Part shown: piece after piece, positions 1-64,000 of the stretch
Position numbering within the stretch: the first letter of the stretch is position 1
Layout: each line of letters opens with the position of its first letter
Assembly: GCA_018057705.1 (NCBI GenBank)
Contig: JAGPDF010000011.1
Location: forward strand, 21,985 to 85,984
DNA length: 64,000 nt
Direction: 5' to 3'
Source of the DNA: Thermoanaerobaculia bacterium
GTDB lineage: Bacteria > Acidobacteriota > Thermoanaerobaculia > Multivoradales > JAGPDF01
The notes under the pieces: generated by a model
Databases searched by the model: none
The model's input: the letters and a program-made list of their open reading frames with translations, nothing else
Told to the model about the DNA's origin: nothing
Position numbers and translations under genes: made by a program

Positions 1-1
1 C

Positions 2-64
2 GGCGTGCCCTACGCCGACGACCGGACGCTCGTCATCCTGCGCCGAGACGCCATCCCGGCCTGA
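2..64 (+). CDS. 3' end of an upstream gene (partial, product unknown)
   Basis: Open frame from the window edge (..GVPYADDRTLVILRRDAIPA) ending in TGA at 62-64. Too short to assign. Confidence 0.2.
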   Translation, partial: GVPYADDRTLVILRRDAIPA

Positions 65-92
65 CCGCATCTTCCAACTGGCCGCGCCCGGC

Positions 93-1154
93 GTGTTAGC
101 GTCCTCTCCAGCCATGGCGCCGCCCTCCGTCTCCGTCATCGTCAGGACACGCGACCGGCCGGCATTGCTGCGGGAGGCGCTCGCGAGCCTCCGCGCCCAG
201 ACGCTCCGCGACTTCGAGACCCTGGTGGTCGCCGATGGCGGCGAGGCACCGCCGCCGGAGATTCTGGCGCCGCCCGGAGAGGGAGGCCTCTCGCTCCTTC
301 ACCGCGTGCCCCCGCACGGCAGGGCGCGGGCGCTGAACGCCGGGCTCGACGCCGCACGCGGGCGCTTCGTCGCCTATCTCGACGACGACGACCTCTTCCT
401 CCCCGACCACCTCGAGACCCTGTCGCGCTTCCTCGCCGGCAGCGACTCCTACCGCGTCGCCTACACCGACGTCGAGCAGGTCTCGCAGCTGCTGGGCGAG
501 GACGGCCGCTACCATGAGGGGCCACGGCTGGTGGTCTACGGCCAGGCTTTCGATGCCGCTCGACTGCTGTCCTCGAACTACATCTCGCTCATCGGGCTGA
601 TGCACACCGCGACCGACCTGCGCTACGACGAGAGCTTCGACATCCTCGAGGACTGGGACTTCATGATCCGCCTCGCCGAGCGCGGGCGCTTCCATCGCAT
701 CGCGAAGATCACCGCCACCTATCGCGTGCGTGACGATCAATCGAACGCCACCACCACCTCGCCCTGGCACGGTGCCGAGGCCGAAGCGGCGCGCCGGAGG
801 CTGTTCGAGAAGCACTGGCACCGCCAGAGCGCGACCTCGCAGATGGCGCTCGTCGACAGCTTCCAGAACGAGGCCTGGCTGCTGCGCAGTGAACAGGCGG
901 CAAGCGCAGAGCAGCTCGACGCCGAGCGCGCGCGCACCGCAGGCCTCGCGGCCGAGCTCGAAGAGCTTTCGCGGCGGCTGGCGCGGGTCGAAGCGGAGCT
1001 CACCGCCTTTCGCGGCGACGCCTCGCGCCAGCTTCAGGCCGCCGGCGAGCGCGAGAGCGCGCTGCTCTCGACCCTGCAGCAGATCTACGGTTCGAGCTCC
1101 TGGCGGCTGCTCTCGCGGTGGTGGCGGCTCAAGGCGCGCCTGCTCGGCCGATGA
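93..1154 (+). CDS. Family 2 (GT-A) glycosyltransferase with C-terminal coiled-coil-like tail
   Basis: 353-aa ORF with GTG start. 'VSVIVRTRDRPALLREALASLRAQT' and 'AYLDDDD' (DxD) are typical of GT2. The last ~100 aa are rich in A/E/L/R with a heptad-like pattern. Confidence 0.8.
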   Translation: MLASSPAMAPPSVSVIVRTRDRPALLREALASLRAQTLRDFETLVVADGGEAPPPEILAPPGEGGLSLLHRVPPHGRARALNAGLDAARGRFVAYLDDDDLFLPDHLETLSRFLAGSDSYRVAYTDVEQVSQLLGEDGRYHEGPRLVVYGQAFDAARLLSSNYISLIGLMHTATDLRYDESFDILEDWDFMIRLAERGRFHRIAKITATYRVRDDQSNATTTSPWHGAEAEAARRRLFEKHWHRQSATSQMALVDSFQNEAWLLRSEQAASAEQLDAERARTAGLAAELEELSRRLARVEAELTAFRGDASRQLQAAGERESALLSTLQQIYGSSSWRLLSRWWRLKARLLGR

Positions 1155-3160
1155 CCGTCAAGCTCGACCTCGTCATTCCGGTCCACAACGCGCTGCGGGC
1201 GACGCGCGACTGCCTGCGCACCGCCCGCGCCCACGCGCCGGCCTGGGCGAGGATCCTCGTGGTCAACGACGCCAGCGACGCCCGGACGACCGAGTGGCTG
1301 CGCGCCCAGGAGGGCATCACCCTGCTCGAGAATCCGGTCAACCTCGGTTTCGTGAAGTCGGCGAACCGCGGGCTCCTGTTCTCCGACGCGCCCTACGTCT
1401 GCCTGTTGAACAGCGACACCCTGCTCACTCCCGGGGCGCTCGAGCGCATGGTCGAACGGCTCGATCGCGAGCCCGGCATCGGCATGTGCTGCCCGCTGTC
1501 GAACAGTGCGGTGAACCTGTCGGTCGCGATCCCGCCGGGCGAGGACGTCTTCTCGTTCGCGCGCCAGGTCGCCCGCCGCAGCCCGGGCCTCTATCCCGAC
1601 GTCACCACGGTGGTCGGCTTCTGCCTCCTGGTCAAGCGCGAGCTCATCCAGACCCTTGGCGTCTTCGACGAGGCCTTCGACCGCGGCTACTGCGAAGAGA
1701 CCGACTTCCACTTCCGCGCCCGCGCCGCCGGCTGGCGCTGCGTGGTCGCCGACGACACCTTCGTCTACCATCGCCAGGGCGCGAGCTTTTCCGACACCGA
1801 CGCGCGCTTCGCCAAGAACCGCGAGCTCCTGATGGCGCGCTGGCGGCACCTCTACGAGACCGAGGTGGCGGAGTTCAACCGCCGGGACGAGCTCGGCGTT
1901 CTGCGCGATGCCGGGACCTGCGCGTGGCGCGGGGAGCTTTCGACCGAGCCGTTCGACGTGCTCTTCGTGCTGCCGATGATGGGGGTCTTCGGCGGTGTGG
2001 CGGACGTCCTCGAGCTCACCAACGCGCTCATCCTCGAAGGCTTGCACGCCGGCGTCGTGCTGCTCGAGGAGGTCGCGAGCGAGATCGGCCTCGAGCTCTT
2101 CTTCACCCCCCTCCGCCTGCCGGCCGCCCGTTTCCCCGAGGGCCTCCCGGAGACTCGCGTGCTCGTCGCCACCGCCTATCAGACGGCGCCGCCGGTCGCC
2201 CTGGCCGCGGCGCGCCGGCCGGGCATGAAGACCGCCTACTTCCTGCAGGACTACGAGGGTTGGTTCGGCGGCGACCCGGTCGAGGTCGTCGCGCAGACCT
2301 ACGACCTCGTACCGCGGATGACCGCGATCTCGACCTGGCTCGCCGATCTCGTCGCCGAGCGCCATGGGCACCGCCCGGCCGTCGTGCCGATGAGCGGCGA
2401 CCCGGAGGTCTTCTACCCGCGCGGCGACCGGGCCGGGAGCGGCCCGATCCGCGTCGTGGCGATGCTGCGCTACGAGGAGCGCCGCGGCTTCCGCTTTCTC
2501 CTGCCGGCGCTCTCCGCCGTCGCCGCTCATCCCGGCGTCGAGATCGTCCTCTTCGGCGCCCACCGCTTCGAGGAGGAGAACTTCCCGCACTCTCACGCCG
2601 GCGTCCTCTCCCGCGACAGCGTGGCCCGGCTCCTGTCGACGGCCCACATCGTCGTCGACCCCTCGCTCTTCCAGGGATTCGGTCTGGTCGGGCTGGAGGC
2701 GATGGCCTCCGGCGCCGCCTGCGTGCTGACCGACTCGGGCGGCGTGATGGAGTACGCCCGGCACGACGACAACGCCCTGGTCGTGCCGCCCGGCGACGAA
2801 CAGGCACTGGCGGCGGCGATCCTCCGCCTGGTCGAAGACCGGCCGCTGAGGCAGCGGCTGGCGGAGTCCGGCGTCGCGACCGCCCGCCGCTTCACCTGGC
2901 ACAGGAGCGCCGAGGCCTTCATCGCCTTTCTCCGCGCGCTGCCGGTGCCGGCGCCGGTTCCGGCCCCCGAGCGCGCCGCGCTCGAGCTCTATTGGCAGCT
3001 GCGCAACCGCGACAGCTCCGAGATCGACGCCCTCGCGCGCAAAGTGGCAGAACAGGCCGCCACCCTCGACGCGATTCGCGAGTCGACCTTCTGGCGGGCG
3101 GCGGAGCCGTACTGGCGCCTGAAGGCCCGGCTCACGGAGCTCGGCGGGCGACGACGCTGA
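1151..3160 (+). CDS. Two-domain glycosyltransferase (N-terminal GT2-like, C-terminal GT-B/GT4-like)
   Basis: 'LVIPVHNALRATRDCL..VVNDAS..LLNSD' is GT2-like. The C-terminal 'PSLFQGFGLVGLEAMASGAACVLTDSGGVMEY' is GT4-like. ATG at 1151 overlaps the upstream TGA (ATGA). An alternative start lies at 1118. Confidence 0.8.
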   Translation: MTVKLDLVIPVHNALRATRDCLRTARAHAPAWARILVVNDASDARTTEWLRAQEGITLLENPVNLGFVKSANRGLLFSDAPYVCLLNSDTLLTPGALERMVERLDREPGIGMCCPLSNSAVNLSVAIPPGEDVFSFARQVARRSPGLYPDVTTVVGFCLLVKRELIQTLGVFDEAFDRGYCEETDFHFRARAAGWRCVVADDTFVYHRQGASFSDTDARFAKNRELLMARWRHLYETEVAEFNRRDELGVLRDAGTCAWRGELSTEPFDVLFVLPMMGVFGGVADVLELTNALILEGLHAGVVLLEEVASEIGLELFFTPLRLPAARFPEGLPETRVLVATAYQTAPPVALAAARRPGMKTAYFLQDYEGWFGGDPVEVVAQTYDLVPRMTAISTWLADLVAERHGHRPAVVPMSGDPEVFYPRGDRAGSGPIRVVAMLRYEERRGFRFLLPALSAVAAHPGVEIVLFGAHRFEEENFPHSHAGVLSRDSVARLLSTAHIVVDPSLFQGFGLVGLEAMASGAACVLTDSGGVMEYARHDDNALVVPPGDEQALAAAILRLVEDRPLRQRLAESGVATARRFTWHRSAEAFIAFLRALPVPAPVPAPERAALELYWQLRNRDSSEIDALARKVAEQAATLDAIRESTFWRAAEPYWRLKARLTELGGRRR

Positions 3161-3848
3161 CGAAGAGGTGGAAGCGGTCGTCGTTGCGGATCGCCCCGAA
3201 CATCGTCGAGTAGGGCTCGATGCCGAATTCGCTGAACAGGAAGGCGCCGACGACCTCGGCGGAGAGGTCGCCACCAACAGCGCTCCAGGTCGCCGGCAGC
3301 TCGCGCTCGACGGTCCGGCCGCGAATCGTCAGGCGCAACCGGACGTTCCATCCGGCTGCGGGCTCCGCCGCGCGGCGCACGAGCCCGGCGACCTCGGCCC
3401 GGATCTCCGGGAACTTCGCGGCGTCGAGCTGGCTCGCGCCGAGCATCGCCGTCCGCACCTTCCGGCGGTCCGAGTCCCCGACCGGCGGCAGTTCGCCGGA
3501 GTGCATGCCGAGCTCGCGGAATCGCCCCTTCCAGGCCGCCCTTGCCGCCGGTGCGTCGATCTCGAGCCCTTCGGCCGCGACCGTGAAGCGGAAGCTCGTC
3601 GCCTCCGGCTGCGCGGGATCGAACCGGAGCTCGACCGTCGGCCGGGGGGCCACCACGAGGTGATCGTGCGCCAGCCCCGAGCCGATCCCCGCTTTGTGGG
3701 TGAGGACCGCGAACAGTGAGCGTTCGGCGTCGATCGCGTAGGCCTCTGCCGGCAGTGCCGCTGCGGGCGCCGGCCCGTGCATGGCGAGCGCGACCGAGAG
3801 GAGCGTCACCGACCAGCCGGCCCGCCAGGCAGAAGTGCTCTGTCTCAT
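3132..3848 (-). CDS. YceI-like periplasmic protein
   Basis: This is the C-terminal 238 aa of the 607-aa track ORF. ATG at 3848 is preceded by GGGAG. It has a signal peptide (..LLSVALAMHGPAPAAA) and a YceI-like body ('SLFAVLTHKAGIGSGLAHDH', 'RLTIRGRTVE'). The rest of the track ORF is a shadow frame. Confidence 0.65.
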   Translation of the reverse strand: MRQSTSAWRAGWSVTLLSVALAMHGPAPAAALPAEAYAIDAERSLFAVLTHKAGIGSGLAHDHLVVAPRPTVELRFDPAQPEATSFRFTVAAEGLEIDAPAARAAWKGRFRELGMHSGELPPVGDSDRRKVRTAMLGASQLDAAKFPEIRAEVAGLVRRAAEPAAGWNVRLRLTIRGRTVERELPATWSAVGGDLSAEVVGAFLFSEFGIEPYSTMFGAIRNDDRFHLFVSVVARRAP

Positions 3849-4018
3849 CGTGATGCTCCCGGGACCGCAGGGGAGAGAAGCTGCGATCACTATCCAGGAG
3901 GATAGACAGCCCGGGCGGCGCGCGGAACTGACCAAAGTGAGACGCCGCGCCCGGCAGCGGTCGGGGACCGGAGCCGAGCGCGGCGCAGGGAACGGCGACT
4001 CTTGTGGCCGGGAGGCCG

Positions 4019-4846
4019 TCAGTTCGATTCGTCGGATCCGTCCTCGTCCTCGATCTCGAGAACGATCGTCCGGGCGCCCGGCTCGCCGGTCACGAAGGTG
4101 CCCGCCTTCGGGGCCGTCTCGCGCAACGCCTCGAGGACCCTGGCGCGGGTCGCCTCGTCGAGCTCCTGGAACTTCGCCGAGGCCTGGAGGCGCGCGATCG
4201 TCGCCTCGACCGGGAGCGGCAGGGCCGGCAGCTCGCCGCCCTCGGTGGTGAAGGCGAAGGCGTGGGCGTCGCCGCCGCCGGCCGGAGTCCGCCGCATCAC
4301 GACCACCCTCCCGCCGTCGCCGTCGGCGCTTTCTGTGATCACCGCGCCGTTCTCGTCCACCGCCACCTTGTTGCGCAGGATCATGACGTTCGCCCCGCCC
4401 TCCCCGGCGTCGGCGCCATCGGCGCCATCGTGAACGATGATCCGCTTGTGGAACTGCGTCGTGCCGTCGGCGCTCGTCCACGAGCCGCCTTCGGGCTCGC
4501 CGGAGAAGTGGTCCATGAGGCGGATCTTCTTGCCGTCGAGGTCGATCTCGAAGCCCTGCTCGTCGCGGGTGACGACGACCGGCGTGCCGCTCTCGGTGGC
4601 GAGCGACCGGCTCTCGCCGACCGCCATCTCGTGAAGATTGGCGAGCTCGAGGCGCTCGGCGCTGCCGTCGTGGTCGAGGACCAGATTGATCTGGCTGCGA
4701 CGGACCTCGGCGGTCTCGTCCGAGGCCTCCGCGAGATCGACGCCCGCGGCTTCGGCCTCGCTCGCGGCCGCATAGGCGAGGCCGGCGGCCGTCGCCAGGA
4801 GAAGGGCGGTGAGGGAAGGGACCATCCAGCGATTTCGGTTGGGCAT
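4019..4846 (-). CDS. Secreted acidic hypothetical protein (no recognisable domain)
   Basis: ATG at 4846 is preceded by GAGGAG. The signal peptide is 'MPNRNRWMVPSLTALLLATAAGLAYA'. The protein is rich in D/E/G. It lies directly downstream of a canonical sigma-54 promoter. Confidence 0.7.
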   Translation of the reverse strand: MPNRNRWMVPSLTALLLATAAGLAYAAASEAEAAGVDLAEASDETAEVRRSQINLVLDHDGSAERLELANLHEMAVGESRSLATESGTPVVVTRDEQGFEIDLDGKKIRLMDHFSGEPEGGSWTSADGTTQFHKRIIVHDGADGADAGEGGANVMILRNKVAVDENGAVITESADGDGGRVVVMRRTPAGGGDAHAFAFTTEGGELPALPLPVEATIARLQASAKFQELDEATRARVLEALRETAPKAGTFVTGEPGARTIVLEIEDEDGSDESN

Positions 4847-4902
4847 CGGTTTCACTCCTCTGAAAGTTGTGCGGCTCCCTGCCGCAGTCACTCTTCTCAA
4901 AG

Positions 4903-4917
4903 GCAAGGACGGTGCCA
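4903..4917 (-). promoter_or_regulatory. Sigma-54 (-24/-12) promoter
   Basis: The minus strand reads TGGCACcgtccTTGC, with exact GG-N10-GC spacing and full TGGCAC/TTGC elements. The predicted TSS is near 4891, about 45 nt upstream of the ATG at 4846. It lies 71 nt downstream of the NtrC-type regulator gene. Confidence 0.7.
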
Positions 4918-4988
4918 GATGAAATCGCCGGCAATCTCGCAATACGCCTCCCCATTTGGGGAAGGTGCTGCTCTCTTCGGGAGCCGGC

Positions 4989-6365
4989 TCAGCTCTCCGC
5001 CGGCTCGGGCTCCGCCAGGCCGTGCTTCTCGAGCCGGTAGAGGAACGCCTTGTACGGCAGGTCGAGCAGACGCGCCGCGCGGGCGCGATTGCCGCCGGCG
5101 AGCTCGAGCGCCTGACGCAGCGCTTCGCGCTCGTGCGCCTCCCAGGAGAGTCCCTGCGCCGGCAGCCGGAAGCCGCCCTCGCCCTGCGGCCGGCCGGAGA
5201 GCTCGGGCGGCAGATCCTCGAGCTTCACCTCGCCGGCGTCGGCGAGGAGCGTCAGGCGTTCGACGACGTTGGCGAGCTCGCGGACGTTGCCCGGCCAGGC
5301 GTACTCGATCAGCGCCTTGCGCACCGCAGCGGGGAAGCGCGCCTGCGTGAGACCGTGGCGTCGCGCCGCGCGCGCCGCGAAATGCTCGGCGAGGAGGGGG
5401 ATGTCCTCACGGCGGTCGCGCAGCGGCGGCAGCGCCAGCGGCACCACGTTCAGACGGTAGAAGAGGTCCTGCCGGAAGCGCCCGGCGGCGATCTCGACGA
5501 GGAGATCGCGATTCGTCGCCGCGACCACCCGCACGTCCACCGCGATCTCACTGTTGCCGCCGACGCGGGTGATCCGGCCCTCCTGCAGGGCGCGCAGGAG
5601 CTTCGGCTGCAGGGCGATCGGCAGCTCTCCGATCTCGTCGAGGAAGAGCGTCCCGGAGTCGGCGGCCTCGAATCTGCCGGCGCGCGTGCGGTCGGCGCCG
5701 GTGAAGGCGCCGCGCTCGACGCCGAAGAACTCGGACTCGACCAGCCCCTCCGGAATCGCGGCGCAGTTGACTGCGACGAACGGCCGCGCGCGGCGCGGCG
5801 AGAGCTGGTGCAGCGCGCGCGCCGCGAGCTCCTTGCCGGTGCCACTCTCGCCGGTGAGGAGGATCGTCGCCTGGGTGCCGGCGAGGCGCTCGACGCGCGC
5901 GAAGAGGGTGTGCATCGCCGCCGAGCGCCCGATGAGGTCGACCAGTTGGTCGCGGTCGCCGATCTCCGCCGAGAGGCGGCGGTTCTCGCGCTCGAGCCGC
6001 CGCCGCGCGAGGGTGCGGTCGATCGCCAGCTTGAGCGCCTGCGCCTCGAACGGCTTCGCAAGGTAGTCGTCGGCGCCGCTGCGGATCGCCTCCACGGCGC
6101 GCGCGATCGTGCCGTACGCCGTGACCATGACGAAGCCGGCGTCGGGATGGTGGGCGCGCACCCGGGCGAGGAGCTCGCCGCCGTCGCCGTCCGGAAGGCG
6201 CCAGTCGGAGATCACGAGATCGACCGGGGCGCGCCCGAGCTCGCGGGTCGCCTCGGCGAGCGAGGCCGCGCAGGCGACGCTGTAGCCCTCCGCGGAGAGG
6301 AGCCCCGCAAGGAGGGTCCTCTGATCGGCCTCGTCCTCGACGACCAGCAGGCGGAAGTCGTTCAT
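4989..6365 (-). CDS. Sigma-54-dependent response regulator (NtrC family: REC, AAA+, Fis-type HTH)
   Basis: '[21 protein letters not shown]' is a REC domain. '[16 protein letters not shown]', 'GAFTGA' and '[14 protein letters not shown]' (GAFTGA loop) mark the AAA+ domain. '[26 protein letters not shown]' is the HTH. ATG at 6365 overlaps the kinase stop (ATGA). Confidence 0.9.
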
Positions 6366-7981
6366 CGTTCTGTCCGCGTCCATGGCGAGGTTCCATTCGA
6401 ACGGTCGCCGACACGGTCTCCGAGCTCGAGCGCGGCCCGGGTGCCGCGGGCGGTCCCTGCGGCGCGCGACTCGAGCCGCAGCTCGCCGGCGTACCGCCCG
6501 CTCACCAGACGGTGGGCGAGAAACAGGCCCATCCCGGAGCCGTGCGGCTTGGTGGTGACGTGGGGCTCGAAGAGACGGGCGCGGACCTCGTCGGGAAGAC
6601 CGCCGCCCTCGTCGTCGACCGTGATGCACACGCCGCCGGACTCGCCCGGCGCCACCTGGATCGTGACCTGCCCGCCCGGCGGGCTCGCCTCGACGGCATT
6701 CACCACGAGCGCCTGGAGCACCGCCTTGAGCTCCGCCGGCACACCCGCAACCACGGCCGGGACGGCCCGACGGCTGGCACCGGGCGCGGCACCTGGTGCG
6801 GCTTGGGCAGAAGCCTGCACGTCGATCCGTACCCGGCCGCCACCGTCCTGGAGCGCTTCGAGTGCCACCTCGCGGGCCAGCTGGGCGACGTCCACCGGCT
6901 CGGCCTGAGCCGAACCGGCCGAGGCCAGGGCGAGGAAGGAGCGCAGGGCGCCGTCCATGCGCCGGATCTGTCGCCGCGAGCCCTCGACGACCTCCGTTGG
7001 CGCGCCGACCTGCTCGATCGCGAGACCGAGGGCGTTCAGCGGGTTGCGCAGCGAGTGCGCGAGCCCGCGCGCCACCTCGCCCAGCTCGGAGAGCTGCTCG
7101 GCGGAGGCCAGCCGGCGGTTCTCGCGGTCGAGGTCGGCGAGACGCTGCGACATCCGGTTGAACGAGGCGATCGTGCGGCCGATCTCGTCGTTGCGCGGGC
7201 CCGGCTGGACCTCGACGGCAGCCCCGAGCTCGCCGCTTCCCAGGCGCTCGGCCGCCGCCGAAAGGCTCGCGAGGGGCCGGGTGAGCCGGTGGGCGACGAC
7301 CGCCGCCGCGAGCAGCCCCACCGCCAGCAGCGCCAGGTTCCCCAGCAGGAGCTGCGTACCGAAGCGGTCGAGCGTCGAGGCGACCTCGGCGTGCGGAATC
7401 GGAATCCTCCGCTTCATCTCCGGGCCGCGCACGAAGAGCACGTCGCGCTCCGCGTCGGTCTCGAGCACCATCTTGCGCAGCTGCATGTCGGGCGGCAAGA
7501 CAGCGTCGCCCGGCGCGGCGTCGGAGCCCTCTTCGGCAGCGTTGGCCCCCACCGCGCCGCCGGCCGCTGCCGGCGCCGGCCGCTGCAAGTGGATCTCGCG
7601 GCGCATCACGAAGTGCTGCGGCTCGCCGCCGGGCGCCGCCTCCGTCGTCCATTCGACGCCGGAAGGCTCGCCGGGCAGATCGCCTCCCGGTAGCGCGCCG
7701 ACAGTGCCCGGCCCATTCGTCGTCACCACGACGACATGCGTCGCCGTCCCGGGCCCGGGCTCGGCGGCTGCGCCCGCCGCGGTTCCCGCAGGGGCGGCAG
7801 GGCTCCGGCTCTCCGTGCGGTAGGAGAAGCCCGAGAGGATCTCCTCCCCGACCCGGAAGGCGACCGTGCGCACATCGTCGGTGACCGCCCGGGAAAGCGC
7901 GCGGAAGAGCAGCCACTGCCCGACGAGCAGCAGGCAGATCAGGCCACCGAGAAGCAGAAAGAGGCGTCGTCTGAGCGACAT
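6362..7981 (-). CDS. Sensor histidine kinase (TM, periplasmic region, HAMP, HisKA, HATPase)
   Basis: ATG at 7981 ('[21 protein letters not shown]'). A second TM precedes a HAMP-like '[21 protein letters not shown]'. The H-box is '[18 protein letters not shown]'. G-boxes are 'DDEGGGLP' and 'GSGMGLFLA'. Confidence 0.85.
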
Positions 7982-8120
7982 GGTCGCGGAGAATCTAGCA
8001 AGGGTCGTGCCTCTTTCGCCGCGGCCGGCAGCGGGCCGGCTTTCCGCCTGCGGCCCGCACCGCCACTTTTCGCCCGCGGACCGGATGTCCGCTTTCAAGA
8101 CGAAGCGGTAGACTTCGTCC

Positions 8121-9146
8121 ATGTCCCTGCGCTTCGGAGTGAACGGCCTCGGGCGGATCGGCCGCGCGCTCATCCGGATCGCGGCGACGCGGCCCGAGCT
8201 CGGCTTGGAGCTCGCCGCGGCCAACGATTCGGCAGACCCGAAGCAGCTCGCGCGCCTCCTTCGCCACGACACCGTGCATGGGGCCTTTCCGGTCGAGGTG
8301 GCTTCACGAGAGAGCTGCCTGCTTCTCGCCGGCCGGCCGGTGCCGCTCGGCCGGGCGCTCTCGCCGCTGGAGATCGACTGGCAGGAGCACGGCGTCGAGG
8401 TGGTGCTCGAGGCGACGGGGAAGTTCCGGCAACGCGACCTCGCCGCCGGGCATCTGCGCGATCCGGGGGGCTCCGTCCGGCAGGTCGTCGTCTCGGCGAC
8501 GATGCCCGATCCGGATGTCTCCGTCTGCCTCGGCATCAACGACCGCGATCTCGACCCGTCGTGGCAGCGCGTGATCTCGAACGCCTCGTGCACGACGAAC
8601 TGTCTGGCGCCGCTCCTGCTCGTGCTCGACCGGAGCTTCGGCGTCGAGCACGCGCTGATGAACACCGTCCACTGCGTCACCAACAGCCAGAACCTGGTCG
8701 ACAACGCGCACCCCGATCCGCGCCGCGCGCGCTCGGCGCTCGCCAACATCATCCCGACCACCTCGGACGCGATTCCCTCCATCGTCCAGGTCATGCCGGA
8801 GATGCGCGGCAAGGTCGAGGGGCTCGCGATGCGCGTGCCGGTGGTCGCGGGCTCGCTGGTCGATCTCACGGTGCGCCTCGCCCGCCCGGCCGCGCGCGAC
8901 GCCGTCGCCGACGCCTTTCGCGCCGCCGAGCAGGGAGCGCTCGCCGGTATCCTCGGCACCACCGACGAAGAGCTCGTCTCCTCCGACGTCATCGGCGACC
9001 GGCGCTCGGCGGTCGTCGATCTGCCTCTCCTTTCTCTCGCCGGCGACCGCCTGCTGCGCGTCGTCGCCTGGTACGACAACGAATGGGGCTACACCAACCG
9101 CTTAGCCGAGCTTCTCGCCCGGCTCGCGGCGCCACCCGCCCGATAG
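8121..9146 (+). CDS. gap: Glyceraldehyde-3-phosphate dehydrogenase
   Basis: '[11 protein letters not shown]', the catalytic '[12 protein letters not shown]' and 'WYDNEWGY'. Confidence 0.9.
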
Positions 9147-9181
9147 AATCCGCTCGGACGTTCTTGCGAAGGAGAGCACCG

Positions 9182-10411
9182 ATGACCCAGCTGCTGACAC
9201 TCGAAGATCTCGACCTTGCGCGCCTCGCCGGCACGGTCGTGCTGGTGCGGGTCGACTTCAACGTGCCGATGAAGGACGGGAAGGTCACCGACGACACGCG
9301 CATCGAGGAGGCGCTGCCGACGATCCGCGAGCTCACCGCGGCGGGGGCGCGACTCCTTCTGTGCTCGCACTGCGGGCGGCCGAAGGGCGAGAGGAACTTG
9401 AAGTACTCGCTGCGGCCGGTGGCCGAGCGTCTGGCGGCACTTCTGGGGCGGCCGGTGCTTTTCTCTGAGGATGCGATCGGCGAGCCGGCGGCAGCGGTCG
9501 CCGCGAAGCTCGCCGACGGCGACGTCGCGCTGCTCGAGAACCTGCGCTTCCATGCCGGCGAGGAGAAGAACGACCCGGTCTTCGCTCAGGCGCTCGCCGC
9601 CAACGCGACCGCCTATGTCGACGACGCCTTCGGCAGCGCCCATCGCGCCCACGCCTCGGTCACCGGCGTGCTGCCGTTCCTCGCCCGGCGCGCCGCCGGC
9701 CGGCTGATGGTGCGCGAGGTCGAGGCGCTCTCGAAGCTCCTGGGCGAGCCGCCGCGACCGTTCGCGGCGATTCTCGGCGGTGCCAAGATCGAGGGCAAGA
9801 TCGACACCCTCGAGAACCTCCTGCCGCGGCTCGACATCCTCATGGTCGGCGGCGGCATGGCCAACACCTTCCTCGCCGCGCAGGGACTCGACCTCAAGGC
9901 TTCGCTCGTCGAGCGCGACCGGCTCGACCTGGCGCGGACGATCCTCGAGCGCGCGGCGGCGCAGGGCACGGAGGTCCTCCTGCCGACCGACCTCGTCACC
10001 ACGGACAGTTTCGAGAATCCGCAGGTCGTGCAGACGGTGGCGGCGGCGGAGATTCCGGGTGATTTTCTGGCGGTCGACATCGGTCCGCGGACCCGAAAGG
10101 CCTTTGCCGCTGCGGTGGCCCGCGCCCACACCCTGTTCTGGAACGGCCCGCTGGGCGTCTTCGAGAAGCCGCCGTTCGACGAAGGGACGCGCGCCGTGGC
10201 TCTCGCCCTGGCGGCCTGCCCCGGCTTCACCCTCATCGGCGGCGGCGAGACGGTCGCGGCAGTGCACCAGGCCGGGGTAACCGACAAGATCGGCCACGTC
10301 TCGACCGGCGGCGGAGCCTCGCTCGAGTTCCTGGCCGGCAAAGAGCTGCCCGGCGTCGCGGCGCTCGCCCGGCCGGCCGCTGGCTTCAATGGATCGGGCG
10401 CCGCCGGATGA
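9182..10411 (+). CDS. pgk: Phosphoglycerate kinase
   Basis: ATG at 9182 lies after GGAGAG. '[22 protein letters not shown]', 'HCGRPKGE', '[10 protein letters not shown]' and '[11 protein letters not shown]'. The upstream part of the 891-aa track ORF is a shadow frame. Confidence 0.92.
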
Positions 10412-11184
10412 CTCACGACCCGCACTTCGTCCCGGCCGCGCGCCGGCCCTTCGTGGCCGGCAACTGGAAGATGAACCTGGTGCGCTGGGAGGCCGACGCG
10501 CTCTGCAGGAAGCTCCTTGCGGCGCTCCCCCTCGCCTGCGAGGTCGCCGTCCTCCCCTCCTTCCCCCTCCTGCCCGGGGTGGTCGAAGCGCTCGCCGGAA
10601 GCGGCATCGGCGTCGGCGGCCAGGACCTCCACCCCGAGGGGAAGGGCGCCCACACCGGCGACGTCTCCGGGCTCCAGCTGGCCGACGTCGGCTGCTCCTG
10701 GGCGCTTTGCGGCCACAGCGAGCGCCGCCACGACCACGGGGAGGGCGACGAGCTCGCGGTGCAAAAAGCCCTCGCCGCGGTACGCTCGGGTTTGAAGCCT
10801 CTGCTCTGCGTCGGCGAGACCCGCGACGAACGCCTTCGGGGTGAGACCTTCGCCGTGCTCGACCGCCAGCTCGCCCCGCTCGCCGGCCTCTCCCACGCCG
10901 ACCTGCCGGGGCTGGTCCTCGCCTACGAGCCGGTCTGGGCGATCGGCACCGGCGAAACCGCCACTCCTGAAATCGCCCAGGAGGCGCATTTCCACCTGCG
11001 CGGCCGTTTGGAAGGCCTCTGGGGGGGTGCCGGCTCGGCCGTCAGAATACTCTACGGCGGGTCCGTAACTCCTGATAATTCAACGGGTTTGGCCGCAATG
11101 CCGGACATCGATGGGGGTCTCGTCGGAGGGGCGAGCTTTGACGCCGGCAAATTCCTCGCTATCATCTCTTCTTTCGCCGCCTGA
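10408..11184 (+). CDS. tpiA: Triose-phosphate isomerase
   Basis: '[10 protein letters not shown]', 'CGHSERR', '[11 protein letters not shown]' and 'ILYGGSV'. There is a 4-nt overlap with pgk. Confidence 0.92.
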
Positions 11185-11202
11185 AGCGGTCCGAGGTTCT
11201 CC

Positions 11203-11604
11203 GTGATCTATCTGCTTTATACGCTGCACATCATCATCTGCATCTTCCTCATCCTGGTGGTCCTGCTCCAGCAGGGCAAGGGTGCGGATCTTTCGGTCTT
11301 CGGCGGCGGCACCACCATGGCCGCCTTCGGCGCCCGCAGCGCGACCAACCTCCTGCACCGGATGACGGTCGGCGGTTTCGTCGCTTTCATGCTGACGACG
11401 CTGGGCATCGCCTACATCAAGGGCAACGTCGAAGGTTCGTCGGTCATGAAGAGCGCCGCGCCGGCTCCGGTCTCCGCTCCGGCGACGCCGGCTCCAGCGC
11501 CCCCCGTTCCGGCTGCGGCCCCGACCGAAACGCCCACGGCATCTCCAGAGGCTGCGCCTGCGACGCCGCCCGACGCGCCTGCACCGCAGACGCCGAACCA
11601 GTAG
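11203..11604 (+). CDS. secG: Preprotein translocase subunit SecG
   Basis: 'LHIIICIFLILVVLLQQGKGADLSVFGGG' with a Pro/Ala-rich tail. The gap-pgk-tpiA-secG-tRNA-Leu order is conserved. GTG start. Confidence 0.85.
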   Translation: MIYLLYTLHIIICIFLILVVLLQQGKGADLSVFGGGTTMAAFGARSATNLLHRMTVGGFVAFMLTTLGIAYIKGNVEGSSVMKSAAPAPVSAPATPAPAPPVPAAAPTETPTASPEAAPATPPDAPAPQTPNQ

Positions 11605-11654
11605 AATCGATTCGCAGACAGGAAACTCCGGAAAAACTGATGTCTTTCGAGCAA

Positions 11655-11739
<85 letters not shown>

Positions 11740-11818
11740 CTCTTTGCAGGATCTGCAGAACCCGCGGTAGGTAGAAGGTAGTAGCAGGGGCCGCACGGCA
11801 AGCGGCAGACAAGCGAAA

Positions 11819-11856
11819 GGCGGCGTGCGGAGAGATCCGCGAACGCCGCCTTTTCC
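11819..11856. terminator. Bidirectional intrinsic terminator between tRNA-Leu and the convergent PPIase gene
   Basis: A GGCGGCGT..ACGCCGCC stem is followed by TTTTCCCTTT on the plus strand and TTTCGCTTG on the minus strand. Confidence 0.55.
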
Positions 11857-11895
11857 CTTTCCGGCCCGCTTGGGCCGGTCCCGCGCCAGTGCCCC

Positions 11896-12495
11896 TTACG
11901 GCAGGAGCGTCGCCTTCTTGATCTCGACCGTCGTATTGGGCACATCGCCGTACGGTCCGCGATTGCCGCGCGGCACGTTGACGATCTTGTCGGCCACATC
12001 CATCCCCTCGACGACCTTCGCGAACACCGCATAGCCCCAGCCGCCCGCGGTCTTGCCGGTGTGATCGAGCGAGCGGTTGTCGTTCACGTTGATGAAGAAC
12101 TGCGAGGTGGCGCTGCCCGGGTCGCTGGTGCGCGCCATCGAGAGCGTGCCGCGCTTGTTCTTGAGACCGTTGTCGGCCTCGTTGGGAATCGGCGGCTGCG
12201 TCGCCTTCTGCTTCATATCGGGGGTGAAGCCGCCACCCTGGATCATGAAGCCGGGGATGACGCGATGGAAGATGGTGCCATCGTAGTGGCCCGACTTCAC
12301 GTAGGCGAGGAAGTTCGCGACCGTCTTCGGCGCCTTCTCCGGATCGAGCTCGAGGACGATCTTGCCGAGCGTGGTGTCGAGCTCGACGCGCGGGTTCGCG
12401 GCCTTGGCCGGAGCCGGGGTCGCGGGGGCCGCGGCGGGCTGCGGCGAGTCGGATCCCAGCAGGGCAGCGGCAAACAGCAAAATGGCGGGACTCAT
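11896..12495 (-). CDS. Periplasmic peptidyl-prolyl cis-trans isomerase (cyclophilin type)
   Basis: ATG at 12495 lies after GGAGAAACC. A signal peptide is followed by '[15 protein letters not shown]', 'GTLSMAR' and 'SQFFIN'. Confidence 0.9.
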
Positions 12496-12615
12496 GGTTT
12501 CTCCTTGTCGTGGTTGGGTTTGCGCAAACCCGAATCGTAGCATCGCAGGCTTTTCGGGCCTCCCCGGCGGCCGTGCGGGCGGCGGTCTGGCCTTGAGTCG
12601 GAGCGGCCGGGTGCC

Positions 12616-12631
12616 TGGTATCGAGTTTGCT
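12616..12631 (+). promoter_or_regulatory. Sigma-54-like promoter (weaker -24 element)
   Basis: cTGGTAtcgagTTTGCt has exact GG-N10-GC spacing. The -12 element is TTGCT and the -24 element is TGGTAT rather than TGGCAC. It lies about 65 nt upstream of the ATG at 12695. Confidence 0.4.
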
Positions 12632-12694
12632 ACCCTAGTCGGGCAGGCTCCGGAAGCACACACTCAACCCCGGAGGAACCTGGGAGGCTTTTCG

Positions 12695-13372
12695 ATGCGC
12701 CGCATCTCTTCGTGGAAGTTCATCGCGCTGTTCACTCTGCTTCTCGCCCCGGCGGCCTTCGCCCAGGACGCCGACTACACCAACAGTCCGCACGTCCGCG
12801 GGCGTTTCGAGCTCACGCCGACCGTGTCGTACAACTTCGGCGGCACGCTCTCCGGAGAGGAGAGCGACTTCTTCGACTTCGAGCTCGAGGCCGACGACAG
12901 TGAGGCGTTCGGCGTCACCTTCGGCATCCCGCTCTCGCCCTGGGCGCAGATCGAGCTCCTCGCCAGCCGCCAGCAGACCGAGCTGGCGTATGACGACGGC
13001 CTGTTCGGCGGCAATATCGGGGTGGCCGATTTCGACGTCAGCTACTACCACGTCGGCGGCCTCTTCCAGTGGGGCAACGGCCAGGTGCATCCGTTCTTCG
13101 TCGCGAGCCTGGGCGTCGCGAATCTGAATCCGGACGTGCCCGGAGCGAGCGCCGAGAACAAGTTCTCCGGCTCGATCGGCGGCGGCGTCAAGATCTTCCT
13201 CACCGACAACATCGGGCTGCGCTTCGAAGGCCGCGGCTTCTGGACTCTGCTCGACGACGGTGAGGACTACTACTACGACGACTGTTACCACTGCGGCGAC
13301 TACTACGACTACGGCTACTCCAACACCTTCGACCAGGCGCAGTTCTCCACCGGCCTGATCATCGCCTGGTAG
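12695..13372 (+). CDS. Outer-membrane beta-barrel protein (OmpA-like_TM/OmpW-like small barrel)
   Basis: ATG at 12695 lies after GGGAGG. The signal peptide is 'LLLAPAAFAQD'. The body shows an alternating amphipathic strand pattern and a C-terminal aromatic residue ('..TGLIIAW'). Confidence 0.7.
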   Translation: MRRISSWKFIALFTLLLAPAAFAQDADYTNSPHVRGRFELTPTVSYNFGGTLSGEESDFFDFELEADDSEAFGVTFGIPLSPWAQIELLASRQQTELAYDDGLFGGNIGVADFDVSYYHVGGLFQWGNGQVHPFFVASLGVANLNPDVPGASAENKFSGSIGGGVKIFLTDNIGLRFEGRGFWTLLDDGEDYYYDDCYHCGDYYDYGYSNTFDQAQFSTGLIIAW

Positions 13373-13373
13373 C

Positions 13374-15656
13374 TCAACTCGATCCGAAGTCGGGCTCGGC
13401 CGCTTCCACCCGGTTGCGGCCGTTTCTTTTTGCCGTGTAGAGGGCCGCGTCGGCCGCCGAAAGCAGCGGACGGGCGCGGGTCTTGCCGTCGGCCCGCACT
13501 TCGGCGCGTCCGGCGACCCCCATCGACAGCGTCACCTTGAGCGGCTCGCCGGTTTCGATCGGAATCTCGAGCGCCTCGATGCGCTCGCGGATCTTCTCGG
13601 CGAGGCGGAGGGCGCCGTCGAGCTGCGTCTCGGGCAGCACGATGAGAAACTCCTCGCCGCCGAAGCGACCGATGAAGTCGGTCTCCCGGAGCTGCGCCCG
13701 GAGCTCCGCCGCGACGCGCTGCAGCACCAGGTCGCCGGCCAGGTGGCCGTGGCGATCGTTGATCCACTTGAAGCGATCGAGGTCGGCAAGGGCGATCGAG
13801 AGCGGACGATCGTAGCGGATGGAGCGGCTCCACTCGCGATCGAGAATCTCCAGCACGGCCTCCCTGCGGTAAAGGCCGGTCAGGCCCTCGAAGGTCGCGG
13901 ACTCGAACAGCCGGGCGTTCTCGAAAACCGTCGCCGCCTGCCCGGCGAGGACCTTCAAGAGCTCAAGCTCTTCGGCGACGAAACGCTCGCCGCCTTTCTT
14001 CGCGCCCAGCAGTAGCAGGCCCACCAGCCTGCCGTGCGAGAGCATCGGCACGGTGAGCTCGGCACCGGCGCCGCGCAGGCGCGTGGCGAGCGAGCCGCCG
14101 GCACGCTCGAGCTGCGAGGCCGGCATCGGGCGCGCCCCGCGGGTGAGCGCGCGCAGCCCCACGTCGTCGGGCGCGAGCAGCACCGTCTGCTCGGAGTCTT
14201 CGAGTGCGATCCCGGAGGCCGCGAGGCTCATGAGCTGCCCCATCGGCGGCGCCGCGATCCAAAGCGTCGCCGAATGCAGCCCGAACGTCCGGCAGAGCTC
14301 GTCGCAGAGATACTCGCCCATGCGTGGGAGCTTGCCCCGCGCGGGCAGTTCGGCGACCATGCCGAGGGCGCGCTGGCGGAAGGCTTCGCTCTCCGGAAAC
14401 AGGCGTCGGTCGATCAGCCGCTGCAGACGCTTGCGCATCGGATTGAAGATCAGACCCAGTCCGAGCGTCGCCGCCGACACCACCCAGACCGACTCCCGTC
14501 CGCCCTCGAGCGAGCGCGCAAAGAGCGCCCCGCCGGCGCCCAGCGCGGCATAGAAGAGGAGCACCAGCGAGGTGGTCAGCGCGCCGTAGAGCAGGCTCTT
14601 GCGGATGACCAGCTCGATGTCGAAGAGTTGGTAGCGGAAGATCGCGACGAAGACGGCGACCGGAAAAGCGAGCAGCACCAACGTCCAGACCGCCTGCGGC
14701 ACCGCCACCGTCGGCAGACCGAGGAGCTGCCGGCCAGCGAGGAAGAAAACGACGCACATCCAGGGCAGGAGCCCGAGCAGCACCAGCCCCGCCTGCTGCC
14801 GCCCCTCGCGCCGCGGATGATGCAGGAAGCGCTCCCCCAGCAGCAGGGCGAGCGTCGTCGCCCAGAACGGCAGCCCGAGGTCGAGAAGCAGGAACTCGGC
14901 CTGGCTCGACGTCCACGGCAGGCTCCCGCCTTTGGTCTCGACGAGGATCGCGATCGCCGTGCTCGCGGCGACGACGCCGCCGATGCCGTAGAAGAGCGGC
15001 ACCAGCCAGGGCCGCTTCCTGAGCCACATCGGACGCTCCGGAACGAGTGCCGACAGGTGGATTTCGGCGCCCATCTGGAAGCCCGAGATCAGGTAGAAGC
15101 CGACCGTCGACCAGAGACCGATCGCGAGCAGATTGACCGGCTCGGAGGGCAACGAGAGCTCCGCAGCCACGGCCAGCGAGTAGAGATAGAGCAGCCGGGC
15201 CCGGACGTCCTGCCCGGCCTGCCCCACCGCGACGAGACCGAGCGCGACGTAGGCGATCGCCACCAGGAGGTCGAGCAGGAGCGAGCCCCAGGAGACTGCA
15301 ACCCCCGGCGCCAGGGTCAGCGTGACCCGCTGGCCGGCGCGGTCGACGATGACCGGCACCGGTTCGCCGCGTCGGAAGTCGATTGCGACCAGATCGTAGT
15401 CGGACTCGATCCGGATCGGCCGTCCGGCGATCTCGAGGATCCGGTCGCCGCCCCGCAGGCCCGCTCTCTCGGCCGGATAGCCCGGCACGAGCTCGCGGAT
15501 GCTCACCCCGGTGGCGCCGTCGTTGAGCGTGAAGCCGACGCGGCGGCCGCTCGCGGCGTCGGCGTGCGTCGCCTTGAGGTAGAACAGCCCGGCCAGCAAC
15601 AGCACCGGCAGAAAATAGATCAGCCCTCGGCGCAGAATCGGAGAGGTGATGGGCAA
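13374..15656 (-). CDS. Membrane diguanylate cyclase (PDZ, multi-TM, GAF, GGDEF)
   Basis: There is an N-terminal TM and a PDZ-like 'GYPAERAGLRGGDRILEIAGRPI'. This is followed by ~8 TM helices, a GAF-like segment and a GGDEF domain with 'RFGGEEFLIVLP'. TTG start. Confidence 0.85.
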   Translation of the reverse strand: MPITSPILRRGLIYFLPVLLLAGLFYLKATHADAASGRRVGFTLNDGATGVSIRELVPGYPAERAGLRGGDRILEIAGRPIRIESDYDLVAIDFRRGEPVPVIVDRAGQRVTLTLAPGVAVSWGSLLLDLLVAIAYVALGLVAVGQAGQDVRARLLYLYSLAVAAELSLPSEPVNLLAIGLWSTVGFYLISGFQMGAEIHLSALVPERPMWLRKRPWLVPLFYGIGGVVAASTAIAILVETKGGSLPWTSSQAEFLLLDLGLPFWATTLALLLGERFLHHPRREGRQQAGLVLLGLLPWMCVVFFLAGRQLLGLPTVAVPQAVWTLVLLAFPVAVFVAIFRYQLFDIELVIRKSLLYGALTTSLVLLFYAALGAGGALFARSLEGGRESVWVVSAATLGLGLIFNPMRKRLQRLIDRRLFPESEAFRQRALGMVAELPARGKLPRMGEYLCDELCRTFGLHSATLWIAAPPMGQLMSLAASGIALEDSEQTVLLAPDDVGLRALTRGARPMPASQLERAGGSLATRLRGAGAELTVPMLSHGRLVGLLLLGAKKGGERFVAEELELLKVLAGQAATVFENARLFESATFEGLTGLYRREAVLEILDREWSRSIRYDRPLSIALADLDRFKWINDRHGHLAGDLVLQRVAAELRAQLRETDFIGRFGGEEFLIVLPETQLDGALRLAEKIRERIEALEIPIETGEPLKVTLSMGVAGRAEVRADGKTRARPLLSAADAALYTAKRNGRNRVEAAEPDFGSS

Positions 15657-15695
15657 GAGGGTCTCGTCGTGCTCCCGGCTCGGATGCCGGCTAGT

Positions 15696-16043
15696 CTACG
15701 GCGGATCCGCAGTTCCCGCTGCCGTCCAGGGGCCGCAGCGCACCAGACGCCCGAGCGCGCGGAAGTTCCCGGTGACGAAGCCGTCGCGAGCGACGACTGC
15801 CGCGGCATACTGGCTGCACGAGGGAGTGAAGCGACAGCGCACGCCGCCTCTGTGGAGCCAGGGCGAGAGCCAAGCCTGGTAACGGCGGATCGCGCCGAGC
15901 TCGAGACGTGCCGTGACCTGCTTTGCCGGCGGAAGGCTCCAGTCGAAAGCGCAGAGAGCCACGGCGAAGAGCCCGGCCAGGAGCCAGCGGCGACGCAGCG
16001 TCCGCGACCTGCCTGGCGGAGGCTTCGATGCGGCTCGACTCAC
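15696..16043 (-). CDS. YidD-family membrane protein insertion efficiency factor paralog with N-terminal TM extension
   Basis: 'AIRRYQAWLSPWL..CRFTPSCSQYAAAVV..GRLVRCGPW' matches the YidD signature. GTG at 16043 overlaps the upstream TGA (GTGA). The rest of the 279-aa track ORF is a shadow frame. Confidence 0.65.
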   Translation of the reverse strand: MSRAASKPPPGRSRTLRRRWLLAGLFAVALCAFDWSLPPAKQVTARLELGAIRRYQAWLSPWLHRGGVRCRFTPSCSQYAAAVVARDGFVTGNFRALGRLVRCGPWTAAGTADPP

Positions 16044-16474
16044 GCCGGTAGCGTTCCGGCGGCGAGGCGCACGATCCAGACCAGGAGCAGCAGAAGTCCG
16101 GTCGCGATCGCAGCTTTGGGCGCGATCCGCCGCAGCACGAGGAGGTCCGGGGGCTCGGGCACTTCCTGGGTGCTCGACAGCGCAGTGGCGGTTCTCGCCC
16201 GGCGGAGCGCCACTCCCCAGGCGAGCCAGAAGATCGCCGCCTCGACGGCGAGAAGCGCGAACAGCGGATGCCAACGCCAGGACTCCGCGAACTTCCCCTG
16301 CGCGAGCGCCGCCGCGGCGCGCGTCAGGCCGCAGGCCGCGCAGGCAACGCCGGTGGCACGGTGGAAAAGACAGAGGTCTGGGCCGCCGGCAACGGCCGGG
16401 TCCCAGAGGGCGAGGGCAAGGAAAAGGGCGACGAGCCCGAGGCCCGTCGCCCACCAGTACCGCACCGCCGACAT
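16040..16474 (-). CDS. DUF2752-family membrane protein
   Basis: 'CLFHRATGVACAACGLTRAAAAL' matches the DUF2752 CxxCG(M/L)TR signature. It has 4 predicted TM helices. Confidence 0.7.
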   Translation of the reverse strand: MSAVRYWWATGLGLVALFLALALWDPAVAGGPDLCLFHRATGVACAACGLTRAAAALAQGKFAESWRWHPLFALLAVEAAIFWLAWGVALRRARTATALSSTQEVPEPPDLLVLRRIAPKAAIATGLLLLLVWIVRLAAGTLPA

Positions 16475-16488
16475 CTCCAGGTTCCTGC

Positions 16489-16815
16489 CTAGTTGCCTGC
16501 CGCGTCCGCCATCGCCCCCATGATCGCCAGGCCACCCATGAAGAAGATCCAGATCACGCCGAGGACAAGAAAGATCGTACCGATGATGCCGAGGATCATT
16601 CCCGCCATGGCGGTGCCCTGACCGGCGGCCGGACTGCTGCCCTCCTTGATCGCCTTGACTTCGTTCTTGCCGATGTACCAGGCGAACGGTGCGCAGAGTT
16701 GGCAGCAGAGGAAACCCAAGATTCCGAGAACGAGCGCCGTTGTCGCCTTGCTCGAGCCTGCCGAGGCCGGCGGGGCCGGCGGGGCCGGCGGCGGAGGAAT
16801 GTACTGGTCGTTCAT
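16489..16815 (-). CDS. DUF4190-family small membrane protein
   Basis: It has a Pro-rich N-terminus, then 'LVLGILGFLCC..' and 'GQGTAMAGMILGIIGTIFLVLGVI'. Confidence 0.65.
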   Translation of the reverse strand: MNDQYIPPPPAPPAPPASAGSSKATTALVLGILGFLCCQLCAPFAWYIGKNEVKAIKEGSSPAAGQGTAMAGMILGIIGTIFLVLGVIWIFFMGGLAIMGAMADAAGN

Positions 16816-16816
16816 C

Positions 16817-17173
16817 TCAGAACTTGTCCGCGAAGTCGGAGAGGCCGGGGATGAGGAAGCGCTGGCCGTTGACCGCCTTCATGATCGACAGGATCGTCAC
16901 GATCAGATACGGGATCCAGAGGAAGAGCGAGATGATGCTGGTCACGCAGCCGACGCCAGGGATGAACGACAGGATCGAGAACAGCACGAAGACGATGATC
17001 CAGGCGAAGAACTGGACGAGCCCGTGCTTGGCGTGCCACTGCACCTCTTTATCGTCCTTCTCGGTCAGCAGCGGCACCAGCGCCAGCAGGCCGAGGTAGG
17101 CGAGCACCAGCATCAGGGTCTTGTTGTTGTTCGCAGCAGCAGGCGGGGGTGGCGGAACGGACGGTTCGCTCAT
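16817..17173 (-). CDS. DUF4870-family membrane protein
   Basis: 'MLVLAYLGLLALVPLL..KDDKEVQWHAKHGL' and the C-terminal 'KAVNGQRFLIPGLSDF'. There is a 1-nt gap to the next gene. Confidence 0.6.
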   Translation of the reverse strand: MSEPSVPPPPPAAANNNKTLMLVLAYLGLLALVPLLTEKDDKEVQWHAKHGLVQFFAWIIVFVLFSILSFIPGVGCVTSIISLFLWIPYLIVTILSIMKAVNGQRFLIPGLSDFADKF

Positions 17174-17299
17174 CGTCAGCGTCTCCTCACGAGAAGTTGG
17201 TGGTTCTGCATGTGTTGAGTGCGTTCAACAGTTTATACCCCGCCTCCGGGGTGGACAAGCGACAAGAGGCACCCGGGGCGTGTCGCCGCGCGGGGTTCT

Positions 17300-17941
17300 T
17301 CAAACCGGCGCCTTGGCCGCCGATTTCCCCGCCGCGCTCGCCGACGCCTTCGCCGAAGTGCCGCGCGAGAGCAGTGCGCCGGCTTCGAGCAGGAACTTCG
17401 AGGCGGCGAAGAGGGTGAAGAGGAGGAGCGGCTTGCCGGAGAGGATCATGACCCAGGTGCCGACGAAGCCGGTCAGCCAGAAGAGCACGAAGCGGCGCGT
17501 CCCAGCGTCGACCCGGCGCGCGAGCTCCGCGGCGCTCGCCGACCGCAGCCGGGCGAGGTCGATCGCGAGCTCGACGCCGACGAGCAGGGCGATCCAGGGG
17601 AGGCCGGCCGAGGCGGCGAGGATCCCCTCCGTCGTCAGGAACCCCTTGTCGGTGAAGATGAAGAGGATCGCGGCGAGGAAGAGCCCGAAGATGCCGAACG
17701 CGCCCCCGTGCACGAGCAGCACGTCGCGGGTGCGAATCCCGGCGCGCGCGATCTCCCCCGGGTCGGCGCCGCGGCGCGCCCAGAGCGCCAGCAGGATCGC
17801 CGTGGCGCCCAGCAGCAGGACGCTCTCCACCCAGTAGAGGATCAGGCCGCCGGCGGGGCTCCAGCTGGCCGCGGCGACGCCGGCGATCGGCACGCCCTGC
17901 GCGCCACCGCGCAGAACCCACTGGAAGAGGCGGCGAATCAT
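17300..17941 (-). CDS. Hypothetical polytopic membrane protein
   Basis: ATG at 17941 ('MIRRLFQWVL..') with about 6 hydrophobic helices. The N-terminal part of the 374-aa track ORF is Arg/Ser/Pro-rich shadow sequence. Confidence 0.55.
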   Translation of the reverse strand: MIRRLFQWVLRGGAQGVPIAGVAAASWSPAGGLILYWVESVLLLGATAILLALWARRGADPGEIARAGIRTRDVLLVHGGAFGIFGLFLAAILFIFTDKGFLTTEGILAASAGLPWIALLVGVELAIDLARLRSASAAELARRVDAGTRRFVLFWLTGFVGTWVMILSGKPLLLFTLFAASKFLLEAGALLSRGTSAKASASAAGKSAAKAPV

Positions 17942-18029
17942 CGGCGGTCGAGTCTCCCCTGCCCGGTTGCAGACGAACCGGACTGCAGGAAGGAACGGAA
18001 TCGGCCGGGCAGAGAGGACAACGTCGCGG

Positions 18030-18611
18030 CTAGCCCACGAACGGCTCGGCCGCGATCCCGAGCTCGTCGAGCGTCGCGAGGAACGACGGCAGCTCGCTCT
18101 CGACGACCGCCAGCACGATTTCGGCGTCGGCGGTGTAGCTCTCGCTCGTGAGCTCCACGACGGGTGCCCGGACCAGGCGTTTGACGACGCCGATGCGCTC
18201 GTACGGCACGCGCAGCCGGAAGCTCCGGCGCGGCAGCTCGCGACGGGTCTGAAGGGCCTCGAGCGCGAGCTGGGTGGCGGCGGTGTAGGCGCGCGCCAGG
18301 CCGCCCTTGCCGAGCTTGGTGCCGCCGAACCAGCGCACGACGACGGCGACGACGTCGGTGATTCCGGCCCCGGCGAGCGCCCGCAGGATCGGTTGCCCGG
18401 CGGTGCCGGACGGCTCGCCGGCATCGGCGGCGCGCTCCGCCGCCGGCCAGCCGATCCGCCAGGCGAAGCAGTGATGGGTGGCGTCCGGGTAGCGCTTGCG
18501 CAACCCTTCGAGAAACTCCTTTGCCGCTTCCGGGGTCGGCGCCGGTGCGAGGTAGGCGAGAAATCGCGAGCCGAGCTCGCGGACCTCGGCTTCGGCCGGG
18601 CCGACCGCCAC
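18030..18611 (-). CDS. YigZ/IMPACT-family protein
   Basis: 'ELGSRFLAYLAP', 'DATHHCFAWRIG', 'AGEPSGTAGQPIL' and 'VVVRWFGGTKLGKGGLARAY'. The true start may lie slightly upstream at a non-ATG codon. Confidence 0.8.
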   Translation of the reverse strand: MAVGPAEAEVRELGSRFLAYLAPAPTPEAAKEFLEGLRKRYPDATHHCFAWRIGWPAAERAADAGEPSGTAGQPILRALAGAGITDVVAVVVRWFGGTKLGKGGLARAYTAATQLALEALQTRRELPRRSFRLRVPYERIGVVKRLVRAPVVELTSESYTADAEIVLAVVESELPSFLATLDELGIAAEPFVG

Positions 18612-18625
18612 CCGGTAGCCCTCCG

Positions 18626-19813
18626 TCAGGTCGCGGCCCTCGCGGCGGCAACTGGAGCGGGCGGAGCGGCCGGCGCGAGCGGTGCCGTCATTCCCTGCAG
18701 AACCTTCTCGTAGAGCGCGCGATACTGGCCGACGATGCGCTCCTGAGCGAAGCGCGCCACCGCGCCCTCGCGGGCTGCCGCACAGAAACGGGCATGGCGC
18801 GCGGGGTCGGTGAGCAGCCCGATCGCCCCGGCGCCCATCGCCACCACGTCCCCGACCGGAAACAGCAGGCCGTCGACGCCGTCGCGAACCACCTCCGGGA
18901 TGCCGCCGGCGGTGCTCGCCACCACCGGCACCGCGCAGGACAGCGCCTCGAGCGCCGCCAAACCGAACGACTCGCTTTCCGACGGCAGGAGGAAGAGGTC
19001 GGCGCCCGTCAGCACCTCCTCGACCGCGGCGATGTTGCCGAGGAAGGTCACCGAGCCGCAGGTGCCGGCGCGCCGGCAGCGCTCCTCGGCCTTGGCCCGG
19101 TCCGGGCCGTCGCCGACCAGCAGGAGCCGGGCCGGCATGGCCCTGCGCACCTCGAAGAAGACGTCGAGCACGTCCATGATCCGCTTGACCGGCCGGAAGT
19201 TCGAGATGTGGAGCAGGATCTTCTCGCCCGGCTTCGCCCAGCGCCGCGCCCCCGCCGACCCCCTGACCTCCTCGTAGCGCTGCGGGTCGATGAAGTTGGG
19301 TATCACCTCGATACGGCTCGCCTCGAGACCCAACTGCTCGACCGTGGCTTCGCGGAGTGAGCTCGAGACGGCGGTCACGGCGTCGCTCATGCGGAGGCCG
19401 AAGCGCGTCGTTTCGAGGTAGCTCGGATCGTTGCCGACCAGCGTGATGTCGGTGCCGTGCAGGGTCGTGACCACGGCGAGCGGCTGGGGCGCCAGAATCT
19501 GCTTGGCGAGCACCGCCGAGATCGCGTTCGGCACGGCATAGTGCACGTGCATCAGATCGAGCCTCTGGTGACGCGCCACCTCGGCCATCTTGGAGGCCAG
19601 CGCCAGCGAATAGGGCGGGTACTCGAACAGCGGGTAGTGCGGCACGACGACTTCGTGGAAGAAGAGGCTGGGCGCGAGCAGCGACAGGCGCGACGGCAGC
19701 GCGTAGCTGATGACATGCACCTCGTCGCCGCCGTCGGCCAACGCCATGGCGAGCTCCGTCGCGACGACTCCCGAGCCGCCGAAGGTCGGGTAACAGCTGA
19801 TTCCGATCCGCAT
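18626..19813 (-). CDS. bshA: N-acetyl-alpha-D-glucosaminyl L-malate synthase (bacillithiol biosynthesis glycosyltransferase)
   Basis: 'MRIGISCYPTFGGSGVVATELAMALADGGDEVHVISYALPSRL' closely follows the BshA N-terminus. It has a GT4 C-terminal E-x7-E region. It sits in an operon with bshB1 and bshC. Confidence 0.8.
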   Translation of the reverse strand: MRIGISCYPTFGGSGVVATELAMALADGGDEVHVISYALPSRLSLLAPSLFFHEVVVPHYPLFEYPPYSLALASKMAEVARHQRLDLMHVHYAVPNAISAVLAKQILAPQPLAVVTTLHGTDITLVGNDPSYLETTRFGLRMSDAVTAVSSSLREATVEQLGLEASRIEVIPNFIDPQRYEEVRGSAGARRWAKPGEKILLHISNFRPVKRIMDVLDVFFEVRRAMPARLLLVGDGPDRAKAEERCRRAGTCGSVTFLGNIAAVEEVLTGADLFLLPSESESFGLAALEALSCAVPVVASTAGGIPEVVRDGVDGLLFPVGDVVAMGAGAIGLLTDPARHARFCAAAREGAVARFAQERIVGQYRALYEKVLQGMTAPLAPAAPPAPVAAARAAT

Positions 19814-19819
19814 GACTCT

Positions 19820-20548
19820 CTAACGCAGGCCGCGAGGGAGAAGTTGCCAGGGATCGGACACCGCGAGCGTCCGGCGCGAGAGGTACGGCTCGCCGAACTC
19901 GGCGCCGACCTGGTCGCCGTAGTGCCGCGCCCGGCCTTCGATCGCGAGGCGTGTCTCGCGCGACGAGATCTTGGTCACCGGTCCGTCCGCCGGGTTGCTT
20001 CCGCCCTGGCGCGGATGGAGCTGCGTGCCGTAGGCGTCGAGCGCCCGCATCTTGATCTCCCAGGTGGCGGTGACGTCGACCACGAAGGAGGGCTCGAACG
20101 AATCGTTCTGCATGTAGGTGAAATGAGCCGCCGGCCGGTGGGGGATGCCGGTCCCGCGGCGCGCCAGGCCGGCATAGAAGCAGGCCGCCGCGACCACCGC
20201 ATGGGCACGCTCGTGGTCGGGATGTCGGTCGAGGGTCGCCGGCCCGAGGACGAGCTCGGGACGCAACCGGCGCAGGATCTCGATCACCTGGTCCTCTTCC
20301 GCCGGTCCGGTGCGCAGGGCGCCGTCGCCCAGGGCGAGGAACTCGAGCTCCTGGGCACCGAGGATCTCCGCCGCCTGCGCCGCTTCTCGCTGCCGCTCGG
20401 CGGTCGTGCCGCGCGTTCCCGCCTCGCCCGAGGTCAGGTGCAGGATCCCGACCCGGCGGCCAGCTCGTGCCATCTGCGCGAGCGTTCCACCACAGCAGAT
20501 CTCGACATCATCGGGGTGGGCTCCGATCGCCAGCACGTCGACGCTCAT
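19820..20548 (-). CDS. bshB1: Bacillithiol biosynthesis deacetylase (PIG-L/LmbE family)
   Basis: ATG at 20548 lies after GGAAGGAG. 'VLAIGAHPDDVEICCGGTLA' and 'HPDHERAH' are present. ATGA overlap with the upstream gene. Confidence 0.8.
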   Translation of the reverse strand: MSVDVLAIGAHPDDVEICCGGTLAQMARAGRRVGILHLTSGEAGTRGTTAERQREAAQAAEILGAQELEFLALGDGALRTGPAEEDQVIEILRRLRPELVLGPATLDRHPDHERAHAVVAAACFYAGLARRGTGIPHRPAAHFTYMQNDSFEPSFVVDVTATWEIKMRALDAYGTQLHPRQGGSNPADGPVTKISSRETRLAIEGRARHYGDQVGAEFGEPYLSRRTLAVSDPWQLLPRGLR

Positions 20549-21840
20549 GCCTGCACTCCTTCCCCGCCGGCGCCCAGCACCGGCATCGGTTCTTGCGCGC
20601 GCGCCATACGAGCGAAGCTCGAACCCCGGCGCACGACCGGCACCAGCGCCGCCAACGCGAGGAGCGCCGCGCCGCCCGCAGCCACGAGGCGCCACCCCGC
20701 CGGAGCGAGCAGCGCCGCCGCCGCAATCGTGGCGCTCCAGCGCGCGATCTCACTCGCCGGCAGCCAGGCGCGGCGGTCGAAGAGGCCGCCGACGTTGGTG
20801 AGCCCCCAGACCGCGAAGAGCGCCAGGGCGAGCTTGACGTCGTTGCCCAGGCGCCCGCCGCCGAAGAGCAGCGCGATCACGGCCCCCATCGCGAGCAGAA
20901 ACTGCGAGACCGCCGCGGCGGAGAGGCCGGCGGGGGGACGCGAGTCGTACTTGCGGCCTTCGAGCGGCGTGTACGGCGGCTTGTCGAACGGCACGTCCGC
21001 CGGCCGCCAGCCTGGGCCTTTGAGGAAGATGAGGAGCTTGTCGCGCCAGCGGCGCGTGCGGCGCGCCACGGCGACCAGCTCGCCGAAATATTGCACGTTC
21101 GCCCACAGCGGATTCCAGTTGGCGAGCGGGCGGGTGACGCCGTAGGCCGGCTCCTCCTCCTCGCGCTGGAAAGTTCCGAAGAGCCGGTCCCAGACGATCA
21201 GCACGCCGCCGTGATTGCGGTCGATGTACTTGGCGTTCGAGCCGTGGTGGACGCGATGGTTCGAGGGTGTGTTGAGGACCGCGTCGAGGAAACCCAGCCG
21301 CCCGATCGTCCGGGTGTGGATCCAGAACTGGTAGAGGGTGTCGAACGCGTCGAGTGCCAGGAACATCATCGGCGGCACACCGAGAAGAGCGAGCGGCCAG
21401 TAGAAAGGAGCCCCCAGGAACTGCTGCACGGCGCTCTGGCGCAGAGCCACCGAGAGGTTGTACTCCTCGCTCTGGTGGTGGACGATATGCGCCGCCCAGA
21501 GAAAGTTCACCTCGTGGCTGGCGCGGTGGAACCAGTAGTAGAAGAAGTCGATGCCGAGAAAGGCGACGGCCCAGTGCATCCAATTGCCCGGGTCGAGCGT
21601 CGCGAGCCGGAAGCTCTCGAAGATCAGGATGTAGCCGGCGAAGATCACGGTCTTGCCGAAGACGCCCACGAGCTGCTGGATCGTGCCGCAGGCGAGATCG
21701 TTGATGGTGTCGTTCAGCCGGTAGAGCGTGCGGCCGGAATCCAGCCGGCGTTCGCGACGCTCGACCCAGAGCTCCACGCCGATCAGCAGGAAGAAGACCG
21801 GGATGGCGAGCGCGATGGCGTTGAATCCCTGCTGGCTCAT
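20545..21840 (-). CDS. Fatty-acid hydroxylase/sterol desaturase-family di-iron membrane enzyme with extra C-terminal TM domain
   Basis: ATG at 21840. The His boxes are 'HRASHE', 'HIVHHQSEE' and 'HRVHHGSN'. About 140 aa of additional hydrophobic C-terminus follow. Confidence 0.75.
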   Translation of the reverse strand: MSQQGFNAIALAIPVFFLLIGVELWVERRERRLDSGRTLYRLNDTINDLACGTIQQLVGVFGKTVIFAGYILIFESFRLATLDPGNWMHWAVAFLGIDFFYYWFHRASHEVNFLWAAHIVHHQSEEYNLSVALRQSAVQQFLGAPFYWPLALLGVPPMMFLALDAFDTLYQFWIHTRTIGRLGFLDAVLNTPSNHRVHHGSNAKYIDRNHGGVLIVWDRLFGTFQREEEEPAYGVTRPLANWNPLWANVQYFGELVAVARRTRRWRDKLLIFLKGPGWRPADVPFDKPPYTPLEGRKYDSRPPAGLSAAAVSQFLLAMGAVIALLFGGGRLGNDVKLALALFAVWGLTNVGGLFDRRAWLPASEIARWSATIAAAALLAPAGWRLVAAGGAALLALAALVPVVRRGSSFARMARAQEPMPVLGAGGEGVQA

Positions 21841-21847
21841 GGTCGAC

Positions 21848-23530
21848 TCATGGCAGGGTTGCGATGTTAGCCCGATCCTGTCCGGGAGAGGCGGTCCCCG
21901 CCGAGCGATCGGCATTGGGATCGACGAGCACCAGCCGCCGCGGATCGAGCACGAGCTGGTCGAGAAGCGCCTGGCCGAAGATGGCACCGTAGCGGCCGGC
22001 GAACCAGGCGGTCGAGAGAACCCGCTCCTGCAGCCCGCCCCCGGGGCGGGTCGCCTGGCGCAGACTCTCGAAGCGCTGCTGGGCGACACCGCCGCGGCGC
22101 GCCGCCGCCGCCTCGGCCTTGGCAGCGAAGGCGTCGAGTGCGGAGAGAGCCGTCTCGCGAGTCTTCGTCCACGGCTTCTCGAGCGTCGGATCGAGCGCCA
22201 CCGCCGGCGCTCGGAGGCTGTCGAGAAGCCGCTCCGCGTCCTGTCGCGCGGCGGCGACGAATCCACCTCCGGCAAGCGCGGCGAGCCGATGGGCGATCGC
22301 CTCCGGCACGAACAGGAGCTCCTCGAGCGTCGCGCCGAGCTCCGCCAGGTGGTCGCGCTGACGGGCGTCGAAGACCAGGACCTGCGGACGCAACGCGGTC
22401 CAGGGCGCCTCAACCCCGAGAACGGGATAGACCGCCGCCGCTTGAGCCAGGTAGGCGGTTTCGCCGGGCCCCATGATCTGCAACGTCGTTCCGAGGACAG
22501 CGTCCTGGATGGCCGGGCGAGCCAGAACTCCGGGGGAGACCAGGCTCGAATCGCTCTCGAGCAGCGCCAGGAGGTCGCCGACCGGCTCCGCCGGTTCTCT
22601 TCCCGGCGCGCCGCGCAGACGGAAACCGGTATCGCCACTCCATTCGATGCGCCGGCGGGCGCCGTCGCGCAGCAGGAAGAGCGGGCTCGCGCCGCGCTGC
22701 GGCGCCACCTGGAGGTCGAAGCCCCGGGCGACGATGCGCTCTTCTGCGGTCCGATAGGCCGTCTCCACTTCGGCACGGGCTTCGATCAACCGGGCGAGGT
22801 GCGGCCGCTCGGCGACCTTCAGCTCCGGCAGCATCGAATCGAGCATCAGCGGCGACCTCGCGCCCAGGAGGTCCACCGTCTGCTGCGCGAAAGCGTCGCC
22901 GAAGCGCGCGCCCGGGGCCCACCATCCGGCCAACCGCCGACGCCACTCCGCGAAGCGTTCGTTCGGGAAGCCCACGCCCATGGCCGCGAAGAGGCTCTCG
23001 ATCTCCGGCCCGATCCGACGGCAACCCACCGGGGCGAGCGGCGAGGGATCCTCGGCGAGCGCCAGCTTCTCGAGGCCCGCCAGGCCGAGGAAGGTGGCGG
23101 AGGCGACCTCCGCCCAGTCGTGGTCCTCGGTCGCCATCCAGAAGATCGCGACCGCCGGGCGCCCAGCGGCCTCGAGGGCCTCCGCATGGCGCACCGCTAC
23201 CGCGGCCTTGACCAGCGCGAGGAGCGCGCCACCGAAGAGACCGGTCTGCTGGCCGCCCACGACCACCGCGGTCGCCGGATCGGCGAGCTTCGCCGCGAGC
23301 TCGGCGGCGCGTGGGTGGCCGTAGGCGCCGTTGGCGCGTGCTAGACCGGCGGCAATCCCCCGGCGGTCGACCGGCGGCGGCGGCATCTCGGGCAGCGTCC
23401 CGGGGACGAGCAACCGCAGCGGGGCGAGAAGATCCGTCTCCTTGCCGGCCAGCCAGGCGGCCGGCATCCCCTTCACCAGTCCGTGGGCGACGAGATCGAT
23501 CGGTTCAGGGGGAGCGGCCATCCGCCGCAT
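21848..23530 (-). CDS. bshC: Bacillithiol biosynthesis cysteine-adding enzyme
   Basis: 560 aa. 'AVVVGGQQTGLFGGALLALVKA' matches the BshC 'TGQQxGLFGGPLY' signature, and 'FWMATEDHDW' is present. Confidence 0.75.
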   Translation of the reverse strand: MRRMAAPPEPIDLVAHGLVKGMPAAWLAGKETDLLAPLRLLVPGTLPEMPPPPVDRRGIAAGLARANGAYGHPRAAELAAKLADPATAVVVGGQQTGLFGGALLALVKAAVAVRHAEALEAAGRPAVAIFWMATEDHDWAEVASATFLGLAGLEKLALAEDPSPLAPVGCRRIGPEIESLFAAMGVGFPNERFAEWRRRLAGWWAPGARFGDAFAQQTVDLLGARSPLMLDSMLPELKVAERPHLARLIEARAEVETAYRTAEERIVARGFDLQVAPQRGASPLFLLRDGARRRIEWSGDTGFRLRGAPGREPAEPVGDLLALLESDSSLVSPGVLARPAIQDAVLGTTLQIMGPGETAYLAQAAAVYPVLGVEAPWTALRPQVLVFDARQRDHLAELGATLEELLFVPEAIAHRLAALAGGGFVAAARQDAERLLDSLRAPAVALDPTLEKPWTKTRETALSALDAFAAKAEAAAARRGGVAQQRFESLRQATRPGGGLQERVLSTAWFAGRYGAIFGQALLDQLVLDPRRLVLVDPNADRSAGTASPGQDRANIATLP

Positions 23531-23779
23531 CCTAGCGGACGCAGGCGGGGCCTGGGGCGGGCGCAGGACGGTAGCCGGCCGGGGCTCGACGAAATTCCCT
23601 GCGCGCAGTGGCGGGGGGCCCCATCCTCAAGAGAAGAAATCCAGATGAGACCTGGGGTCCCGACCGAGCACAGGGGATTTCGTCGAGTCCCGGTCGGCGG
23701 CGAACTTGCGGAGAAATTTCTTCGAGCCCCGGCCGGCTTGTCCCTGTCGAAGCCGGGTCCGAAGACCTGTCGCGGTAGA

Positions 23780-24778
23780 ATGAGCGATTCGATGTTGCGC
23801 ATTGGAAACGTCCCGCTCGATTCGCCCCTGGTCCTCGCGCCGATGGCAGGGGTGACCGACCGCGACTTCCGGCTGATCGTGCGGCGGATCGGCGGCGTCG
23901 GTCTGGTGACCATGGAGTTCATCGCCTCGCGGGCGCTGGTGCGCGGTGTCGCGCGGACGCTCGACCTGATGCACTTCCTCCCCGAGGAGCGCCCGATCTC
24001 GATCCAGATCTACGGCTCCGACCCCGACACGATGGCGGAGGCGGCGCGGCGGGTCGAGGCGATGGGCGCCGACATCTGCGACATCAACATGGGCTGCCCG
24101 GCGAACAAGATCCTCAAGGGCTGCTCGGGTTGCGCGCTGATGGGCGACCTCGAGCTCGCGGAGGCGATCGTAAAGACGGCGCGCAAGGCGATCTCGATTC
24201 CGCTCACCGTCAAGTTCCGCCTCGGTCTCGACCACGAGCGCAAAAACTTCCTCGAGCTCGGCCGGATCTGCGAAGCGAACGGCGCCGACGGCGTAGCGCT
24301 CCACGCCCGCACCGCGCGCCAGATGTTCTCCGGCGACGCGACCGTGCAGTGGGACGAGATCGCCCGCCTCAAGGAGGCGGTCGGCATTCCGGTGTTCGGC
24401 AACGGCGACATCAAGGAGCCCGGGGACGTGCTGCGGATGATTGCAGCCACCGGCTGCGACGGCGTCATGATCGGGCGCGCCGCCACCAAGAACCCCTGGA
24501 TCTTTCAGCAGGCGGCCGAGCTCCTTGCGGGTCGCGAGCCGCAGGAGGCCTCGCTCCTCGCCCGCCGCGACCTGATCCTCGAGCATTTCCGGCTGGTCGC
24601 CTTGCGCGAGCCTTCGAAGTACGCCATGCACAAGCTCAGGAAGTTCACCGGCTGGTATACCCACGGCGTGCCGCACGGCCGCGAGCTCCGGCAGCGCATC
24701 AACGAGCTCCAGGACGTGCCGTCGTTCCTCGCCGCAGTCGAGGAGTTCTTCGACGAGATGACGGCGGCGGCGGCTTGA
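23780..24778 (+). CDS. tRNA-dihydrouridine synthase (DusB-like)
   Basis: 'LAPMAGVTDRDFR', 'INMGCPANKI' and 'HARTARQMFSG'. I chose the ATG at 23780. 23792 is an alternative. The upstream part of the track ORF is non-coding-like. Confidence 0.85.
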   Translation: MSDSMLRIGNVPLDSPLVLAPMAGVTDRDFRLIVRRIGGVGLVTMEFIASRALVRGVARTLDLMHFLPEERPISIQIYGSDPDTMAEAARRVEAMGADICDINMGCPANKILKGCSGCALMGDLELAEAIVKTARKAISIPLTVKFRLGLDHERKNFLELGRICEANGADGVALHARTARQMFSGDATVQWDEIARLKEAVGIPVFGNGDIKEPGDVLRMIAATGCDGVMIGRAATKNPWIFQQAAELLAGREPQEASLLARRDLILEHFRLVALREPSKYAMHKLRKFTGWYTHGVPHGRELRQRINELQDVPSFLAAVEEFFDEMTAAAA

Positions 24779-25209
24779 ACCGCCACGAGGTCCGCGTTCC
24801 CCTGACCCTCGCCGACCTGCCGGAGGCGCTCGCCGGGGCCGCTCTCGCCTGGGGGGCCGAGTGGACCGCCGACGCTGCGGGCGGCGGGCGGCTCGTCCTG
24901 CCGGTGGTCTTCGGGTTGCGCCGCGGCGTGCTCGTCGGCCGGGTCGACTTCGAGCCCTCGGGCGACGGTGCGCGCGTCGTCTGGCAGCTCGAGGAGAGCC
25001 ATCTCGAGCTGCAGCGCGCCTCGGTCGCGGTGCTCGCCATGGCGGTATTGGCGCTCGTGCCGGCGCTCGCCTGGCCGTTCAACCCGAAGCTCCTCTCCCT
25101 GCTGCCGTTCGCCGTGGTGATGGGCCTCCTCGCCTGGTGGCTGGTGCTCTCGCGCCTCGAGAACAGCGGCCCGGAGGAGTTCTTCGCCACGCTCCTCCCC
25201 AAGCCCTAG
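24775..25209 (+). CDS. Hypothetical protein with two C-terminal TM helices
   Basis: TTG at 24775 overlaps the dusB TGA (TTGA). Codon usage is coding-like. 'VAVLAMAVLALVPALAW..LLPFAVVMGLLAWWLVL'. Confidence 0.4.
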   Translation: MNRHEVRVPLTLADLPEALAGAALAWGAEWTADAAGGGRLVLPVVFGLRRGVLVGRVDFEPSGDGARVVWQLEESHLELQRASVAVLAMAVLALVPALAWPFNPKLLSLLPFAVVMGLLAWWLVLSRLENSGPEEFFATLLPKP

Positions 25210-25350
25210 CCCGCCGCACCCCCTCTCCGCCCCGACGCAGAGGGGGGTCGATCGCGAGCCTACGGAGCGACCGCGCTCCTGTCGCCGGTACCGCCGCCCG
25301 GGAGGCCACCGCAGATGATCGGTTACATCGGGGCGACGTCGGGTTGTGCT

Positions 25351-25731
25351 CTAGGGCTCGACCTCGAATCCGAGGCGAGTTGCGACCTCGCGCTGCCTGG
25401 CGTCGAGGGAGAGGAAGGTGATCTCGGCCTTGGGACTGAGCAGCAGCGCGCAGGCAAGATGCCAGGCGTCCGCGCCGCGCACCTGCCCGTAGGCGAAGAC
25501 CCGCCCGAGCTCCGGGCCGAGCGCGCGATCCGGCAGGATCCACCGCAGGTGGTGAAAGAGCTCTTCGCGCTCGACCACGATTCCCTCGCGCTGAACCACA
25601 GCCAGGAGCTCTGCTTCGAGGAGGTTGGACGACCAGATCGAATCGAAGCGCTCGAGCGCGAGAGCTCGCGCACCCGGCTCGGCGAGCAGGATTGCCGCGA
25701 GGCACGAGGTGTCGACGTAGGCGATGCTCAA
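25351..25731 (-). CDS. vapC: PIN-domain toxin (VapC family)
   Basis: 'IAYVDTSCLAAIL', 'SNLLEAEL' and 'RGADAWHLACAL'. ATGA overlap with the upstream antitoxin gene. Confidence 0.8.
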   Translation of the reverse strand: MSIAYVDTSCLAAILLAEPGARALALERFDSIWSSNLLEAELLAVVQREGIVVEREELFHHLRWILPDRALGPELGRVFAYGQVRGADAWHLACALLLSPKAEITFLSLDARQREVATRLGFEVEP

Positions 25732-26000
25732 TCGCGATCGTCGAGGAAGCGCTGCAGGGCTCCTGGGCGATGCGCAATCGCTTTCCAGGTTCCCTTCTTG
25801 GCGGGCGCCGGGCTCAAGACACCTTCCGCCGTGAGCCGTTCGATGCGCTCCTCGAGCGTTTCCATTCGCTTTTCGATCGGCCGGATCTCGGCTACCGGCT
25901 GGCCATGAAAGGTAATCACCACCCGCCCCCCCTGCCGCACCTTGCGCAGCAGTTCGCTGAACTTCGCCTTCGCTTCATAGGTTGAATAGACGGATTCCAT
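25728..26000 (-). CDS. Phd/YefM-family type II antitoxin
   Basis: 'YSTYEAKAKFSELLRKVRQGGRVVITFHGQPVAEIRP' is the canonical Phd/YefM N-terminal fold signature. Confidence 0.8.
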   Translation of the reverse strand: MESVYSTYEAKAKFSELLRKVRQGGRVVITFHGQPVAEIRPIEKRMETLEERIERLTAEGVLSPAPAKKGTWKAIAHRPGALQRFLDDRD

Positions 26001-26034
26001 GGCCGATACCTCGCGCCTCGGCTGTCAATCTATT

Positions 26035-26047
26035 CTGGTCAGACCAG
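26035..26047. promoter_or_regulatory. Palindromic candidate operator of the Phd/VapC operon
   Basis: CTGGTC-a-GACCAG is a perfect 6+1+6 palindrome 35 nt upstream of the antitoxin start, followed by a third ACCAG half-site. Confidence 0.35.
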
Positions 26048-26190
26048 ACCAGTCAACGCGGGACCGATCGCGGCAGGGCCATACTCTCCGAGATCGGGAG
26101 CGTTCTCGGTCGGCCTGTGGATACCGCCGGGGGAATATCCGACCGCTTCTGCTATGTTCCCTTCCCTGCAGGACGGTTCTTTCATAATTT

Positions 26191-26542
26191 GGGGGCGCAC
26201 CGGGTTCGACGGGGAACAGTGCGGTTCGAGGGTTGCGCATCGGGTTTGCACCCGTAAAACGGCAAGTTATACCTGCCAACGACAACTACGCTCTCGCGGC
26301 TTAATTGACCGTGACGTTCCAGCCATGGGCCATTGTCCACGGCACGGGCTGGGGCGACGCTAAAGTGGACTGAACGCTGAGGTTGGTTCCGCTCCTCAGC
26401 GGGATCGTCAAATCGGAACTGGCGCTTGCGTAGGAGGCCTTCTGCATTGCGCAAGGGCGATGACCCTAAGTGAAGGCTATGTGCGTAGATACTTTCGGGA
26501 CGCGTTTCTCGGACGTGGGTTCAATTCCCACCGCCTCCACCA
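26191..26542 (+). ncRNA. ssrA: tmRNA (SsrA)
   Basis: The 5' end is GGGGGCGCACCGGGTTCGACGGGG. The 3' end is GGACGTGGGTTCAATTCCCACCGCCTCCACCA. The acceptor stem has a G3:U pair. The tag reading frame GCC AAC GAC AAC TAC GCT CTC GCG GCT TAA encodes ANDNYALAA (26275..26304). Confidence 0.95.
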
Positions 26543-26561
26543 TTCTCTTCATTTGCTGAAA

Positions 26562-26589
26562 AGGACACGATTGCTATCGTGTCCTTTGT
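26562..26589 (+). terminator. Intrinsic terminator of ssrA
   Basis: AGGACACGAT-tgct-ATCGTGTCCT forms a perfect 10-bp stem followed by TTTG. Confidence 0.7.
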
Positions 26590-26629
26590 CGTATCTGCAG
26601 GTCATGCCGGATTTTCCGAGGAGCCTTTC

Positions 26630-28363
26630 GTGAAGACGACCCCCTTCGCCGCAGAGCGTCGGCAGAGCTCACTCCTTGCCGTCTGCCGCCTGCGGATCCC
26701 CTTCATCCAGTTGTTCGTCGCGGCGGCATTCGCCGGCCTGCTCGCCGGCTGCACCGGCAACCCGCCAGCCGCCACGACTTCGACGGCCGCAGCGACCGCA
26801 GCGGCGCCGGCCGCGACCGGCTTCACGATCCTCCAGATCAACGACACCTACAAGATCGAGGGGCTGCGGGCCGGCGCCGAGGGCGGCATGAGCCGGGTGC
26901 GCACCCTGCGCCGGGAGCTCGAGGGCGAAGGCCGGCCGGTGCTCGTCCTGCACGCCGGCGACTTCCTCTTCCCCTCGGTGATGAGCAAGTACCTCCAGGG
27001 CGTGCCGATGATCGAGGCGCTCAACCTGCTCGACGGCTCCGCAGCGTTCGACGAGCTTCTCTTCGTCACCCCCGGCAACCACGAGTTCGATCATCCGGAG
27101 CCGCGGGTGCTCTTCGACCGCATTGCGCAGTCGCAATTCGCCTGGATCTCGTCGAACATCGCGGTCGCCGAGAGCGCCGGCACTGCGCTCAGCCCGATGA
27201 ACAGCCTCTTCCCCAACGTGAAGGACCATGTCGTTCTCGAGCTCGGCGGCATCCGGGTGGGGATCTTCGGTCTGACGTTGAACGACCAGCGCCGCCCCTG
27301 GGTCGACTACGGCTACGAGCTCGAGGCGCGCCGGGCCACCGTCGCGCGGGTGCTCGACGACCTCGAGCGAGAAGGCGCCGAGTTCGTCGTCGGTCTCACC
27401 CACCAGGAGATCGGCGAAGACGAACGGCTGGCGAAGGAGTTCGGCGACCGCATCGACTGGATCGTCGGCGGCCATGAACACGTCGCGCAGTTTCTCCGCG
27501 TCGGCGCGACGACGATCACGAAGGCCGACGCCGACGCCAAGACCGCCTATCGCATCGACGTCCGGCGGGCCGGCGGCGCGATTCGCGGCGCGAGCGCGCT
27601 GCTCGAGCTCGACACCGCGGTGGCGGTCGATCCCGACATGGTGCGCGAGGTCGCCACCTCCCTCGCGACCCTGGCACGCACCGTCGAGGAGAAGACCGGC
27701 CGCAAGCTCCTCGACGTCGTCGCGACGACCGAACACCTCCTCGAGGGAACCGAGCCGGCGATCCGCGGCCGCGAGACGGCGCTGGGCGACCTCCTCTGCG
27801 ACGTTCTGCGCGAGCGCCTCGGTACCGACCTCGCGTTCGTCAACGGCGGCGCGATCCGCGTCAACGACGACGTACCCGCGGGCGGGAATCTCCGCGTCTA
27901 CGAGCTCGAGGGGATCTTCTACTACGACGACAAGCCGGTCATCTTCGAGCTCACCGGGCGCGAGCTTCTGGCGCTGCTCGAGAAGTCGGTCTCCCAGGCC
28001 ACCCTGGGACACGGTCGCTTCCTGCAGATCTCCGGCCTGCGCTTTCGCTATCACGTCGCCGCCGACGGCACGACGCGGGTCGACGCCGCCGACGTCGCGG
28101 TGCGCCCCAACGGCGAAGCCGGCTTCGCGCCGCTCGACCTCGAGCGCCGCTACCGCACGGCGACGCTCGACTACACCTGGCGCAACGGCTATCGCGACGG
28201 CTATCCGCTGTTCTCCGCCGGTGACGGCAAGTCGAGTCCGGCGCTCCTCGAAGAGCCGCAGATATCCTGGCGCCAGCTCACCGAAGAGGCGCTCGCCGCG
28301 CTTCCCGGGCTGCGCATCACCACCGACGTCGACGGCCGGATCGTGCGCATCGAAGAGCCCTAG
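26630..28363 (+). CDS. Bifunctional metallophosphatase/5'-nucleotidase lipoprotein
   Basis: GTG at 26630 lies 7 nt after GAGGAG; the track start at 26579 lies inside the ssrA terminator. The lipobox is 'LLAGC'. 'ILQINDTYK', 'HAGDFLFPS' and 'TPGNHEFD' are present, plus a C-terminal 5'-nucleotidase domain. Confidence 0.85.
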   Translation: MKTTPFAAERRQSSLLAVCRLRIPFIQLFVAAAFAGLLAGCTGNPPAATTSTAAATAAAPAATGFTILQINDTYKIEGLRAGAEGGMSRVRTLRRELEGEGRPVLVLHAGDFLFPSVMSKYLQGVPMIEALNLLDGSAAFDELLFVTPGNHEFDHPEPRVLFDRIAQSQFAWISSNIAVAESAGTALSPMNSLFPNVKDHVVLELGGIRVGIFGLTLNDQRRPWVDYGYELEARRATVARVLDDLEREGAEFVVGLTHQEIGEDERLAKEFGDRIDWIVGGHEHVAQFLRVGATTITKADADAKTAYRIDVRRAGGAIRGASALLELDTAVAVDPDMVREVATSLATLARTVEEKTGRKLLDVVATTEHLLEGTEPAIRGRETALGDLLCDVLRERLGTDLAFVNGGAIRVNDDVPAGGNLRVYELEGIFYYDDKPVIFELTGRELLALLEKSVSQATLGHGRFLQISGLRFRYHVAADGTTRVDAADVAVRPNGEAGFAPLDLERRYRTATLDYTWRNGYRDGYPLFSAGDGKSSPALLEEPQISWRQLTEEALAALPGLRITTDVDGRIVRIEEP

Positions 28364-28463
28364 CGCGCAGTTAAGGTGAAGCGCCGCGCCTCCCTTTCTG
28401 GATCTCAGCGTCGGTGCCGGCCGAAGCCTCGCTCTCGCGCGCCGTTCCTTTGCTGGTGACTAC

Positions 28464-28718
28464 CTAGTGCCGAGAGTCCCGCGATAGAACCGGATCATTC
28501 CCAGGAGGGACGGTGTCGGAGTCGCGAAACTGACCGTCTCTGCCCTGAATCCTGACCTCGCCTCCGCCGAGATTGCCGACAATTTCCTTGGCTCGCACTT
28601 CCGCCTTGCGCTGCGTGTCGAAGACTGCGCTGGCTCTGTCGGCGTGGGGCTTCTTTACAGCCCACCCGTCACTGTGTGTTACTACAAACCGGTTGTTCGT
28701 CCCGTTCTTCTTAGCCAT
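28464..28718 (-). CDS. DUF2188-family small protein
   Basis: 'VVTHSDGWAVKKPHADRASAVFDTQRKAEVRAKEI' matches the DUF2188 pattern (..GWxVK..g..ras..f.tk.eA...a). It lies in a low-GC block. Confidence 0.65.
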   Translation of the reverse strand: MAKKNGTNNRFVVTHSDGWAVKKPHADRASAVFDTQRKAEVRAKEIVGNLGGGEVRIQGRDGQFRDSDTVPPGNDPVLSRDSRH

Positions 28719-28746
28719 CGTTTCCTCCCTTTTCTACTGAACTGCG

Positions 28747-28941
28747 TTACTTTGCACCCAAGGCTGCTTGGGCATCAGTTAAGAGGGCATCGCAACACGC
28801 GGTGACCTCGATGCTGAGGTTGTCGAGCGAGGCCCCTTGCTCTAGTCGGATGGACGGCTTCTTCCCGTGCGTCGCGCAGGTCATGCCATCCAACTGTTGC
28901 TTGAGCTTCGCTTCGGTTTCCCGAATCAACGCCTTCTCCAA
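28747..28941 (-). CDS. Small hypothetical protein (possibly the 3' part of a frameshifted ~80-aa gene starting at 28997)
   Basis: 64-aa ORF with a TTG start. A well-placed ATG at 28997 opens 'MISVEVNGKKVALSQ..' in the frame one nucleotide away and stops after 23 codons. Confidence 0.35.
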   Translation of the reverse strand: MEKALIRETEAKLKQQLDGMTCATHGKKPSIRLEQGASLDNLSIEVTACCDALLTDAQAALGAK

Positions 28942-29025
28942 CTCGACGCCATCTGGCTGAGAGCCACCTTCTTGCCGTTGACTTCAACACTGATCATGTT
29001 GTCCGCCTTTCTGGCCTAAAAGGTC

Positions 29026-29304
29026 TCAAGCTGCCCTTCGGACGTTGACGTTGATCCAATCCCAAGCTTCCTGGGACATCCAGCCGGCGCTTCGATTGAC
29101 CACTTCGATGATCAGGACGGTGTCGCTCTTGTCGATGTGGGGTGAAATCCGATCCCAGAGCTGCTCGGGGGTCTCGAAGGTCGCGATCAGCCAGGACGAC
29201 TTGAGGAAGTGCCACCAGTTCGGCGAGTTCTCCAATTCGCTGATCAGCCCTGCATAGTTCTGTCCGGGACGGTTGAGGTCATAGTTGACGGAATAGACGC
29301 GCAT
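29026..29304 (-). CDS. Hypothetical 92-aa protein (beta-alpha-beta-beta-alpha-beta pattern reminiscent of Cas2/VapD-like ferredoxin fold; unverified)
   Basis: 'MRVYSVNYDLNRPGQNYAGLISELEN..WWHFLKSSWLIAT..PEQLWDRISPHI..DTVLIIEV'. It is the first gene of an operon divergent from the XRE gene. Confidence 0.55.
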   Translation of the reverse strand: MRVYSVNYDLNRPGQNYAGLISELENSPNWWHFLKSSWLIATFETPEQLWDRISPHIDKSDTVLIIEVVNRSAGWMSQEAWDWINVNVRRAA

Positions 29305-29405
29305 TTCTTCTCCTTGATTCCTTCAGTCGAGTCGGCCTCATTGCCGCTGCGACCTTTTCCGCCATTATAGCACAGATGTCAACAGGGCTGTCGTGCGCTG
29401 GCCGT

Positions 29406-29474
29406 CAGTAATACTGACTGTCAGGCATCTGGTGGTGAGGGGGTTGTTTATTGGGCTGACAGTGGGCAATACTG
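29406..29474. promoter_or_regulatory. Divergent promoter/operator region with three related dyads
   Basis: CAGTAaTACTG (29406-29416) and CTGACtGTCAG (29414-29424) are palindromes. CAGTgggcaaTACTG (29460-29474) carries the same CAGT/TACTG arms with a wider spacer. All lie between divergent genes. Confidence 0.45.
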
Positions 29475-29480
29475 TTTCGG

Positions 29481-29858
29481 ATGGATTTCTACGAGCGCCT
29501 CGGGGCTCTGCTAAGTGCCTCCCGGGATGAGCGAGGGATCACGCAAGCCAAGCTCAGCTCGGAGATTGGCCTCAGCCGGTCCTCTATTGCGAACATAGAA
29601 GCGGGCGCACAGGGAGTTTCTGTGGAGCTTCTGGTTCGCATCGCTAAGGCCTTGAACGTCGCGCCAGCGACGCTCATACCCCCACCGGAAGCCGTCGACA
29701 CGGTCGCACAACTCCGCGAGTCGATTCGCGCTGCTTCGGTTGAGGTCTCCGAAGGTCTTATGGACCAGATCGAAAGGCACCTAAAGCCACGGGGAGAGTC
29801 GAGTGCTAAGAAGACCAGAACGAGAAGCAGCAGCGCTCCTAGTTCAGTTGGGGATTGA
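29481..29858 (+). CDS. XRE-family (HTH_3) transcriptional regulator
   Basis: 'ITQAKLSSEIGLSRSSIANIEAGAQGVSVELLVRIAKALNV'. Confidence 0.85.
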   Translation: MDFYERLGALLSASRDERGITQAKLSSEIGLSRSSIANIEAGAQGVSVELLVRIAKALNVAPATLIPPPEAVDTVAQLRESIRAASVEVSEGLMDQIERHLKPRGESSAKKTRTRSSSAPSSVGD

Positions 29859-30330
29859 GGGTCCGGCCGTTGACGTTGAGGGTGTCGCGAAGTCGTTGCG
29901 AATCAAGGTCGTTCGTGACGTGCTCGAAGATGGCACCTCGGCAATGCTCATTCGACAAGGCGCCGATGCGCTAATCATGGTCGATTCCGCCCAGACGAAG
30001 GCGCGGCAGCGCTTTAGCATCGCTCACGAGATCGGGCATTTTCAGCTGCATCGAGAGCTCGTTTTCGTCGACAAGCAGCCGGCGCGAGTCAACTTCCGCA
30101 ATGCTGATTCCTCACTTGCTCAGGATCCCCGAGAGATCGAGGCGAATGGCTTCGCTGCAGCACTTCTAATGCCGGCCGCCTGGGTCTACGCCGCAGTTGA
30201 GAAGCTACGCACTTCCAAGCGCCGACCAAGTGAAGAGCAGCTCGTAATTTCTCTCGCCACTACCTTCGCTGTCAGCGAACCTGCGATCCGATACCGCCTC
30301 CTTAACCTCGGCCTGATCTCCTCTTTTTGA
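29803..30330 (+). CDS. ImmA/IrrE-family zinc metallopeptidase
   Basis: 'FSIAHEIGHFQLH' (HEXXH) and 'EIEANGFAAALLMP'. GTG at 29803 lies after GGGGAGAG. It overlaps the XRE gene by 56 nt. Confidence 0.8.
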   Translation: MLRRPEREAAALLVQLGIEGPAVDVEGVAKSLRIKVVRDVLEDGTSAMLIRQGADALIMVDSAQTKARQRFSIAHEIGHFQLHRELVFVDKQPARVNFRNADSSLAQDPREIEANGFAAALLMPAAWVYAAVEKLRTSKRRPSEEQLVISLATTFAVSEPAIRYRLLNLGLISSF

Positions 30331-30450
30331 GTTCTTCTCGAAAGGGGTCGCTCGACCCGACCTGGCCTAGGAACGCTTGCATTCCCTGAAGGCGCTACTT
30401 CGAGAGGCTTCCAGGGGTCGGAGGGTTGCCAACGAGTAAGGCGAGCTCCG

Positions 30451-31515
30451 CTAGAAAAGCGCCGCGATCGCGGTATCGAAGGGGCGGTGCAGCACGCCCT
30501 CCTCGGTCACGATCGCCGTGATGAGGTCCGCCGGGGTGACGTCGAAGGCGAGATTGAAACCCGACGTTCCGACGGGCGCAATACGCCGACCGGCGAGATC
30601 GGTGACCTCGAGGCCGGCGCGTTCCTCGATCGGGATCTCGGCACCGGAGGGGATCCGGGGATCGAAGGTCGAGAGCGGCGCCGCGACATAGAACGGCACC
30701 TTGTGGCGGTGCGCGAGGACGGCGACGGTGTAGGTGCCGATCTTGTTCGCCGCATCGCCGTTGGCGGCGATCCGGTCGGCGCCGACGATGACCCGCTCGA
30801 CGAGGCCGCGGCTCATCAGCGCCCCGACCATCGAGTCGGTGACCAGGCGATGCGGAATCCCCAGCCGCAGCAGCTCCCATGCGGTGAGGCGAGCCCCCTG
30901 GAGCAGCGGCCGCGTCTCGTCCACCCAGACCGCGGCGAGACGTCCGGCGCGGTGCGCCGCGGCGATGACGCCGACCGCGGTGCCGATGCCGCCGGTCGCC
31001 AGAGCTCCGGCGTTGCAGTGCGTCAGCACCCGGTCGCCGGGGGCGAAGAGCGCGGCGCCGTGCTCCGCCATGCGCCGGTTGCGGTCGATGTCGTCGTCGT
31101 GCAGGGCCCGCGCCCAGTCGAGGAGCCGCGCCGCCAGCTCGACCGGCGGGCGCTCCCCTCCGGCTCGCAGGAGCTCGAAAGTCTCTTCGCCCTGCTCCAG
31201 CGCCCAGCGCAGGTTGACGGCCGTCGGTCGCGTCTCGCCCAGGATACGGACGGCATTCGCGACCCGGCGACTCGGCTCGGGCTCGGGATCGTCGGGGTCG
31301 AGGAGGGCCACCACGAGACCGTAGGCCGCCGCGATGCCGATCGCCGGTGCGCCGCGGACCACGAGCCGCCGGATGGCGTCGGCGACGCTAAAGACGCTGG
31401 AGCAACGGATCCACTCCTCGTCGTGCGGCAGGCGCGTCTGATCGAGCAGTTCGAGGGCGCCTCCGGAAAAGCGCACCGGTCGAAATTCGGCGGCTGGTTG
31501 CAGGTCATCCGTCAT
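30451..31515 (-). CDS. mtnA: S-methyl-5-thioribose-1-phosphate isomerase
   Basis: 'LELLDQTRLPHDEEWI', 'VRGAPAIGIAAAYG' and 'VIVGADRIAANGDAANKIGTY'. Confidence 0.85.
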   Translation of the reverse strand: MTDDLQPAAEFRPVRFSGGALELLDQTRLPHDEEWIRCSSVFSVADAIRRLVVRGAPAIGIAAAYGLVVALLDPDDPEPEPSRRVANAVRILGETRPTAVNLRWALEQGEETFELLRAGGERPPVELAARLLDWARALHDDDIDRNRRMAEHGAALFAPGDRVLTHCNAGALATGGIGTAVGVIAAAHRAGRLAAVWVDETRPLLQGARLTAWELLRLGIPHRLVTDSMVGALMSRGLVERVIVGADRIAANGDAANKIGTYTVAVLAHRHKVPFYVAAPLSTFDPRIPSGAEIPIEERAGLEVTDLAGRRIAPVGTSGFNLAFDVTPADLITAIVTEEGVLHRPFDTAIAALF

Positions 31516-31719
31516 ACGTCGATCTTAGCCCGGACAGTTCCCTCTCCCCGCCTGGCGCGGCGGTCGGCGGCTCTCTCCGTCCGTCGCAAGATGACCGCTC
31601 GCCGGCGGGGTGGCCAGGTCGGCTTGATAGGATTGTCGCCGCAGAGCTCACCTCGAGCCTTCGCAGGACCGTTCGTACCGGCCCCGGGCCGGGCGCGGCG
31701 CAAGAAAGGGGCCTCACCC

Positions 31720-32880
31720 GTGAAAGGCGATCCCAAGAAGCTCGGTTTTTCGACCCGAGCCATCCACGCCGGGCAGCATCCGGATCCGGCGACCGGCGCG
31801 GTCACCGTGCCGATCTACGCCACCTCGACGTACCTTCACGACGAGCTCGGCAAGCACAAGGGCTTCGAGTACGCCCGGGTCCAGAACCCCACCCGCTTCG
31901 CCCTCGAGGAGAACGTTGCGGCGCTCGAGGGCGGCCTCTCGGGCCACGCCTTCGCCTCGGGAATGTCGGCGATCGCCACCCTGATGACCCTGGTGAAGAG
32001 CGGCGAGCACGTCGTCTTCTCGCGCAACGTCTATGGCGGCACCTACCGCTTCATGACCCAGGTGCTGTCGCGCTACGGGGTGGAGTCGAGCTGGGTCGAT
32101 TCGACCGACCTCACCGAGATCCGCCAGGCGATCCGCCCGACTACCCGGATGATCTACGTCGAGACCCCGACCAACCCGATGATGGAGGTGACCGACATCG
32201 CCGGCGCGGCGGCGATCGCCCGCGAGCACGGCCTCGTCTTCGCGGTCGACAACACCTTCATGTCGCCCTATTTCCAGCGTCCGCTCGAGTTGGGCGCCGA
32301 CGTCGTCGTCCACTCGACGACCAAGTTCCTGAACGGCCACAGCGACTCGATCGGCGGCACCCTGGTCGCGAAGAGCCCCGAGCACGGCGAGTGGTTCAAC
32401 TTCGTGATCAAGTCGGAGGGGGCGATCCTGTCGCCGTTCGATTCGTTCCTCGTCCTGCGCGGCATCAAGACGCTCGCGGTGCGCATGGAGCGCCACGAGC
32501 AGAACGGAAGAGCCCTCGCGGCTTACCTCGACAGCCATCCCAAGGTGCAGCACGTCTTCTATCCCGGTCTCGCGAGCCACCCCGGCCACGCCCTGCAGCA
32601 GCGCCAGGCGACCGGCTTCGGCGCGCTCATCACCTTCGAGCTCGGGAGCTACGCCGCGGCGAAGAAGTTCCTGGATGCGGTCGAAGTCATGTCGCTCGCC
32701 GAGAGCCTGGGAGGCGTCGAGACCCTGACTTCGCACCCGGCCTCCATGACCCACGCCTCGGTTCCGGAAGACAAACGCGCCGAGCTCGGCATCACCGACG
32801 GCCTGGTGCGCATCTCCGCCGGCATCGAAGACCTGGCCGACCTCCTGGCCGACACGGAACAGGCGCTGGCTGCGGTCTGA
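31720..32880 (+). CDS. Cys/Met-metabolism PLP-dependent enzyme (cystathionine gamma-synthase/beta-lyase family)
   Basis: GTG at 31720 lies after AAAGGGG. 'STRAIHAGQ', 'YARVQNPTR' and 'HSTTKFLNGHSD' (PLP Lys) are present. The upstream part of the 797-aa track ORF is a shadow frame of mtnA. Confidence 0.85.
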   Translation: MKGDPKKLGFSTRAIHAGQHPDPATGAVTVPIYATSTYLHDELGKHKGFEYARVQNPTRFALEENVAALEGGLSGHAFASGMSAIATLMTLVKSGEHVVFSRNVYGGTYRFMTQVLSRYGVESSWVDSTDLTEIRQAIRPTTRMIYVETPTNPMMEVTDIAGAAAIAREHGLVFAVDNTFMSPYFQRPLELGADVVVHSTTKFLNGHSDSIGGTLVAKSPEHGEWFNFVIKSEGAILSPFDSFLVLRGIKTLAVRMERHEQNGRALAAYLDSHPKVQHVFYPGLASHPGHALQQRQATGFGALITFELGSYAAAKKFLDAVEVMSLAESLGGVETLTSHPASMTHASVPEDKRAELGITDGLVRISAGIEDLADLLADTEQALAAV

Positions 32881-32895
32881 GGCCCTCGCTGCTGC

Positions 32896-33594
32896 CTAAA
32901 TTACGCTCTGGAGCTGCGCTGCGGCCCGAGGCGCTTCCCTGGACTTGCGGTGCCTCGGCGTCTCGGCAAGTTCCTTGACGAAGTTGACGAAGTGCCTGTG
33001 CTTGAGTCTCCTTAGCTCGCCAAGAAAGACGAGCTGTGGCTTTCCGAGGTACTTCGGCTGATTAGCCGTCCACCTTAGGCTGCAATAGCCCGCTCTTAGT
33101 CGATGGCCAATCCAGCGGCAGTCGACAATTTGACGACCACCATCCTTATTAGCGAGCAGCAGAGAGCCAATGAGACTGGACCACCTGGCCTGAGGCACAA
33201 GTGCCGCACCATACAGGTGCCAAGACTGGCCGGAAAAAAAGAGCGCTCCGCTAGAACATTGGAAATCAGCGAGTATCTCGACAATAGTGGACCAGCCATC
33301 CTCAATTGTCGGAGTCTTGAAATCGACCATGGGAATGTGAAAGATCTCGACCCTCTCCCCGTGACGAATCAGGACCTGGGAGTGCATTGCGAGGTCGCGC
33401 CCCCTCGAAAGACTCGCTCGTAGCTTGCAGTACTCGTCAGCAAGGTGTTCTCGCCTTAGCACGAAGATCTCCCTCGAGTCCGCCAGAACTCCTGGCTGGT
33501 ACTCATAGCTGCTGAAGTTAACTTCAGCGCGCTCAGGTATCAATTCCTCGAGCATCTTCGGGATCACGTCCTCGGGCGTGGCGGCAAGTTTCAT
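32896..33594 (-). CDS. Hypothetical 232-aa protein, translationally coupled partner of dgt
   Basis: ATG at 33594 lies 4 nt after the dgt stop, with AAGGTGA 5 nt upstream. The block is low in GC. I found no domain I can name. Confidence 0.6.
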   Translation of the reverse strand: MKLAATPEDVIPKMLEELIPERAEVNFSSYEYQPGVLADSREIFVLRREHLADEYCKLRASLSRGRDLAMHSQVLIRHGERVEIFHIPMVDFKTPTIEDGWSTIVEILADFQCSSGALFFSGQSWHLYGAALVPQARWSSLIGSLLLANKDGGRQIVDCRWIGHRLRAGYCSLRWTANQPKYLGKPQLVFLGELRRLKHRHFVNFVKELAETPRHRKSREAPRAAAQLQSVI

Positions 33595-33598
33595 GTAG

Positions 33599-35038
33599 TC
33601 ACCTTACCGAGGGAAATCCTCGAACGACATGGTAGGTCTTGACCGCGTGGCTGTCAGTCATGCCAGAGACATAGTCCAGAAGCAACTGGAGTCTGAATAT
33701 CGGCTCGAGGTCCGGTTCAGCATCGACGCAATCGAGAAATGCTAAGGCGTGCTTTCGCGAAAGTAGCTCGACCAATCTCGATTCGAGTGCAAACTCGGAG
33801 GGCTTCTTTCCGGATCTCTTCCTTTCCAGCAAGGCCCGAAAATCCATTGAGGCCAGGCTCAGCAACGGACTTAGTGCGTCGAGTAGCCCCGTTACAATCT
33901 GGAATCCGCTGAGTTCAACTCCTACAGCTTCTGCAGACACAAAGATGTTCTTCCGCGCAAATTGCTTGAGGCCGTCCAGCGCTGCGCTAGATTCCTTGTC
34001 CAGATCTAAGAGCGGGTGTTGAAGCTCTCCATCTAGAATGGCGTCGTGCTGTTCACAGAAGATCTCGGCGGCTCGATTGACGAGGTGTCGCGTCAAATTC
34101 GTCCGAAAAACTACGAATTCTGCGTACTTGCAATGGCGCTTCTTGCTATCAAGCTTCTTCCAGTGCTTTCGCCTAGTGGTTCGATCCAGCGCCTTCTTGA
34201 AGGCTTCTTCGCTGACGATCCTCTTCTCGAGTGCGTCCTCGATGTCCGAGAGGCAGTAGGCGATGTCGTCCGCGGCCTCCATTAGGAAGACGAGTGGATG
34301 CCGTTGGCCTGGAAGTCCTGCATTGGCATCCCACTTGAGACCAAGTCTTTTCCAAATCTGCTCTAGAGTCTTCGACTCTGATTCGAAGTACCCGACTTTT
34401 CCCCGAAATCCAAGTCTATTCTTCGTTGTCGCTGGCGTTGGCGTTAGGTACTTCACCATGGAAGCCAGAAGCGACGCCGTTAGGTTCAGGCCGGAGGAAT
34501 CGCTCAGCCACTGGAGGCGGGATACGATTCGAAAGCCCTGGGCATTCCCATCAAAATACTTGAAGCCCGGAAGAAATCGTGCCACATGCTCCTGAGCTAC
34601 ACCTTGTTTCTTCCAAGAGCTACAGAGACTCTGCTCATTGTCGGCAATCCACTTCTGAATCGCATATTCGCCGAGGTGTCCAAATGGTGGGTTCCCGATG
34701 TCATGCAGCAAACAGGCGTTCGAGACCGTCTTTGTGAAAGGAAGGCGGAGATTCTCTTCGGCTGTTCCGCTAGAGACCAAGTTGTCAAAGACCTTACCCG
34801 CGATCAACTCGCCAAACATCGCGACCTCTAGCGTGTGCGTGAGCCTCGTCCGGACTGCGGCGTTCGTTTCTAGTGAGAAGACCTGCGCTTTGGTTTGAAG
34901 GCGGCGAAACGCGGTACATGTGACTACGCGCGCGTGGTCACTTAGTGTTTCTTCGATGAGATTTCTGCCTGCCTGAGTAGACTGACGGATTCGATCGGGC
35001 GAGAGAAAGTACCTCGAGCGCTCGCTCTTCTCCGCCAT
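33599..35038 (-). CDS. dgt: Deoxyguanosinetriphosphate triphosphohydrolase (Dgt type, HD domain)
   Basis: It aligns by eye with E. coli Dgt over the whole length. Shared blocks are 'AFRRLQTKAQVF..NAAVRTRLTHTLEV', 'LLHDIGNPPFGH', 'FDGNAQGFR', 'MEAADDIAYCLSDIEDALEKRI' and 'DYVSGMTDSHA'. ATG at 35038 matches the E. coli N-terminal length. The track ORF extends to GTG at 35095. Confidence 0.85.
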   Translation of the reverse strand: MAEKSERSRYFLSPDRIRQSTQAGRNLIEETLSDHARVVTCTAFRRLQTKAQVFSLETNAAVRTRLTHTLEVAMFGELIAGKVFDNLVSSGTAEENLRLPFTKTVSNACLLHDIGNPPFGHLGEYAIQKWIADNEQSLCSSWKKQGVAQEHVARFLPGFKYFDGNAQGFRIVSRLQWLSDSSGLNLTASLLASMVKYLTPTPATTKNRLGFRGKVGYFESESKTLEQIWKRLGLKWDANAGLPGQRHPLVFLMEAADDIAYCLSDIEDALEKRIVSEEAFKKALDRTTRRKHWKKLDSKKRHCKYAEFVVFRTNLTRHLVNRAAEIFCEQHDAILDGELQHPLLDLDKESSAALDGLKQFARKNIFVSAEAVGVELSGFQIVTGLLDALSPLLSLASMDFRALLERKRSGKKPSEFALESRLVELLSRKHALAFLDCVDAEPDLEPIFRLQLLLDYVSGMTDSHAVKTYHVVRGFPSVR

Positions 35039-35396
35039 GACCTGACTGCGCTCTGGTCTCTTAGTGGGGCTCTTCCTGGCGCGCCTCGTGGCCACTTGAA
35101 GCGCGATTATACGCCTTTGCGGCCTCCGTCTTCGGAGGGATACGTGGCTCTTGGATCTAGTCCACTCCAGCCTCGGCGCCGAAGGGGCCTCTCCTCTTCG
35201 GAGGCTGGCTCCCAGCAGGCGTTGATGACGCTGGTGTGAGCGCCCCTGCCCAGGCGACAGTGGCTCTTCATTGTAGGCCGAGGGCGAGGAACTCGCAGGA
35301 TTGAAGGCGCGAATCGCCCGATGCAGTCAACGATGCTCCGCCACTCCAGTCGAGCCCGCCAAGGACTGATGGCGAGGGTTCCAGCTTCCGCTCGCT

Positions 35397-35768
35397 TCAG
35401 TAGTTCGATTCGTCGAGGAGCTCGCGCTCCTCTTCGTCGGAGAACGGGGCGTTCTTGTCGAGCGAGGCGCCGATCCAGGCGAGGAACTTCTCTTCGCTCT
35501 TGCAGACCTTGAAGGCGAGGATCTCGGGGAGCTCGTAGCTGTGGAGCTCCTGGATCGCAGCCTGGACGGCGGCGTACTCGCTCTCCAGGGTCTTCACGAT
35601 GAGCAGGAACTCGGCGTCGCGGCAGATCTTGCCCTGCCAGCGGTAGACCGAGCGCACCCCGGTGACGATATTGACGCACGACGCATGGCGGCGCGCCACC
35701 AGCTCGGAAGCGATCAGGTTGGCCTGTTCTTCGGTGCCTACGGTTGTGACGACGACGAAAGCTCCCAC
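35397..35768 (-). CDS. cutA: Divalent-cation tolerance protein CutA
   Basis: 'VVVTTVGTEEQANLIASELVARRHASCVNI..SVYRWQGKI' and 'ELHSYELPEI'. Confidence 0.85.
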   Translation of the reverse strand: MGAFVVVTTVGTEEQANLIASELVARRHASCVNIVTGVRSVYRWQGKICRDAEFLLIVKTLESEYAAVQAAIQELHSYELPEILAFKVCKSEEKFLAWIGASLDKNAPFSDEEERELLDESNY

Positions 35769-35843
35769 GGCCGCGAAAGCTACGCCCCTTCCTCCGGCAA
35801 GTCATGCCGCGATGCGGCAAGGCGGTGTCCGCGAGGCGTCGCC

Positions 35844-36443
35844 TCAGCGCCAGCGTTCGCTTTCGAGGTCGTAGGCGAGGCAGCCGATCTTGCCGGTCCG
35901 GCCGAAGACGCGCGCCGCCGAGAGGTGGCGCCGTCCGTCGGTGACGTAGACCGTGCCCGGCGTCGCCGTTCCGATCGGGCTGAACGAGGCGATGTCGGAG
36001 CGATTGAAGCGCACCGGGTCGTCGAGCCGATCGAGCCGGCGGCGAGGATCGCCGGGGTCGCGCGGCGCTCGGCCCGGCGGAAAACCGAAGTGGATCTGGC
36101 GGCCGAGATGGGCGAGCCGGACGCGCGGCATCACCGGCGGGTCGTCGCCCGAGAGAATGTCGGCGGAGAGCACTCCGTCGCCATCGCCGTCGCGGTAGAG
36201 CCCCCAGGTCACCGTGCCGTCGGCGTCGACCCGGAACTTCAATCCGACGTTGGCGTCGTGGCGGATCGCATAGGCGCGCGCAACGTGAAACGCGGAGGCG
36301 ACTTCGGCTGCGGCGAGCTCCACCCGGAGCCCGGCGGCCAGCTGGAGAAGTGGGGGAATGCCCAGGGTGAGCACCAGGGAAGAGATCGCCATGGCAATCA
36401 GGAGCTCGATCAACTGATAACCCCTCTCGGCTGTCCGCATCAA
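35844..36443 (-). CDS. GspH/FimT-family pseudopilin (type IV pilin-like N-terminus)
   Basis: The prepilin motif is 'ERGYQLIELLIAMAISSLVL'. The body is GspH-like ('FHVARAYAIRHDANVGLKF'). Confidence 0.7.
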   Translation of the reverse strand: MMRTAERGYQLIELLIAMAISSLVLTLGIPPLLQLAAGLRVELAAAEVASAFHVARAYAIRHDANVGLKFRVDADGTVTWGLYRDGDGDGVLSADILSGDDPPVMPRVRLAHLGRQIHFGFPPGRAPRDPGDPRRRLDRLDDPVRFNRSDIASFSPIGTATPGTVYVTDGRRHLSAARVFGRTGKIGCLAYDLESERWR

Positions 36444-36467
36444 AGTCGCCTCCGCCCGGGCTCGAAA

Positions 36468-36851
36468 TCAGCCGTTGGCCGCGGGCTTCCCGGCCGGCGC
36501 GTCGGACTTTTCGGACTTGGCGGCGGCCTTCGGCGCGCGCGGCAGCTTCACCTTCTCGACGAGCGTGGTCGGCCCGCTGAGCGCCACGTACGGCTTCAGC
36601 TGCTCGTAGGTCGATTCACCGATGCCGCGCACCAGCATCAGGTCGTCGAGCGACTTCCAGGGGCCGTTCTTCTCGCGCTGCTCGACGAGACGCGCCGCGA
36701 CCGCGGGGCCGATGCGCGGCAGGAGCTGGAACTCGGCGGCGGTCGCCGTGTTGACGTTGACGGTCTTGGCTTCGCCGGCGAGCGCCGGAGCGGCGGCCAG
36801 GAGGCAGAGGACGAGTGCGGCGGCGGCGAGGGTGCGCTGGTGGATTCGCAT
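36468..36851 (-). CDS. comEA: ComEA-family helix-hairpin-helix DNA-binding protein
   Basis: Signal peptide, then 'VNVNTATAAEFQLLPRIGPAVAARLVEQRE..GPWKSLDDLMLVRGIGESTYEQLK'. Confidence 0.8.
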   Translation of the reverse strand: MRIHQRTLAAAALVLCLLAAAPALAGEAKTVNVNTATAAEFQLLPRIGPAVAARLVEQREKNGPWKSLDDLMLVRGIGESTYEQLKPYVALSGPTTLVEKVKLPRAPKAAAKSEKSDAPAGKPAANG

Positions 36852-37299
36852 GTTCGCTTTCCTTTCTTGCGGCGTTGGTCAGGCGTTCAGTGATGGCGGC
36901 GCCGGAGCTCTTCCGGCGTCGTCGCTGCGGACTGCCGACTGCACGGCTGCGGTACTGCGGTGTTGCGGTCCGGCCGACTGCATTCCTGGATGGCGGAGCG
37001 GCTCGTGGGGTCTCTGTCTTCCTGGCGCCTCCTCTCCGGTTGAACTGCGCTGCGCCAGACGACAGGTACACGCTCCCTGCCAGAGCGGTGAACATCGCGC
37101 AAATCCAGCATTTGCAATCACTTGGGATGAAAACTCCGGCGCCACCGCGGGCCACTGCCGGCAAGGGGACGGGCGCCTGTCGGGCGCGGCGCGGGGGCGA
37201 GAGGGGCGAGCACCCCGAAACAGCGCACTCCCATCCGGCCGTCAAAGGATCTGGACGGAAGCGCAATCCCTTGCGGCGATCGGATAGTCTTCAGGGCTG

Positions 37300-38004
37300 A
37301 TGTCGACTGCGCCCCGCTCCACCGCCCGCGAGTACCTGGAAGCCCTGCTCATCGCGGCGGTCTTCCTGTTGTTCACGAACACCTTCGTGATCAAGACCTT
37401 CTTCATCCCGAGCGGATCGATGGAGGACACGCTTCTCGTGGGCGACCATCTGTTCGTGAACCGCTTCATTTTCGGACCGACAATGGGGAAGGTCGAGCAG
37501 GCGATCCTGCCGCTGCGCGTACCCCGGCGCGGCGACATCGTCGTTTTCCGCTCCCCTGAGCGCCCGAATATCGATCTCGTGAAGCGGCTGATCGGCCTGC
37601 CGGGCGACACCATCCAGGTCGTCGACAAGCAGCTCTTCGTCAACGGCAAGAAGGTCGTGGACGACGCCTACGTCGAGCACAAGGATCCCAGGATCTTCCA
37701 GAACCGGCCGTACATGTCCGAGCAGCAGCGCCTGCGCGACAACTTCGGACCGGTGACCGTTCCGGCCGCGAGTTACTTCTGCATGGGTGACAACCGCGAC
37801 CTGTCCTACGACTCCCGGTTCTGGGGCGTGGTGCCCGAGCACTACATCAAGGGCCGCGCCTTCCTCATCTACTGGTCGTTCGGGGGCGGAACTTCGGACG
37901 GCACCTGGCGTGGCGCCGGCGCGAAGCTGCGCGAGCTCGCCAACACCGCCCTCGGGTTCCTGACCAAGACCCGATGGACGCGCTCGTTCCACCTGCCGAG
38001 CTGA
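37300..38004 (+). CDS. lepB: Signal peptidase I
   Basis: 'IPSGSMEDTL', 'VKRLIGLPGD' and 'GDNRDLSYDSRFWG'. Confidence 0.9.
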   Translation: MSTAPRSTAREYLEALLIAAVFLLFTNTFVIKTFFIPSGSMEDTLLVGDHLFVNRFIFGPTMGKVEQAILPLRVPRRGDIVVFRSPERPNIDLVKRLIGLPGDTIQVVDKQLFVNGKKVVDDAYVEHKDPRIFQNRPYMSEQQRLRDNFGPVTVPAASYFCMGDNRDLSYDSRFWGVVPEHYIKGRAFLIYWSFGGGTSDGTWRGAGAKLRELANTALGFLTKTRWTRSFHLPS

Positions 38005-38519
38005 ACCGCGCCGGCGGCCTCCCGCCGCCGAGCACCGACGCCCCGGCGGTCGCCGGTGTCGCCCGGGTCGCCCGCATCGTTCTCGTCGCTCTGCTGCTCG
38101 CGCTCTTCGTGCGCGCCTTCCTGGTCGAAGTGGTCTCGATTCCGAGCCCGTCGATGCTCCCCACCCTCGAGCCCGGCGACCAGATCCTGGTGAACCGCTT
38201 CCTCTTCTCGGGCCCGCCGTCGGGTCTGCTGCCGCGGCGGCCTGTCCGCAGCGGCGACGTGGTGCTCTTCCGGCCGCCGTTCGACCCCCACCAGCATTTC
38301 GTGAAGCGTTGCGTCGGTGTCGCCGGCGACTGGCAAGGCGGCGGCGTCCTCGCGCCCGGCATGCTCTGGCTGGAGGGCGATGCCCGCGAACGCTCGCTCG
38401 ACTCCCGGCGCTTCGGGCCGGTGCCCGACAGTGCCGTCGAGGGGCGGGTGCTGGCCGTCCTCTGGTCGCGGTCCGGTACGGCAGCCGGACGGAGCCGGAT
38501 TCTCCGGCAGGTACGTTAG
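37974..38519 (+). CDS. Signal peptidase I (second paralog)
   Basis: 'IPSPSMLPTL', 'VKRCVGVAGD' and 'GDARERSLDSRRFG'. It overlaps the first lepB by 31 nt. Confidence 0.8.
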   Translation: MDALVPPAELNRAGGLPPPSTDAPAVAGVARVARIVLVALLLALFVRAFLVEVVSIPSPSMLPTLEPGDQILVNRFLFSGPPSGLLPRRPVRSGDVVLFRPPFDPHQHFVKRCVGVAGDWQGGGVLAPGMLWLEGDARERSLDSRRFGPVPDSAVEGRVLAVLWSRSGTAAGRSRILRQVR

Positions 38520-38560
38520 ACTGATGGCCGGCTCAGCGGTCCGCAGGAGGAGGATTTTCG

Positions 38561-38929
38561 ATGACGCGACGTCAGAACCAGGCGGGTGACAGCAAGGTCG
38601 GTTGCATCCTTTGGGGCCTCCTGCTCGCCGCCGGCATCATGGTCGGCTGGAAGGCCATTCCGGTCAAGATCGCGACCTCCGAGCTCTACGACTTCATGGT
38701 CGAGCAGGCGAAGTGGGCCGGCAACACACCCGCCGAGACGATCGAGAAGCGCATCGTCAGCAAGGCGAACGAGCTCGACCTGCCGGTCGATGCCAAGTTC
38801 GTCAAGGTGGAGAAGCCCGGCGACAAGGTCCGCATGAGCGCCGAATTCACCGTGCCGCTCGAGTTCCCGGGCTACACCTACGAATGGGAGTTCGATCTGC
38901 AGGTGGATCGCCCGATCTTCATCTGGTAG
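38561..38929 (+). CDS. Membrane-anchored hypothetical protein (DUF4845-like architecture, inferred)
   Basis: One N-terminal TM ('CILWGLLLAAGIMVGW') and a ~90-aa soluble domain. Codon usage is coding-like. Confidence 0.55.
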   Translation: MTRRQNQAGDSKVGCILWGLLLAAGIMVGWKAIPVKIATSELYDFMVEQAKWAGNTPAETIEKRIVSKANELDLPVDAKFVKVEKPGDKVRMSAEFTVPLEFPGYTYEWEFDLQVDRPIFIW

Positions 38930-38958
38930 CGAGCGGCCTCCCGGTCCGGCGTCTCGAC

Positions 38959-39660
38959 ATGGCCTATACCCGACCCCTCGACGCCGTCGAAGTGCGCATT
39001 CTGGGGGCGCTCATGGAGAAGGAGCGCACGACTCCCGATCTCTACCCGCTCACGGTGAGCGCACTTCTCCAGGCCTGCAACCAGAAGACCAGCCGCGACC
39101 CGGTCACCGACTACTCCGAGACCGACGTCGTCACCGCGCTCGACCGGCTGCGCGCCGACGCGCTCGTCTTTCGCGTCCACAGCAGCCGGAGCGAGCGCTA
39201 CGAGCACTGTCTCGATCGCCGTTGGCATCTCGACACCGGCGGCGCCGCTGCGGTCGTGGCGATGCTCCTGCTGCGCGGCGCACAGACCGTAGCGGAGCTC
39301 CGGGCGCGCACCGCGCGGCTGCATCCGTTCGCCACCGCGGGTGAGGTCGAGGCAGCGCTCGCGCGCCTCGCCGACGGCCCCGACGCGCTCACCCGCGAGC
39401 TGCCGCGACAGCCCGGGCAGCGCGAAACCCGCTGGATCCATTTAGCCGGCACCGAAGAGGTGCAGCGCAACCAGCTGGCGGGCGTGCACGCGCAGCCGCC
39501 GCACTTCGCGCCGGAGAGCCAACCCGATTCGCGGACGGCCGCGACGGCCGTCGTCGCTTCGGAAAGGCCAGCGCTGGAGGAGCGACTCGCGCGGCTCGAA
39601 ACGGCAGTGGCCGAGCTCAGCGCGGCGATGACCGAGCTGCGGACGCGGCTCGGCGAGTAG
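38959..39660 (+). CDS. YceH-family protein (DUF480/UPF0502)
   Basis: ATG at 38959. 'LDAVEVRILGALMEKERTTPDLYPLTVSALLQACNQKTSRDPV' and 'LLLRGAQTVAELRART' align with E. coli YceH. A C-terminal coiled coil is present. Confidence 0.8.
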   Translation: MAYTRPLDAVEVRILGALMEKERTTPDLYPLTVSALLQACNQKTSRDPVTDYSETDVVTALDRLRADALVFRVHSSRSERYEHCLDRRWHLDTGGAAAVVAMLLLRGAQTVAELRARTARLHPFATAGEVEAALARLADGPDALTRELPRQPGQRETRWIHLAGTEEVQRNQLAGVHAQPPHFAPESQPDSRTAATAVVASERPALEERLARLETAVAELSAAMTELRTRLGE

Positions 39661-39684
39661 TCTTCCCTTCGAGCAGGATCGGCA

Positions 39685-39886
39685 AGCCCGCATTTCTCAC
39701 CAGCTTTCGTCGCGAGGCGTCGCATATGCCCGCGGCTGCAAGGCGTCGCGACCGAGGTGCGCGCAGGCGGGCCGGTCGGCCCGTCGAGCACGCGGGGCAC
39801 CCGTCCGGTGGACGGGTCGTGAGCGCAACGCAGCAGACGCGGGCAGGTGCGGCGCCGCAGTAGGAAGTTGGTGAGAAATGCGGGCT
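39685..39886. repeat. ~200-bp imperfect palindrome (MITE-like element or long-hairpin RNA gene)
   Basis: The termini AGCCCGCATTTCTCACCAGCTT (39685-39706) and AAGTTGGTGAGAAATGCGGGCT (39865-39886) are 21/22 complementary. The arms continue inward; for example 39722-39739 versus 39833-39850 is 15/18. The right end overlaps the pyrF stop codon. Confidence 0.6.
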
Positions 39887-40640
39887 AGTAGCGCGCGGAG
39901 CGCGAGCTGCCGGCGAGCTCGCTCGTCAGTGCGACGAGCGCGGCCTCGGGATCCGCCGCCTGGGTGAGCGGCCGGCCGATGACGATCAGGTCGGCGCCGG
40001 TGGCGATCGCCGTCGCCGCGGTCGCGGTTCGGCGCTGATCGTCGCTGGTGCTGGAGCCAGGGGAGCCATGCCCGGCCGGCCGGATTCCCGGAGCCACCAG
40101 CTTGAACGGTCGCGTTTCGGCCGCCCGCAGCGCCGCGAGCTCGAGCGGCGAGCAGACGACGCCCGCAGCGCCGGCGGCGCGCGCGAGGTGCGCCCAGAGC
40201 AGGACACGGTGCGAGCTGCCGCCCGGCATGTCGAGGAGCTCGAGGGTCGCCTCGTCGAGGTGGGTGAGGACGGTCACCGCCAGCATCGCCACCCGGCCAT
40301 CGGCGGCTTCGACGGCCGCCGCGATCATCGCCGGGCCACCGGCGGCGTGGAGGGTCAGATAGTCGACGTCGAGCTCGCGCGCCGAGCGCACCGCGCCGGC
40401 CACGGTGTTGGGGATGTCGTGGAGCTTCAAGTCGAGGAAGATGGCCCGCGCGTGCCGGCGGGCGATCTCGACCGCCGGCGGCCCCCAGCGCACGTAAGCT
40501 TCGAGACCGACCTTGAGGACACCCACCCGCGGGCCGAAAAAAGCGCACCAGCGCTCGAAGGTGGCGCGATCGTTGGTATCGAGCGCGACGGCGACCTGAT
40601 CCAGCCCGCGCGCTTGAAGATCTCCAGCTGTCGTGCTCAT
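39885..40640 (-). CDS. pyrF: Orotidine-5'-phosphate decarboxylase
   Basis: ATG at 40640. 'VAVALDT', 'LKVGLEAY', 'IFLDLKLHDIPNTV' and 'LIVIGRPLT'. ATGA overlap with pyrD. Confidence 0.9.
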   Translation of the reverse strand: MSTTAGDLQARGLDQVAVALDTNDRATFERWCAFFGPRVGVLKVGLEAYVRWGPPAVEIARRHARAIFLDLKLHDIPNTVAGAVRSARELDVDYLTLHAAGGPAMIAAAVEAADGRVAMLAVTVLTHLDEATLELLDMPGGSSHRVLLWAHLARAAGAAGVVCSPLELAALRAAETRPFKLVAPGIRPAGHGSPGSSTSDDQRRTATAATAIATGADLIVIGRPLTQAADPEAALVALTSELAGSSRSARY

Positions 40641-41602
40641 GTCTCCCTCCATGGGCGCACCCCGCCGACCAGTTCGCTGACGCGATCCACCTTCATCTCG
40701 ACGAGCCGCGCCGCGAGGCCGTCCACCAGCTGCTCGGCGGCGCGGGGGTTGCGGAAGAGAGCCGTGCCCACCTGCACGGCCGACGCCCCGGCGAGCAGGA
40801 ACTCGATCACGTCGTCGACCGTCTCGACGCCGCCGATACCGATGACCGGCAGCCCGACCTTCTTCGCCACGTCGTAGACGATGCGCACCGCGATCGGCTT
40901 GATTGCCGGGCCCGAGAGTCCGCCGCGCGTGGTGTGCAGGCGCGGCCGCCGGGTCCAGGGGTCGATCGCCATGCCGAGCACCGTGTTGATTGCCGAGAGG
41001 ATATCGGCACCACCGGCCTTCGCCGCCTCCCCGATCGCCACCGGCGAGGTCACGTTCGGCGACAGCTTCACGGCGATCGGTTTGCCGGTCACGTTGCGGA
41101 CGCTGCGCACCAGGCGCTCGAGGAGCACCGGGTCGTGGCCGAACTCGATGCCGCCCTTGGTGACGTTCGGGCACGAGACGTTCAGCTCCACCGCCGCGAC
41201 GCCGGCAAAGGCATCGACGCGCTCGGCCAGCCGGGCATAGTCGTCGAACTCGTAGCCGAAGAGGTTGACCACGACCTGCGCCGGGAAACGACCGAGGCCG
41301 GGCAGCACTTCGGCCAGGAACTTCTCGATGCCGATGTTCTGCAGACCGATCGAGTTCAGCATGCCGCCGCGCGGTTCGCCGATGCGCGGCGGCGGGTTGC
41401 CCTTGAGGGGTTCGAGCGAGAGTCCCTTGGTGACGATGCCACCCAGGCGGTCGAGCGCCGCGAGGTGCCCGAACTCGAGCCCGTAGCCGAAGGTGCCGCT
41501 CGCGGTGAGAATCGGATTCGGCAGCGCGAGCCCGGCCAACCGGACAGAGAGGTCCGGCGCGCGCTGCGCCGGGCCGGCGGCGGAGGTCTCCTGCCCGCTC
41601 AC
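40637..41602 (-). CDS. pyrD: Dihydroorotate dehydrogenase B, catalytic subunit
   Basis: GTG at 41602 overlaps the pyrK TGA (GTGA). 'NPILTASGTFGYG', 'GGIVTKG', 'NSIGLQN', 'ELNVSCPN' and 'GGLSGPAIKPIA'. Confidence 0.88.
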   Translation of the reverse strand: MSGQETSAAGPAQRAPDLSVRLAGLALPNPILTASGTFGYGLEFGHLAALDRLGGIVTKGLSLEPLKGNPPPRIGEPRGGMLNSIGLQNIGIEKFLAEVLPGLGRFPAQVVVNLFGYEFDDYARLAERVDAFAGVAAVELNVSCPNVTKGGIEFGHDPVLLERLVRSVRNVTGKPIAVKLSPNVTSPVAIGEAAKAGGADILSAINTVLGMAIDPWTRRPRLHTTRGGLSGPAIKPIAVRIVYDVAKKVGLPVIGIGGVETVDDVIEFLLAGASAVQVGTALFRNPRAAEQLVDGLAARLVEMKVDRVSELVGGVRPWRET

Positions 41603-42447
41603 CACTTCACCGCGTCGAAGGGGAAGACCGGTCCGTCCTTGCAGCACAGCGCGTAACTCCCGCTGGTGAGCTCGACGGCGCAGCCGAGGCAGGCGCCGAA
41701 GCCGCAACCCATCGGCGTCTCGAGCGCCGCCTCGCCGGGCACGCCATGTTCGGCGCCCATCTCGGCGAGCCGCTTCATCAGCCCCATCGGGCCACAGGTG
41801 AAGATCTTGCGGTACCTTCCGGCTTCGAGATCGGGAGCGAGCGCCGCGGTGACCAGGCCGCGCTCGCCGGCGCTGCCGTCTTCCGTCGTGGCGATCAGGC
41901 GCCCGCCGCTGGCGCGAGCCAGCTCCTCGAAGGCGCTGCGGCGCGCGAGATCGACGCTCGAGCGTCCGCCGTAGTAGAAGTCGAAGACCGCACCCTCGGC
42001 GAGGAGACGCCGACCGAGCAGCAGGAGCGGTGCCGAGCCCACGCCGCCGGCAACGAGCGCCACCGGCCGCCGGTCCACGTTGTTGCTGCCGGGGAGAGTT
42101 TCCGCGGTGTCCGAGGAACTGGCGCCCGCTGTGGGGCCGAACGCCTTGCCGAGCGGACCCAGCACGGCAACGCGATCTCCCGGACGCCGGGCGGCGAGAG
42201 CGCGGGTTCCCGGGCCGACGATCTTCACCAGCAGTTCGATCCGCGCCCCGCAATCTGTTTTACTTACGTCGTGAACCGAGAGGGCGCGGCGCAGGTAGGG
42301 CTCCAGACCTTCGGCGGTCTCTACCATGACGAACTGCCCGGCGGCGATCTCGCGCCACTCTTCCGGCCCATCCAGTACGATCGAATAGTAGGGCAGCGGG
42401 TGGGGGACGATCTCGACGACCTGGGCGTGGGTATCGATGGGCTGCAT
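41599..42447 (-). CDS. pyrK: Dihydroorotate dehydrogenase electron-transfer subunit
   Basis: ATG at 42447. 'GQFVMV', 'RRALSV', 'VAGGVGSAPL' and the 2Fe-2S motif 'CGFGACLGCAV..CCKDGPVF'. Confidence 0.85.
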   Translation of the reverse strand: MQPIDTHAQVVEIVPHPLPYYSIVLDGPEEWREIAAGQFVMVETAEGLEPYLRRALSVHDVSKTDCGARIELLVKIVGPGTRALAARRPGDRVAVLGPLGKAFGPTAGASSSDTAETLPGSNNVDRRPVALVAGGVGSAPLLLLGRRLLAEGAVFDFYYGGRSSVDLARRSAFEELARASGGRLIATTEDGSAGERGLVTAALAPDLEAGRYRKIFTCGPMGLMKRLAEMGAEHGVPGEAALETPMGCGFGACLGCAVELTSGSYALCCKDGPVFPFDAVKW

Positions 42448-42509
42448 TCGAGGCCTCGACTCTAGCAAACGAACCCGCGTCCGATCGCCCACCACCGAGA
42501 ACAGAATCC

Positions 42510-44354
42510 GTGCAACGCGACCCTCTCCTCCCGCCAGAAGCACCGCGCCCTGTCGGCGCGGCCGCGCTCTGGCCGCTGCCGCCCCGGATCGAGGCGGTTT
42601 CTGCCGCGCTGCTGCCGGCCCTCCTCGCCGGTTTTCATCTCGCCGGGTTGCTCTACTTCCTGAACCCGCATCTCGCACCGTCGGTCCCGGGATATGTGCA
42701 GGGCGCTCTGCGCCTCGGCGCGCTGCTCGCGCCGCTCTCGCTCGCCGCCCATTGGTTGGGGACCCAGCTGCGCAACGTGCGCGTCCGGCGCCTGCTGCCC
42801 TGGAGCCTGACCGTGGTGCTGGGCGCCGCGGCGCTCGCCGACTGGGTGCACGCTTCGCACTACTCCTTCTACCTTCCGCCCGGAATCAACGCCAATCTGA
42901 TCCGCGTCGCACTCTGGCTCTCTCTGGCTTCGATCCTGGCCTTCTACACCGCCCTGCTGCACACCGTGCATCATCGGCGCTACGGAACCCGCAGCGTCGT
43001 GCTGCTCGTCACGGTCGTCGCCCTCGGCCTCTATGTCGTCGTCGACCGCCGCGCGAGCTACGAGCCCGTGGCGGCGCAGCCGGCTGCCTTCGCCCGGCCG
43101 CTCGCCGCGCCGGCGGCGCCGCATCTGCTGGTCGTCGGCATCGAAGGCGCGACCCTCGACGTGCTGCTCCCCCTGGCGCGCCAGGGACGCCTCCCCTTTT
43201 TCGCCACCCTCTTCGACGAGGGCAGCTACGCCCGCCTCGAGAGTTTCGCGCCGGTGCGGCCGCTCGGTCTCGGCGCCAGTCTCGCCTCCGGCAAGCTCCC
43301 CTTTCGCCACGCTCTGGCGGGCCCGACGCTGCTCGAAGCGTCCTGGCTGGGAGAAGACGGCGAGCTGCGGCTGCTGCCGCTCGGCTTCTCCGCACTGGGA
43401 CTCGATCGGCTGCTGGGGGAGCACCGTCCCGTCGCGAGCGCCGACCGGAGAGTGCGGACGATCTGGGAGATTCTCGATCGGCTCGGCCGGCAGACCGCCG
43501 TCATCGGCGTCCCCGAGGCGCTGCTCGCCCCTGCCGGCGGCGCGGCCCAGGCTTCGGACGCCCTCTTTCGCGGCGCCGCTGCGGCTACGGCGGCGCGCCC
43601 CGAGGACTTCGCGGGGCGGCTCGAGCTGCTGCGCGGCGCGTCGGCGGGGCACCTCGAGCCGCCGGCGCGCGCTGCGCGCGCTCCGCTTCATCCTGCCTCC
43701 CCTGCGGTCGCGACGACCCCGCCCGACCCCGGTCGCTCTCCGGCAGAGACGCTCGCCGCGGCGCGCGCCCAGGACGCCTGGCGCGCCGCCGTGGCCGCCT
43801 CGCTGCTCGCCGACTCGAGCCCACCGGCGGCCCTCTTCCTCGACCTTCCGGGTCTGGTCGAAGTCGAGCTCCTGACGCTGGGCGGCTTCCATTCGGCCGA
43901 AATGGGCGGCTCGCGGGCGGGAGCCGACCGCCGGGCCGCAGCCGCACTCACCGACTACATGGCCTTTCTCGACGCCAAGCTCGCCGAGCTCTGGGCGCGA
44001 CTTCCCGAGCCGCGCCTGCTCGCCGTGGTCTCGGCCTACGGCGTGGCCCCGCCTTCGGGAGTAGGGCGGGTGTTGGGGGAGGTCTGGCGTGCCCGCCGCA
44101 TCAGCGGGACACTCGTCGGCGGACCCGACGGCACGCTGCTGCTGCGGGGCGAAGGGATTCGCCGCGGTGAGGGGCTCGCGACGGCGCGCATCGTGGATCT
44201 CGTACCGACCCTGCTCTACGCCGCACGGCTGCCGATCGCTCGCGACTTCGACGGCCGCGTGCTGACCGAAGCGTTCGAGCCGGCACTGCTGCAGAGCGTG
44301 CCGCTCACCTTCCTGCAGAGTTACGAGGACCTGCCGTCGCCGAACGAGCGCTAG
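42510..44354 (+). CDS. Membrane-anchored alkaline-phosphatase-superfamily protein (type I phosphodiesterase/nucleotide pyrophosphatase-like)
   Basis: GTG start. About 5 N-terminal TM helices precede 'LLVVGIEGATLDVLLPLARQGRLPFFATL' and a C-terminal 'VVSAYG'/'DGTLLLRGEGI' region typical of this family. Confidence 0.55.
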   Translation: MQRDPLLPPEAPRPVGAAALWPLPPRIEAVSAALLPALLAGFHLAGLLYFLNPHLAPSVPGYVQGALRLGALLAPLSLAAHWLGTQLRNVRVRRLLPWSLTVVLGAAALADWVHASHYSFYLPPGINANLIRVALWLSLASILAFYTALLHTVHHRRYGTRSVVLLVTVVALGLYVVVDRRASYEPVAAQPAAFARPLAAPAAPHLLVVGIEGATLDVLLPLARQGRLPFFATLFDEGSYARLESFAPVRPLGLGASLASGKLPFRHALAGPTLLEASWLGEDGELRLLPLGFSALGLDRLLGEHRPVASADRRVRTIWEILDRLGRQTAVIGVPEALLAPAGGAAQASDALFRGAAAATAARPEDFAGRLELLRGASAGHLEPPARAARAPLHPASPAVATTPPDPGRSPAETLAAARAQDAWRAAVAASLLADSSPPAALFLDLPGLVEVELLTLGGFHSAEMGGSRAGADRRAAAALTDYMAFLDAKLAELWARLPEPRLLAVVSAYGVAPPSGVGRVLGEVWRARRISGTLVGGPDGTLLLRGEGIRRGEGLATARIVDLVPTLLYAARLPIARDFDGRVLTEAFEPALLQSVPLTFLQSYEDLPSPNER

Positions 44355-44394
44355 CGCTCGCCCGCGGTGCGCTACGGCTCGGCCGCCGCGGAAA

Positions 44395-44829
44395 TCAGGG
44401 CTTCGCGGGGATCCTGCCGACCACCTTGGCGGAGCCGGGCGGCAACGACGCGGCCGGAGCTTCGCCGGGCGTGTTCTCCGCCGCTTCGACCTTCATCGAG
44501 CTTCGCCCCTCGAGAATGCCGCCCTCTTCGATGATCAGCGCCTTGGCGTGGACCGTGCCTTCGACCCGCCCGTGCGGGTGAATCGAGAGACGTCGCGACG
44601 CGAAGACCTCGCCTTTCACCAGCCCCGAGACGAACAGCCGGCCGACACGAATCTCGCCATCGATCTCGCCGCGCTCGCCGACCACCAGATCGCCGTCCGA
44701 GACCACCTTGCCGACCACCTTGCCGTCGACGCGGAACGACTGCTCGAACTTGAGCTCGCCTTCGAAATGGCTGCCGACATCGAGGAAGCCGGAGAGATCC
44801 CCAGGGGAGGACTTGCCGCGAAAGTTCAT
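44395..44829 (-). CDS. Bactofilin (polymer-forming cytoskeletal protein)
   Basis: It shows the repetitive beta-helix pattern 'FEGELKFEQSFRVDGKVVGKVVSDGDLVVGERGEIDGEIRVGRLFVSGLVKGEV'. ATGA overlap with the parB stop. Confidence 0.8.
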   Translation of the reverse strand: MNFRGKSSPGDLSGFLDVGSHFEGELKFEQSFRVDGKVVGKVVSDGDLVVGERGEIDGEIRVGRLFVSGLVKGEVFASRRLSIHPHGRVEGTVHAKALIIEEGGILEGRSSMKVEAAENTPGEAPAASLPPGSAKVVGRIPAKP

Positions 44830-45701
44830 TTCCCATCTCCTGTCGGTCCGGTCGGTCCGGTCGTTTGTGTGATCCGCTCGTAGATGCGGATCAACTCCTC
44901 TTCTGAATGAAAGTGAATTCGAATCGTACCGCCTTTGCCGCGCCGGTCGATCTCGACCCGGGTCTGCAGCTTCTGGGTGAGGCGCTCGGCGGCCGCCGCA
45001 GCGTGCGGCTCGGGGCTCTTTTTCGCAGCCTTGGCGCCTTTCGCTCCCGGACGCTTGCCGCTCGCGAGCTCCTCCATGCTGCGCGCCGACAGGCCCTCGT
45101 GCAGGGCGCGCTCGGCCAGCTCCTGCTGGCGTTCGGGATCGGTGATGCCCAGGAGTGGCCGAACCTGCCCGGCGGTGAGCCGCCCGGAGCGCAGAAAGTC
45201 CTGGATCGCCGCCGGAAGCTTCAGCAGGCGCAGGGTATTGGTGACGGCCGGTCGCCCCTTGCCGACCCGGGTCGCGATCTCCTCCTGCGACAGATTGAAG
45301 TTCTCCTGGAGCGTCCGGTAGGCCTCGGCCTCTTCCATCGGGTTCAAGTCAGAACGCTGCAGGTTCTCGACCAGGGCGAGCTCGAGCATCTCGCGGTCAT
45401 CGCGCACCTGGCGGATCACCACAGGCACGATCGTGAGCCCGGCGCGCTGCGCCGCGCGCCACCGCCGCTCGCCGGCGACGATCGTATAAGTCCCTTTTCC
45501 TGTTGGACTTACAATTAGCGGTTGGATGAGTCCCTGGGTCCGGATCGAAGCCGCCAGCTCTTCGAGCCGGGAATCGTCGAACTCGGTCCGCGGTTGCAGA
45601 CGATTGGGGTGGATCTGGCTGATGGGGAGGGTGCGCGCATCCTCCTCTGTCGCAATCAAGGCGGAAAGACCGCGTCCGAGCCCGCGCTTCTTGTCGTTCA
45701 T
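44826..45701 (-). CDS. parB: Chromosome partitioning protein ParB
   Basis: 'KKRGLGRGLSALI', 'IQPLIV', 'IVAGERRWRAA' and an HTH. Confidence 0.92.
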   Translation of the reverse strand: MNDKKRGLGRGLSALIATEEDARTLPISQIHPNRLQPRTEFDDSRLEELAASIRTQGLIQPLIVSPTGKGTYTIVAGERRWRAAQRAGLTIVPVVIRQVRDDREMLELALVENLQRSDLNPMEEAEAYRTLQENFNLSQEEIATRVGKGRPAVTNTLRLLKLPAAIQDFLRSGRLTAGQVRPLLGITDPERQQELAERALHEGLSARSMEELASGKRPGAKGAKAAKKSPEPHAAAAAERLTQKLQTRVEIDRRGKGGTIRIHFHSEEELIRIYERITQTTGPTGPTGDGK

Positions 45702-46456
45702 CTGGATCGCCTCAAGAGCTCCCTCGCCACGGCCAGATAGGCTTCCGCCCCCCGGCTCTTGATGTCGTACTGCAGGATGGAAAGACCGTGACTCGGCGCT
45801 TCGGCGAGCCGCACGTTCCTCGGCACGACCGCCTCGAAGACCTTCCCCGGGAAGTGCTCCCGGACCTCGCGCTCGACGTCGCGCGTGAGCTTCATTCGAT
45901 CGTCATACATGGTGAGCAGGATGCCGGCAACTTCGAGCCTGGGATTGAGAGCGCTGGTCACCCGCCGGATCGTGGACAGCAGCTCGCTCATCCCTTCGAG
46001 TGCGAAGTACTCGCACTGCAGCGGCACGAGGACGCCCGTCGCTGCCACCAGCGCCTGGATGGTCAGGTGGCCGAGCGATGGCGGACAGTCGAACAGGATG
46101 AAGTCGTAGCGCTCGCTGACCGTCGCGAGCCGCTGGCGCAGGACCGTCTCCCAGCCTTCGAACCCGACGAACTCGACTTCGGCGCCGACCAGGTCGCGGT
46201 CGGCGGGCAGAAGGTCGAGGAACGGAAATCCGGTCGTCAGGATGGCCGACTCGATCGGACTCTCCCCCACCAGGACATGGTAGAGGTGCGGTGAGCGTGC
46301 GGTCTGGCCGAGTCCGCGGGTGGCATTGCCCTGCGGGTCCGCGTCGACCAGTAGGACGCGCTTCTCGAGCGCCGCCAGGCCGGCGGCGAGGCTGATCGCG
46401 GTGGTGGTTTTTCCGACCCCGCCCTTCTGATTGGCGATGGCGAAGATCTCGGTCAT
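45698..46456 (-). CDS. parA: Chromosome partitioning ATPase ParA/Soj
   Basis: ATG at 46456. The deviant Walker A is 'IANQKGGVGKTTTA'. 'LLVDADPQGNAT' is present. There are 4-nt overlaps on both sides. Confidence 0.92.
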   Translation of the reverse strand: MTEIFAIANQKGGVGKTTTAISLAAGLAALEKRVLLVDADPQGNATRGLGQTARSPHLYHVLVGESPIESAILTTGFPFLDLLPADRDLVGAEVEFVGFEGWETVLRQRLATVSERYDFILFDCPPSLGHLTIQALVAATGVLVPLQCEYFALEGMSELLSTIRRVTSALNPRLEVAGILLTMYDDRMKLTRDVEREVREHFPGKVFEAVVPRNVRLAEAPSHGLSILQYDIKSRGAEAYLAVARELLRRSR

Positions 46457-47172
46457 GGCGTGTCTGGCGAACCGGTCGGCAAGCAATACTCCCGCAGGTA
46501 TCGGTGACTCCCGGAGAGCGCCAAGGTCCGCCCGGCGACGAACGGCGCGGGCGGGGGCTCGGCGACCTCACCGCTCCAGAGCAGGACCTGGGCTCCCGGT
46601 GCGAGATGCGGCACAAGGGCGGACCAGGTCTTCGCTTCGAGACGCAGCGCCCGAACGGTGACGACATCGATCTGCCCAAGGAGGTCGATTCGGTCGCTCC
46701 GGTCGGGGTTGTCCGCGAGAGAACGCACGGAAACTCTAGCATTCAGGCACCGGCACGACAATCGCGCGCGGCGCGCGGCGTTGGTGAGAAAAGCCCACTT
46801 GCGCTCCCGTGCTTCGACCAGGGTGACGTCGAGATCGGGCCTCGCGGCGGCGAGGATCCAACCCGGGAAGCCGGCGCCGGAGCCGAGGTCGAGCAGGCGA
46901 CCGCCGGCCCTGGCGGCGCCCGGCGCCGGGAGCCAGGGCAGCGCCATCAGCGACTCGGCGTAATGGCGCTCGAGAAGCTCGCCGGCAGCGCCCGGACCGA
47001 TGAGGGCGATCGTTCCGGCCCAGCGGCGGAGCTCTTCGTAGTGCACATGGAGGCGCTGCAGGGTCTCCGGAGAGAGCGGAGCCTGCGTGACGGTGCCGCC
47101 CGGCCAGTGGACTGCAAGTCCGCGAACGAAGGCGGTCGCGGTCAGAGCTGGCAATTCAGGCATTTCAGGCAT
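46453..47172 (-). CDS. rsmG: 16S rRNA (guanine527-N7)-methyltransferase
   Basis: 'LLDLGSGAGFPG' and 'VTLVEARERKWAFL'. I chose the ATG at 47172 because the track start at 47214 ('MFHVKH') is created by the parS palindrome. Confidence 0.8.
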   Translation of the reverse strand: MPEMPELPALTATAFVRGLAVHWPGGTVTQAPLSPETLQRLHVHYEELRRWAGTIALIGPGAAGELLERHYAESLMALPWLPAPGAARAGGRLLDLGSGAGFPGWILAAARPDLDVTLVEARERKWAFLTNAARRARLSCRCLNARVSVRSLADNPDRSDRIDLLGQIDVVTVRALRLEAKTWSALVPHLAPGAQVLLWSGEVAEPPPAPFVAGRTLALSGSHRYLREYCLPTGSPDTP

Positions 47173-47197
47173 GGCGTGGGTCTCGGGCTCTACGGGA

Positions 47198-47213
47198 TGT
47201 TTCACGTGAAACA
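47198..47213. promoter_or_regulatory. parS centromere-like site
   Basis: TGTTTCACGTGAAACA is a perfect match to the 16-bp parS consensus. It lies between jag and rsmG. Confidence 0.9.
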
Positions 47214-47253
47214 TCTGCGGGCCAGACCGCGGACGGCGCGGCCCGCGGCGCTC

Positions 47254-48132
47254 TCAGTCTGCCCGCGAAGGGGCCGCAGGAGAGATCCGGACTCGCTTCT
47301 CGGCGCCATAGCCTTCGCTCGCGGTGGCCACGCGCGGGTCGTCCACCAGAGCCAGGTGCACGATGCGCCGGTCGGCCGACGACAGCGGCTCGAGCAGCGC
47401 CGCTTCGCCACTCGCAATGACCTGTTCGGCAGTGCGCTCGGCCAGGGCCCGGAGCTCGAGCTCGCGCGCGCTGCGCAGGCCAGCGCCTTCCACCCGGCAG
47501 CGCACCATGCGCCCGGTAAGGCCCCGGATGGCGCGCGGCGCCAACTGCTCCAGATCGTCCAGGAACTCCTCCCCCAGGTCGCCGAGGAGCTCTTCGTCCT
47601 TGCCGCTGAGCGCGATGACCAGGCGATCCGGTCGCCGTTCGACCTTCGCGGCGAGCTCGAGGCCGGCCAGCGCCAGGAGACGGCTCATTGCGGCGGCCGC
47701 CGCCAACTCCGACTCTTCGTCTGGCGGCAGAAACGGCTCCACGGAACCCGCGGCGGGACGCGACGGGTTCTGCGCCCCGGGTGCCATCGGCGGCATCGCG
47801 GGATGTGCGGCGGAGGGGACCGGCGGCTGCGGCGGCCGGGGCGGGCGCGGGCTTTCCGGGCGCGGGGCCGGGCCTGGGGGTGCCGAGGCGGCGGGCGCGG
47901 CGAGGGCTCCCGGCGCGACCGCAGGTGCCGTTGCCGGGCGCCCCTCGCCGCGCGGGCGCAGTGGCGCTGCGGGATCGACCTCCACGATGAACCGCCGGAC
48001 CCGGGTCACGAAGCCGTGACGCTTGTCACGCAGCCGATAGGCCAACTCGTCCGGCGACAGGCCGTGGTAGCGGGCCGCCGCCATAAGGGCCTGCGGCAGG
48101 GTGTTGCCGGCAAAGAAGCGTCGCGTCTTCAT
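47254..48132 (-). CDS. jag: Jag/KhpB-family RNA-binding protein (Jag_N, KH, R3H)
   Basis: ATG at 48132 overlaps the yidC stop (ATGA). 'FAGNTLPQALMAAARYHGLSPDEL' is Jag_N. 'SSADRRIVHLAL' is R3H. A Pro-rich linker joins them. Confidence 0.8.
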   Translation of the reverse strand: MKTRRFFAGNTLPQALMAAARYHGLSPDELAYRLRDKRHGFVTRVRRFIVEVDPAAPLRPRGEGRPATAPAVAPGALAAPAASAPPGPAPRPESPRPPRPPQPPVPSAAHPAMPPMAPGAQNPSRPAAGSVEPFLPPDEESELAAAAAMSRLLALAGLELAAKVERRPDRLVIALSGKDEELLGDLGEEFLDDLEQLAPRAIRGLTGRMVRCRVEGAGLRSARELELRALAERTAEQVIASGEAALLEPLSSADRRIVHLALVDDPRVATASEGYGAEKRVRISPAAPSRAD

Positions 48133-49940
48133 GAGCCCGTCCCCTTGCGGCCGCCACCTTTGGCGGTCACGACCTCGACCTTCGGCTCGTGATCCTTGAT
48201 CGAGTTGTAGATCTTCTGCTGGGCGATGGTCAGGATGTTGTTGGTCAGCCAATAGAGCACCAGACCGCTCGCGAAGCCGAGCGAGAAGATCGTGAAGACC
48301 ACCGGCAGGAACTGCATGAGCCGCTTCTGTACCGGATCGGGCGGCGCCGGGGTCATGCGCTGCTGAATGATCTGCGACAGCCCCATGACGATCGGCAGGA
48401 CGTAGTAGGGGTCCGATGCGGTCAGATCGTGGATCCAACCGATCCAGGGCGACCGCCAGAGCTCGACGGCCGAAGAGAGCAGGCTGTAGAAGGCGAAAAA
48501 CACCGGTAGCTGAATGAGCATCGGAAAGCAGCCGCCCGCCGGGTTGACCCCTTCGGAACGGTAGAGACCCATGATCTCTTCGTTCATCTGGCGCTGGGCG
48601 TCGGAGTTGAAGCGCCCGTTCTTGTCGCGGAGCTTCCCTTTCCAGCGCTCCCGCACCGCCTGCATCTTCGGGTTGAGCAGCTGCATCTTGCGCATCGACT
48701 TGAACGCCGAGATCGAGAGCGGCAGGAGCACGATCTTCAGCACGATCGTCAGCAGCACGATCGCCCAGCCGTAGTTCGAAACCACGTTGGCGTAGATCCA
48801 CTGCAGGCTGTAGAGCAGCGGGCGGGCAAGAAAGCCGAACATGCCCAGCTGCACCGTCTTGTCGAGGCCGTACGGCATCGCCGTGAGCCGGTCGAGCTGC
48901 TTCGAGCCCCAATAGGAGGTGGCCGCGAGGCGGCCCTGCCGGGCCTCGATCTCGAGCGTGAAGTCACGCGCCAGATCCTTGTCGGTGGCCGCGATCTCCG
49001 CCGGAGGGGCCGGTACGGGTCGGGCGTCGAAGGTGCGCTCCTCGCCGGCCGGAACCAGCAGCACCGGGCGGAAGCGCGCCTTCGCCACCGGCTCGAGCGG
49101 CACCACGGCGGTGAGGAAGTAGGTGTCCTCGAGGCCGACCCAGTTGAGGGTTTCGCCGGGGAGCTCGAGGAGCTCGTTGGCCTTCGCCGGGTCGTGCGTC
49201 TCGACCTCTCCGGCAGCGCTCCAGACCGCCCGGCGAAGCTCGAACCGGCTGGCGAGCTCTTCCGCCGTCCGCGCCCGCAGGCCCGGACCGAGCAGGAGGT
49301 TGAAGCCCGGCAGGGCCGGCGCGGCGACGACGATCTCCATGCGACCGTCGGGGCCGAGGAGGAAACTCTTCTCCACCTCACCCTGGCCGTCGCGATACTG
49401 GAAGCGCAGCCGCTCGCCCTCCTTCGTCGTTTCGCGCGTCGCAACGAAGAGCGCGCCGTTCGCGGCGAGCGACTCGCCGCCCGGACCGAGCAGCGCAAAC
49501 GGCAGCGGGCCCTCCTTGCGCGGCGCGACCAGTTCGAGCTCACCGCCCGGCGAGCCGGCCGCACCGTTCATGCCCTTGACCCGAAGCGAAACCAGCGTGG
49601 CGCCACGGTTGCTGAACTCGGCGCGCAGCGCGTCGTTCTCGAGCACCTCGCGGCGTTCTTCGGTGGCCGCGACCGGAGGCAGGACCGGAGCCGCCGGGGT
49701 GACCCCGGCGTTCGCGGCGCTTGCGGCGGCGGGATCGCTCGCCGGGGCGCCGGTCGCAGCCGCGGCGGTGCCAGGAAGCGTCGCGCCGCCCGAGGGTGCG
49801 GTGGCGGACGCCCCCGCAGCCGGAGCACTGACTGCGGGTCGCGGCGGCGGGGTCGCCTCCGGCGGCGGGAAGAGCATCTGCCAGACGAACAGGACCGCCA
49901 TCGACAGGACGGCGGCAATCAGAAGGCGCTTGTTGTCCAC
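48129..49940 (-). CDS. yidC: Membrane protein insertase YidC
   Basis: 603 aa. 'NYGWAIVLLTIVLKIVLLPL' and 'GCFPMLIQLPVFFAFY' are present. The rnpA-yidD-yidC-jag order is conserved. Confidence 0.92.
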   Translation of the reverse strand: MDNKRLLIAAVLSMAVLFVWQMLFPPPEATPPPRPAVSAPAAGASATAPSGGATLPGTAAAATGAPASDPAAASAANAGVTPAAPVLPPVAATEERREVLENDALRAEFSNRGATLVSLRVKGMNGAAGSPGGELELVAPRKEGPLPFALLGPGGESLAANGALFVATRETTKEGERLRFQYRDGQGEVEKSFLLGPDGRMEIVVAAPALPGFNLLLGPGLRARTAEELASRFELRRAVWSAAGEVETHDPAKANELLELPGETLNWVGLEDTYFLTAVVPLEPVAKARFRPVLLVPAGEERTFDARPVPAPPAEIAATDKDLARDFTLEIEARQGRLAATSYWGSKQLDRLTAMPYGLDKTVQLGMFGFLARPLLYSLQWIYANVVSNYGWAIVLLTIVLKIVLLPLSISAFKSMRKMQLLNPKMQAVRERWKGKLRDKNGRFNSDAQRQMNEEIMGLYRSEGVNPAGGCFPMLIQLPVFFAFYSLLSSAVELWRSPWIGWIHDLTASDPYYVLPIVMGLSQIIQQRMTPAPPDPVQKRLMQFLPVVFTIFSLGFASGLVLYWLTNNILTIAQQKIYNSIKDHEPKVEVVTAKGGGRKGTGS

Positions 49941-49962
49941 GAGTCTCGGGCTCCAGAAAAGG

Positions 49963-50184
49963 TCAGCGACGGCCCGAGGCGGGCAAGTCGATACCGCCGG
50001 CGCCGAACGGCTGGCACCGTGCCAGCCGAACGACGGCGCTCACAAAACCGCGCCAGAGGCCCTGTTCGATGAGGGCCAGGCGGGCATATTCAGAACAGGT
50101 CGGAGAGAACCGGCAGGCCGGCGGCAAGAGCGGCGAAAGCCAGCGCTTGTAGCCGAGCAGAAGGGCGATCAGCAGACGCCTCAT
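49963..50184 (-). CDS. yidD: Membrane protein insertion efficiency factor YidD
   Basis: ATG at 50184 overlaps the rnpA stop (ATGA). 'LLLGYKRWLSPLLPPACRFSPTCSEYA..RLARCQPF'. Confidence 0.85.
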   Translation of the reverse strand: MRRLLIALLLGYKRWLSPLLPPACRFSPTCSEYARLALIEQGLWRGFVSAVVRLARCQPFGAGGIDLPASGRR

Positions 50185-50621
50185 GCCCGGCCTTTCGGCA
50201 GCAGGCTCGCCAGGAGGCGCTCGAGCTCGCGGCGAAATTCGATGAAGGTCGAGTCGGCCGCTCCGGGTTTGAAGTGGGCAATCAGGTCGTTCGCAGGGAG
50301 TCGGTGCCGCTCGGGCCAGCGCCGGTAGATCTCCCGCGCCCAACGCTTCAGACGGTGCCGCTCGACGGCGCCGCCGACCTTGCGGCTCGCGGTCTGGCCG
50401 AAGCGCGGGGAACCCTGCTCGTTGGTCACGCTGTGGAGGACGAGAAAGGCTCCGCCCTTGCGCCGACCCTCGGCGTAACAGCGGCGGTAATCGTTGGTTT
50501 TGCGAAGGGTCTGGCTACGCCTGAATCGCTCGCTGGCCCGGCCCTCTCGAGCCTGCTGAATCTCGCCAGCCAGCGGTGTCTGCGGGGGCTCCGGGTGCTG
50601 CGGGTCGCCTGCCGGCACCAC
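50181..50621 (-). CDS. rnpA: RNase P protein component
   Basis: 'FRRSQTLRKTNDYRRCY', 'FGQTASRKVGGAVERHRLKRWAREIYR'. There is no in-frame ATG. GTG at 50621 (8 nt after the rpmH stop) is proposed, and the start remains uncertain. Confidence 0.7.
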   Translation of the reverse strand: MVPAGDPQHPEPPQTPLAGEIQQAREGRASERFRRSQTLRKTNDYRRCYAEGRRKGGAFLVLHSVTNEQGSPRFGQTASRKVGGAVERHRLKRWAREIYRRWPERHRLPANDLIAHFKPGAADSTFIEFRRELERLLASLLPKGRA

Positions 50622-50629
50622 GAAAGCGG

Positions 50630-50764
50630 TCAGACCGTGAGGCGCTTGCGACCCTTGCGGCGGCGACGAGAAAGGACCTTGCGGCCGTTCTTGGTGCTCA
50701 TGCGCTCGCGAAAGCCGTGCGTCTTCTTGCGGCGGCGATTGTTGGGTTGAAACGTGCGCTTCAC
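50630..50764 (-). CDS. rpmH: 50S ribosomal protein L34
   Basis: It is not in the ORF track (44 aa). My translation is '[44 protein letters not shown]'. GTG start after AAAGGTGGA. Confidence 0.9.
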
Positions 50765-50884
50765 GGATGTCCACCTTTCGTTCGAGCCTCTGCGGCCGTC
50801 AGCATCGTCGGGGAGCCATTGGAACGGTCATCCCACCCTCTAATAGAGCCGCGCGAGGCCGCCCTACCGCGTTCCGAGCCGCCT

Positions 50885-50913
50885 ATTCTAAGCCAGGGGC
50901 GGCCCGGGGTCAA
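50885..50913 (-). promoter_or_regulatory. Sigma-70-type promoter of the rpmH-rnpA operon
   Basis: The minus strand reads TTGACC-N17-TAGAAT, about 115 nt upstream of the rpmH start. Confidence 0.45.
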
Positions 50914-50976
50914 AGCACTGTATGTGGATGTGGCAGGCCCCAACGACCAGACATCTTGTGGCTGCCGGGAAATCGA

Positions 50977-51066
<90 letters not shown>

Positions 51067-51085
51067 GGTAGAGTTACTGCTTGCT

Positions 51086-51175
<90 letters not shown>

Positions 51176-51252
51176 GTTCACTGCCGACGTCTCAAAGAAC
51201 CCCTGGCCCCGAGGCCAGGCCCGTCTCTTCCTGCTGACCGCTGCGCCGCCCG

Positions 51253-51738
51253 CTAGTTGCGCAGTCCGGCGAAAAACCCCCGCAACAGCGCGCTCGACTC
51301 CTCGGCGAGGACTCCCCCCCGCACTTCGAGGCGATGATTCAACCGCGGGTGCCGCACCAGATCGCCCAGCGATTCGGGCGATCCACAAAAGCCGCCCTTC
51401 GGGTCCGCCGCGCCGAAGACCACCCGTCGAAGCCTCGCCAAGACCGCCGCCCCGGCGCACATGGCGCAGGGTTCGAGGGTGACGTAAAGGGTGCAGCCGG
51501 CCAGGCGCCAGGCGGCGAGCTTCGCCGCCGCCTCGCGGATGGCTTCCATCTCGGCATGCGCGGTCGGATCGCGATCGAGCTCCCGCCGGTTCTGCCCCGA
51601 CCCGACGAGCTCGCCTTCGCCCGTCACGACCAGCGCCCCGACCGGAACCTCTCCCAGCGCGGCAGCCTGCCCGGCCAGGACGAGCGCGTCCCTCATCCAC
51701 CGTTCGTCCTGCGCGGAAAGAGCCGCTTCGACCGTCAA
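51253..51738 (-). CDS. tadA: tRNA adenosine(34) deaminase
   Basis: 'VPVGALVV', 'HAEMEAI' and 'LEPCAMCAGA'. The TTG at 51738 gives an N-terminus of E. coli-like length before 'ERWMRDAL'. ATG at 51696 and the track start at 51843 are alternatives. Confidence 0.8.
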   Translation of the reverse strand: MTVEAALSAQDERWMRDALVLAGQAAALGEVPVGALVVTGEGELVGSGQNRRELDRDPTAHAEMEAIREAAAKLAAWRLAGCTLYVTLEPCAMCAGAAVLARLRRVVFGAADPKGGFCGSPESLGDLVRHPRLNHRLEVRGGVLAEESSALLRGFFAGLRN

Positions 51739-51891
51739 ACCCGACAATTCTAGCGCAAGAGCGCCGCGGCGCGCTCGCCGCCCGTCCGGCGCCCGCCTGG
51801 CGCCCGGAGGACCGGCAGACCGTGGCACGCCGCCAAAAGGCACATCCTCGGCTTTACAGCGCCGCCCGCGGCCATTACGATGCGATCGACC

Positions 51892-52020
51892 GAGCCGGAA
51901 GCGAAGGGTTCAGGTCCTGTGCATCGAACGGTTCCGAACCTCGTCAGGCCCGGAAGGGAGCAGCGATAAGGTCCTCGCTTCGGGTGCCGCAGGAGTGCCG
52001 GAACCCTTCGCCTCCGGCTC
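51892..52020 (+). ncRNA. ffs: Signal recognition particle RNA (small/4.5S-like)
   Basis: The conserved domain IV core is GTCAGGCCCGGAAGGGAGCAGC. The closing helix pairs GAGCCGGAAGCGAAGGGTTC with GAACCCTTCGCCTCCGGCTC. The position upstream of dnaX is typical. The ends are approximate. Confidence 0.75.
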
Positions 52021-52031
52021 GACACAATTCC

Positions 52032-53882
52032 ATGGCCTACCAGGTTCTCGCCCGCAAGTGGCGCCCGCAGGACTTCGCGTCGCTCATCGGCCAACAGGCC
52101 GTCGTGACGGCGCTTTCGAACGCGCTGCGCGAGGGCCGCATCGCGCAGGCGTATCTGTTCTCCGGCATCCGCGGCGTCGGCAAGACGACCGCCGCGCGCG
52201 TCTTCGCGAAGGCGCTCAACTGCGAGCGTGGCACCGCGAACGGGCCGTGCAACGAGTGCCCGACATGCCAGCAGATCACCAAGGGCGCCGACATGGACGT
52301 GCTCGAGATCGACGCCGCGACCTACTCGAAAGTCGAGCAGGTGCGCGAGCTCGCCGAGAGCCTGAAGTACGGGCCGGCGCGCGATCGCTACAAGGTCGTC
52401 GTGCTCGACGAAGTTCACCGCCTGTCGCGCCAGGCCTTCGACGCGCTGCTGAAGATCGTCGAAGAACCGCCGCCGCGCCTGGTCTTCATCTTCGCCACCA
52501 CCGAGATCGAAGCCGTGCCGGCGACGATCCTCTCGCGCTGCCAGGAGTTCCACTTCCGCCGGGTCTCGAACGTCGAGGCGGTCGCACACCTGCGCCACAT
52601 CTGCACCGCGGAGAAGATCGAGGCGAGCGACGCGGCGCTCGCACTGCTCGCCCGCGCCGGCGAGGGTAGCGTCCGTGACTGCGTCGCGCTGCTCGACCAG
52701 CTCGCCACCTTCGGCAACGGCGTGGTCGACGAGCAGGAGGCCATCCGCCTGCTCGGCGGCATCGACCTGGCGCTTTTCCAGAGAGCCCTCGTCGGCATCC
52801 TCGCCGGCGACACACTGGCCGTTTCGCGCCTCGCCGTGGAGGTCGAAGAGAACGGCTGGGACCCGCGTACGGTGCACGCCCACTTCCTCTCCTTCTGTCG
52901 CGACGCCCTGCATCTGGCGCTGGGCGCGGGCGGCGCTGGCGCCGATACCGGGGAGGCGGTGGCTCTCCCCGCCGAAGAGCGCAAGGCGCTCTCCGAAATC
53001 GCCCGGCGCGCCGGGTACGAGAATCTCCTGCGTCTCCTGCACCATCTCTTGGGCAGCGAGAGCGCGATCCGCCGCAGCGAGGCGGGGGCGCTGGCACTGG
53101 AGATCGCCTGGCTGCGGGCGGCCGAGTTGCCGCGCCTGGTGGCAATCGAGCGCTATCTGGCCGGCGGCGTCGCGGCGCCAGCGTCGGCGCCGACGGCGAC
53201 GCCGCGGGCCGCCGCGACATCGGCACCGCCCGCCCACGCACCGGAGCCGACGCCCCGCAGGGCCGAACCCGCCACCGCGGCGCGCTCCGCGCCCAGCCCC
53301 CCGAGTCCGCCGCTCGCCCCGCTCGCTCCGGCAAGGTCGCCGGCGACGACGGCGGTGCCCGCAGACGAGACCCCCGACGCCGCGCGCCGCGGGCCGGTCG
53401 CGCAGGAGAAGGGGCTGCCTGCGAACGCAATCCTGCGGCCCTTCCTCGAGCAGTTGGTGCTCCGCCGCCCGACTCTCGCCGCGCTGCTCGAGGACCCCGC
53501 GGCCCTCGCCTGGGACGAAACCCTGCGCACGCTGGTGGTCCACCCGGCGTCGGATTTCGCCGCCTCCTCCCTCAACCGCAACCGCGAGCTCCTCTGCGCC
53601 GCCGCCGTCGCGGCGTTCGGCGAGGGTGTCCAGGTTCGCTTCGCGCCGCCGGAATCGCGCACCGCTTCTGCCCACGCCGGGCCGGCAGCCGGCGCCGACG
53701 CTGACGCCGCGCGGCACGCCGAAGAGCGCAAGATCCAGGTCGTCGACCATCCGCGGGTGCAGGCGGTGCTCGAGATCTTCGGCGGCGCCGTCGCCCGGGT
53801 CGAGGCGCCGACACCCCCGGCGCCTTCGGCCGAAGAGCTGCCGGACGACGAAACTTCCACTTCCGAGGATCCCTTTCGATGA
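52032..53882 (+). CDS. dnaX: DNA polymerase III subunits gamma/tau
   Basis: ATG at 52032. '[16 protein letters not shown]', '[16 protein letters not shown]', 'CNECPTCQ' and 'VVVLDEVH'. Confidence 0.92.
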
Positions 53883-54172
53883 ACATCCAGAAGCTCATGA
53901 AGCAGGCGCAACAGATGCAGGAGAAGATGCAGCGCGAGCTCGCCGAGCTCGTCGTCGAGGCGACCGCCGGCGGCGGCATGGTGACCGTCCAGATGAGTGG
54001 CCACAAACACCTGCTGGCGGTGAAGATCGACCCCGAGGTCATGGACCCCGCCGACCCGTCGATGCTGCAGGACCTGGTGCTCGCGGCGGTGAACGAGGCG
54101 ACACGCAAGGTGGACGAGGCGATGCAATCGAAGCTCGGCGCCTTCTCCGGCGGCCTGCCGGGGATGATGTAG
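53879..54172 (+). CDS. ybaB: Nucleoid-associated protein YbaB/EbfC
   Basis: '[30 protein letters not shown]'. The dnaX-ybaB-recR order is conserved. Confidence 0.88.
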
Positions 54173-54221
54173 CGGCCGGGCGGCGCACCCCGCCGCTGGC
54201 TCGTTCGCTCCCGTCCTCCCC

Positions 54222-54815
54222 ATGCCCGATCCCCTTCAGACGCTGATCTCGGAGCTCGCCCGGTTGCCCGGGATCGGACCGAAGACCGCCACGCGCCTGG
54301 CGCACCATCTCCTGCGCGTGCCGCTCGAGCAGGCGCGCCGGCTCGCCGACGCGGTGATCGAGGTCAAGGAGAAGCTCTTCCACTGCTCGCTCTGCAACGC
54401 CATCACCGCCGAGGAGCCTTGCCGCATCTGCAGCGATCCGACCCGCGACCGCACGCGCATCTGCGTGGTCGAGGAGCCGTTCAACATTCAGCCGCTCGAA
54501 CGCACGAGCGAATTCCACGGTCTCTACCACGTGCTCCTGGGCAGCCTCTCGCCCCAGCGCGGAATCGGTCCGTCGGAGCTGCGCATCGACGGACTCCTCG
54601 CCCGGCTGGATGGCCCGCCCCGGATCGCCGAGGTGATCGTGGCGACCAACCCCAATGTCGAAGGCGAGGCCACGGCGCTCTACCTCGCGCGCCTCCTCAA
54701 AGCGCGGGTGGAACGGGTCTCGCGTCTCGCTTTCGGGATGCCGGTCGGCGGGGACATCGAGTACACCGACGAAGTCACCCTCGGCCGCTCCCTCGCCGGC
54801 CGGCGTGACATCTAG
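54222..54815 (+). CDS. recR: Recombination protein RecR
   Basis: 'LARLPGIGPKTATRLA', the zinc finger 'CSLCNAIT..CRICSD' and the Toprim 'ICVVEEP'. Confidence 0.92.
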   Translation: MPDPLQTLISELARLPGIGPKTATRLAHHLLRVPLEQARRLADAVIEVKEKLFHCSLCNAITAEEPCRICSDPTRDRTRICVVEEPFNIQPLERTSEFHGLYHVLLGSLSPQRGIGPSELRIDGLLARLDGPPRIAEVIVATNPNVEGEATALYLARLLKARVERVSRLAFGMPVGGDIEYTDEVTLGRSLAGRRDI

Positions 54816-56135
54816 ATGGAACCCGTGCTTCCTCGAGGAGACCTCCTGCCGGAGCTCCTCACTCCGCTTCCCGGCCCGGTGAGCCGCGAGCTTTCGCGCA
54901 CGCTTGCCGGATGCGAAGCGCCGGGGATCAACACCCTGGGCGGTGCCGACGAGCCCGCCCTGGTGTGGCGGGCGGCGTGTGGCGCCAACGTTCTCGACGT
55001 CGACGGCAACCGCTTCCTCGACCTCACCTCGGGCTTCGGCGCTGCGGCCATCGGTCACCGCCATCCGCGCGTCGTCGCGGAGATCACCCGCCAGGCGGGC
55101 GATCTCCTGCACGGCCTCGGCGATGTCGCCGCACACCCGGCCCGGATCGACCTCGCCGCCCGCCTCTGCGCCCTCGCACCGGTCGATTCGCCGCGCGTCC
55201 ACTTCGCCGTCTCCGGCGCCGATGCGGTCGAAATCGCCTGGAAGACCGCACTTCTCGCCTCCGGCAGGTCTCGCCTCCTCGCCTTCGATCCCGGCTACCA
55301 CGGCCTCTCCTTCGGTGCGCTCGCCGCGACTTCCCGCCGCGAGTTCCGCGCGCCGTTCCTCGACCAGCTCTCCTCGCACGTCGACCGGCTACCGTTCGCC
55401 TGTCCGCTCGCGCTGGTAGCGGAACATCTCGACTCGTCCACGGCCGCGGTGATCGTCGAGCCGATCGTGGGACGGGAGGGGGTTCTCGTGCCGCCCGAAG
55501 GCTGGCTCTCCGGACTCGCGCGGCTTTGCCGCGAGGCCGGCGCCGCCTTGATCCTCGACGAGATCCTCACCGGTTTCGGTCGCACCGGCCGCGACTTCGC
55601 CTGCGATCACGAAGCCGTGCGCCCGGATCTCCTGTGCTGCGGCAAGGCTCTCGGCGGTGGCTTGCCGATTGCGGCGGTCGTCGGCCGGGCCGACCTGATG
55701 GAGGCCTGGCGCCGCGGCGGCGAGGCCCTCCACACCGGGACCTTCGTCGCCCATCCGCTCGCCTGCGCCGCAGCGCTCGCCACCCTCGACGTCATCGCGC
55801 AAGAGCAGCTCGCCCGTCGCGCCGTCGAGATCGGCCGGCGCATCGCCGCGGCGCTCGCGAGTGCGCTGCCGGCCCGCTCCTGCCTGCGCGGTCGCGGCGC
55901 CCTGTGGGGTTTGGAGCTGCCCGACGCCGAGAGCGCCGCGAGGCTCGTCGACCGGCTCCGCCAGCGTGGCCTGCTCGCGCTGCGCGGCGGCCCTTCGGGC
56001 CGGGTCGTGGAGCTCCTGCCGCCGCTCGTCATCACCCCTGCCCAGCTCGACTTCGCGCTCGCCGTTCTCGGCGAGGCGCTCGCGGAGGTTTCGGAGCCAG
56101 CGGAGCCGGCGGCCACCGAGGCTACCGAGCGATGA
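54816..56135 (+). CDS. Class III (aspartate aminotransferase fold type I) aminotransferase
   Basis: 'DVDGNRFLDLTSGFGAAAIGH', 'LILDEILTGFGRTG', 'CCGKALGGG'. Confidence 0.8.
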   Translation: MEPVLPRGDLLPELLTPLPGPVSRELSRTLAGCEAPGINTLGGADEPALVWRAACGANVLDVDGNRFLDLTSGFGAAAIGHRHPRVVAEITRQAGDLLHGLGDVAAHPARIDLAARLCALAPVDSPRVHFAVSGADAVEIAWKTALLASGRSRLLAFDPGYHGLSFGALAATSRREFRAPFLDQLSSHVDRLPFACPLALVAEHLDSSTAAVIVEPIVGREGVLVPPEGWLSGLARLCREAGAALILDEILTGFGRTGRDFACDHEAVRPDLLCCGKALGGGLPIAAVVGRADLMEAWRRGGEALHTGTFVAHPLACAAALATLDVIAQEQLARRAVEIGRRIAAALASALPARSCLRGRGALWGLELPDAESAARLVDRLRQRGLLALRGGPSGRVVELLPPLVITPAQLDFALAVLGEALAEVSEPAEPAATEATER

Positions 56136-56698
56136 CGCCCGCCTCTCTCAAGTTCGCTTTCATCGGCAGCCACGGCGTCGGCAAGACGACCCTCTGCTAC
56201 GGCCTCGCCGCCCGCCTGAAGCGCCGCGACGTGGCGCTCGAGATCGTCCACGAGGTGGCGCGGCGCTGCCCGCTGCCGATCAACTCCGGGACCACCGCCG
56301 AGGCACAGCGCTGGATCCTGCACACCCAGATCGCCGAGGAGATCCTCGCCTCGGCGCGTTACCCGGTGGTGCTCTGCGACCGCAGCGTCCTCGACAACTA
56401 CGTCTACTTCCTGCTCGCCGCCGGCTCCGACCCGGCGCTCGACCGCCTGGTCTCCGACTGGCTCGCCGGCTACGACCTGCTGATCCAGGTACCGATCCTC
56501 GAAGCACCCCGGGCCGACGGCATCCGCGCCGCCGACCCGAACTTCCAGCGCGCCGTCGACCTCCGCCTGCGCGCCGAGGTGGCGGCGCGCGGAATCGCGA
56601 CCCTCGACCTCGAGGCGGCGCGCTCCGCCGATTGGCTCGAAGAGGTCGAAGCCCACGCCCTGCGCCGGCTCCGCCCCGCCCAGCTCGAGCTGCTCTAG
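56132..56698 (+). CDS. P-loop ATPase (AAA_28/NadR-like small ATPase)
   Basis: ATG at 56132 overlaps the upstream TGA. The Walker A motif is 'GSHGVGKTT' and the Walker B-like motif is 'VVLCDRS'. Confidence 0.6.
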   Translation: MTPASLKFAFIGSHGVGKTTLCYGLAARLKRRDVALEIVHEVARRCPLPINSGTTAEAQRWILHTQIAEEILASARYPVVLCDRSVLDNYVYFLLAAGSDPALDRLVSDWLAGYDLLIQVPILEAPRADGIRAADPNFQRAVDLRLRAEVAARGIATLDLEAARSADWLEEVEAHALRRLRPAQLELL

Positions 56699-57483
56699 CG
56701 TTCGATCGGCGTCGCCGGCCGCATCGGGCCGAGCGCCGCGTCGCCGGGATAGAGGACACGCTCGAGAAAGAGGCCCGAAGGCGGCGCGGTCGTCTCCGCC
56801 GGCTGGAACTGCGCCGGCTTGGACGGATCGAGCAGTCCTTCGAGCGCCGCGAGGGTCAGGGTGCCACCGCCCACCTCGACCAGCGCGCCGACGATCCGCC
56901 GCACCATCTTCCACAGGAAGTGCGACGCCACGACGCGCACCAGGATGAGCTCGCCCGCGACCTCCACCTCGCAGCGCTCCACGACCACGATGGTCGAAGT
57001 CTGCTCGAGCGGCTTCTCGCAGAAGCGGGCGAAATCGTGCCGTCCGGCGAGGAGCTGGGCCGCGGCGCGCATCGCACCGACATCGAGCGGCCGGCGCACC
57101 CACCAGACGAAGCGCTTGGCGAGCGCCGTCCGCCGCCGTGAGATCTGGTAGAGGTAGCTGCGCGAGGTCGCGGTGTGGCGGGCGTGAAAGCGGTCGCCGG
57201 CCGGCTCGATCGACAGCAGGTGGATGTCGGCCGGGAGCGCTTCGTTGACGGCGCGCAAGATCTCTTCCCGGCGCAGCTTCCCGGCAGTCTTCACGTGCGC
57301 CACCTGCGCCAGGGCGTGCACGCCGGCGTCGGTCCGGCCCGAGCCTGCGAGCTCCACCTTCTCTCCCGCGGCCGCTTCGAAGGCCTGCCGCACCTCGCCG
57401 GCGACGGTGCGGGCGTTCTTCTGCTCCTGCCACCCGCGGTAGCGGGTTCCTTCGTATTCGAGGGTCAGACGATAGGTGGGCAT
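56695..57483 (-). CDS. truA: tRNA pseudouridine(38-40) synthase
   Basis: 'YRLTLEYEGTRYRGWQ', 'GSGRTDAGVHA', 'FHARH'. Confidence 0.9.
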   Translation of the reverse strand: MPTYRLTLEYEGTRYRGWQEQKNARTVAGEVRQAFEAAAGEKVELAGSGRTDAGVHALAQVAHVKTAGKLRREEILRAVNEALPADIHLLSIEPAGDRFHARHTATSRSYLYQISRRRTALAKRFVWWVRRPLDVGAMRAAAQLLAGRHDFARFCEKPLEQTSTIVVVERCEVEVAGELILVRVVASHFLWKMVRRIVGALVEVGGGTLTLAALEGLLDPSKPAQFQPAETTAPPSGLFLERVLYPGDAALGPMRPATPIER

Positions 57484-57506
57484 TTGGACGCTAGAATAGC
57501 CGTACT

Positions 57507-58493
57507 TTGGGACTCGCTTCGCGGCTCGCTCAGATTCCGCTCTTCGCGCACTTCCGCGCGCCGGAGATCGAAGCGCTCGCCGCCTGCGCCGTCGGGCGTG
57601 CTTATGCCGCCCAGGCGGGCATCCTCCGCCAGGGTGAGCCGACGTTGGATGTCTACGTCGTGGATCGCGGCCTGGTCGACATCCAGCGCACCACGCCCTA
57701 CGGCCAGTTCACCATCGCGCAGCTGGGCAGCGGCCAGCTCTTCGGCGAGACCAGCTTCGTCGACTCGAGCACGCGCTCGGGCGACGCGGTCGCGCACACC
57801 GAGACGGCGCTCGTCGCGCTGCAATCGGCGCCGACGCGCGACCTCATCGCACGCGACAAGCGCGTCGCGGTGGCGCTCTACTGGGCGTTCTGGAAAAGCC
57901 TCTCGGCGAAGCTGCGCAGCACCAACGAGCAGCTCGGCCGCTTCTTCTCGCAGGGTCCCAGATCCGCCGTCGAGAAGCCCCCGCTCTCGAAGTCGCTGAC
58001 CGGCGAGTTCCGGCTCGACATCGCGGCCAAGCGCGATCTGTTCGCCGAACAGAAACTCTCGCCGCTCGAAATCAACTTCCTGACCTCGCTCTCCAAGGAG
58101 CGCAAGCTCAAAGGCGGCCAGATCGTCTTTCACGAGGGTGATCCGGGTGACGCCATGTACGTCGTGCTCGAGGGGCGGATCCTGATCAGCAAGTTCATCC
58201 CCGGCGCCGGCGAAGAGGCCCTGGCGTTTCTCGAACGCGGCGACTACTTCGGCGAGATGGCCTTGATCGACAGCGCGCCGCGCTCGGCGCAGGCGCGGGC
58301 CCACGACGGCGGCGCTGTGGTGCTGGCGATTCCGGCCGAAGTAGTGGCGGGGATCCTCGACGTCCGCAAAGTCTCGTCGCTGCCGCTGCTCAAGATCCTC
58401 TGTGGCCTGGTCGCGAAGCGCCTGCGCGAGGTCGACGACAAGATCGTCGGCTGGTACATCCTCTCCGGCGGCGAGTCGAATCAGGTCGGCTGA
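57507..58493 (+). CDS. Tandem cyclic-nucleotide-binding-domain protein (no output domain)
   Basis: It has two cNMP-binding modules ('GQLFGETSFVDSSTRSGDAVA' and 'GDYFGEMALIDSAPRSAQARA'). TTG start. No HTH is recognisable. Confidence 0.7.
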   Translation: MGLASRLAQIPLFAHFRAPEIEALAACAVGRAYAAQAGILRQGEPTLDVYVVDRGLVDIQRTTPYGQFTIAQLGSGQLFGETSFVDSSTRSGDAVAHTETALVALQSAPTRDLIARDKRVAVALYWAFWKSLSAKLRSTNEQLGRFFSQGPRSAVEKPPLSKSLTGEFRLDIAAKRDLFAEQKLSPLEINFLTSLSKERKLKGGQIVFHEGDPGDAMYVVLEGRILISKFIPGAGEEALAFLERGDYFGEMALIDSAPRSAQARAHDGGAVVLAIPAEVVAGILDVRKVSSLPLLKILCGLVAKRLREVDDKIVGWYILSGGESNQVG

Positions 58494-59644
58494 CTCGCGG
58501 CGCGCGCCAGGACCTTTCTCGCCACGCCGGTGAGCGGCAAGCCGCCGGCCGCCTCGCGGCCCCACCAGTGAAGGTCCGCGGTCGCCGCGCCGTCGCTCGC
58601 GCGAGCGCTACCGCCGACCACACCGGGCTCGGCCCCCGCTCCCTCAGCGAGCGTATCGCTCTCGACCCCAGCACCCTCCCCGGCCGGCGCATACACCGCT
58701 CGCCGCACCTCGATCGCGAAGCTGCGCGTGGTGATGGCGTGGCGCAGCCGGGTGACCTCCGCGCCGAGCGTCCAGAAGCCGCCGAAGGCTGCCGCCAGCT
58801 GCGCTTCGGGCGCCGCCGGCCCGCCCAGGTCGACCGCCGGAAAATCCCACAGCCCGGCGAGCTGCCCGGCGGACGGGCTCCGCCTGAAGAGCAGAACCCT
58901 TCCCCTCACCTCAACGAAGGCCACGAGCTGGCGGACGCGTTCAGCAGCGGGGCGCGGCTCGCTCGCCGGAAAGCTCTCCGCCGCTGCGAGCGCGCGGGCC
59001 TGACAACCTTCGGCCAGCGGGCAGACGGTGCAGCGCGGGGACCGCGGCGTGCAGACGGTCGCACCGAGCTCCATCAGGGCCTGGTTGCTGTCGCCTGGGC
59101 GGGCCGGGTCGAGAAAGCCCGCCGCGATAGCGAGCAGGGCGCTGCGGTCGCTCCGGCGCTTCGCCCCGGCGCTCCTGGCGGCGTAGCGGCAGACGACGCG
59201 CTCGACGTTGCCGTCGAGCACCGGAACCACTTCGGCGAAGGCGATGCTGGCGATCGCCGCCGCGGTGTAGGGCCCGATCCCCGGCAGGAGCTCGAGCTCG
59301 CGGGCCGTGCGGGGAAGGGCGCCGCCTTCGGCGACGATCGTCCTCGCCGCCGCCAGCAGCGCGCGGCAGCGCCGGTAGTATCCAAGCCCCGACCAGAGGG
59401 CGAGGACCTCGGCCTCGTCGGCCTCCGCCAGACTCGCGACGTCGGGAAAGCGCGCCAGGAAGCGCAGGTAGTAGGGCCTCGCGGTCTCGACCCGGGTCTG
59501 CTGGAGCATGATCTCTGAAATCCAGACGCCGTAGGGGTCGACGACCGGAAAACTGGACGCGCCCGGCGGGCTGTCCTCCCGGCGCCAGGGGAGGGCCCGC
59601 TTGTGGCGGTCGAACCAGGCCAGGAGTGCCTCACCGGGCTGCAT
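58481..59644 (-). CDS. mutY: A/G-specific adenine glycosylase
   Basis: ATG at 59644. 'LPWRR', 'YGVWISEIMLQQTRV', 'GLGYYRR', 'LPGIGPYTAAAI' and the 4Fe-4S 'C..PRC..CP' are present, plus a NUDIX-like C-terminus. Confidence 0.88.
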   Translation of the reverse strand: MQPGEALLAWFDRHKRALPWRREDSPPGASSFPVVDPYGVWISEIMLQQTRVETARPYYLRFLARFPDVASLAEADEAEVLALWSGLGYYRRCRALLAAARTIVAEGGALPRTARELELLPGIGPYTAAAIASIAFAEVVPVLDGNVERVVCRYAARSAGAKRRSDRSALLAIAAGFLDPARPGDSNQALMELGATVCTPRSPRCTVCPLAEGCQARALAAAESFPASEPRPAAERVRQLVAFVEVRGRVLLFRRSPSAGQLAGLWDFPAVDLGGPAAPEAQLAAAFGGFWTLGAEVTRLRHAITTRSFAIEVRRAVYAPAGEGAGVESDTLAEGAGAEPGVVGGSARASDGAATADLHWWGREAAGGLPLTGVARKVLARAASQPT

Positions 59645-59718
59645 GTTTGGCAGTGTATCCGCCCGGCATCGGCCGCTATTGGGGATAAATTCGCGAAAAC
59701 GGCCAAATCGACCGGCCG

Positions 59719-59933
59719 CCAGAAAGGAATCGGCCCCGGTCGAAACCGGGGCCGAAGAAAAGAACCGCATGCGGGAGGTTCCGAGTTGGTTGGCTCTTAA
59801 GTGGCTATACCCCTGTTACTTAGGGGATCTAGGCGGGGCTTGAAGAGGGGTGGAGATCAACCGGATCTCGAAACTTCTGGGTGGGGTGATATTGGGGAAG
59901 TGGAACCTCCTCGCGCACGGTGATGACTCTGCT
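59719..59933 (-). ncRNA. Candidate sigma-54-dependent small RNA (C-rich), or structured leader of mutY
   Basis: It is bounded by a canonical -24/-12 promoter (predicted TSS ~59933). The other boundary is an 8-bp GC hairpin GGCCCCGG-uuucga-CCGGGGCC (59732-59753) followed by GAUUCCUUUCU. No plausible ORF is present. There are five CCCC runs. Confidence 0.4.
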
Positions 59934-59944
59934 CTAACTGGTTA

Positions 59945-59959
59945 GCAAAACGGGTGCCA
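59945..59959 (-). promoter_or_regulatory. Sigma-54 (-24/-12) promoter
   Basis: The minus strand reads TGGCACccgttTTGC(t), with exact GG-N10-GC spacing. It lies in a 490-nt intergenic region. Confidence 0.65.
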
Positions 59960-60136
59960 GTCCCCGCTTATTCCTGATCCCCCCTCCTTGCCCCAAGGGG
60001 CAGCGTTCTGGCGCGCGCGTCACCTTCGAAGTCCGGCGCCCACCGGCAGCGGCGCCGCGCAGGCCGCTCCCAGGCCGCCGCGAGCCGCCCGGCCGCGCAG
60101 AACGCGCTATCTTCCGGGGTTGGAGAATCGTCACCA

Positions 60137-61930
60137 ATGCGAAGGCTCTTCTTTCTTCTGCTCCTCGTCACCCTGGTCGGTCTCGTCGTCGCTGGCGGCA
60201 GCTACCTCTTGCTGCAGCGCGCAGAGGCGCCCGGCTGGGGCAGCGACAAGATCCTCACTCTCACCCTCGACCGGCCGCTGCGCGAACAGGCCCTCGAGCC
60301 CACCTTGCCGTTCCTGGATCCCGAGGAGCAGGCCTCGCTCGCCCTGCTTTACCGCGGATTTCTCGCCGCCCGCACCGATCCGTCCGTGGTCGGCGTCGCG
60401 CTCTACATTCAGGACGCCTCCTTCGGCCTGGCCAAGGCGCAGGAGTTTCGCCGCCAGATCGCCGAGCTCGACAAGGCCGGCAAGCCCGTCCACTGCTTTC
60501 TCGAGACGGCCGGCGAAGGCGGCAACGGGACGCTCGAGTACTACCTCGCCTCGGCCTGCACGTCGCTCGCCCTTGCCCCGGCGGGCGAGATCAACCTGCT
60601 TGGCCTCTACGCTGACGGTCTCTTCCTGCGTGGCGGGCTCGAGAAGCTCCGCATCGAGCCGAGCTTCCTGACCGCCGGCGAGTTCAAGAGCGCCGCCGAG
60701 ATCTTCACCGAAGTCCGCCATTCGCCGGCCGCGAAGGTCGCGCTCGACGCCCTGCTCGACAGCTTCTTCAGCCAGATCGTCGACGGGATCGCGGCCGCGC
60801 GCGAACGCGATGCCGAGACGGTCCGGGCCTGGGTGGACGCCGCGCCCGTCTCTGCCGCGGAGGCCCTCGAGAAGGGCCTGGTCGACGAGCTCGCCTACCC
60901 GGACGAGTTCCGCGACGGCCTCGACGCGCTCGGCGACGGCGCCGGGGAGGATGCCGAGCGCGTCGATTTCCTCGACTACGCGCGCGGTGTGAGCCGCCAC
61001 CTCGCGGGCGGCAAGCGCATCGCCGTGCTCTTCGCCCAGGGCGCCATCGTGCGCGGCGGCAGCGGGGGGGACTCGTTCGCGAGCGAGTCCTTCCTGGGCT
61101 CCGACGACATGGCCGGGGAGCTGCGCGCGCTCGCCGACGACGACTCGGTGGTGGCGGTCGTGCTGCGCATCGACAGCCCGGGCGGCTCGGCCCTCGCCTC
61201 TGACCTGATCCTGCGCGAGGTCGAGCAGCTGCGCGCCAGGAAACCGGTCGTCGCCTCGATGTCCGACGTCGCCGCCTCGGGCGGTTATTACATCGCCGCC
61301 CGCGCCACCCGGATCGTCGCCGAGCCGGCGACGATCACCGGCTCGATCGGCGTCGTGACGGGCAAGCTCGCGACCGGCCGCTTTCAGGAGGAGCTTCTGG
61401 GCATCACCCACGATCCCCTGCAGCGCGGCGCCAACGCCGACCTCTACTCCGGTCTCAAGCCGTTCGACGAGCGCCAGACCGCGGTGCTGCGGCGCCGCGT
61501 GAACGAGATCTACGGCCGCTTCCTCGACCATGTCGCGGAGGGCCGCAAACTCTCGCGCGCCGCCGTCGAGGCGGTCGCCGAAGGACGGGTCTGGACCGGC
61601 GCGGACGCCCTGGCCGTCGGCCTCGTCGACGAGCTGGGCGGGATCGACCGCGCCATCGCTCTGGCTCGCGAGCAGGCGGAGGTGCCGGAGTCCGACCGTC
61701 TGCCGCTGGTCTTCCTGCCCAAGCCGCCGAGCTTCTGGGAGCTCTTCTCCACCGACTCCGGCCCCGGCCTCGAGGCCCGCCTGCTGGCTCTCGTCGAGGC
61801 CCGCCTGGCCGGTGAGCTGGCCGGCCGCCTGGGGGCGCGCTACGGCGCGGCGCTGCCGCCCCCGGTCGCCCGCCCCCGCCTCGAGCTCGAGATCGACGGC
61901 GGCTGGCAGGCGCTCGCCCAGGGACTATGA
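60137..61930 (+). CDS. sppA: Signal peptide peptidase SppA (67K type, two S49 domains)
   Basis: An N-terminal TM is followed by 'SMSDVAASGGYYIA' and 'GSIGV'. The size is 597 aa. Confidence 0.88.
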   Translation: MRRLFFLLLLVTLVGLVVAGGSYLLLQRAEAPGWGSDKILTLTLDRPLREQALEPTLPFLDPEEQASLALLYRGFLAARTDPSVVGVALYIQDASFGLAKAQEFRRQIAELDKAGKPVHCFLETAGEGGNGTLEYYLASACTSLALAPAGEINLLGLYADGLFLRGGLEKLRIEPSFLTAGEFKSAAEIFTEVRHSPAAKVALDALLDSFFSQIVDGIAAARERDAETVRAWVDAAPVSAAEALEKGLVDELAYPDEFRDGLDALGDGAGEDAERVDFLDYARGVSRHLAGGKRIAVLFAQGAIVRGGSGGDSFASESFLGSDDMAGELRALADDDSVVAVVLRIDSPGGSALASDLILREVEQLRARKPVVASMSDVAASGGYYIAARATRIVAEPATITGSIGVVTGKLATGRFQEELLGITHDPLQRGANADLYSGLKPFDERQTAVLRRRVNEIYGRFLDHVAEGRKLSRAAVEAVAEGRVWTGADALAVGLVDELGGIDRAIALAREQAEVPESDRLPLVFLPKPPSFWELFSTDSGPGLEARLLALVEARLAGELAGRLGARYGAALPPPVARPRLELEIDGGWQALAQGL

Positions 61931-62005
61931 GGCCGCGGAACCCGTCTCGCTACCTGCGATATAGTCCAGCTCCCAGTTCCGACGGAGCTCTGCGCCCCGA
62001 AAAAG

Positions 62006-62026
62006 ATTTCCGCAAACTGTGGAAAA
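62006..62026. promoter_or_regulatory. DnaA-box-like sites upstream of dnaA
   Basis: ATTTCCGCA (62006-62014) and TGTGGAAAA (62018-62026) are present. The reverse complement of the second, TTTTCCACA, matches TTATCCACA at 8/9. Confidence 0.4.
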
Positions 62027-62050
62027 CCTGTTGATTTTCAAGCCCCCTCC

Positions 62051-63391
62051 GTGCCTTCACCCTCCTCCCCCCCCGACAACGGCTACTGGCCCCGCTTGCA
62101 GGAACGCCTGCGCGCCATCCTCGAGCCCGAAGAGTTCGGCACCTGGTTCGCGCCGCTCGTCCTCAAGAGCGAAGGCGAAACCGGAGTCGTCCTGGTCGCT
62201 CCCAACGAACGCTTCGTCCACACTCTCGAAGAGAGCTTTCGCGAAACGCTCGATCGCGAGTCCGGACTGCTGTTCGATGAGTTCTTCTCGGTCTCCGTGG
62301 TCGCGGAGGAGGTCGCGCGCAGCGGCCCTTCCGGCGGCGCGGGGCTCGGCTCCCCGGGGCCTTCGGTCCCGACCGGAGACCGGCTCAACCCGAAGTACAC
62401 CTTCGAGACCTTCGTCGTCGGCAACTCGAACCAGTTCGCGCATGCCGCAGCCCGGGCGGTCGCCGAGAGCCCCGCGCACAGCTACAACCCGCTTTTCCTC
62501 TACGGCGGCGTCGGTCTCGGCAAGACCCATCTCCTGCACGCCATCGGGCACCAGGTCCTGCGCCGCCGGCCGGAGCTCAAGGTCCTCTATTTCACCGCCG
62601 AACAGTTCGTCAATCAGCTGATCAACTCGCTGCGCTTCAAGTCGATGCACTCCTTCCGCGAGCGCTATCGCTCGATCGACGTCCTGCTGGTGGACGACAT
62701 CCAGTTCCTGGCCAACAAGGAGCGCACGCAGGAGGAGTTCTTCCACACTTTCAACACCCTCTACACCAGTCAGCGCCAGATCATCCTCTCCTCCGACTCG
62801 TCACCGCGGAACATCCCGGCGATCGAGGAGCGCCTGCGGTCGCGTTTCGAGTGGGGCCTGATCGCCGACATCCAGGCGCCGGATCTCGAGACCAAGGTGG
62901 CGATCCTGCGCCGCAAGGCCGATCAGGACGGCGTCGCCCTGCCGGACGACGTCGCGCTGTTCATCGCCTATCAGGTGAAATCGAACGTCCGCGAGCTCGA
63001 AGGAATGCTCAACCGGGTGGTCGCCTTCTCCTCGTTGACCGCGAAACCCCTGTCGCTCGAGCTCGCCAAGGAGACGCTCAAGGACATCCTCCCCGAGGAG
63101 GGCCGGCGCGCCACCGCCGCCGACATCATCAAGTTCGTCGCCCGGCACTACGGGCTCAAGGTCAGCGAGATCAAGTCGAAGTCGAACTCGAAGCAGATCG
63201 CCTTCCCGCGCCAGGTGGCGATGTTCCTCTGCAAGGAGCTGACCGACCTCTCCTACCCGGAGATCGGCCGCCAGTTCAACGACAAGCATCATTCGACGGT
63301 GATGTACTCGGTCGACAAGATCCTCAAGTTGAGGGCGACCGACGCCGAGCTCGAGCGGACTCTCGACGGTATGACCAAGCACCTCGGCTGA
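62051..63391 (+). CDS. dnaA: Chromosomal replication initiator protein DnaA
   Basis: 'NPKYTFETFVVGNSNQFA', 'LFLYGGVGLGKTHLL', 'VLLVDDIQF', 'SNVRELEG' and 'IAFPRQVAMFLCKELT'. GTG start. Confidence 0.95.
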   Translation: MPSPSSPPDNGYWPRLQERLRAILEPEEFGTWFAPLVLKSEGETGVVLVAPNERFVHTLEESFRETLDRESGLLFDEFFSVSVVAEEVARSGPSGGAGLGSPGPSVPTGDRLNPKYTFETFVVGNSNQFAHAAARAVAESPAHSYNPLFLYGGVGLGKTHLLHAIGHQVLRRRPELKVLYFTAEQFVNQLINSLRFKSMHSFRERYRSIDVLLVDDIQFLANKERTQEEFFHTFNTLYTSQRQIILSSDSSPRNIPAIEERLRSRFEWGLIADIQAPDLETKVAILRRKADQDGVALPDDVALFIAYQVKSNVRELEGMLNRVVAFSSLTAKPLSLELAKETLKDILPEEGRRATAADIIKFVARHYGLKVSEIKSKSNSKQIAFPRQVAMFLCKELTDLSYPEIGRQFNDKHHSTVMYSVDKILKLRATDAELERTLDGMTKHLG

Positions 63392-63426
63392 AGCCCCGGC
63401 ACTCTCGCTGCCCCTGCCGGAGAAGC

Positions 63427-63568
63427 TGCGGAAAACCGGTGGAGACACTGCGCAAATCCCAGCGCGGCTCTTTTTTCCGCCGCTCTTCGAGCGCTCTCCA
63501 CAGGTCCGCTTCCACAGCCCTACCCGGTGGAGCGCCTTTCCTGGCGGGCCTCGAGCGAGCTTTCCGCA
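63427..63568. promoter_or_regulatory. Cluster of DnaA-box-like 9-mers in the dnaA-dnaN spacer (candidate oriC part)
   Basis: The 9-mers are TGCGGAAAA (63427), TTTTCCGCC (63473), CTCTCCACA (63494), GCTTCCACA (63508) and CTTTCCGCA (63560). A short AT-richer patch lies at 63596-63612. Confidence 0.35.
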
Positions 63569-63651
63569 GATCCGCCGGGAACGACGTACGACTACGGCTA
63601 TGTTATGTTTTCCCCTCCTAGTACCCGGAGCCTTTAGCGGAGAAACAAGCT

Positions 63652-64000
63652 ATGGAACTACGCCTTCGGCGTGACCTCTTCCTCGCAGAACTCAGTCCGA
63701 TGCAGGGGATCGTCGAACGTCGCACGACGATCCCGGTGCTGTCGCACATCCTCCTCAAAGCCTCGGGCAAGAGCCTTCAACTCGCGGCCACGGATCTCGA
63801 TGTCTCGCTGACCAGCGCGGTCCCCGCGGAGGTCGAGAGCGAAGGGGCGCTCGCCGTCCAGGCGAAGAAGTTCACCGAGATCGTGCGCTCCGTGGTTGCC
63901 GAAGAGGTGAGGCTCAAGGTCGAGGACGAGCGGACTCTCCTCATCCAGGCGGGCAAGGCGCGATTCCGGATGCACGGTCTGCCGGCGGCCGACTTCCCGT
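63652..64000 (+). CDS. dnaN: DNA polymerase III beta subunit (5' partial, runs off the window)
   Basis: It is not in the track because no stop falls in the window. My translation is 'MELRLRRDLFLAELSPMQGIVERRTTIPVLSHILLKASGKSLQLAATDLDVSL..'. GGAG lies 10 nt upstream. Confidence 0.88.
   Translation, partial: MELRLRRDLFLAELSPMQGIVERRTTIPVLSHILLKASGKSLQLAATDLDVSLTSAVPAEVESEGALAVQAKKFTEIVRSVVAEEVRLKVEDERTLLIQAGKARFRMHGLPAADFP

Follow-up and report, generated by a model that had tools for sequence, protein, structure and literature searches.

In a wastewater bacterium, 2.1 kb of low-GC foreign DNA (28364-30450) is, in our view and on balance, a stress-switch cassette in which a repressor/protease pair regulates an operon with Cas2-like cargo. 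The cassette is compact, self-contained and horizontally acquired. The main addition of this study concerns its lead hypothetical gene, p92, which appears to represent a very large, unnamed, CRISPR-independent family of Cas2-like proteins following damage-sensing regulators.

A cassette inserted between the 5'-nucleotidase gene and mtnA

All positions refer to the window, namely the whole 64-kb stretch of DNA that was analysed. The original prediction had noticed a lower-GC block of about 2 kb between the 5'-nucleotidase gene and mtnA, and this block is evident: GC content is 0.55-0.59 over 28400-30400 against 0.67-0.75 (~0.70) in the flanks. Its true extent is 28364-30450, as it fills the whole intergenic space from the stop codon of the one gene to the stop codon of the other. 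In three close relatives (L097, L098 and L099), whose mtnA shares the 90%-identity protein cluster of that in the window, the two genes are only 28 nt apart. Thus, the block is an insertion, a clean one of 2.09 kb. Its features are as follows.

28364..30450, no strand: low-GC insertion (the cassette), bounded by the 5'-nucleotidase stop codon (28361-28363) and the mtnA stop codon (30451-30453)
28464-28718, minus strand: 84-aa DUF2188 protein, encoded at the end of the cargo operon (Pfam PF09954, 1e-18)
28747..28997, minus strand: middle gene, broken ortholog of an 83-aa family, which has lost 1 nt behind codon 15 (28953/28952)
28747-28941, minus strand: 64-aa ORF of the middle gene; the upstream ATG at 28997 is in a different frame
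29026-29304, minus strand: p92, 92 aa, first gene of the cargo operon (phrog_1090, 6e-26), with the Shine-Dalgarno sequence AAGGAG at 29311-29316
29305..29480, no strand: divergent control region of 176 nt between the p92 and XRE genes
29404..29424, no strand: candidate operator O1, the perfect 7-1-7 palindrome GTCAGTAATACTGAC (29404-29418) overlapped by CTGACtGTCAG (29414-29424)
29456..29474, no strand: candidate operator O2, CTGACAGTgggcAATACTG, which resembles O1 imperfectly; the XRE start codon follows 7 nt downstream
29481-29858, plus strand: XRE/HTH_3 repressor, 125 aa (Pfam HTH_3, 2e-13; PADLOC capH, 1.3e-13)
29803-30330, plus strand: 175-aa zinc metallopeptidase, a short M78 protein of the ImmA/IrrE/CapP type (Pfam PF06114, 2.5e-21; PADLOC capP, 2.4e-31)

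Every feature named in the original prediction was found in its place, including the 56-nt overlap and the 176-nt spacer. Neither the cassette nor the 10 kb to either side of it has a called integrase or phage gene, in agreement with the earlier impression that integrase, excisionase and phage genes are missing here. No significant repeats, direct or inverted, were found at the cassette ends; AAGCGCCGCG, which occurs as a 10-nt repeat close to both of them, was rejected as lying within chance at such GC content. The Rfam scan of 25.5-31 kb returned tmRNA only, and there was no CRISPR-like array in the 64-kb window and no cas gene (cas1 included) among the neighbours. Moreover, the cassette sequence was unchanged across samples dated 2015 to 2025.

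The repressor and the peptidase

The XRE protein consists of an N-terminal HTH and a C-terminal extension of ~58 aa, and its relatives in the PDB are C-proteins and XRE HTH proteins. Its gene lacks a Shine-Dalgarno sequence and is therefore possibly leaderless. The M78 gene starts with GTG inside the XRE gene, whose last 56 nt it shares; this start is supported because the N-terminus of the product aligns with those of homologs such as L029. With HEIGH at residues 75-79 and the motif E..N.FA..LLMP, the core of HExxH plus downstream Glu is present. The best PDB sequence match of the peptidase is CapP (7t5t), in the peptidase core only (80-145 of 291), and the PADLOC capP HMM is likewise matched over positions 4-154 of 242 only. 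An NCBIfam model, 'spr1629 family repressor/antitoxin', was also matched (1.3e-12), at 47.6 bits and thus below its cut-off of 335. The pairing of an XRE repressor with an ImmA/IrrE-type protease, as originally proposed, is borne out by the capH (1e-13) and capP (2.4e-31) profiles and by the CapP structure.

There is no GAF domain and no cysteine in the entire 175-aa sequence of the peptidase. For want of the GAF domain it is ImmA-like, and since the GAF domain and the cysteine switch account for the activation of CapP by ssDNA, any trigger proposed here is putative. By analogy with characterised pairs, the M78 peptidase would cleave the XRE repressor.

The divergent control region

Three palindromic dyads had been predicted in the spacer. 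The first two, CAGTAaTACTG (29406-29416) and CTGACtGTCAG (29414-29424), are exact and overlapping, and they jointly contain the palindrome GTCAGTA-A-TACTGAC at 29404-29418, while the third (29460-29474) has its arms spaced differently and resembles them only in part (79% complementarity to 29406-29424 over 19 nt). The palindrome has no second copy in the 64-kb window with up to 3 mismatches. Among dinucleotide-preserving shuffles of the spacer, 2.9% had arms of at least 7, which puts the chance probability of the O1 palindrome at ~0.03. In several relatives the same spacer also has strong or conserved palindromes, 10-1-10 in L045 and 8-0-8 in L020 and L078, and GAATCA-N4-TGATTC is common to L029, L049 and L055. 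We infer from the sequence that the dyads serve as operators of the XRE repressor.

A consensus promoter/terminator scan gave nothing useful in the spacer. Direct reading of the minus strand revealed TTGACA (29382-29377) together with TGcTATAAT (29372-29364), a perfect match to an extended -10. The palindrome precedes the predicted start by ~47-61 nt and does not overlap with the only perfect sigma70-type -10 (29364-29372, minus strand). Since this -10 is clear of the palindrome, simple steric repression from O1 is not obvious.

The middle gene and DUF2188

The frameshift that had been suspected in the middle gene is real and fixed. The frameshifted sequence is the same in seven independent assemblies and in contigs from four DNA runs of four studies, and the closest ortholog (P0367; 69% identical), directly behind a p92 ortholog, is intact at 83 aa. 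The ORFs left in the window are of 23 aa (from ATG 28997) and 60-64 aa (from TTG 28929 or 28941). Programmed frameshifting was ruled out by direct reading, as a slippery heptamer is absent at CTCAGCCAGATGG. Judged from its sequence, the middle gene is a pseudogene, and the cassette may therefore be decaying. The motif CxxH...CC is present in the middle protein of the window and in one subfamily. The AF2 model of the middle protein (pLDDT 87) has no credible match among PDB folds (best E 1.8, probabilities up to 0.35), and the single PHROG match of the ORF is not significant.

The DUF2188 protein matches PF09954 with 67.6 bits (cut-off 22), and also the PADLOC candidate PDC-S16 (3e-19) and phrog_3220 (1e-11). 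It has no solved relative in the PDB.

p92 and the Cas2 superfamily

The family of p92 corresponds to phrog_1090, which is large and unnamed, and has no Pfam or NCBIfam model. A word-index search with p92 only returned seven near-identical proteins; the wider family is visible by a full HMMER scan, which gave 3,714 representative clusters at E<=1e-3, that is, at least 3,700 at 50% identity. The AF2 model of p92 (pLDDT 92.1) is composed of strands E2-8, E29-34, E37-42 and E63-68 and helices H18-25, H46-56 and H78-87. In Foldseek, its best match was BPSL1038 (7vxr; TM 0.70/0.75), followed by many Cas2 proteins and GhoS; the Cas2 matches have TM 0.5-0.6, and the Foldseek E-values are modest (about 1e-2). 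Two residues are invariant within the family: D9, which follows beta1, and S36, located in the turn that joins beta2 to beta3.

On the sequence side, Pfam Cas2 (PF09827) is matched by 25 of 113 p92 relatives at E<=0.01, among them P0193 (65% identical to p92) with 28 bits against a cut-off of 23.8, while p92 of the window itself stays below every Pfam threshold. A profile search of PDB sequences with p92 gave a marginal Cas2 match only (E 0.44), and domain fusions of p92 were uninformative except for one with a DDE transposase. The original prediction had pointed to a resemblance of the 92-aa protein to Cas2/VapD, for which the AF2/Foldseek structure and the family-level Pfam matches now provide support; these suggest that p92 is a stand-alone protein of the Cas2/VapD superfamily.

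Neighbourhoods of p92 in genomes and phages

We compared 80 species-level p92 loci. An M78 peptidase is located within 2 kb of p92 in 43 of them and a WYL regulator in nine. As other partners we found p86 (28 loci), sm47 (18), mid81 (10) and DUF2188 (7); patatin or CD-NTase (CBASS) genes accompany p92 in ten loci, with p92 directly upstream, and 22 loci have no recognised partner. The p92 family is linked to damage-type regulators across phyla and phages. In phages, p92 is an opposite-strand, moron-like gene. A scan of IMG/VR for p92 yielded only seven loci, none with an adjacent XRE/M78 pair.

The compact layout of the window recurs in many unrelated genomes with housekeeping flanks, and integrases make up only 2 of the 142 large ORFs flanking 18 window-like loci. 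Together with the empty-site relatives and the clean insertion, this count supports the original view of a stand-alone module rather than an integrating element.

Transcription in wastewater

The island genes are transcribed in situ. RNA contigs (unstranded and of low depth) covered p92 in all four wastewater metatranscriptomes, DUF2188 in X23, the XRE gene in X22 and X23, and the M78 gene in X24 and X25. No RNA contig was found in these four metatranscriptomes for the adjacent 5'-nucleotidase gene of the left flank.

Proposed mechanism and alternatives

In unstressed cells, we suppose that an XRE dimer bound to the palindromic sites of the spacer keeps expression of p92, the broken middle gene and DUF2188 low, and that the repressor probably autoregulates. 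Upon DNA damage or phage replication, the co-transcribed M78 peptidase may be activated, as in ImmA/ImmR, IrrE/DdrO and CapP/CapH (PMC13228613). It would then cut the C-terminal part of the repressor and derepress the operon, as family behaviour suggests. The peptidase of the window lacks the GAF/ssDNA groove of CapP and IrrE. The output would be led by p92, which keeps the catalytic-type Asp after beta1 and the BPSL1038-like Ser/Thr turn. Most likely, p92 would act as a small homodimer, either a nuclease or an effector that binds nucleic acids, and would limit replication of phages or mobile elements, or kill or arrest the damaged cell, with DUF2188 as its partner or modulator.

A rather unlikely alternative is that the switch works as proposed and its output serves DNA damage or replication stress instead of anti-phage defence, for example with p92 handling nucleic-acid intermediates or modulating RecA/SOS. 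DinI, a small damage-induced protein, is an example of such a function. The regulators beside p92 (M78 with XRE, M78 in a triad with a sigma-like factor, and WYL) are all sensors of the DNA-damage type, p92 of Acinetobacter is placed between nrdA and nrdB, and transcripts of the island are detected in bulk communities. A strongly toxic effector would also be at odds with the many p92 genes that have no partner. On the other hand, p92 directly precedes CBASS genes in the ten loci mentioned above and occupies moron/defence hot spots of temperate phages; DUF2188, a PADLOC defence candidate, has been connected to defence in the literature (Lau et al., 2022), and both the cassette and the p92 family are horizontally mobile.

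It is quite unlikely that the block is a decayed immunity region of a prophage or ICE, that is, an ImmR/ImmA lysogeny switch with a handful of early or moron genes that survived when the other parts of the element were deleted. Such an origin would be consistent with the PHROG matches of p92 and DUF2188, the pseudogene in the middle, the Bacillus phage phi4B1, where integrase, M78, HTH and p92 are all found within 4 kb, and L013, where p92 adjoins an integrase and a relaxase-like gene. It accords poorly with the precise insertion relative to empty-site relatives, which brought no further phage-derived DNA, with the absence of integrase and structural genes within 10 kb on either side, with the housekeeping flanks and scarce integrases of the recurrent layout, and with the identity of the cassette over the decade sampled.

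Xre-COG2856 pairs have been predicted as toxin-antitoxin systems by comparative genomics. A type II toxin-antitoxin pair of this class, stabilising the islet with the small genes as unrelated passengers, seems very improbable here. In its favour are the spr1629 match, although well under its cut-off, the overlap and co-transcription of the XRE and M78 genes, as in such pairs, and the name 'toxin' given to CapP by its PDB depositors. Against it, the characterised ImmA, IrrE and CapP are repressor-cleaving peptidases, not toxins (PMC13228613), and the family-wide link of M78 to p92-type cargo marks the cargo as the regulated target.

Returning to the repressor/protease switch with Cas2-like cargo, we can only tentatively go further and regard the p92 family as a branch of the Cas2 superfamily that is widespread, independent of CRISPR and a common first output of at least three switches sensing DNA damage or phages, either as a damage-induced nuclease effector or as an immune co-factor, and possibly as a relative of the ancestor of CRISPR Cas2. 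The switches concerned are XRE with a short M78, M78 accompanied by a sigma-like factor as well as a protein of 150 aa, and WYL. On the same reading, p92 would act alone, with small partners (p86, sm47, the 83-aa protein or DUF2188), or from a position immediately in front of a CBASS operon.

Switches such as CapH/CapP, ImmR/ImmA and IrrE/DdrO are a general bacterial route from DNA damage to gene expression, and the genes that they turn on reveal how a cell responds when attacked or damaged. The present cassette is among the smallest such units, and with five genes, one of them dead, it should be a clean system for asking the role of the DUF2188 operons known from the literature. If p92 is indeed an inducible nuclease or immune factor, this would give a function to thousands of 'hypothetical' genes and an extra data point on the origin of Cas2.

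Comparison with known systems

The closest layout was described by Lau et al. (2022; bioRxiv 10.1101/2022.04.27.489752, Fig. 6F) as 'CapP-like, CapH-like, two hypothetical proteins, DUF2188', an uncharacterised, putative defence system associated with CapH/CapP in Extensimonas perlucida HX2-24. The window has the same gene content and order as listed there, and differs in that its second hypothetical gene is frameshifted. Thus, the module of the original prediction is real, while being less novel than had been implied: it is not a new kind, since the layout was already catalogued. In the CapH/CapP systems of Lau et al. (2022), the regulator pair is upstream of the regulated operon and on the opposite strand, and in the window the XRE and M78 genes are on the plus strand and the cargo on the minus strand across the 176-nt spacer.

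CapH/CapP of CBASS (E. coli MS115-1, Thauera sp. K11) likewise combine an XRE-type HTH protein and an M78 Zn-peptidase divergent from an operon. CapP is a protein of about 280-290 aa with a central HTH and a C-terminal GAF domain forming an ssDNA groove, often with a cysteine-switch loop, which is not universal (PMC13228613). In contrast, the peptidase of the window has 175 aa and lacks both GAF domain and cysteine, and the cargo is not CBASS. ImmR/ImmA of ICEBs1 and phi105-type phages similarly have a peptidase-only M78 (~170 aa) beside a co-directional XRE gene, with the regulated promoter divergent. ImmA cleaves the XRE repressor ImmR after DNA damage or another signal. These proteins govern the genes by which an integrating element excises and transfers, whereas the window has no integrase, excisionase or transfer genes. 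In DdrO/IrrE (PprI) of Deinococcus, a similar pairing, M78 cleaves the XRE repressor after DNA damage and target genes are derepressed. However, IrrE has a GAF domain and its regulon is dispersed and connected by a shared motif, while the operator candidate here is unique in 64 kb and faces one adjacent target operon.

With regard to the cargo, the endonuclease BPSL1038 acts on dsDNA and carries a D(X20)SST site (PMC10491678). p92 is like it in the invariant Asp after beta1, the Ser-Ser/Thr turn between beta2 and beta3 and the lack of a CRISPR link. A C-terminal helix is present in p92; D9 and S35-S36 occupy positions equivalent to its D11(X20)SST site with a different Asp-to-Ser spacing (26 vs 20), and sequence similarity is undetectable. 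Finally, the nine WYL loci place a small-gene set (mid81, sm47, p92 and p86) divergent from a WYL regulator, the class to which CapW/BrxR of defence operons belong. CapW and CapH/CapP swap upstream of defence operons; the parallel concerns the cargo family, as the window carries XRE and M78 and no WYL gene.

A small insertion without mobility genes

The window sequence corresponds to a contig of a wastewater or activated-sludge MAG (GCA_020054605.1) with a background GC of ~70%, which drops to 0.55-0.59 between the 5'-nucleotidase gene and mtnA. The five ORFs of the original prediction are present in this low-GC block, listed here with the wastewater metatranscriptome runs (X22-X25) whose RNA contigs cover each gene.

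Ending at 28363: 5'-nucleotidase gene, left neighbour of the cassette (none of the four runs)
28464-28718, minus strand: DUF2188 gene (X23)
28747-28997, minus strand: broken middle gene (X22, X25; partial in X24)
29026-29304, minus strand: 92-aa ORF, called p92 (all four runs)
176 nt between p92 and the XRE gene: divergent spacer
29372-29364, minus strand: perfect extended -10, TGcTATAAT, by direct reading of the sequence
29382-29377, minus strand: TTGACA hexamer, by direct reading of the sequence
29481-29858, plus strand: XRE/HTH_3 gene (X22, X23)
29803-30330, plus strand: Peptidase_M78 gene, overlapping the XRE gene by 56 nt (X24, X25)
30451-30453, minus strand: stop codon of mtnA, right neighbour of the cassette

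In three contigs of close relatives, defined as those whose mtnA shares the window's 90%-identity protein cluster, the gap between the two neighbours is 28 nt. Alignment with the empty-site relatives places the extra DNA at 28364-30450 (~2.09 kb), exactly between both stop codons. No integrase or phage gene was found within 10 kb on either side, as predicted from the sequence, and no convincing terminal repeats at the cassette ends. The empty sites prove that the cassette is an insertion. It is shared base for base by seven assemblies and is likewise identical in contigs of four DNA runs from four studies; the cassette-holding runs span 2015-2025.

The cDNA contigs lie over the island in all four metatranscriptomes and none covers the adjacent 5'-nucleotidase gene, which argues against DNA carry-over. 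Being unstranded and of low depth, these contigs show transcription and not regulation.

tmRNA genes are frequent integration sites of islands. One tmRNA gene, ssrA (26191-26542, plus strand; Rfam RF00023, 155.7 bits), lies just upstream of the 5'-nucleotidase gene and does not adjoin the cassette. Beside it is a toxin-antitoxin pair (25351-26000, minus strand) of a 90-aa PhdYefM antitoxin and a 126-aa PIN-domain VapC, also found in the empty-site relatives L097 and L098. A second low-GC island (32896-35095, minus strand; GC ~0.53) encodes a 232-aa AEP-like primase-polymerase (Pfam PF24387, 1.6e-31) followed by a 498-aa HD protein matching the PADLOC dGTPase defence model (5.6e-68). L097 also carries this island, with the HD gene called as two pieces.

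The regulators and the divergent spacer

The XRE protein matches PADLOC capH (1.3e-13) and the M78 peptidase matches capP (2.4e-31). By sequence, the best solved relative of the peptidase is CapP (7t5t), in a match limited to the catalytic core. Its GTG start is supported by the N-terminus, where homologs align and the capP profile matches from position 4. CapP and IrrE detect ssDNA through a groove that lies between the peptidase and the GAF domain at the C-terminus, and a cysteine-switch loop is found in many CapPs (PMC13228613). In contrast, the window peptidase (175 aa) has neither GAF domain nor cysteine, an architecture that assigns it to the short ImmA type. Its relatives share this: among p92-adjacent M78 proteins, those paired with an XRE gene are 168-198 aa and those with a different partner 250-266 aa. 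No Shine-Dalgarno sequence precedes the XRE gene, which may be leaderless; an AAGGAG ribosome-binding site precedes the p92 start codon.

Three operator dyads had been proposed in the spacer. The first two overlap and jointly hold a perfect 7-1-7 palindrome, GTCAGTA-A-TACTGAC (29404-29418), unique in the 64-kb window even at three mismatches; when the spacer is shuffled with its dinucleotides preserved, a palindrome this long arises in 2.9% of cases. The third (29456-29474) is only a looser relative with different spacing. The equivalent spacers of some relatives hold strong or conserved palindromes, of 10-1-10 (locus L045) and 8-0-8 (L020 and L078), and GAATCA-N4-TGATTC recurs in those of three genera. 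The candidate operator lies upstream of the -10 element, not over it, so that a simple operator-over-promoter picture is not established.

The cargo genes

No Pfam or NCBIfam family covers p92, which matches phrog_1090 end to end (6e-26); its family is very large, with 3,714 representative clusters at E<=1e-3. The AlphaFold2 model of p92, computed from 113 sequences, has high confidence (pLDDT 92.1, pTM 0.83). The best PDB fold match is BPSL1038 (7vxr; TM 0.70/0.75), followed by a long series of Cas2 proteins and then GhoS, all at modest Foldseek E-values (~1e-2). BPSL1038 acts independently of CRISPR as a dsDNA endonuclease, its site being D11(X20)SST (PMC10491678); p92 has an invariant Asp just after beta1 (D9) and an invariant Ser in the beta2-beta3 turn (S36), with Ser-Thr in the consensus. 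Cas2 is also the best PDB sequence match of the family profile (E 0.44). Pfam CRISPR_Cas2 is matched by 25 of 113 relatives at E<=0.01 and not by the window p92 itself; one relative, 65% identical, exceeds the curated cut-off. This sequence evidence agrees with the fold matches, and both support the earlier guess of a Cas2/VapD-like protein. The 64-kb window contains no CRISPR array.

The suspected frameshift in the middle gene is real. Its family comprises proteins of 81-83 aa (106 matches). The closest ortholog, P0367, is intact (83 aa, 69% identical) and directly follows a p92 ortholog, which is also the gene order of the window. Comparison with it reveals a one-G deletion in the window copy, after codon 15 (between 28953 and 28952), which leaves a 23-aa stub and a remainder of 60-64 aa. 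All assemblies, all runs and the RNA contig spanning the lesion show it, and the explanation by a slippery site was rejected as no such site is present; we read the gene as a fixed pseudogene or one with a truncated product. The protein model (pLDDT 87) gave no credible fold match. A CxxH...CC motif, possibly a zinc site, occurs in the window copy and one subfamily and is absent from most relatives. The DUF2188 protein passes the Pfam threshold and matches PADLOC candidate PDC-S16 and phrog_3220; no solved structural relative was found.

Neighbourhoods of p92

Among 80 species-level p92 loci, an M78 peptidase lies within ~2 kb in 43, and 18 are window-like (XRE and M78 both present, or XRE adjoining DUF2188 or CBASS genes). 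Recurrent small partners are p86 (28 loci), sm47 (18), mid81 (10) and DUF2188 (7). A 260-aa M78 protein together with a 150-aa unknown protein is the partner in 23 loci, which all come from Alphaproteobacteria or unclassified Proteobacteria/Pseudomonadota MAGs; 19 of them also encode a 194-aa protein whose match to sigma-70 region 2 is weak (E 5e-4). In L017, L019, L022 and L065 (about 4000-8700) and 19 further loci, p92 is divergent from this triad; four have CBASS genes after p92 (patatin in all, CD-NTase in three). The triad may be a protease/anti-sigma/sigma way of switching on CBASS, of which a limited literature search found no description.

Nine loci (L034, L036, L039, L043, L044, L046, L050, L051 and L067; about 2500-6600) have a WYL regulator (~296 aa) and an N6/N4 DNA methyltransferase (630-725 aa) divergent from the conserved operon mid81-sm47-p92-p86 (an 81-aa protein, a 46-49-aa Ala/Lys-rich protein, p92 and an 85-aa protein), none of whose four genes has a Pfam family.

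By Pfam, CBASS genes immediately follow p92 in 10 of the 80 loci (patatin phospholipase with CD-NTase in seven, patatin alone in two, CD-NTase alone in one). In Acinetobacter, the ribonucleotide reductase genes nrdA and nrdB flank p92 (L107-L111, 5001-5267; the 88-aa P0263, on many contigs, with a 42-aa ORF next).

Phage records matching p92 number 65, most from Staphylococcus. In temperate phages it is a lone early-region gene, opposite in strand to its neighbours in the records examined (Staphylococcus B122, Bacillus phi4B1). In a P2-like Klebsiella phage (ST437-OXA245phi4.1, L093, 730-4270) it adjoins the portal gene, next to three unannotated opposite-strand genes (227, 359 and 301 aa) and a DinI-like gene, a setting that resembles a moron or defence hot spot of phages; sister records label the homolog 'SinR' or 'CRISPR-associated endoribonuclease'.

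Discussion

The features described in the original prediction are confirmed, and the matches to capH and capP, the divergent small operon and the stand-alone insertion support its switch. We lean somewhat towards a stand-alone ImmR/ImmA-type (CapH/CapP-like) switch, which upon damage or phage infection would derepress the small operon, whose lead product would be a putative nuclease of the Cas2 superfamily. Across the 80 loci, p92 recurs as the first gene to be regulated after damage-type sensors. A non-defence DNA-damage function as the output is favoured by the nrdA/nrdB setting and disfavoured by the CBASS setting, and we consider it rather unlikely. That the cassette is what decay has left of a mobile element's immunity region is improbable. 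In favour of this origin, the closest named p92 relative (60% identical; L013, 1253-1810, a Thermoanaerobaculia MAG), followed by a DUF1883 protein, is flanked by relaxase-like and tyrosine-recombinase-like genes and thus on a mobile element; against it, housekeeping genes make up most of the flanks of the 18 window-like loci (2 integrases among 142 large ORFs), which places the module usually outside prophages and ICEs. An Xre-COG2856 toxin-antitoxin pair with passenger genes would account for the overlapping XRE and M78 genes and is, given the M78 peptidase near p92 in 43 of 80 loci, very improbable.

Our preferred switch has a published counterpart, a system of CapP-like, CapH-like, two hypothetical and DUF2188 proteins (Lau et al. 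2022, bioRxiv 10.1101/2022.04.27.489752, Fig. 6F), which also cites earlier comparative work tying DUF2188 to operons of HTH and metallopeptidase genes. Its layout is the same as that of the cassette, which is therefore of a kind already known, though uncharacterised. New here are the proof of insertion from empty sites, the in-situ transcripts of the island and the fixed frameshift, the resemblance of the lead gene's family to Cas2/BPSL1038 and the size of that family, and the coupling of p92 to three regulator types, CBASS and nrdAB.

Follow-up and report, generated by a model that had tools for sequence, protein, structure and literature searches.

Among the described genes for enhancer-dependent small RNAs (sRNAs) are those of GlmY and GlmZ, transcribed with sigma-54 and GlrR, and the sigma-54-dependent gene of Pxr in Myxococcus. 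GlmY acts by protein mimicry on RapZ. The Qrr1–5 RNAs of Vibrio, which depend on sigma-54 and LuxO, combine a sigma-54 promoter with an intrinsic terminator, occur as paralogues and base-pair at ribosome-binding regions. Some RNAs soak up proteins; CrcZ and CrcY do so with Hfq–Crc, and CsrB with CsrA. Seeds rich in C are characteristic of RsaE/RoxS of Firmicutes and CcsR of Rhodobacter, in which unpaired C-rich stretches could pair with G-rich Shine–Dalgarno regions. CrcZ, CrcY and CrcX of Pseudomonas and Azotobacter, controlled by sigma-54 and CbrB, are RpoN-dependent and paralogous, and have repeated single-stranded motifs on a structured RNA (PMC6292655). CrcZ and CrcY carry six A-rich Hfq motifs (PMC6292655).

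The locus described here lies in a 64-kb stretch of DNA (the window) from a Thermoanaerobaculia bacterium, between mutY and sppA. Its RNA resembles the Qrr RNAs in promoter type, in having an intrinsic terminator and in having paralogous copies, but has no sequence or structure match to them (Rfam, E ≤ 10) and is about twice as long. Qrr RNAs form a row of hairpins and their copies are dispersed, whereas the family of the window RNA has a three-way junction, tandem copies and no adjacent activator gene, and belongs to another phylum. The three-stem architecture and the paralogy are shared with GlmY/GlmZ and Pxr, again with no Rfam match. The A-rich motifs of the Crc RNAs, AANAANAA, bind Hfq–Crc, whereas the motifs of the window family are C-rich (CCNNCC), and Rfam gives no match between them; crcZ adjoins its own activator gene, cbrB, whereas no activator is found in synteny with the window family. 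Several unpaired C-rich stretches are also present in RsaE/RoxS and CcsR; these RNAs, however, depend on sigma-70/sigma-A or RpoHI/HII, are shorter, have their C-runs in hairpin loops and show no Rfam match to the window RNA. With the enhancer-dependent sRNAs Qrr, GlmY/GlmZ, CrcZ/CrcY and Pxr, the window family has promoter type, terminator and paralogy in common; in phylum, fold and motif it is unlike every one of them.

The scan for a known Rfam family that had been proposed in an initial annotation of the window was run with Rfam 15. No family reached its gathering score in the whole window or in six other family members, the models searched including Qrr, GlmY/GlmZ, CrcZ, Pxr, RsaE, Acido-1 and Acido-Lenti-1. 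Even at E ≤ 10, none matched the flagged region on either strand; the best sub-threshold matches there, terminator look-alikes, scored 14–17 bits against thresholds of 33–44. The literature searched on small RNAs or sigma-54 in Acidobacteria and on non-coding RNA in Thermoanaerobaculia contained no relevant account. The RNA family is new, being absent from Rfam 15 and from the literature searched; its probable kind, the enhancer-dependent sRNA, is already known.

The promoter of the window RNA is a −24/−12 element, TGGCACCCGTTTTGC (59959..59945, minus strand), that has the exact GG-N10-GC spacing and agrees with TGGCAC-N5-TTGCW at 15 of 15 specified bases. The 15-mer pattern TGGCAC-N5-TTGC occurs twice in the window, against 0.06 occurrences expected per 64 kb. 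A minus-strand sigma-54 promoter with this spacing in an intergenic region of ~490 nt had been recognised in the initial annotation; the gap, from the mutY start (59644) to the sppA start (60137), measures 492 nt, and the two genes are divergent. Its observation that the interval has a lower G+C content than its flanks was also borne out, the RNA core having 56% G+C and the flanks and the genome ~70%. The real start of mutY is the ATG at 59644 on the minus strand, and the encoded protein has HhH-GPD, EndIII 4Fe-4S and NUDIX_4 domains (Pfam).

Sigma-54 transcription can be taken to operate in this organism, whose genome codes for at least one NtrC-type activator. The activator gene (4989..7916, minus strand) encodes Response_reg, Sigma54_activat and HTH_8 domains, with the GAFTGA motif present; rpoN itself is absent from the 64-kb window. 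The only other consensus sigma-54 promoter of the window (4917..4903) comes after the activator gene and is followed by the gene of a YceI-domain protein. This DNA of 70% G+C contains long spurious ORFs that make gene starts unreliable, as was seen in divergent-gene calling and in target ranking in the window. The features of the locus are listed in the table.

Table. Features of the RNA locus and its surroundings, in window coordinates.
Feature	Position	Strand	Remarks
Sigma-54 promoter, −24 TGGCAC and −12 TTGC (TGGCACccgttTTGC)	59945..59959	−	Exact consensus match; position kept across the family
Predicted primary transcript, ~213–214 nt	59721..59933	−	Both ends inferred from sequence
RNA core, as delimited by the covariance model of the family	59761..59927	−	116.7 bits, E = 4e-24
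P1 5′ strand (CACCGUGCGCGAGGAGGUUCC), G-rich	59902..59922	−	Pairs with 59782..59764
J1/2, single-stranded C/A-rich joiner (ACUUCCCCAAUAUCACCCCACCCAGAAGUUUC)	59870..59901	−	No consistent pairing in partition-function folds
P2 hairpin (GAGAUC-CGGUU-GAUCUC)	59853..59869	−	6 of 7 pairs covary, e.g. to GAGGCC/GGCCUC
J2/3, single-stranded joiner with anti-Shine–Dalgarno-like CCCCUCUU	59827..59852	−	10% G
P3 hairpin (CCCCU-AAGUAAC-AGGGG)	59810..59826	−	Most conserved element
J3/1, single-stranded A/C-rich joiner with AGCCAC and GCCAACC	59783..59809	−	CCAACC in 65 of 98 copies
P1 3′ strand (GGAACCUCCCGCAUGCGGU), C-rich	59764..59782	−	The '5-bp hairpin' of the initial annotation, reassigned
Intrinsic terminator: 11-bp stem (9 G-C pairs), 4-nt loop, then AUUCCUUUCU	59721..59755	−	Terminator scan
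mutY −10-like TACACT (59657..59652), not part of the RNA	59642..59657	−	7 nt before the mutY ATG (59644)
sppA, signal-peptide peptidase gene	60137..61930	+	Peptidase_S49; dnaA next
dnaA	62051..63391		After sppA

Transcription is predicted to start at about 59933, 12 nt downstream of the −12 GC, and the 3′ end was taken from the U tract of the terminator. The RNA so delimited (~214 nt) has a folding energy of −77.2 kcal/mol, with z = −5.7 relative to shuffled sequences, and the covariance model of the family finds a single copy in the 64-kb window. The perfect 8-bp GC hairpin GGCCCCGG/CCGGGGCC, pointed out in the initial annotation, is real and was picked up by the terminator scan; it extends to 11 pairs (59755..59730), lies ~180–210 nt past the promoter and is followed by AUUCCUUUCU. 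Its stem covaries among the closest relatives of the window, where GGCCCCGG is replaced by GGCCCGGG. Of 235 family copies, 194 (~83%) have a hairpin with a T tract no more than 150 nt from the core, the median stem energy being −24 kcal/mol; most of the copies without this combination have GC hairpins in which the T tract is not clear. Some read-through from the window terminator towards mutY is possible, because its U tract is interrupted.

In a collection of species-representative genomes, the best relatives of the window mutY are ~50–54% identical, the closest being from metagenome-assembled genomes of Thermoanaerobaculia (Acidobacteriota). Upstream of mutY, seven of the closest loci have a clearly homologous element, and two of the seven have it twice. 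The order of its parts in these loci is the −24/−12 promoter, GAGGnGGUUCC, the GAGAUC/GAUCUC hairpin, CCCCU-loop-ACAGGGGUA, GCCAACC, GGAACCUCCCC and the terminator. A covariance model of 163 positions was built from ten copies found via mutY synteny and was applied to the loci that three DNA-pattern scans had collected. The first scan, made on the genome collection with a pattern that included the promoter, yielded at least 98 copies together with the earlier mutY loci; the second, with a pattern lacking the promoter, yielded at least 78 copies in 39 further genome loci; and the third, made on soil and sediment metagenome contigs of at least 1 kb, yielded at least 79 copies. The total is at least 255 copies in at least 153 loci, and the family is larger than the 255 copies found. 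Among the loci found, 72 contain a single copy, 60 contain two and 21 contain three in tandem. The copies differ in length by indels not divisible by three, and their helices covary; the family appears to have no conserved reading frame.

The positive titled genome loci, among the matches listed, are assigned to Thermoanaerobaculia, Thermoanaerobaculaceae, unclassified Acidobacteriota and 'Candidatus Multivoradales' or 'Holophagales'; one weak positive outside these groups, again among the matches listed, belongs to an unnamed bacterium. The covariance model gave no score to any of the pattern matches listed from other phyla. Recurrent pattern matches in Clostridia and in the human gut were rejected, as they come from a conserved protein-coding gene, read on its antisense strand. 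The RNA is not universal in the class Thermoanaerobaculia, because several relatives with the dnaA–mutY neighbourhood (L002, L024, L033 and L059) do not have it.

Partition-function folds of 98 single sequences, projected on the alignment, retained only three helices above 25%: the closing helix P1 of ~12 pairs, P2 of 6–7 pairs and P3 of 5 pairs. The 24 pairs of these helices are 90.8% paired in the 98-copy alignment, and 18 of them have changed on both sides (101 cells). None of 500 shuffled alignments reached any of five pairing measures, and sliding the 3′ partners by 1–3 columns gave pairing of 41–64%. The independent set of 78 copies gives the same picture, both alignments having been fitted to the covariance model. 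Covariation in homologous intergenic regions, a check that the initial annotation had suggested, is seen in these comparisons with shuffled and slid alignments. Compensatory changes are found at 11 of the 12 pairs of P1, which is also rich in G.U cells (for example, 46 UG against 30 UA). Read on the opposite strand, such cells would become C.A mismatches, and the minus strand is therefore the transcribed one. The four C-G pairs of P3 are near invariant in both the 98 and the 78 copies, and ACAGGGGUA is conserved. This invariance is uninformative on pairing and suggests sequence-specific recognition. A fourth helix around P3, formed by CUCUU with AAGAG, was predicted in the window alone and was rejected, as it is not recovered across the family.

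Several structural details of the initial annotation can be reassessed with this fold. The CCCCU-N7-AGGGG hairpin is present as it was described there. The '5-bp hairpin' CCGCAUGCGG, said to be followed by CUUUUCUU, cannot form, as its loop would be 2 nt; the bases of CCGCAUGCGG constitute the 3′ strand of the long-range helix P1, and their partner is CCGUGCG...GAGGAGGUUCC near the 5′ end. All five of the CCCC runs that had been listed exist; they are not in hairpin loops, however, four of them being located in the joiners of the three-way junction and the fifth being the paired 5′ strand of P3.

A sigma-54 element matching 9 or more of 11 consensus positions precedes 97 of 98 copies in the set that includes those found with the promoter-containing pattern. 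It is present as GGCA-N6-TTGC in all ten copies found only via mutY synteny, and seven of eight extra copies found by the model and missed by the pattern have it as well. In the promoter-free collection, all copies that have enough upstream sequence (74 of 74) contain GG-N10-GC and agree with the consensus at 9 or more of its 11 positions; in control sequence taken from farther upstream, the best score per copy was 5–7 of 11, with a single 9. The element also precedes 69 of 72 metagenomic copies. The −12 GC is located 8–31 nt before the start of the covariance model in all copies and 8–25 nt before it in the promoter-free collection, and the promoter consensus of the family is nGGCAcgg..gTTGCA. 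The predicted sigma-54 promoter is a defining feature of the family. The initial annotation had named lack of conservation of the promoter and hairpins in relatives as counter-evidence; both proved to be conserved, as seen in the 74 promoters and the three covarying helices.

The usual gene order comprises dnaN and dnaA, one to three RNA genes and mutY, and in many loci sppA comes after dnaA and before the RNA; dnaN, dnaA and sppA are transcribed away from the RNA genes. Among the matches listed, mutY is downstream of the RNA and co-directional with it in 57 of 67 genome loci. Such strong synteny could mean a link in cis rather than simple inheritance, and the U tract in the window is imperfect, as would suit a sigma-54-controlled leader or attenuator acting in cis, with a conditional terminator that is read through into mutY. 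This was the alternative offered by the initial annotation, and it is disfavoured here as very improbable. Strong terminators are found in most copies, and every unit of a tandem array has a promoter of its own and, in most cases, a terminator as well. Moreover, five loci have the RNA without mutY and opposite a convergent gene: in three, the RNA is behind an ABC1-kinase gene and faces a GH57/DUF3536 gene, and in two it is behind ligD and faces a DEAD-box helicase gene. A −10-like block, kept in relatives as TACACT, TAGAAT or TATACT, is located between the terminator and mutY, 6–8 nt before the start codon, and no Shine–Dalgarno sequence precedes mutY in the window or in the relatives examined. 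Because of this arrangement, mutY looks like a leaderless-type mRNA transcribed from its own promoter, and a transcript reading through from the RNA gene would be poorly translated.

The place beside dnaA–dnaN is conserved too: dnaA is inside the 8-kb block in 39 of 67 loci among the matches listed, several relatives have DnaA boxes in the stretch from dnaA to the RNA, and the window has one at 62018..62026. Transcription of the locus might help or hinder the opening of a nearby replication origin, with no role for the RNA product. This explanation is scarcely credible, as the compensatory changes and G.U pairs show that RNA structure is under selection, sppA comes between the RNA and dnaA in the window, and copies are present at two other genomic sites. 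An autonomous RNA gene, independent of mutY and with the promoter type, fold and terminator described, is very probably encoded here. The non-coding RNA gene with a sigma-54 promoter and a terminator, as put forward in the initial annotation, is supported by the at least 255 copies, the promoters of the promoter-free collection, the covarying helices, the terminators in ~83% of copies, the autonomous tandem units and the copies away from mutY.

The joiners J1/2, J2/3 and J3/1 have mean lengths of 30, 24 and 28 nt and contain 9–15% G and 35–40% C, J3/1 also containing 39% A (98 copies). Of the nucleotides of J1/2 in the family, 9% are G and 40% are C; CCAACC, CCAGCC, CCCACC and CCUACC recur in this joiner, and each RNA contains ~4.9 CCN(1-2)CC motifs. 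J2/3 carries CCCUCU(U), with CCCUC or CCUCU present in 43–46 of 98 copies; this stretch resembles the anti-Shine–Dalgarno end of 16S rRNA. In the window, the ribosome-binding site of sppA, GGGGUUGGAG, complements CCAACC. The complementarity is not kept in 14 relatives, and sppA was rejected as a local target, the match being a coincidence.

The RNA is likely to act in trans. Taken as a whole, the best reading, predicted from sequence, is that of an enhancer-dependent gene for a trans-acting sRNA, and we give it a little better than an even chance. RNA polymerase with sigma-54 would bind the −24/−12 element, and an enhancer-binding ATPase would turn the promoter on upon some signal. The ~210-nt RNA produced, ended at its own hairpin and U-tract terminator, would adopt a three-way junction in which the closing helix P1 and the P2 and P3 hairpins keep three strands of 25–30 nt open. 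These exposed, nearly G-free strands, with about five CCNNCC motifs (CCAACC, CCCACC, CCUACC) and CCCUCU(U), would be the working surface of the RNA and, in the favoured view, would pair in trans with G-rich ribosome-binding regions on several mRNAs. The pairing would alter translation or stability, making the RNA a repressor or modulator of several mRNAs in the manner of other sRNAs with C-rich seeds, and tandem paralogues may raise the dose or add inputs. The resemblance of CCCUCU(U) and the CC-rich motifs to the anti-Shine–Dalgarno sequence favours base-pairing; the chances that the RNA acts by base-pairing, rather than by protein titration, appear evenly balanced.

The same strands could also serve a decoy RNA that titrates an RNA-binding protein via the approximately five single-stranded CCNNCC motifs, the invariant P3, or both, in parallel with CrcZ/CrcY and Hfq–Crc or with CsrB and CsrA. 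A short, degenerate motif that recurs some five times in each RNA, on G-free single strands kept open by a scaffold, fits a protein sponge at least as well as it fits a base-pairing seed, and P3 is invariant in sequence, which is more than mere pairing and suggests specific recognition. Tandem paralogues under sigma-54 control are likewise found for CrcZ/CrcY (PMC6292655). In the genome loci examined, however, no gene is conserved beside the RNA as a partner, and CCCUCU(U) looks like an anti-Shine–Dalgarno seed; titration is rather unlikely. We also know of no bacterial protein that binds CCNNCC, which counts against it. In a wider form of this proposal, which we regard as unlikely, Acidobacteriota would have a global post-transcriptional system not described so far, and the RNA would be its titrating arm, namely a sigma-54-controlled tandem sponge in which the approximately five CCNNCC repeats and the invariant CCCC/GGGG hairpin sequester a protein that binds C-rich RNA. 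Candidates for this protein are one of the KH type and even Rho, a factor that loads on RNA poor in G and rich in YC. Such a system would be a functional counterpart of CsrB–CsrA or CrcZ–Hfq in which both motif and partner are new.

Acidobacteriota count among the most abundant bacteria of soil and, to our knowledge, almost no regulatory RNAs have been described for them. With its well-supported promoter type, fold, terminator and copy-number pattern, the family offers a defined starting point for work on sigma-54 signalling and on post-transcriptional control in the class Thermoanaerobaculia. Nearly every copy has a sigma-54 promoter, so the RNA could be used as a reporter for the activator and for the signal sensed. 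The repeated CCNNCC motifs provide a concrete hypothesis for a new RNA–protein or RNA–mRNA recognition code. The alignment of at least 255 copies is ready for an Rfam family, which would improve the annotation of many metagenome-assembled genomes.

An enhancer-dependent sRNA gene would be served by an activator, and no activator gene is in conserved synteny with the RNA in the genome loci examined; sites of the TGTC-N10-GACA type were not seen upstream. In the lineage of the window, the spacer between the promoter and sppA is from ~55 to 190 nt long, and no conserved upstream activator site was found in it. The only block conserved in it, GAAGATAGCGCG, located ~30 nt before the sppA start codon, was considered as such a site and is better read as the −10 region of sppA. 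The palindrome TGCCCCTTGGGGCA of the window (60002..59989) is common to L113 only. In 56 of 235 copies, the conserved dyad TGTAGAAATGCC-N15-GCATTTGTACGA starts 152–177 nt before the model match; these are the first copies of lineages with two or three copies, and the dyad is also located just upstream of a small divergent gene. Multi-copy lineages have, in addition, an A/T-richer block (CTCAAAC...TTTCAT) at about −75 to −45. The succession of dyad, A/T-richer block and promoter resembles the layout of activator site, bend and promoter, the dyad being a candidate site only. Second copies have other common blocks, namely GTGAGGGGAA and a GGAAT positioned exactly 14 nt before the GG.

An inverted dyad, TGTAGAAATGCC-N15-GCATTTGTACGA, is conserved upstream of the sRNA at L082, L090, L115, L123, L127 and other loci from other genomes or metagenome contigs. 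The dyad is found with 56 of the 235 sRNA copies among the matches listed. Measured from the covariance-model match of the first sRNA copy, it begins 152–177 nt upstream. It is flanked by this first sRNA gene on one side and, on the other, by a small divergent gene, the product of which begins with MSEFRENRxVGWKEYLDLPELG. The dyad is a candidate activator site or, alternatively, a candidate operator of the small divergent gene.

The window carries a perfect palindrome of 14 bp, TGCCCCTTGGGGCA, whose centre lies about 62 nt upstream of where the sRNA is predicted to start. Among the relatives compared, this palindrome is shared with locus L113 only; the corresponding position in other close relatives is taken by GC-rich inverted repeats that differ from it.

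Downstream of the sRNA, the mutY mRNA appears, judging from the sequence of the 59642..59707 region (minus strand), to be leaderless. A −10-like TACACT lies 7 nt 5′ of the mutY ATG, and no Shine-Dalgarno sequence precedes this ATG in the window. In Thermoanaerobaculia relatives, the −10-like block is kept as TAGAAT or TATACT, 6–8 nt ahead of the mutY start. Relatives also have two GGCGGAT repeats upstream. The window retains the promoter-proximal GGCGGAT; the other repeat is degenerate (TTTGGCCG).

Both mutY and the sRNA are located in an origin-proximal gene cluster (51822..63391). By increasing coordinate, the cluster consists of dnaX (+), recR (+), a gene encoding an AAA_28 ATPase (+), a gene (+) whose product has cyclic-nucleotide-binding domains and which overlaps the end of mutY, then mutY (−), the sRNA (−), sppA (+) and dnaA (+). 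The cluster contains one DnaA box, and the GC skew across the window has no clear switch.

The search pattern used to collect candidate sRNA loci, CCCCT..CAGGGGTA..CCTCCCCCC, also turns up repeatedly in Flavonifractor and Oscillospiraceae (L201, L203–L205, L207, L214 and L215, together with many contigs from human-gut metagenomes). These matches are unrelated to the sRNA: they correspond to a protein-coding gene's conserved 3′ end read on the antisense strand, and have neither a covariance-model nor an Rfam match.

Apart from the sRNA promoter, TGGCACCGTCCTTGC is the sole consensus sigma-54 promoter within the 64-kb window. Together with an NtrC-type regulator gene (GAFTGA near 5711, minus strand) and the gene for a protein with a YceI-like domain, it constitutes a separate sigma-54 unit.

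The tmRNA, small SRP RNA and two tRNA genes that the Rfam scan identified in the window belong to the normal housekeeping set.

Coordinates of features in the window
Feature	Position	Strand	Remarks
NtrC-type enhancer-binding response regulator gene and downstream promoter	4903..7916	−	Response_reg, Sigma54_activat, HTH_8
Consensus sigma-54 promoter TGGCACCGTCCTTGC	4917..4903	−	3′ of NtrC-type regulator gene
Signal-peptide protein gene, YceI-like domain	start ~4847	−	after promoter TGGCACCGTCCTTGC
tmRNA gene	26191..26542	+	Rfam scan, 155.7 bits
Two tRNA genes	50980..51175	−	Rfam scan
Small SRP RNA gene	51908..52007	+	Rfam scan, 65.7 bits
Cyclic-nucleotide-binding-domain gene	57507..58493	+	convergent with mutY
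−10-like TACACT	59657..59652	−	
Degenerate repeat TTTGGCCG	59707..59700	−	
Palindrome TGCCCCTTGGGGCA	59989..60002		
DnaA box TTTTCCACA	62018..62026		

The G+C content is 0.60–0.64 over about 26000..38000 of the window, with the minimum at 32001..36000, compared with about 0.70 elsewhere. tmRNA genes are a classic integration site and, since the drop in G+C starts immediately 3′ of the tmRNA gene, this segment may be a genomic island.
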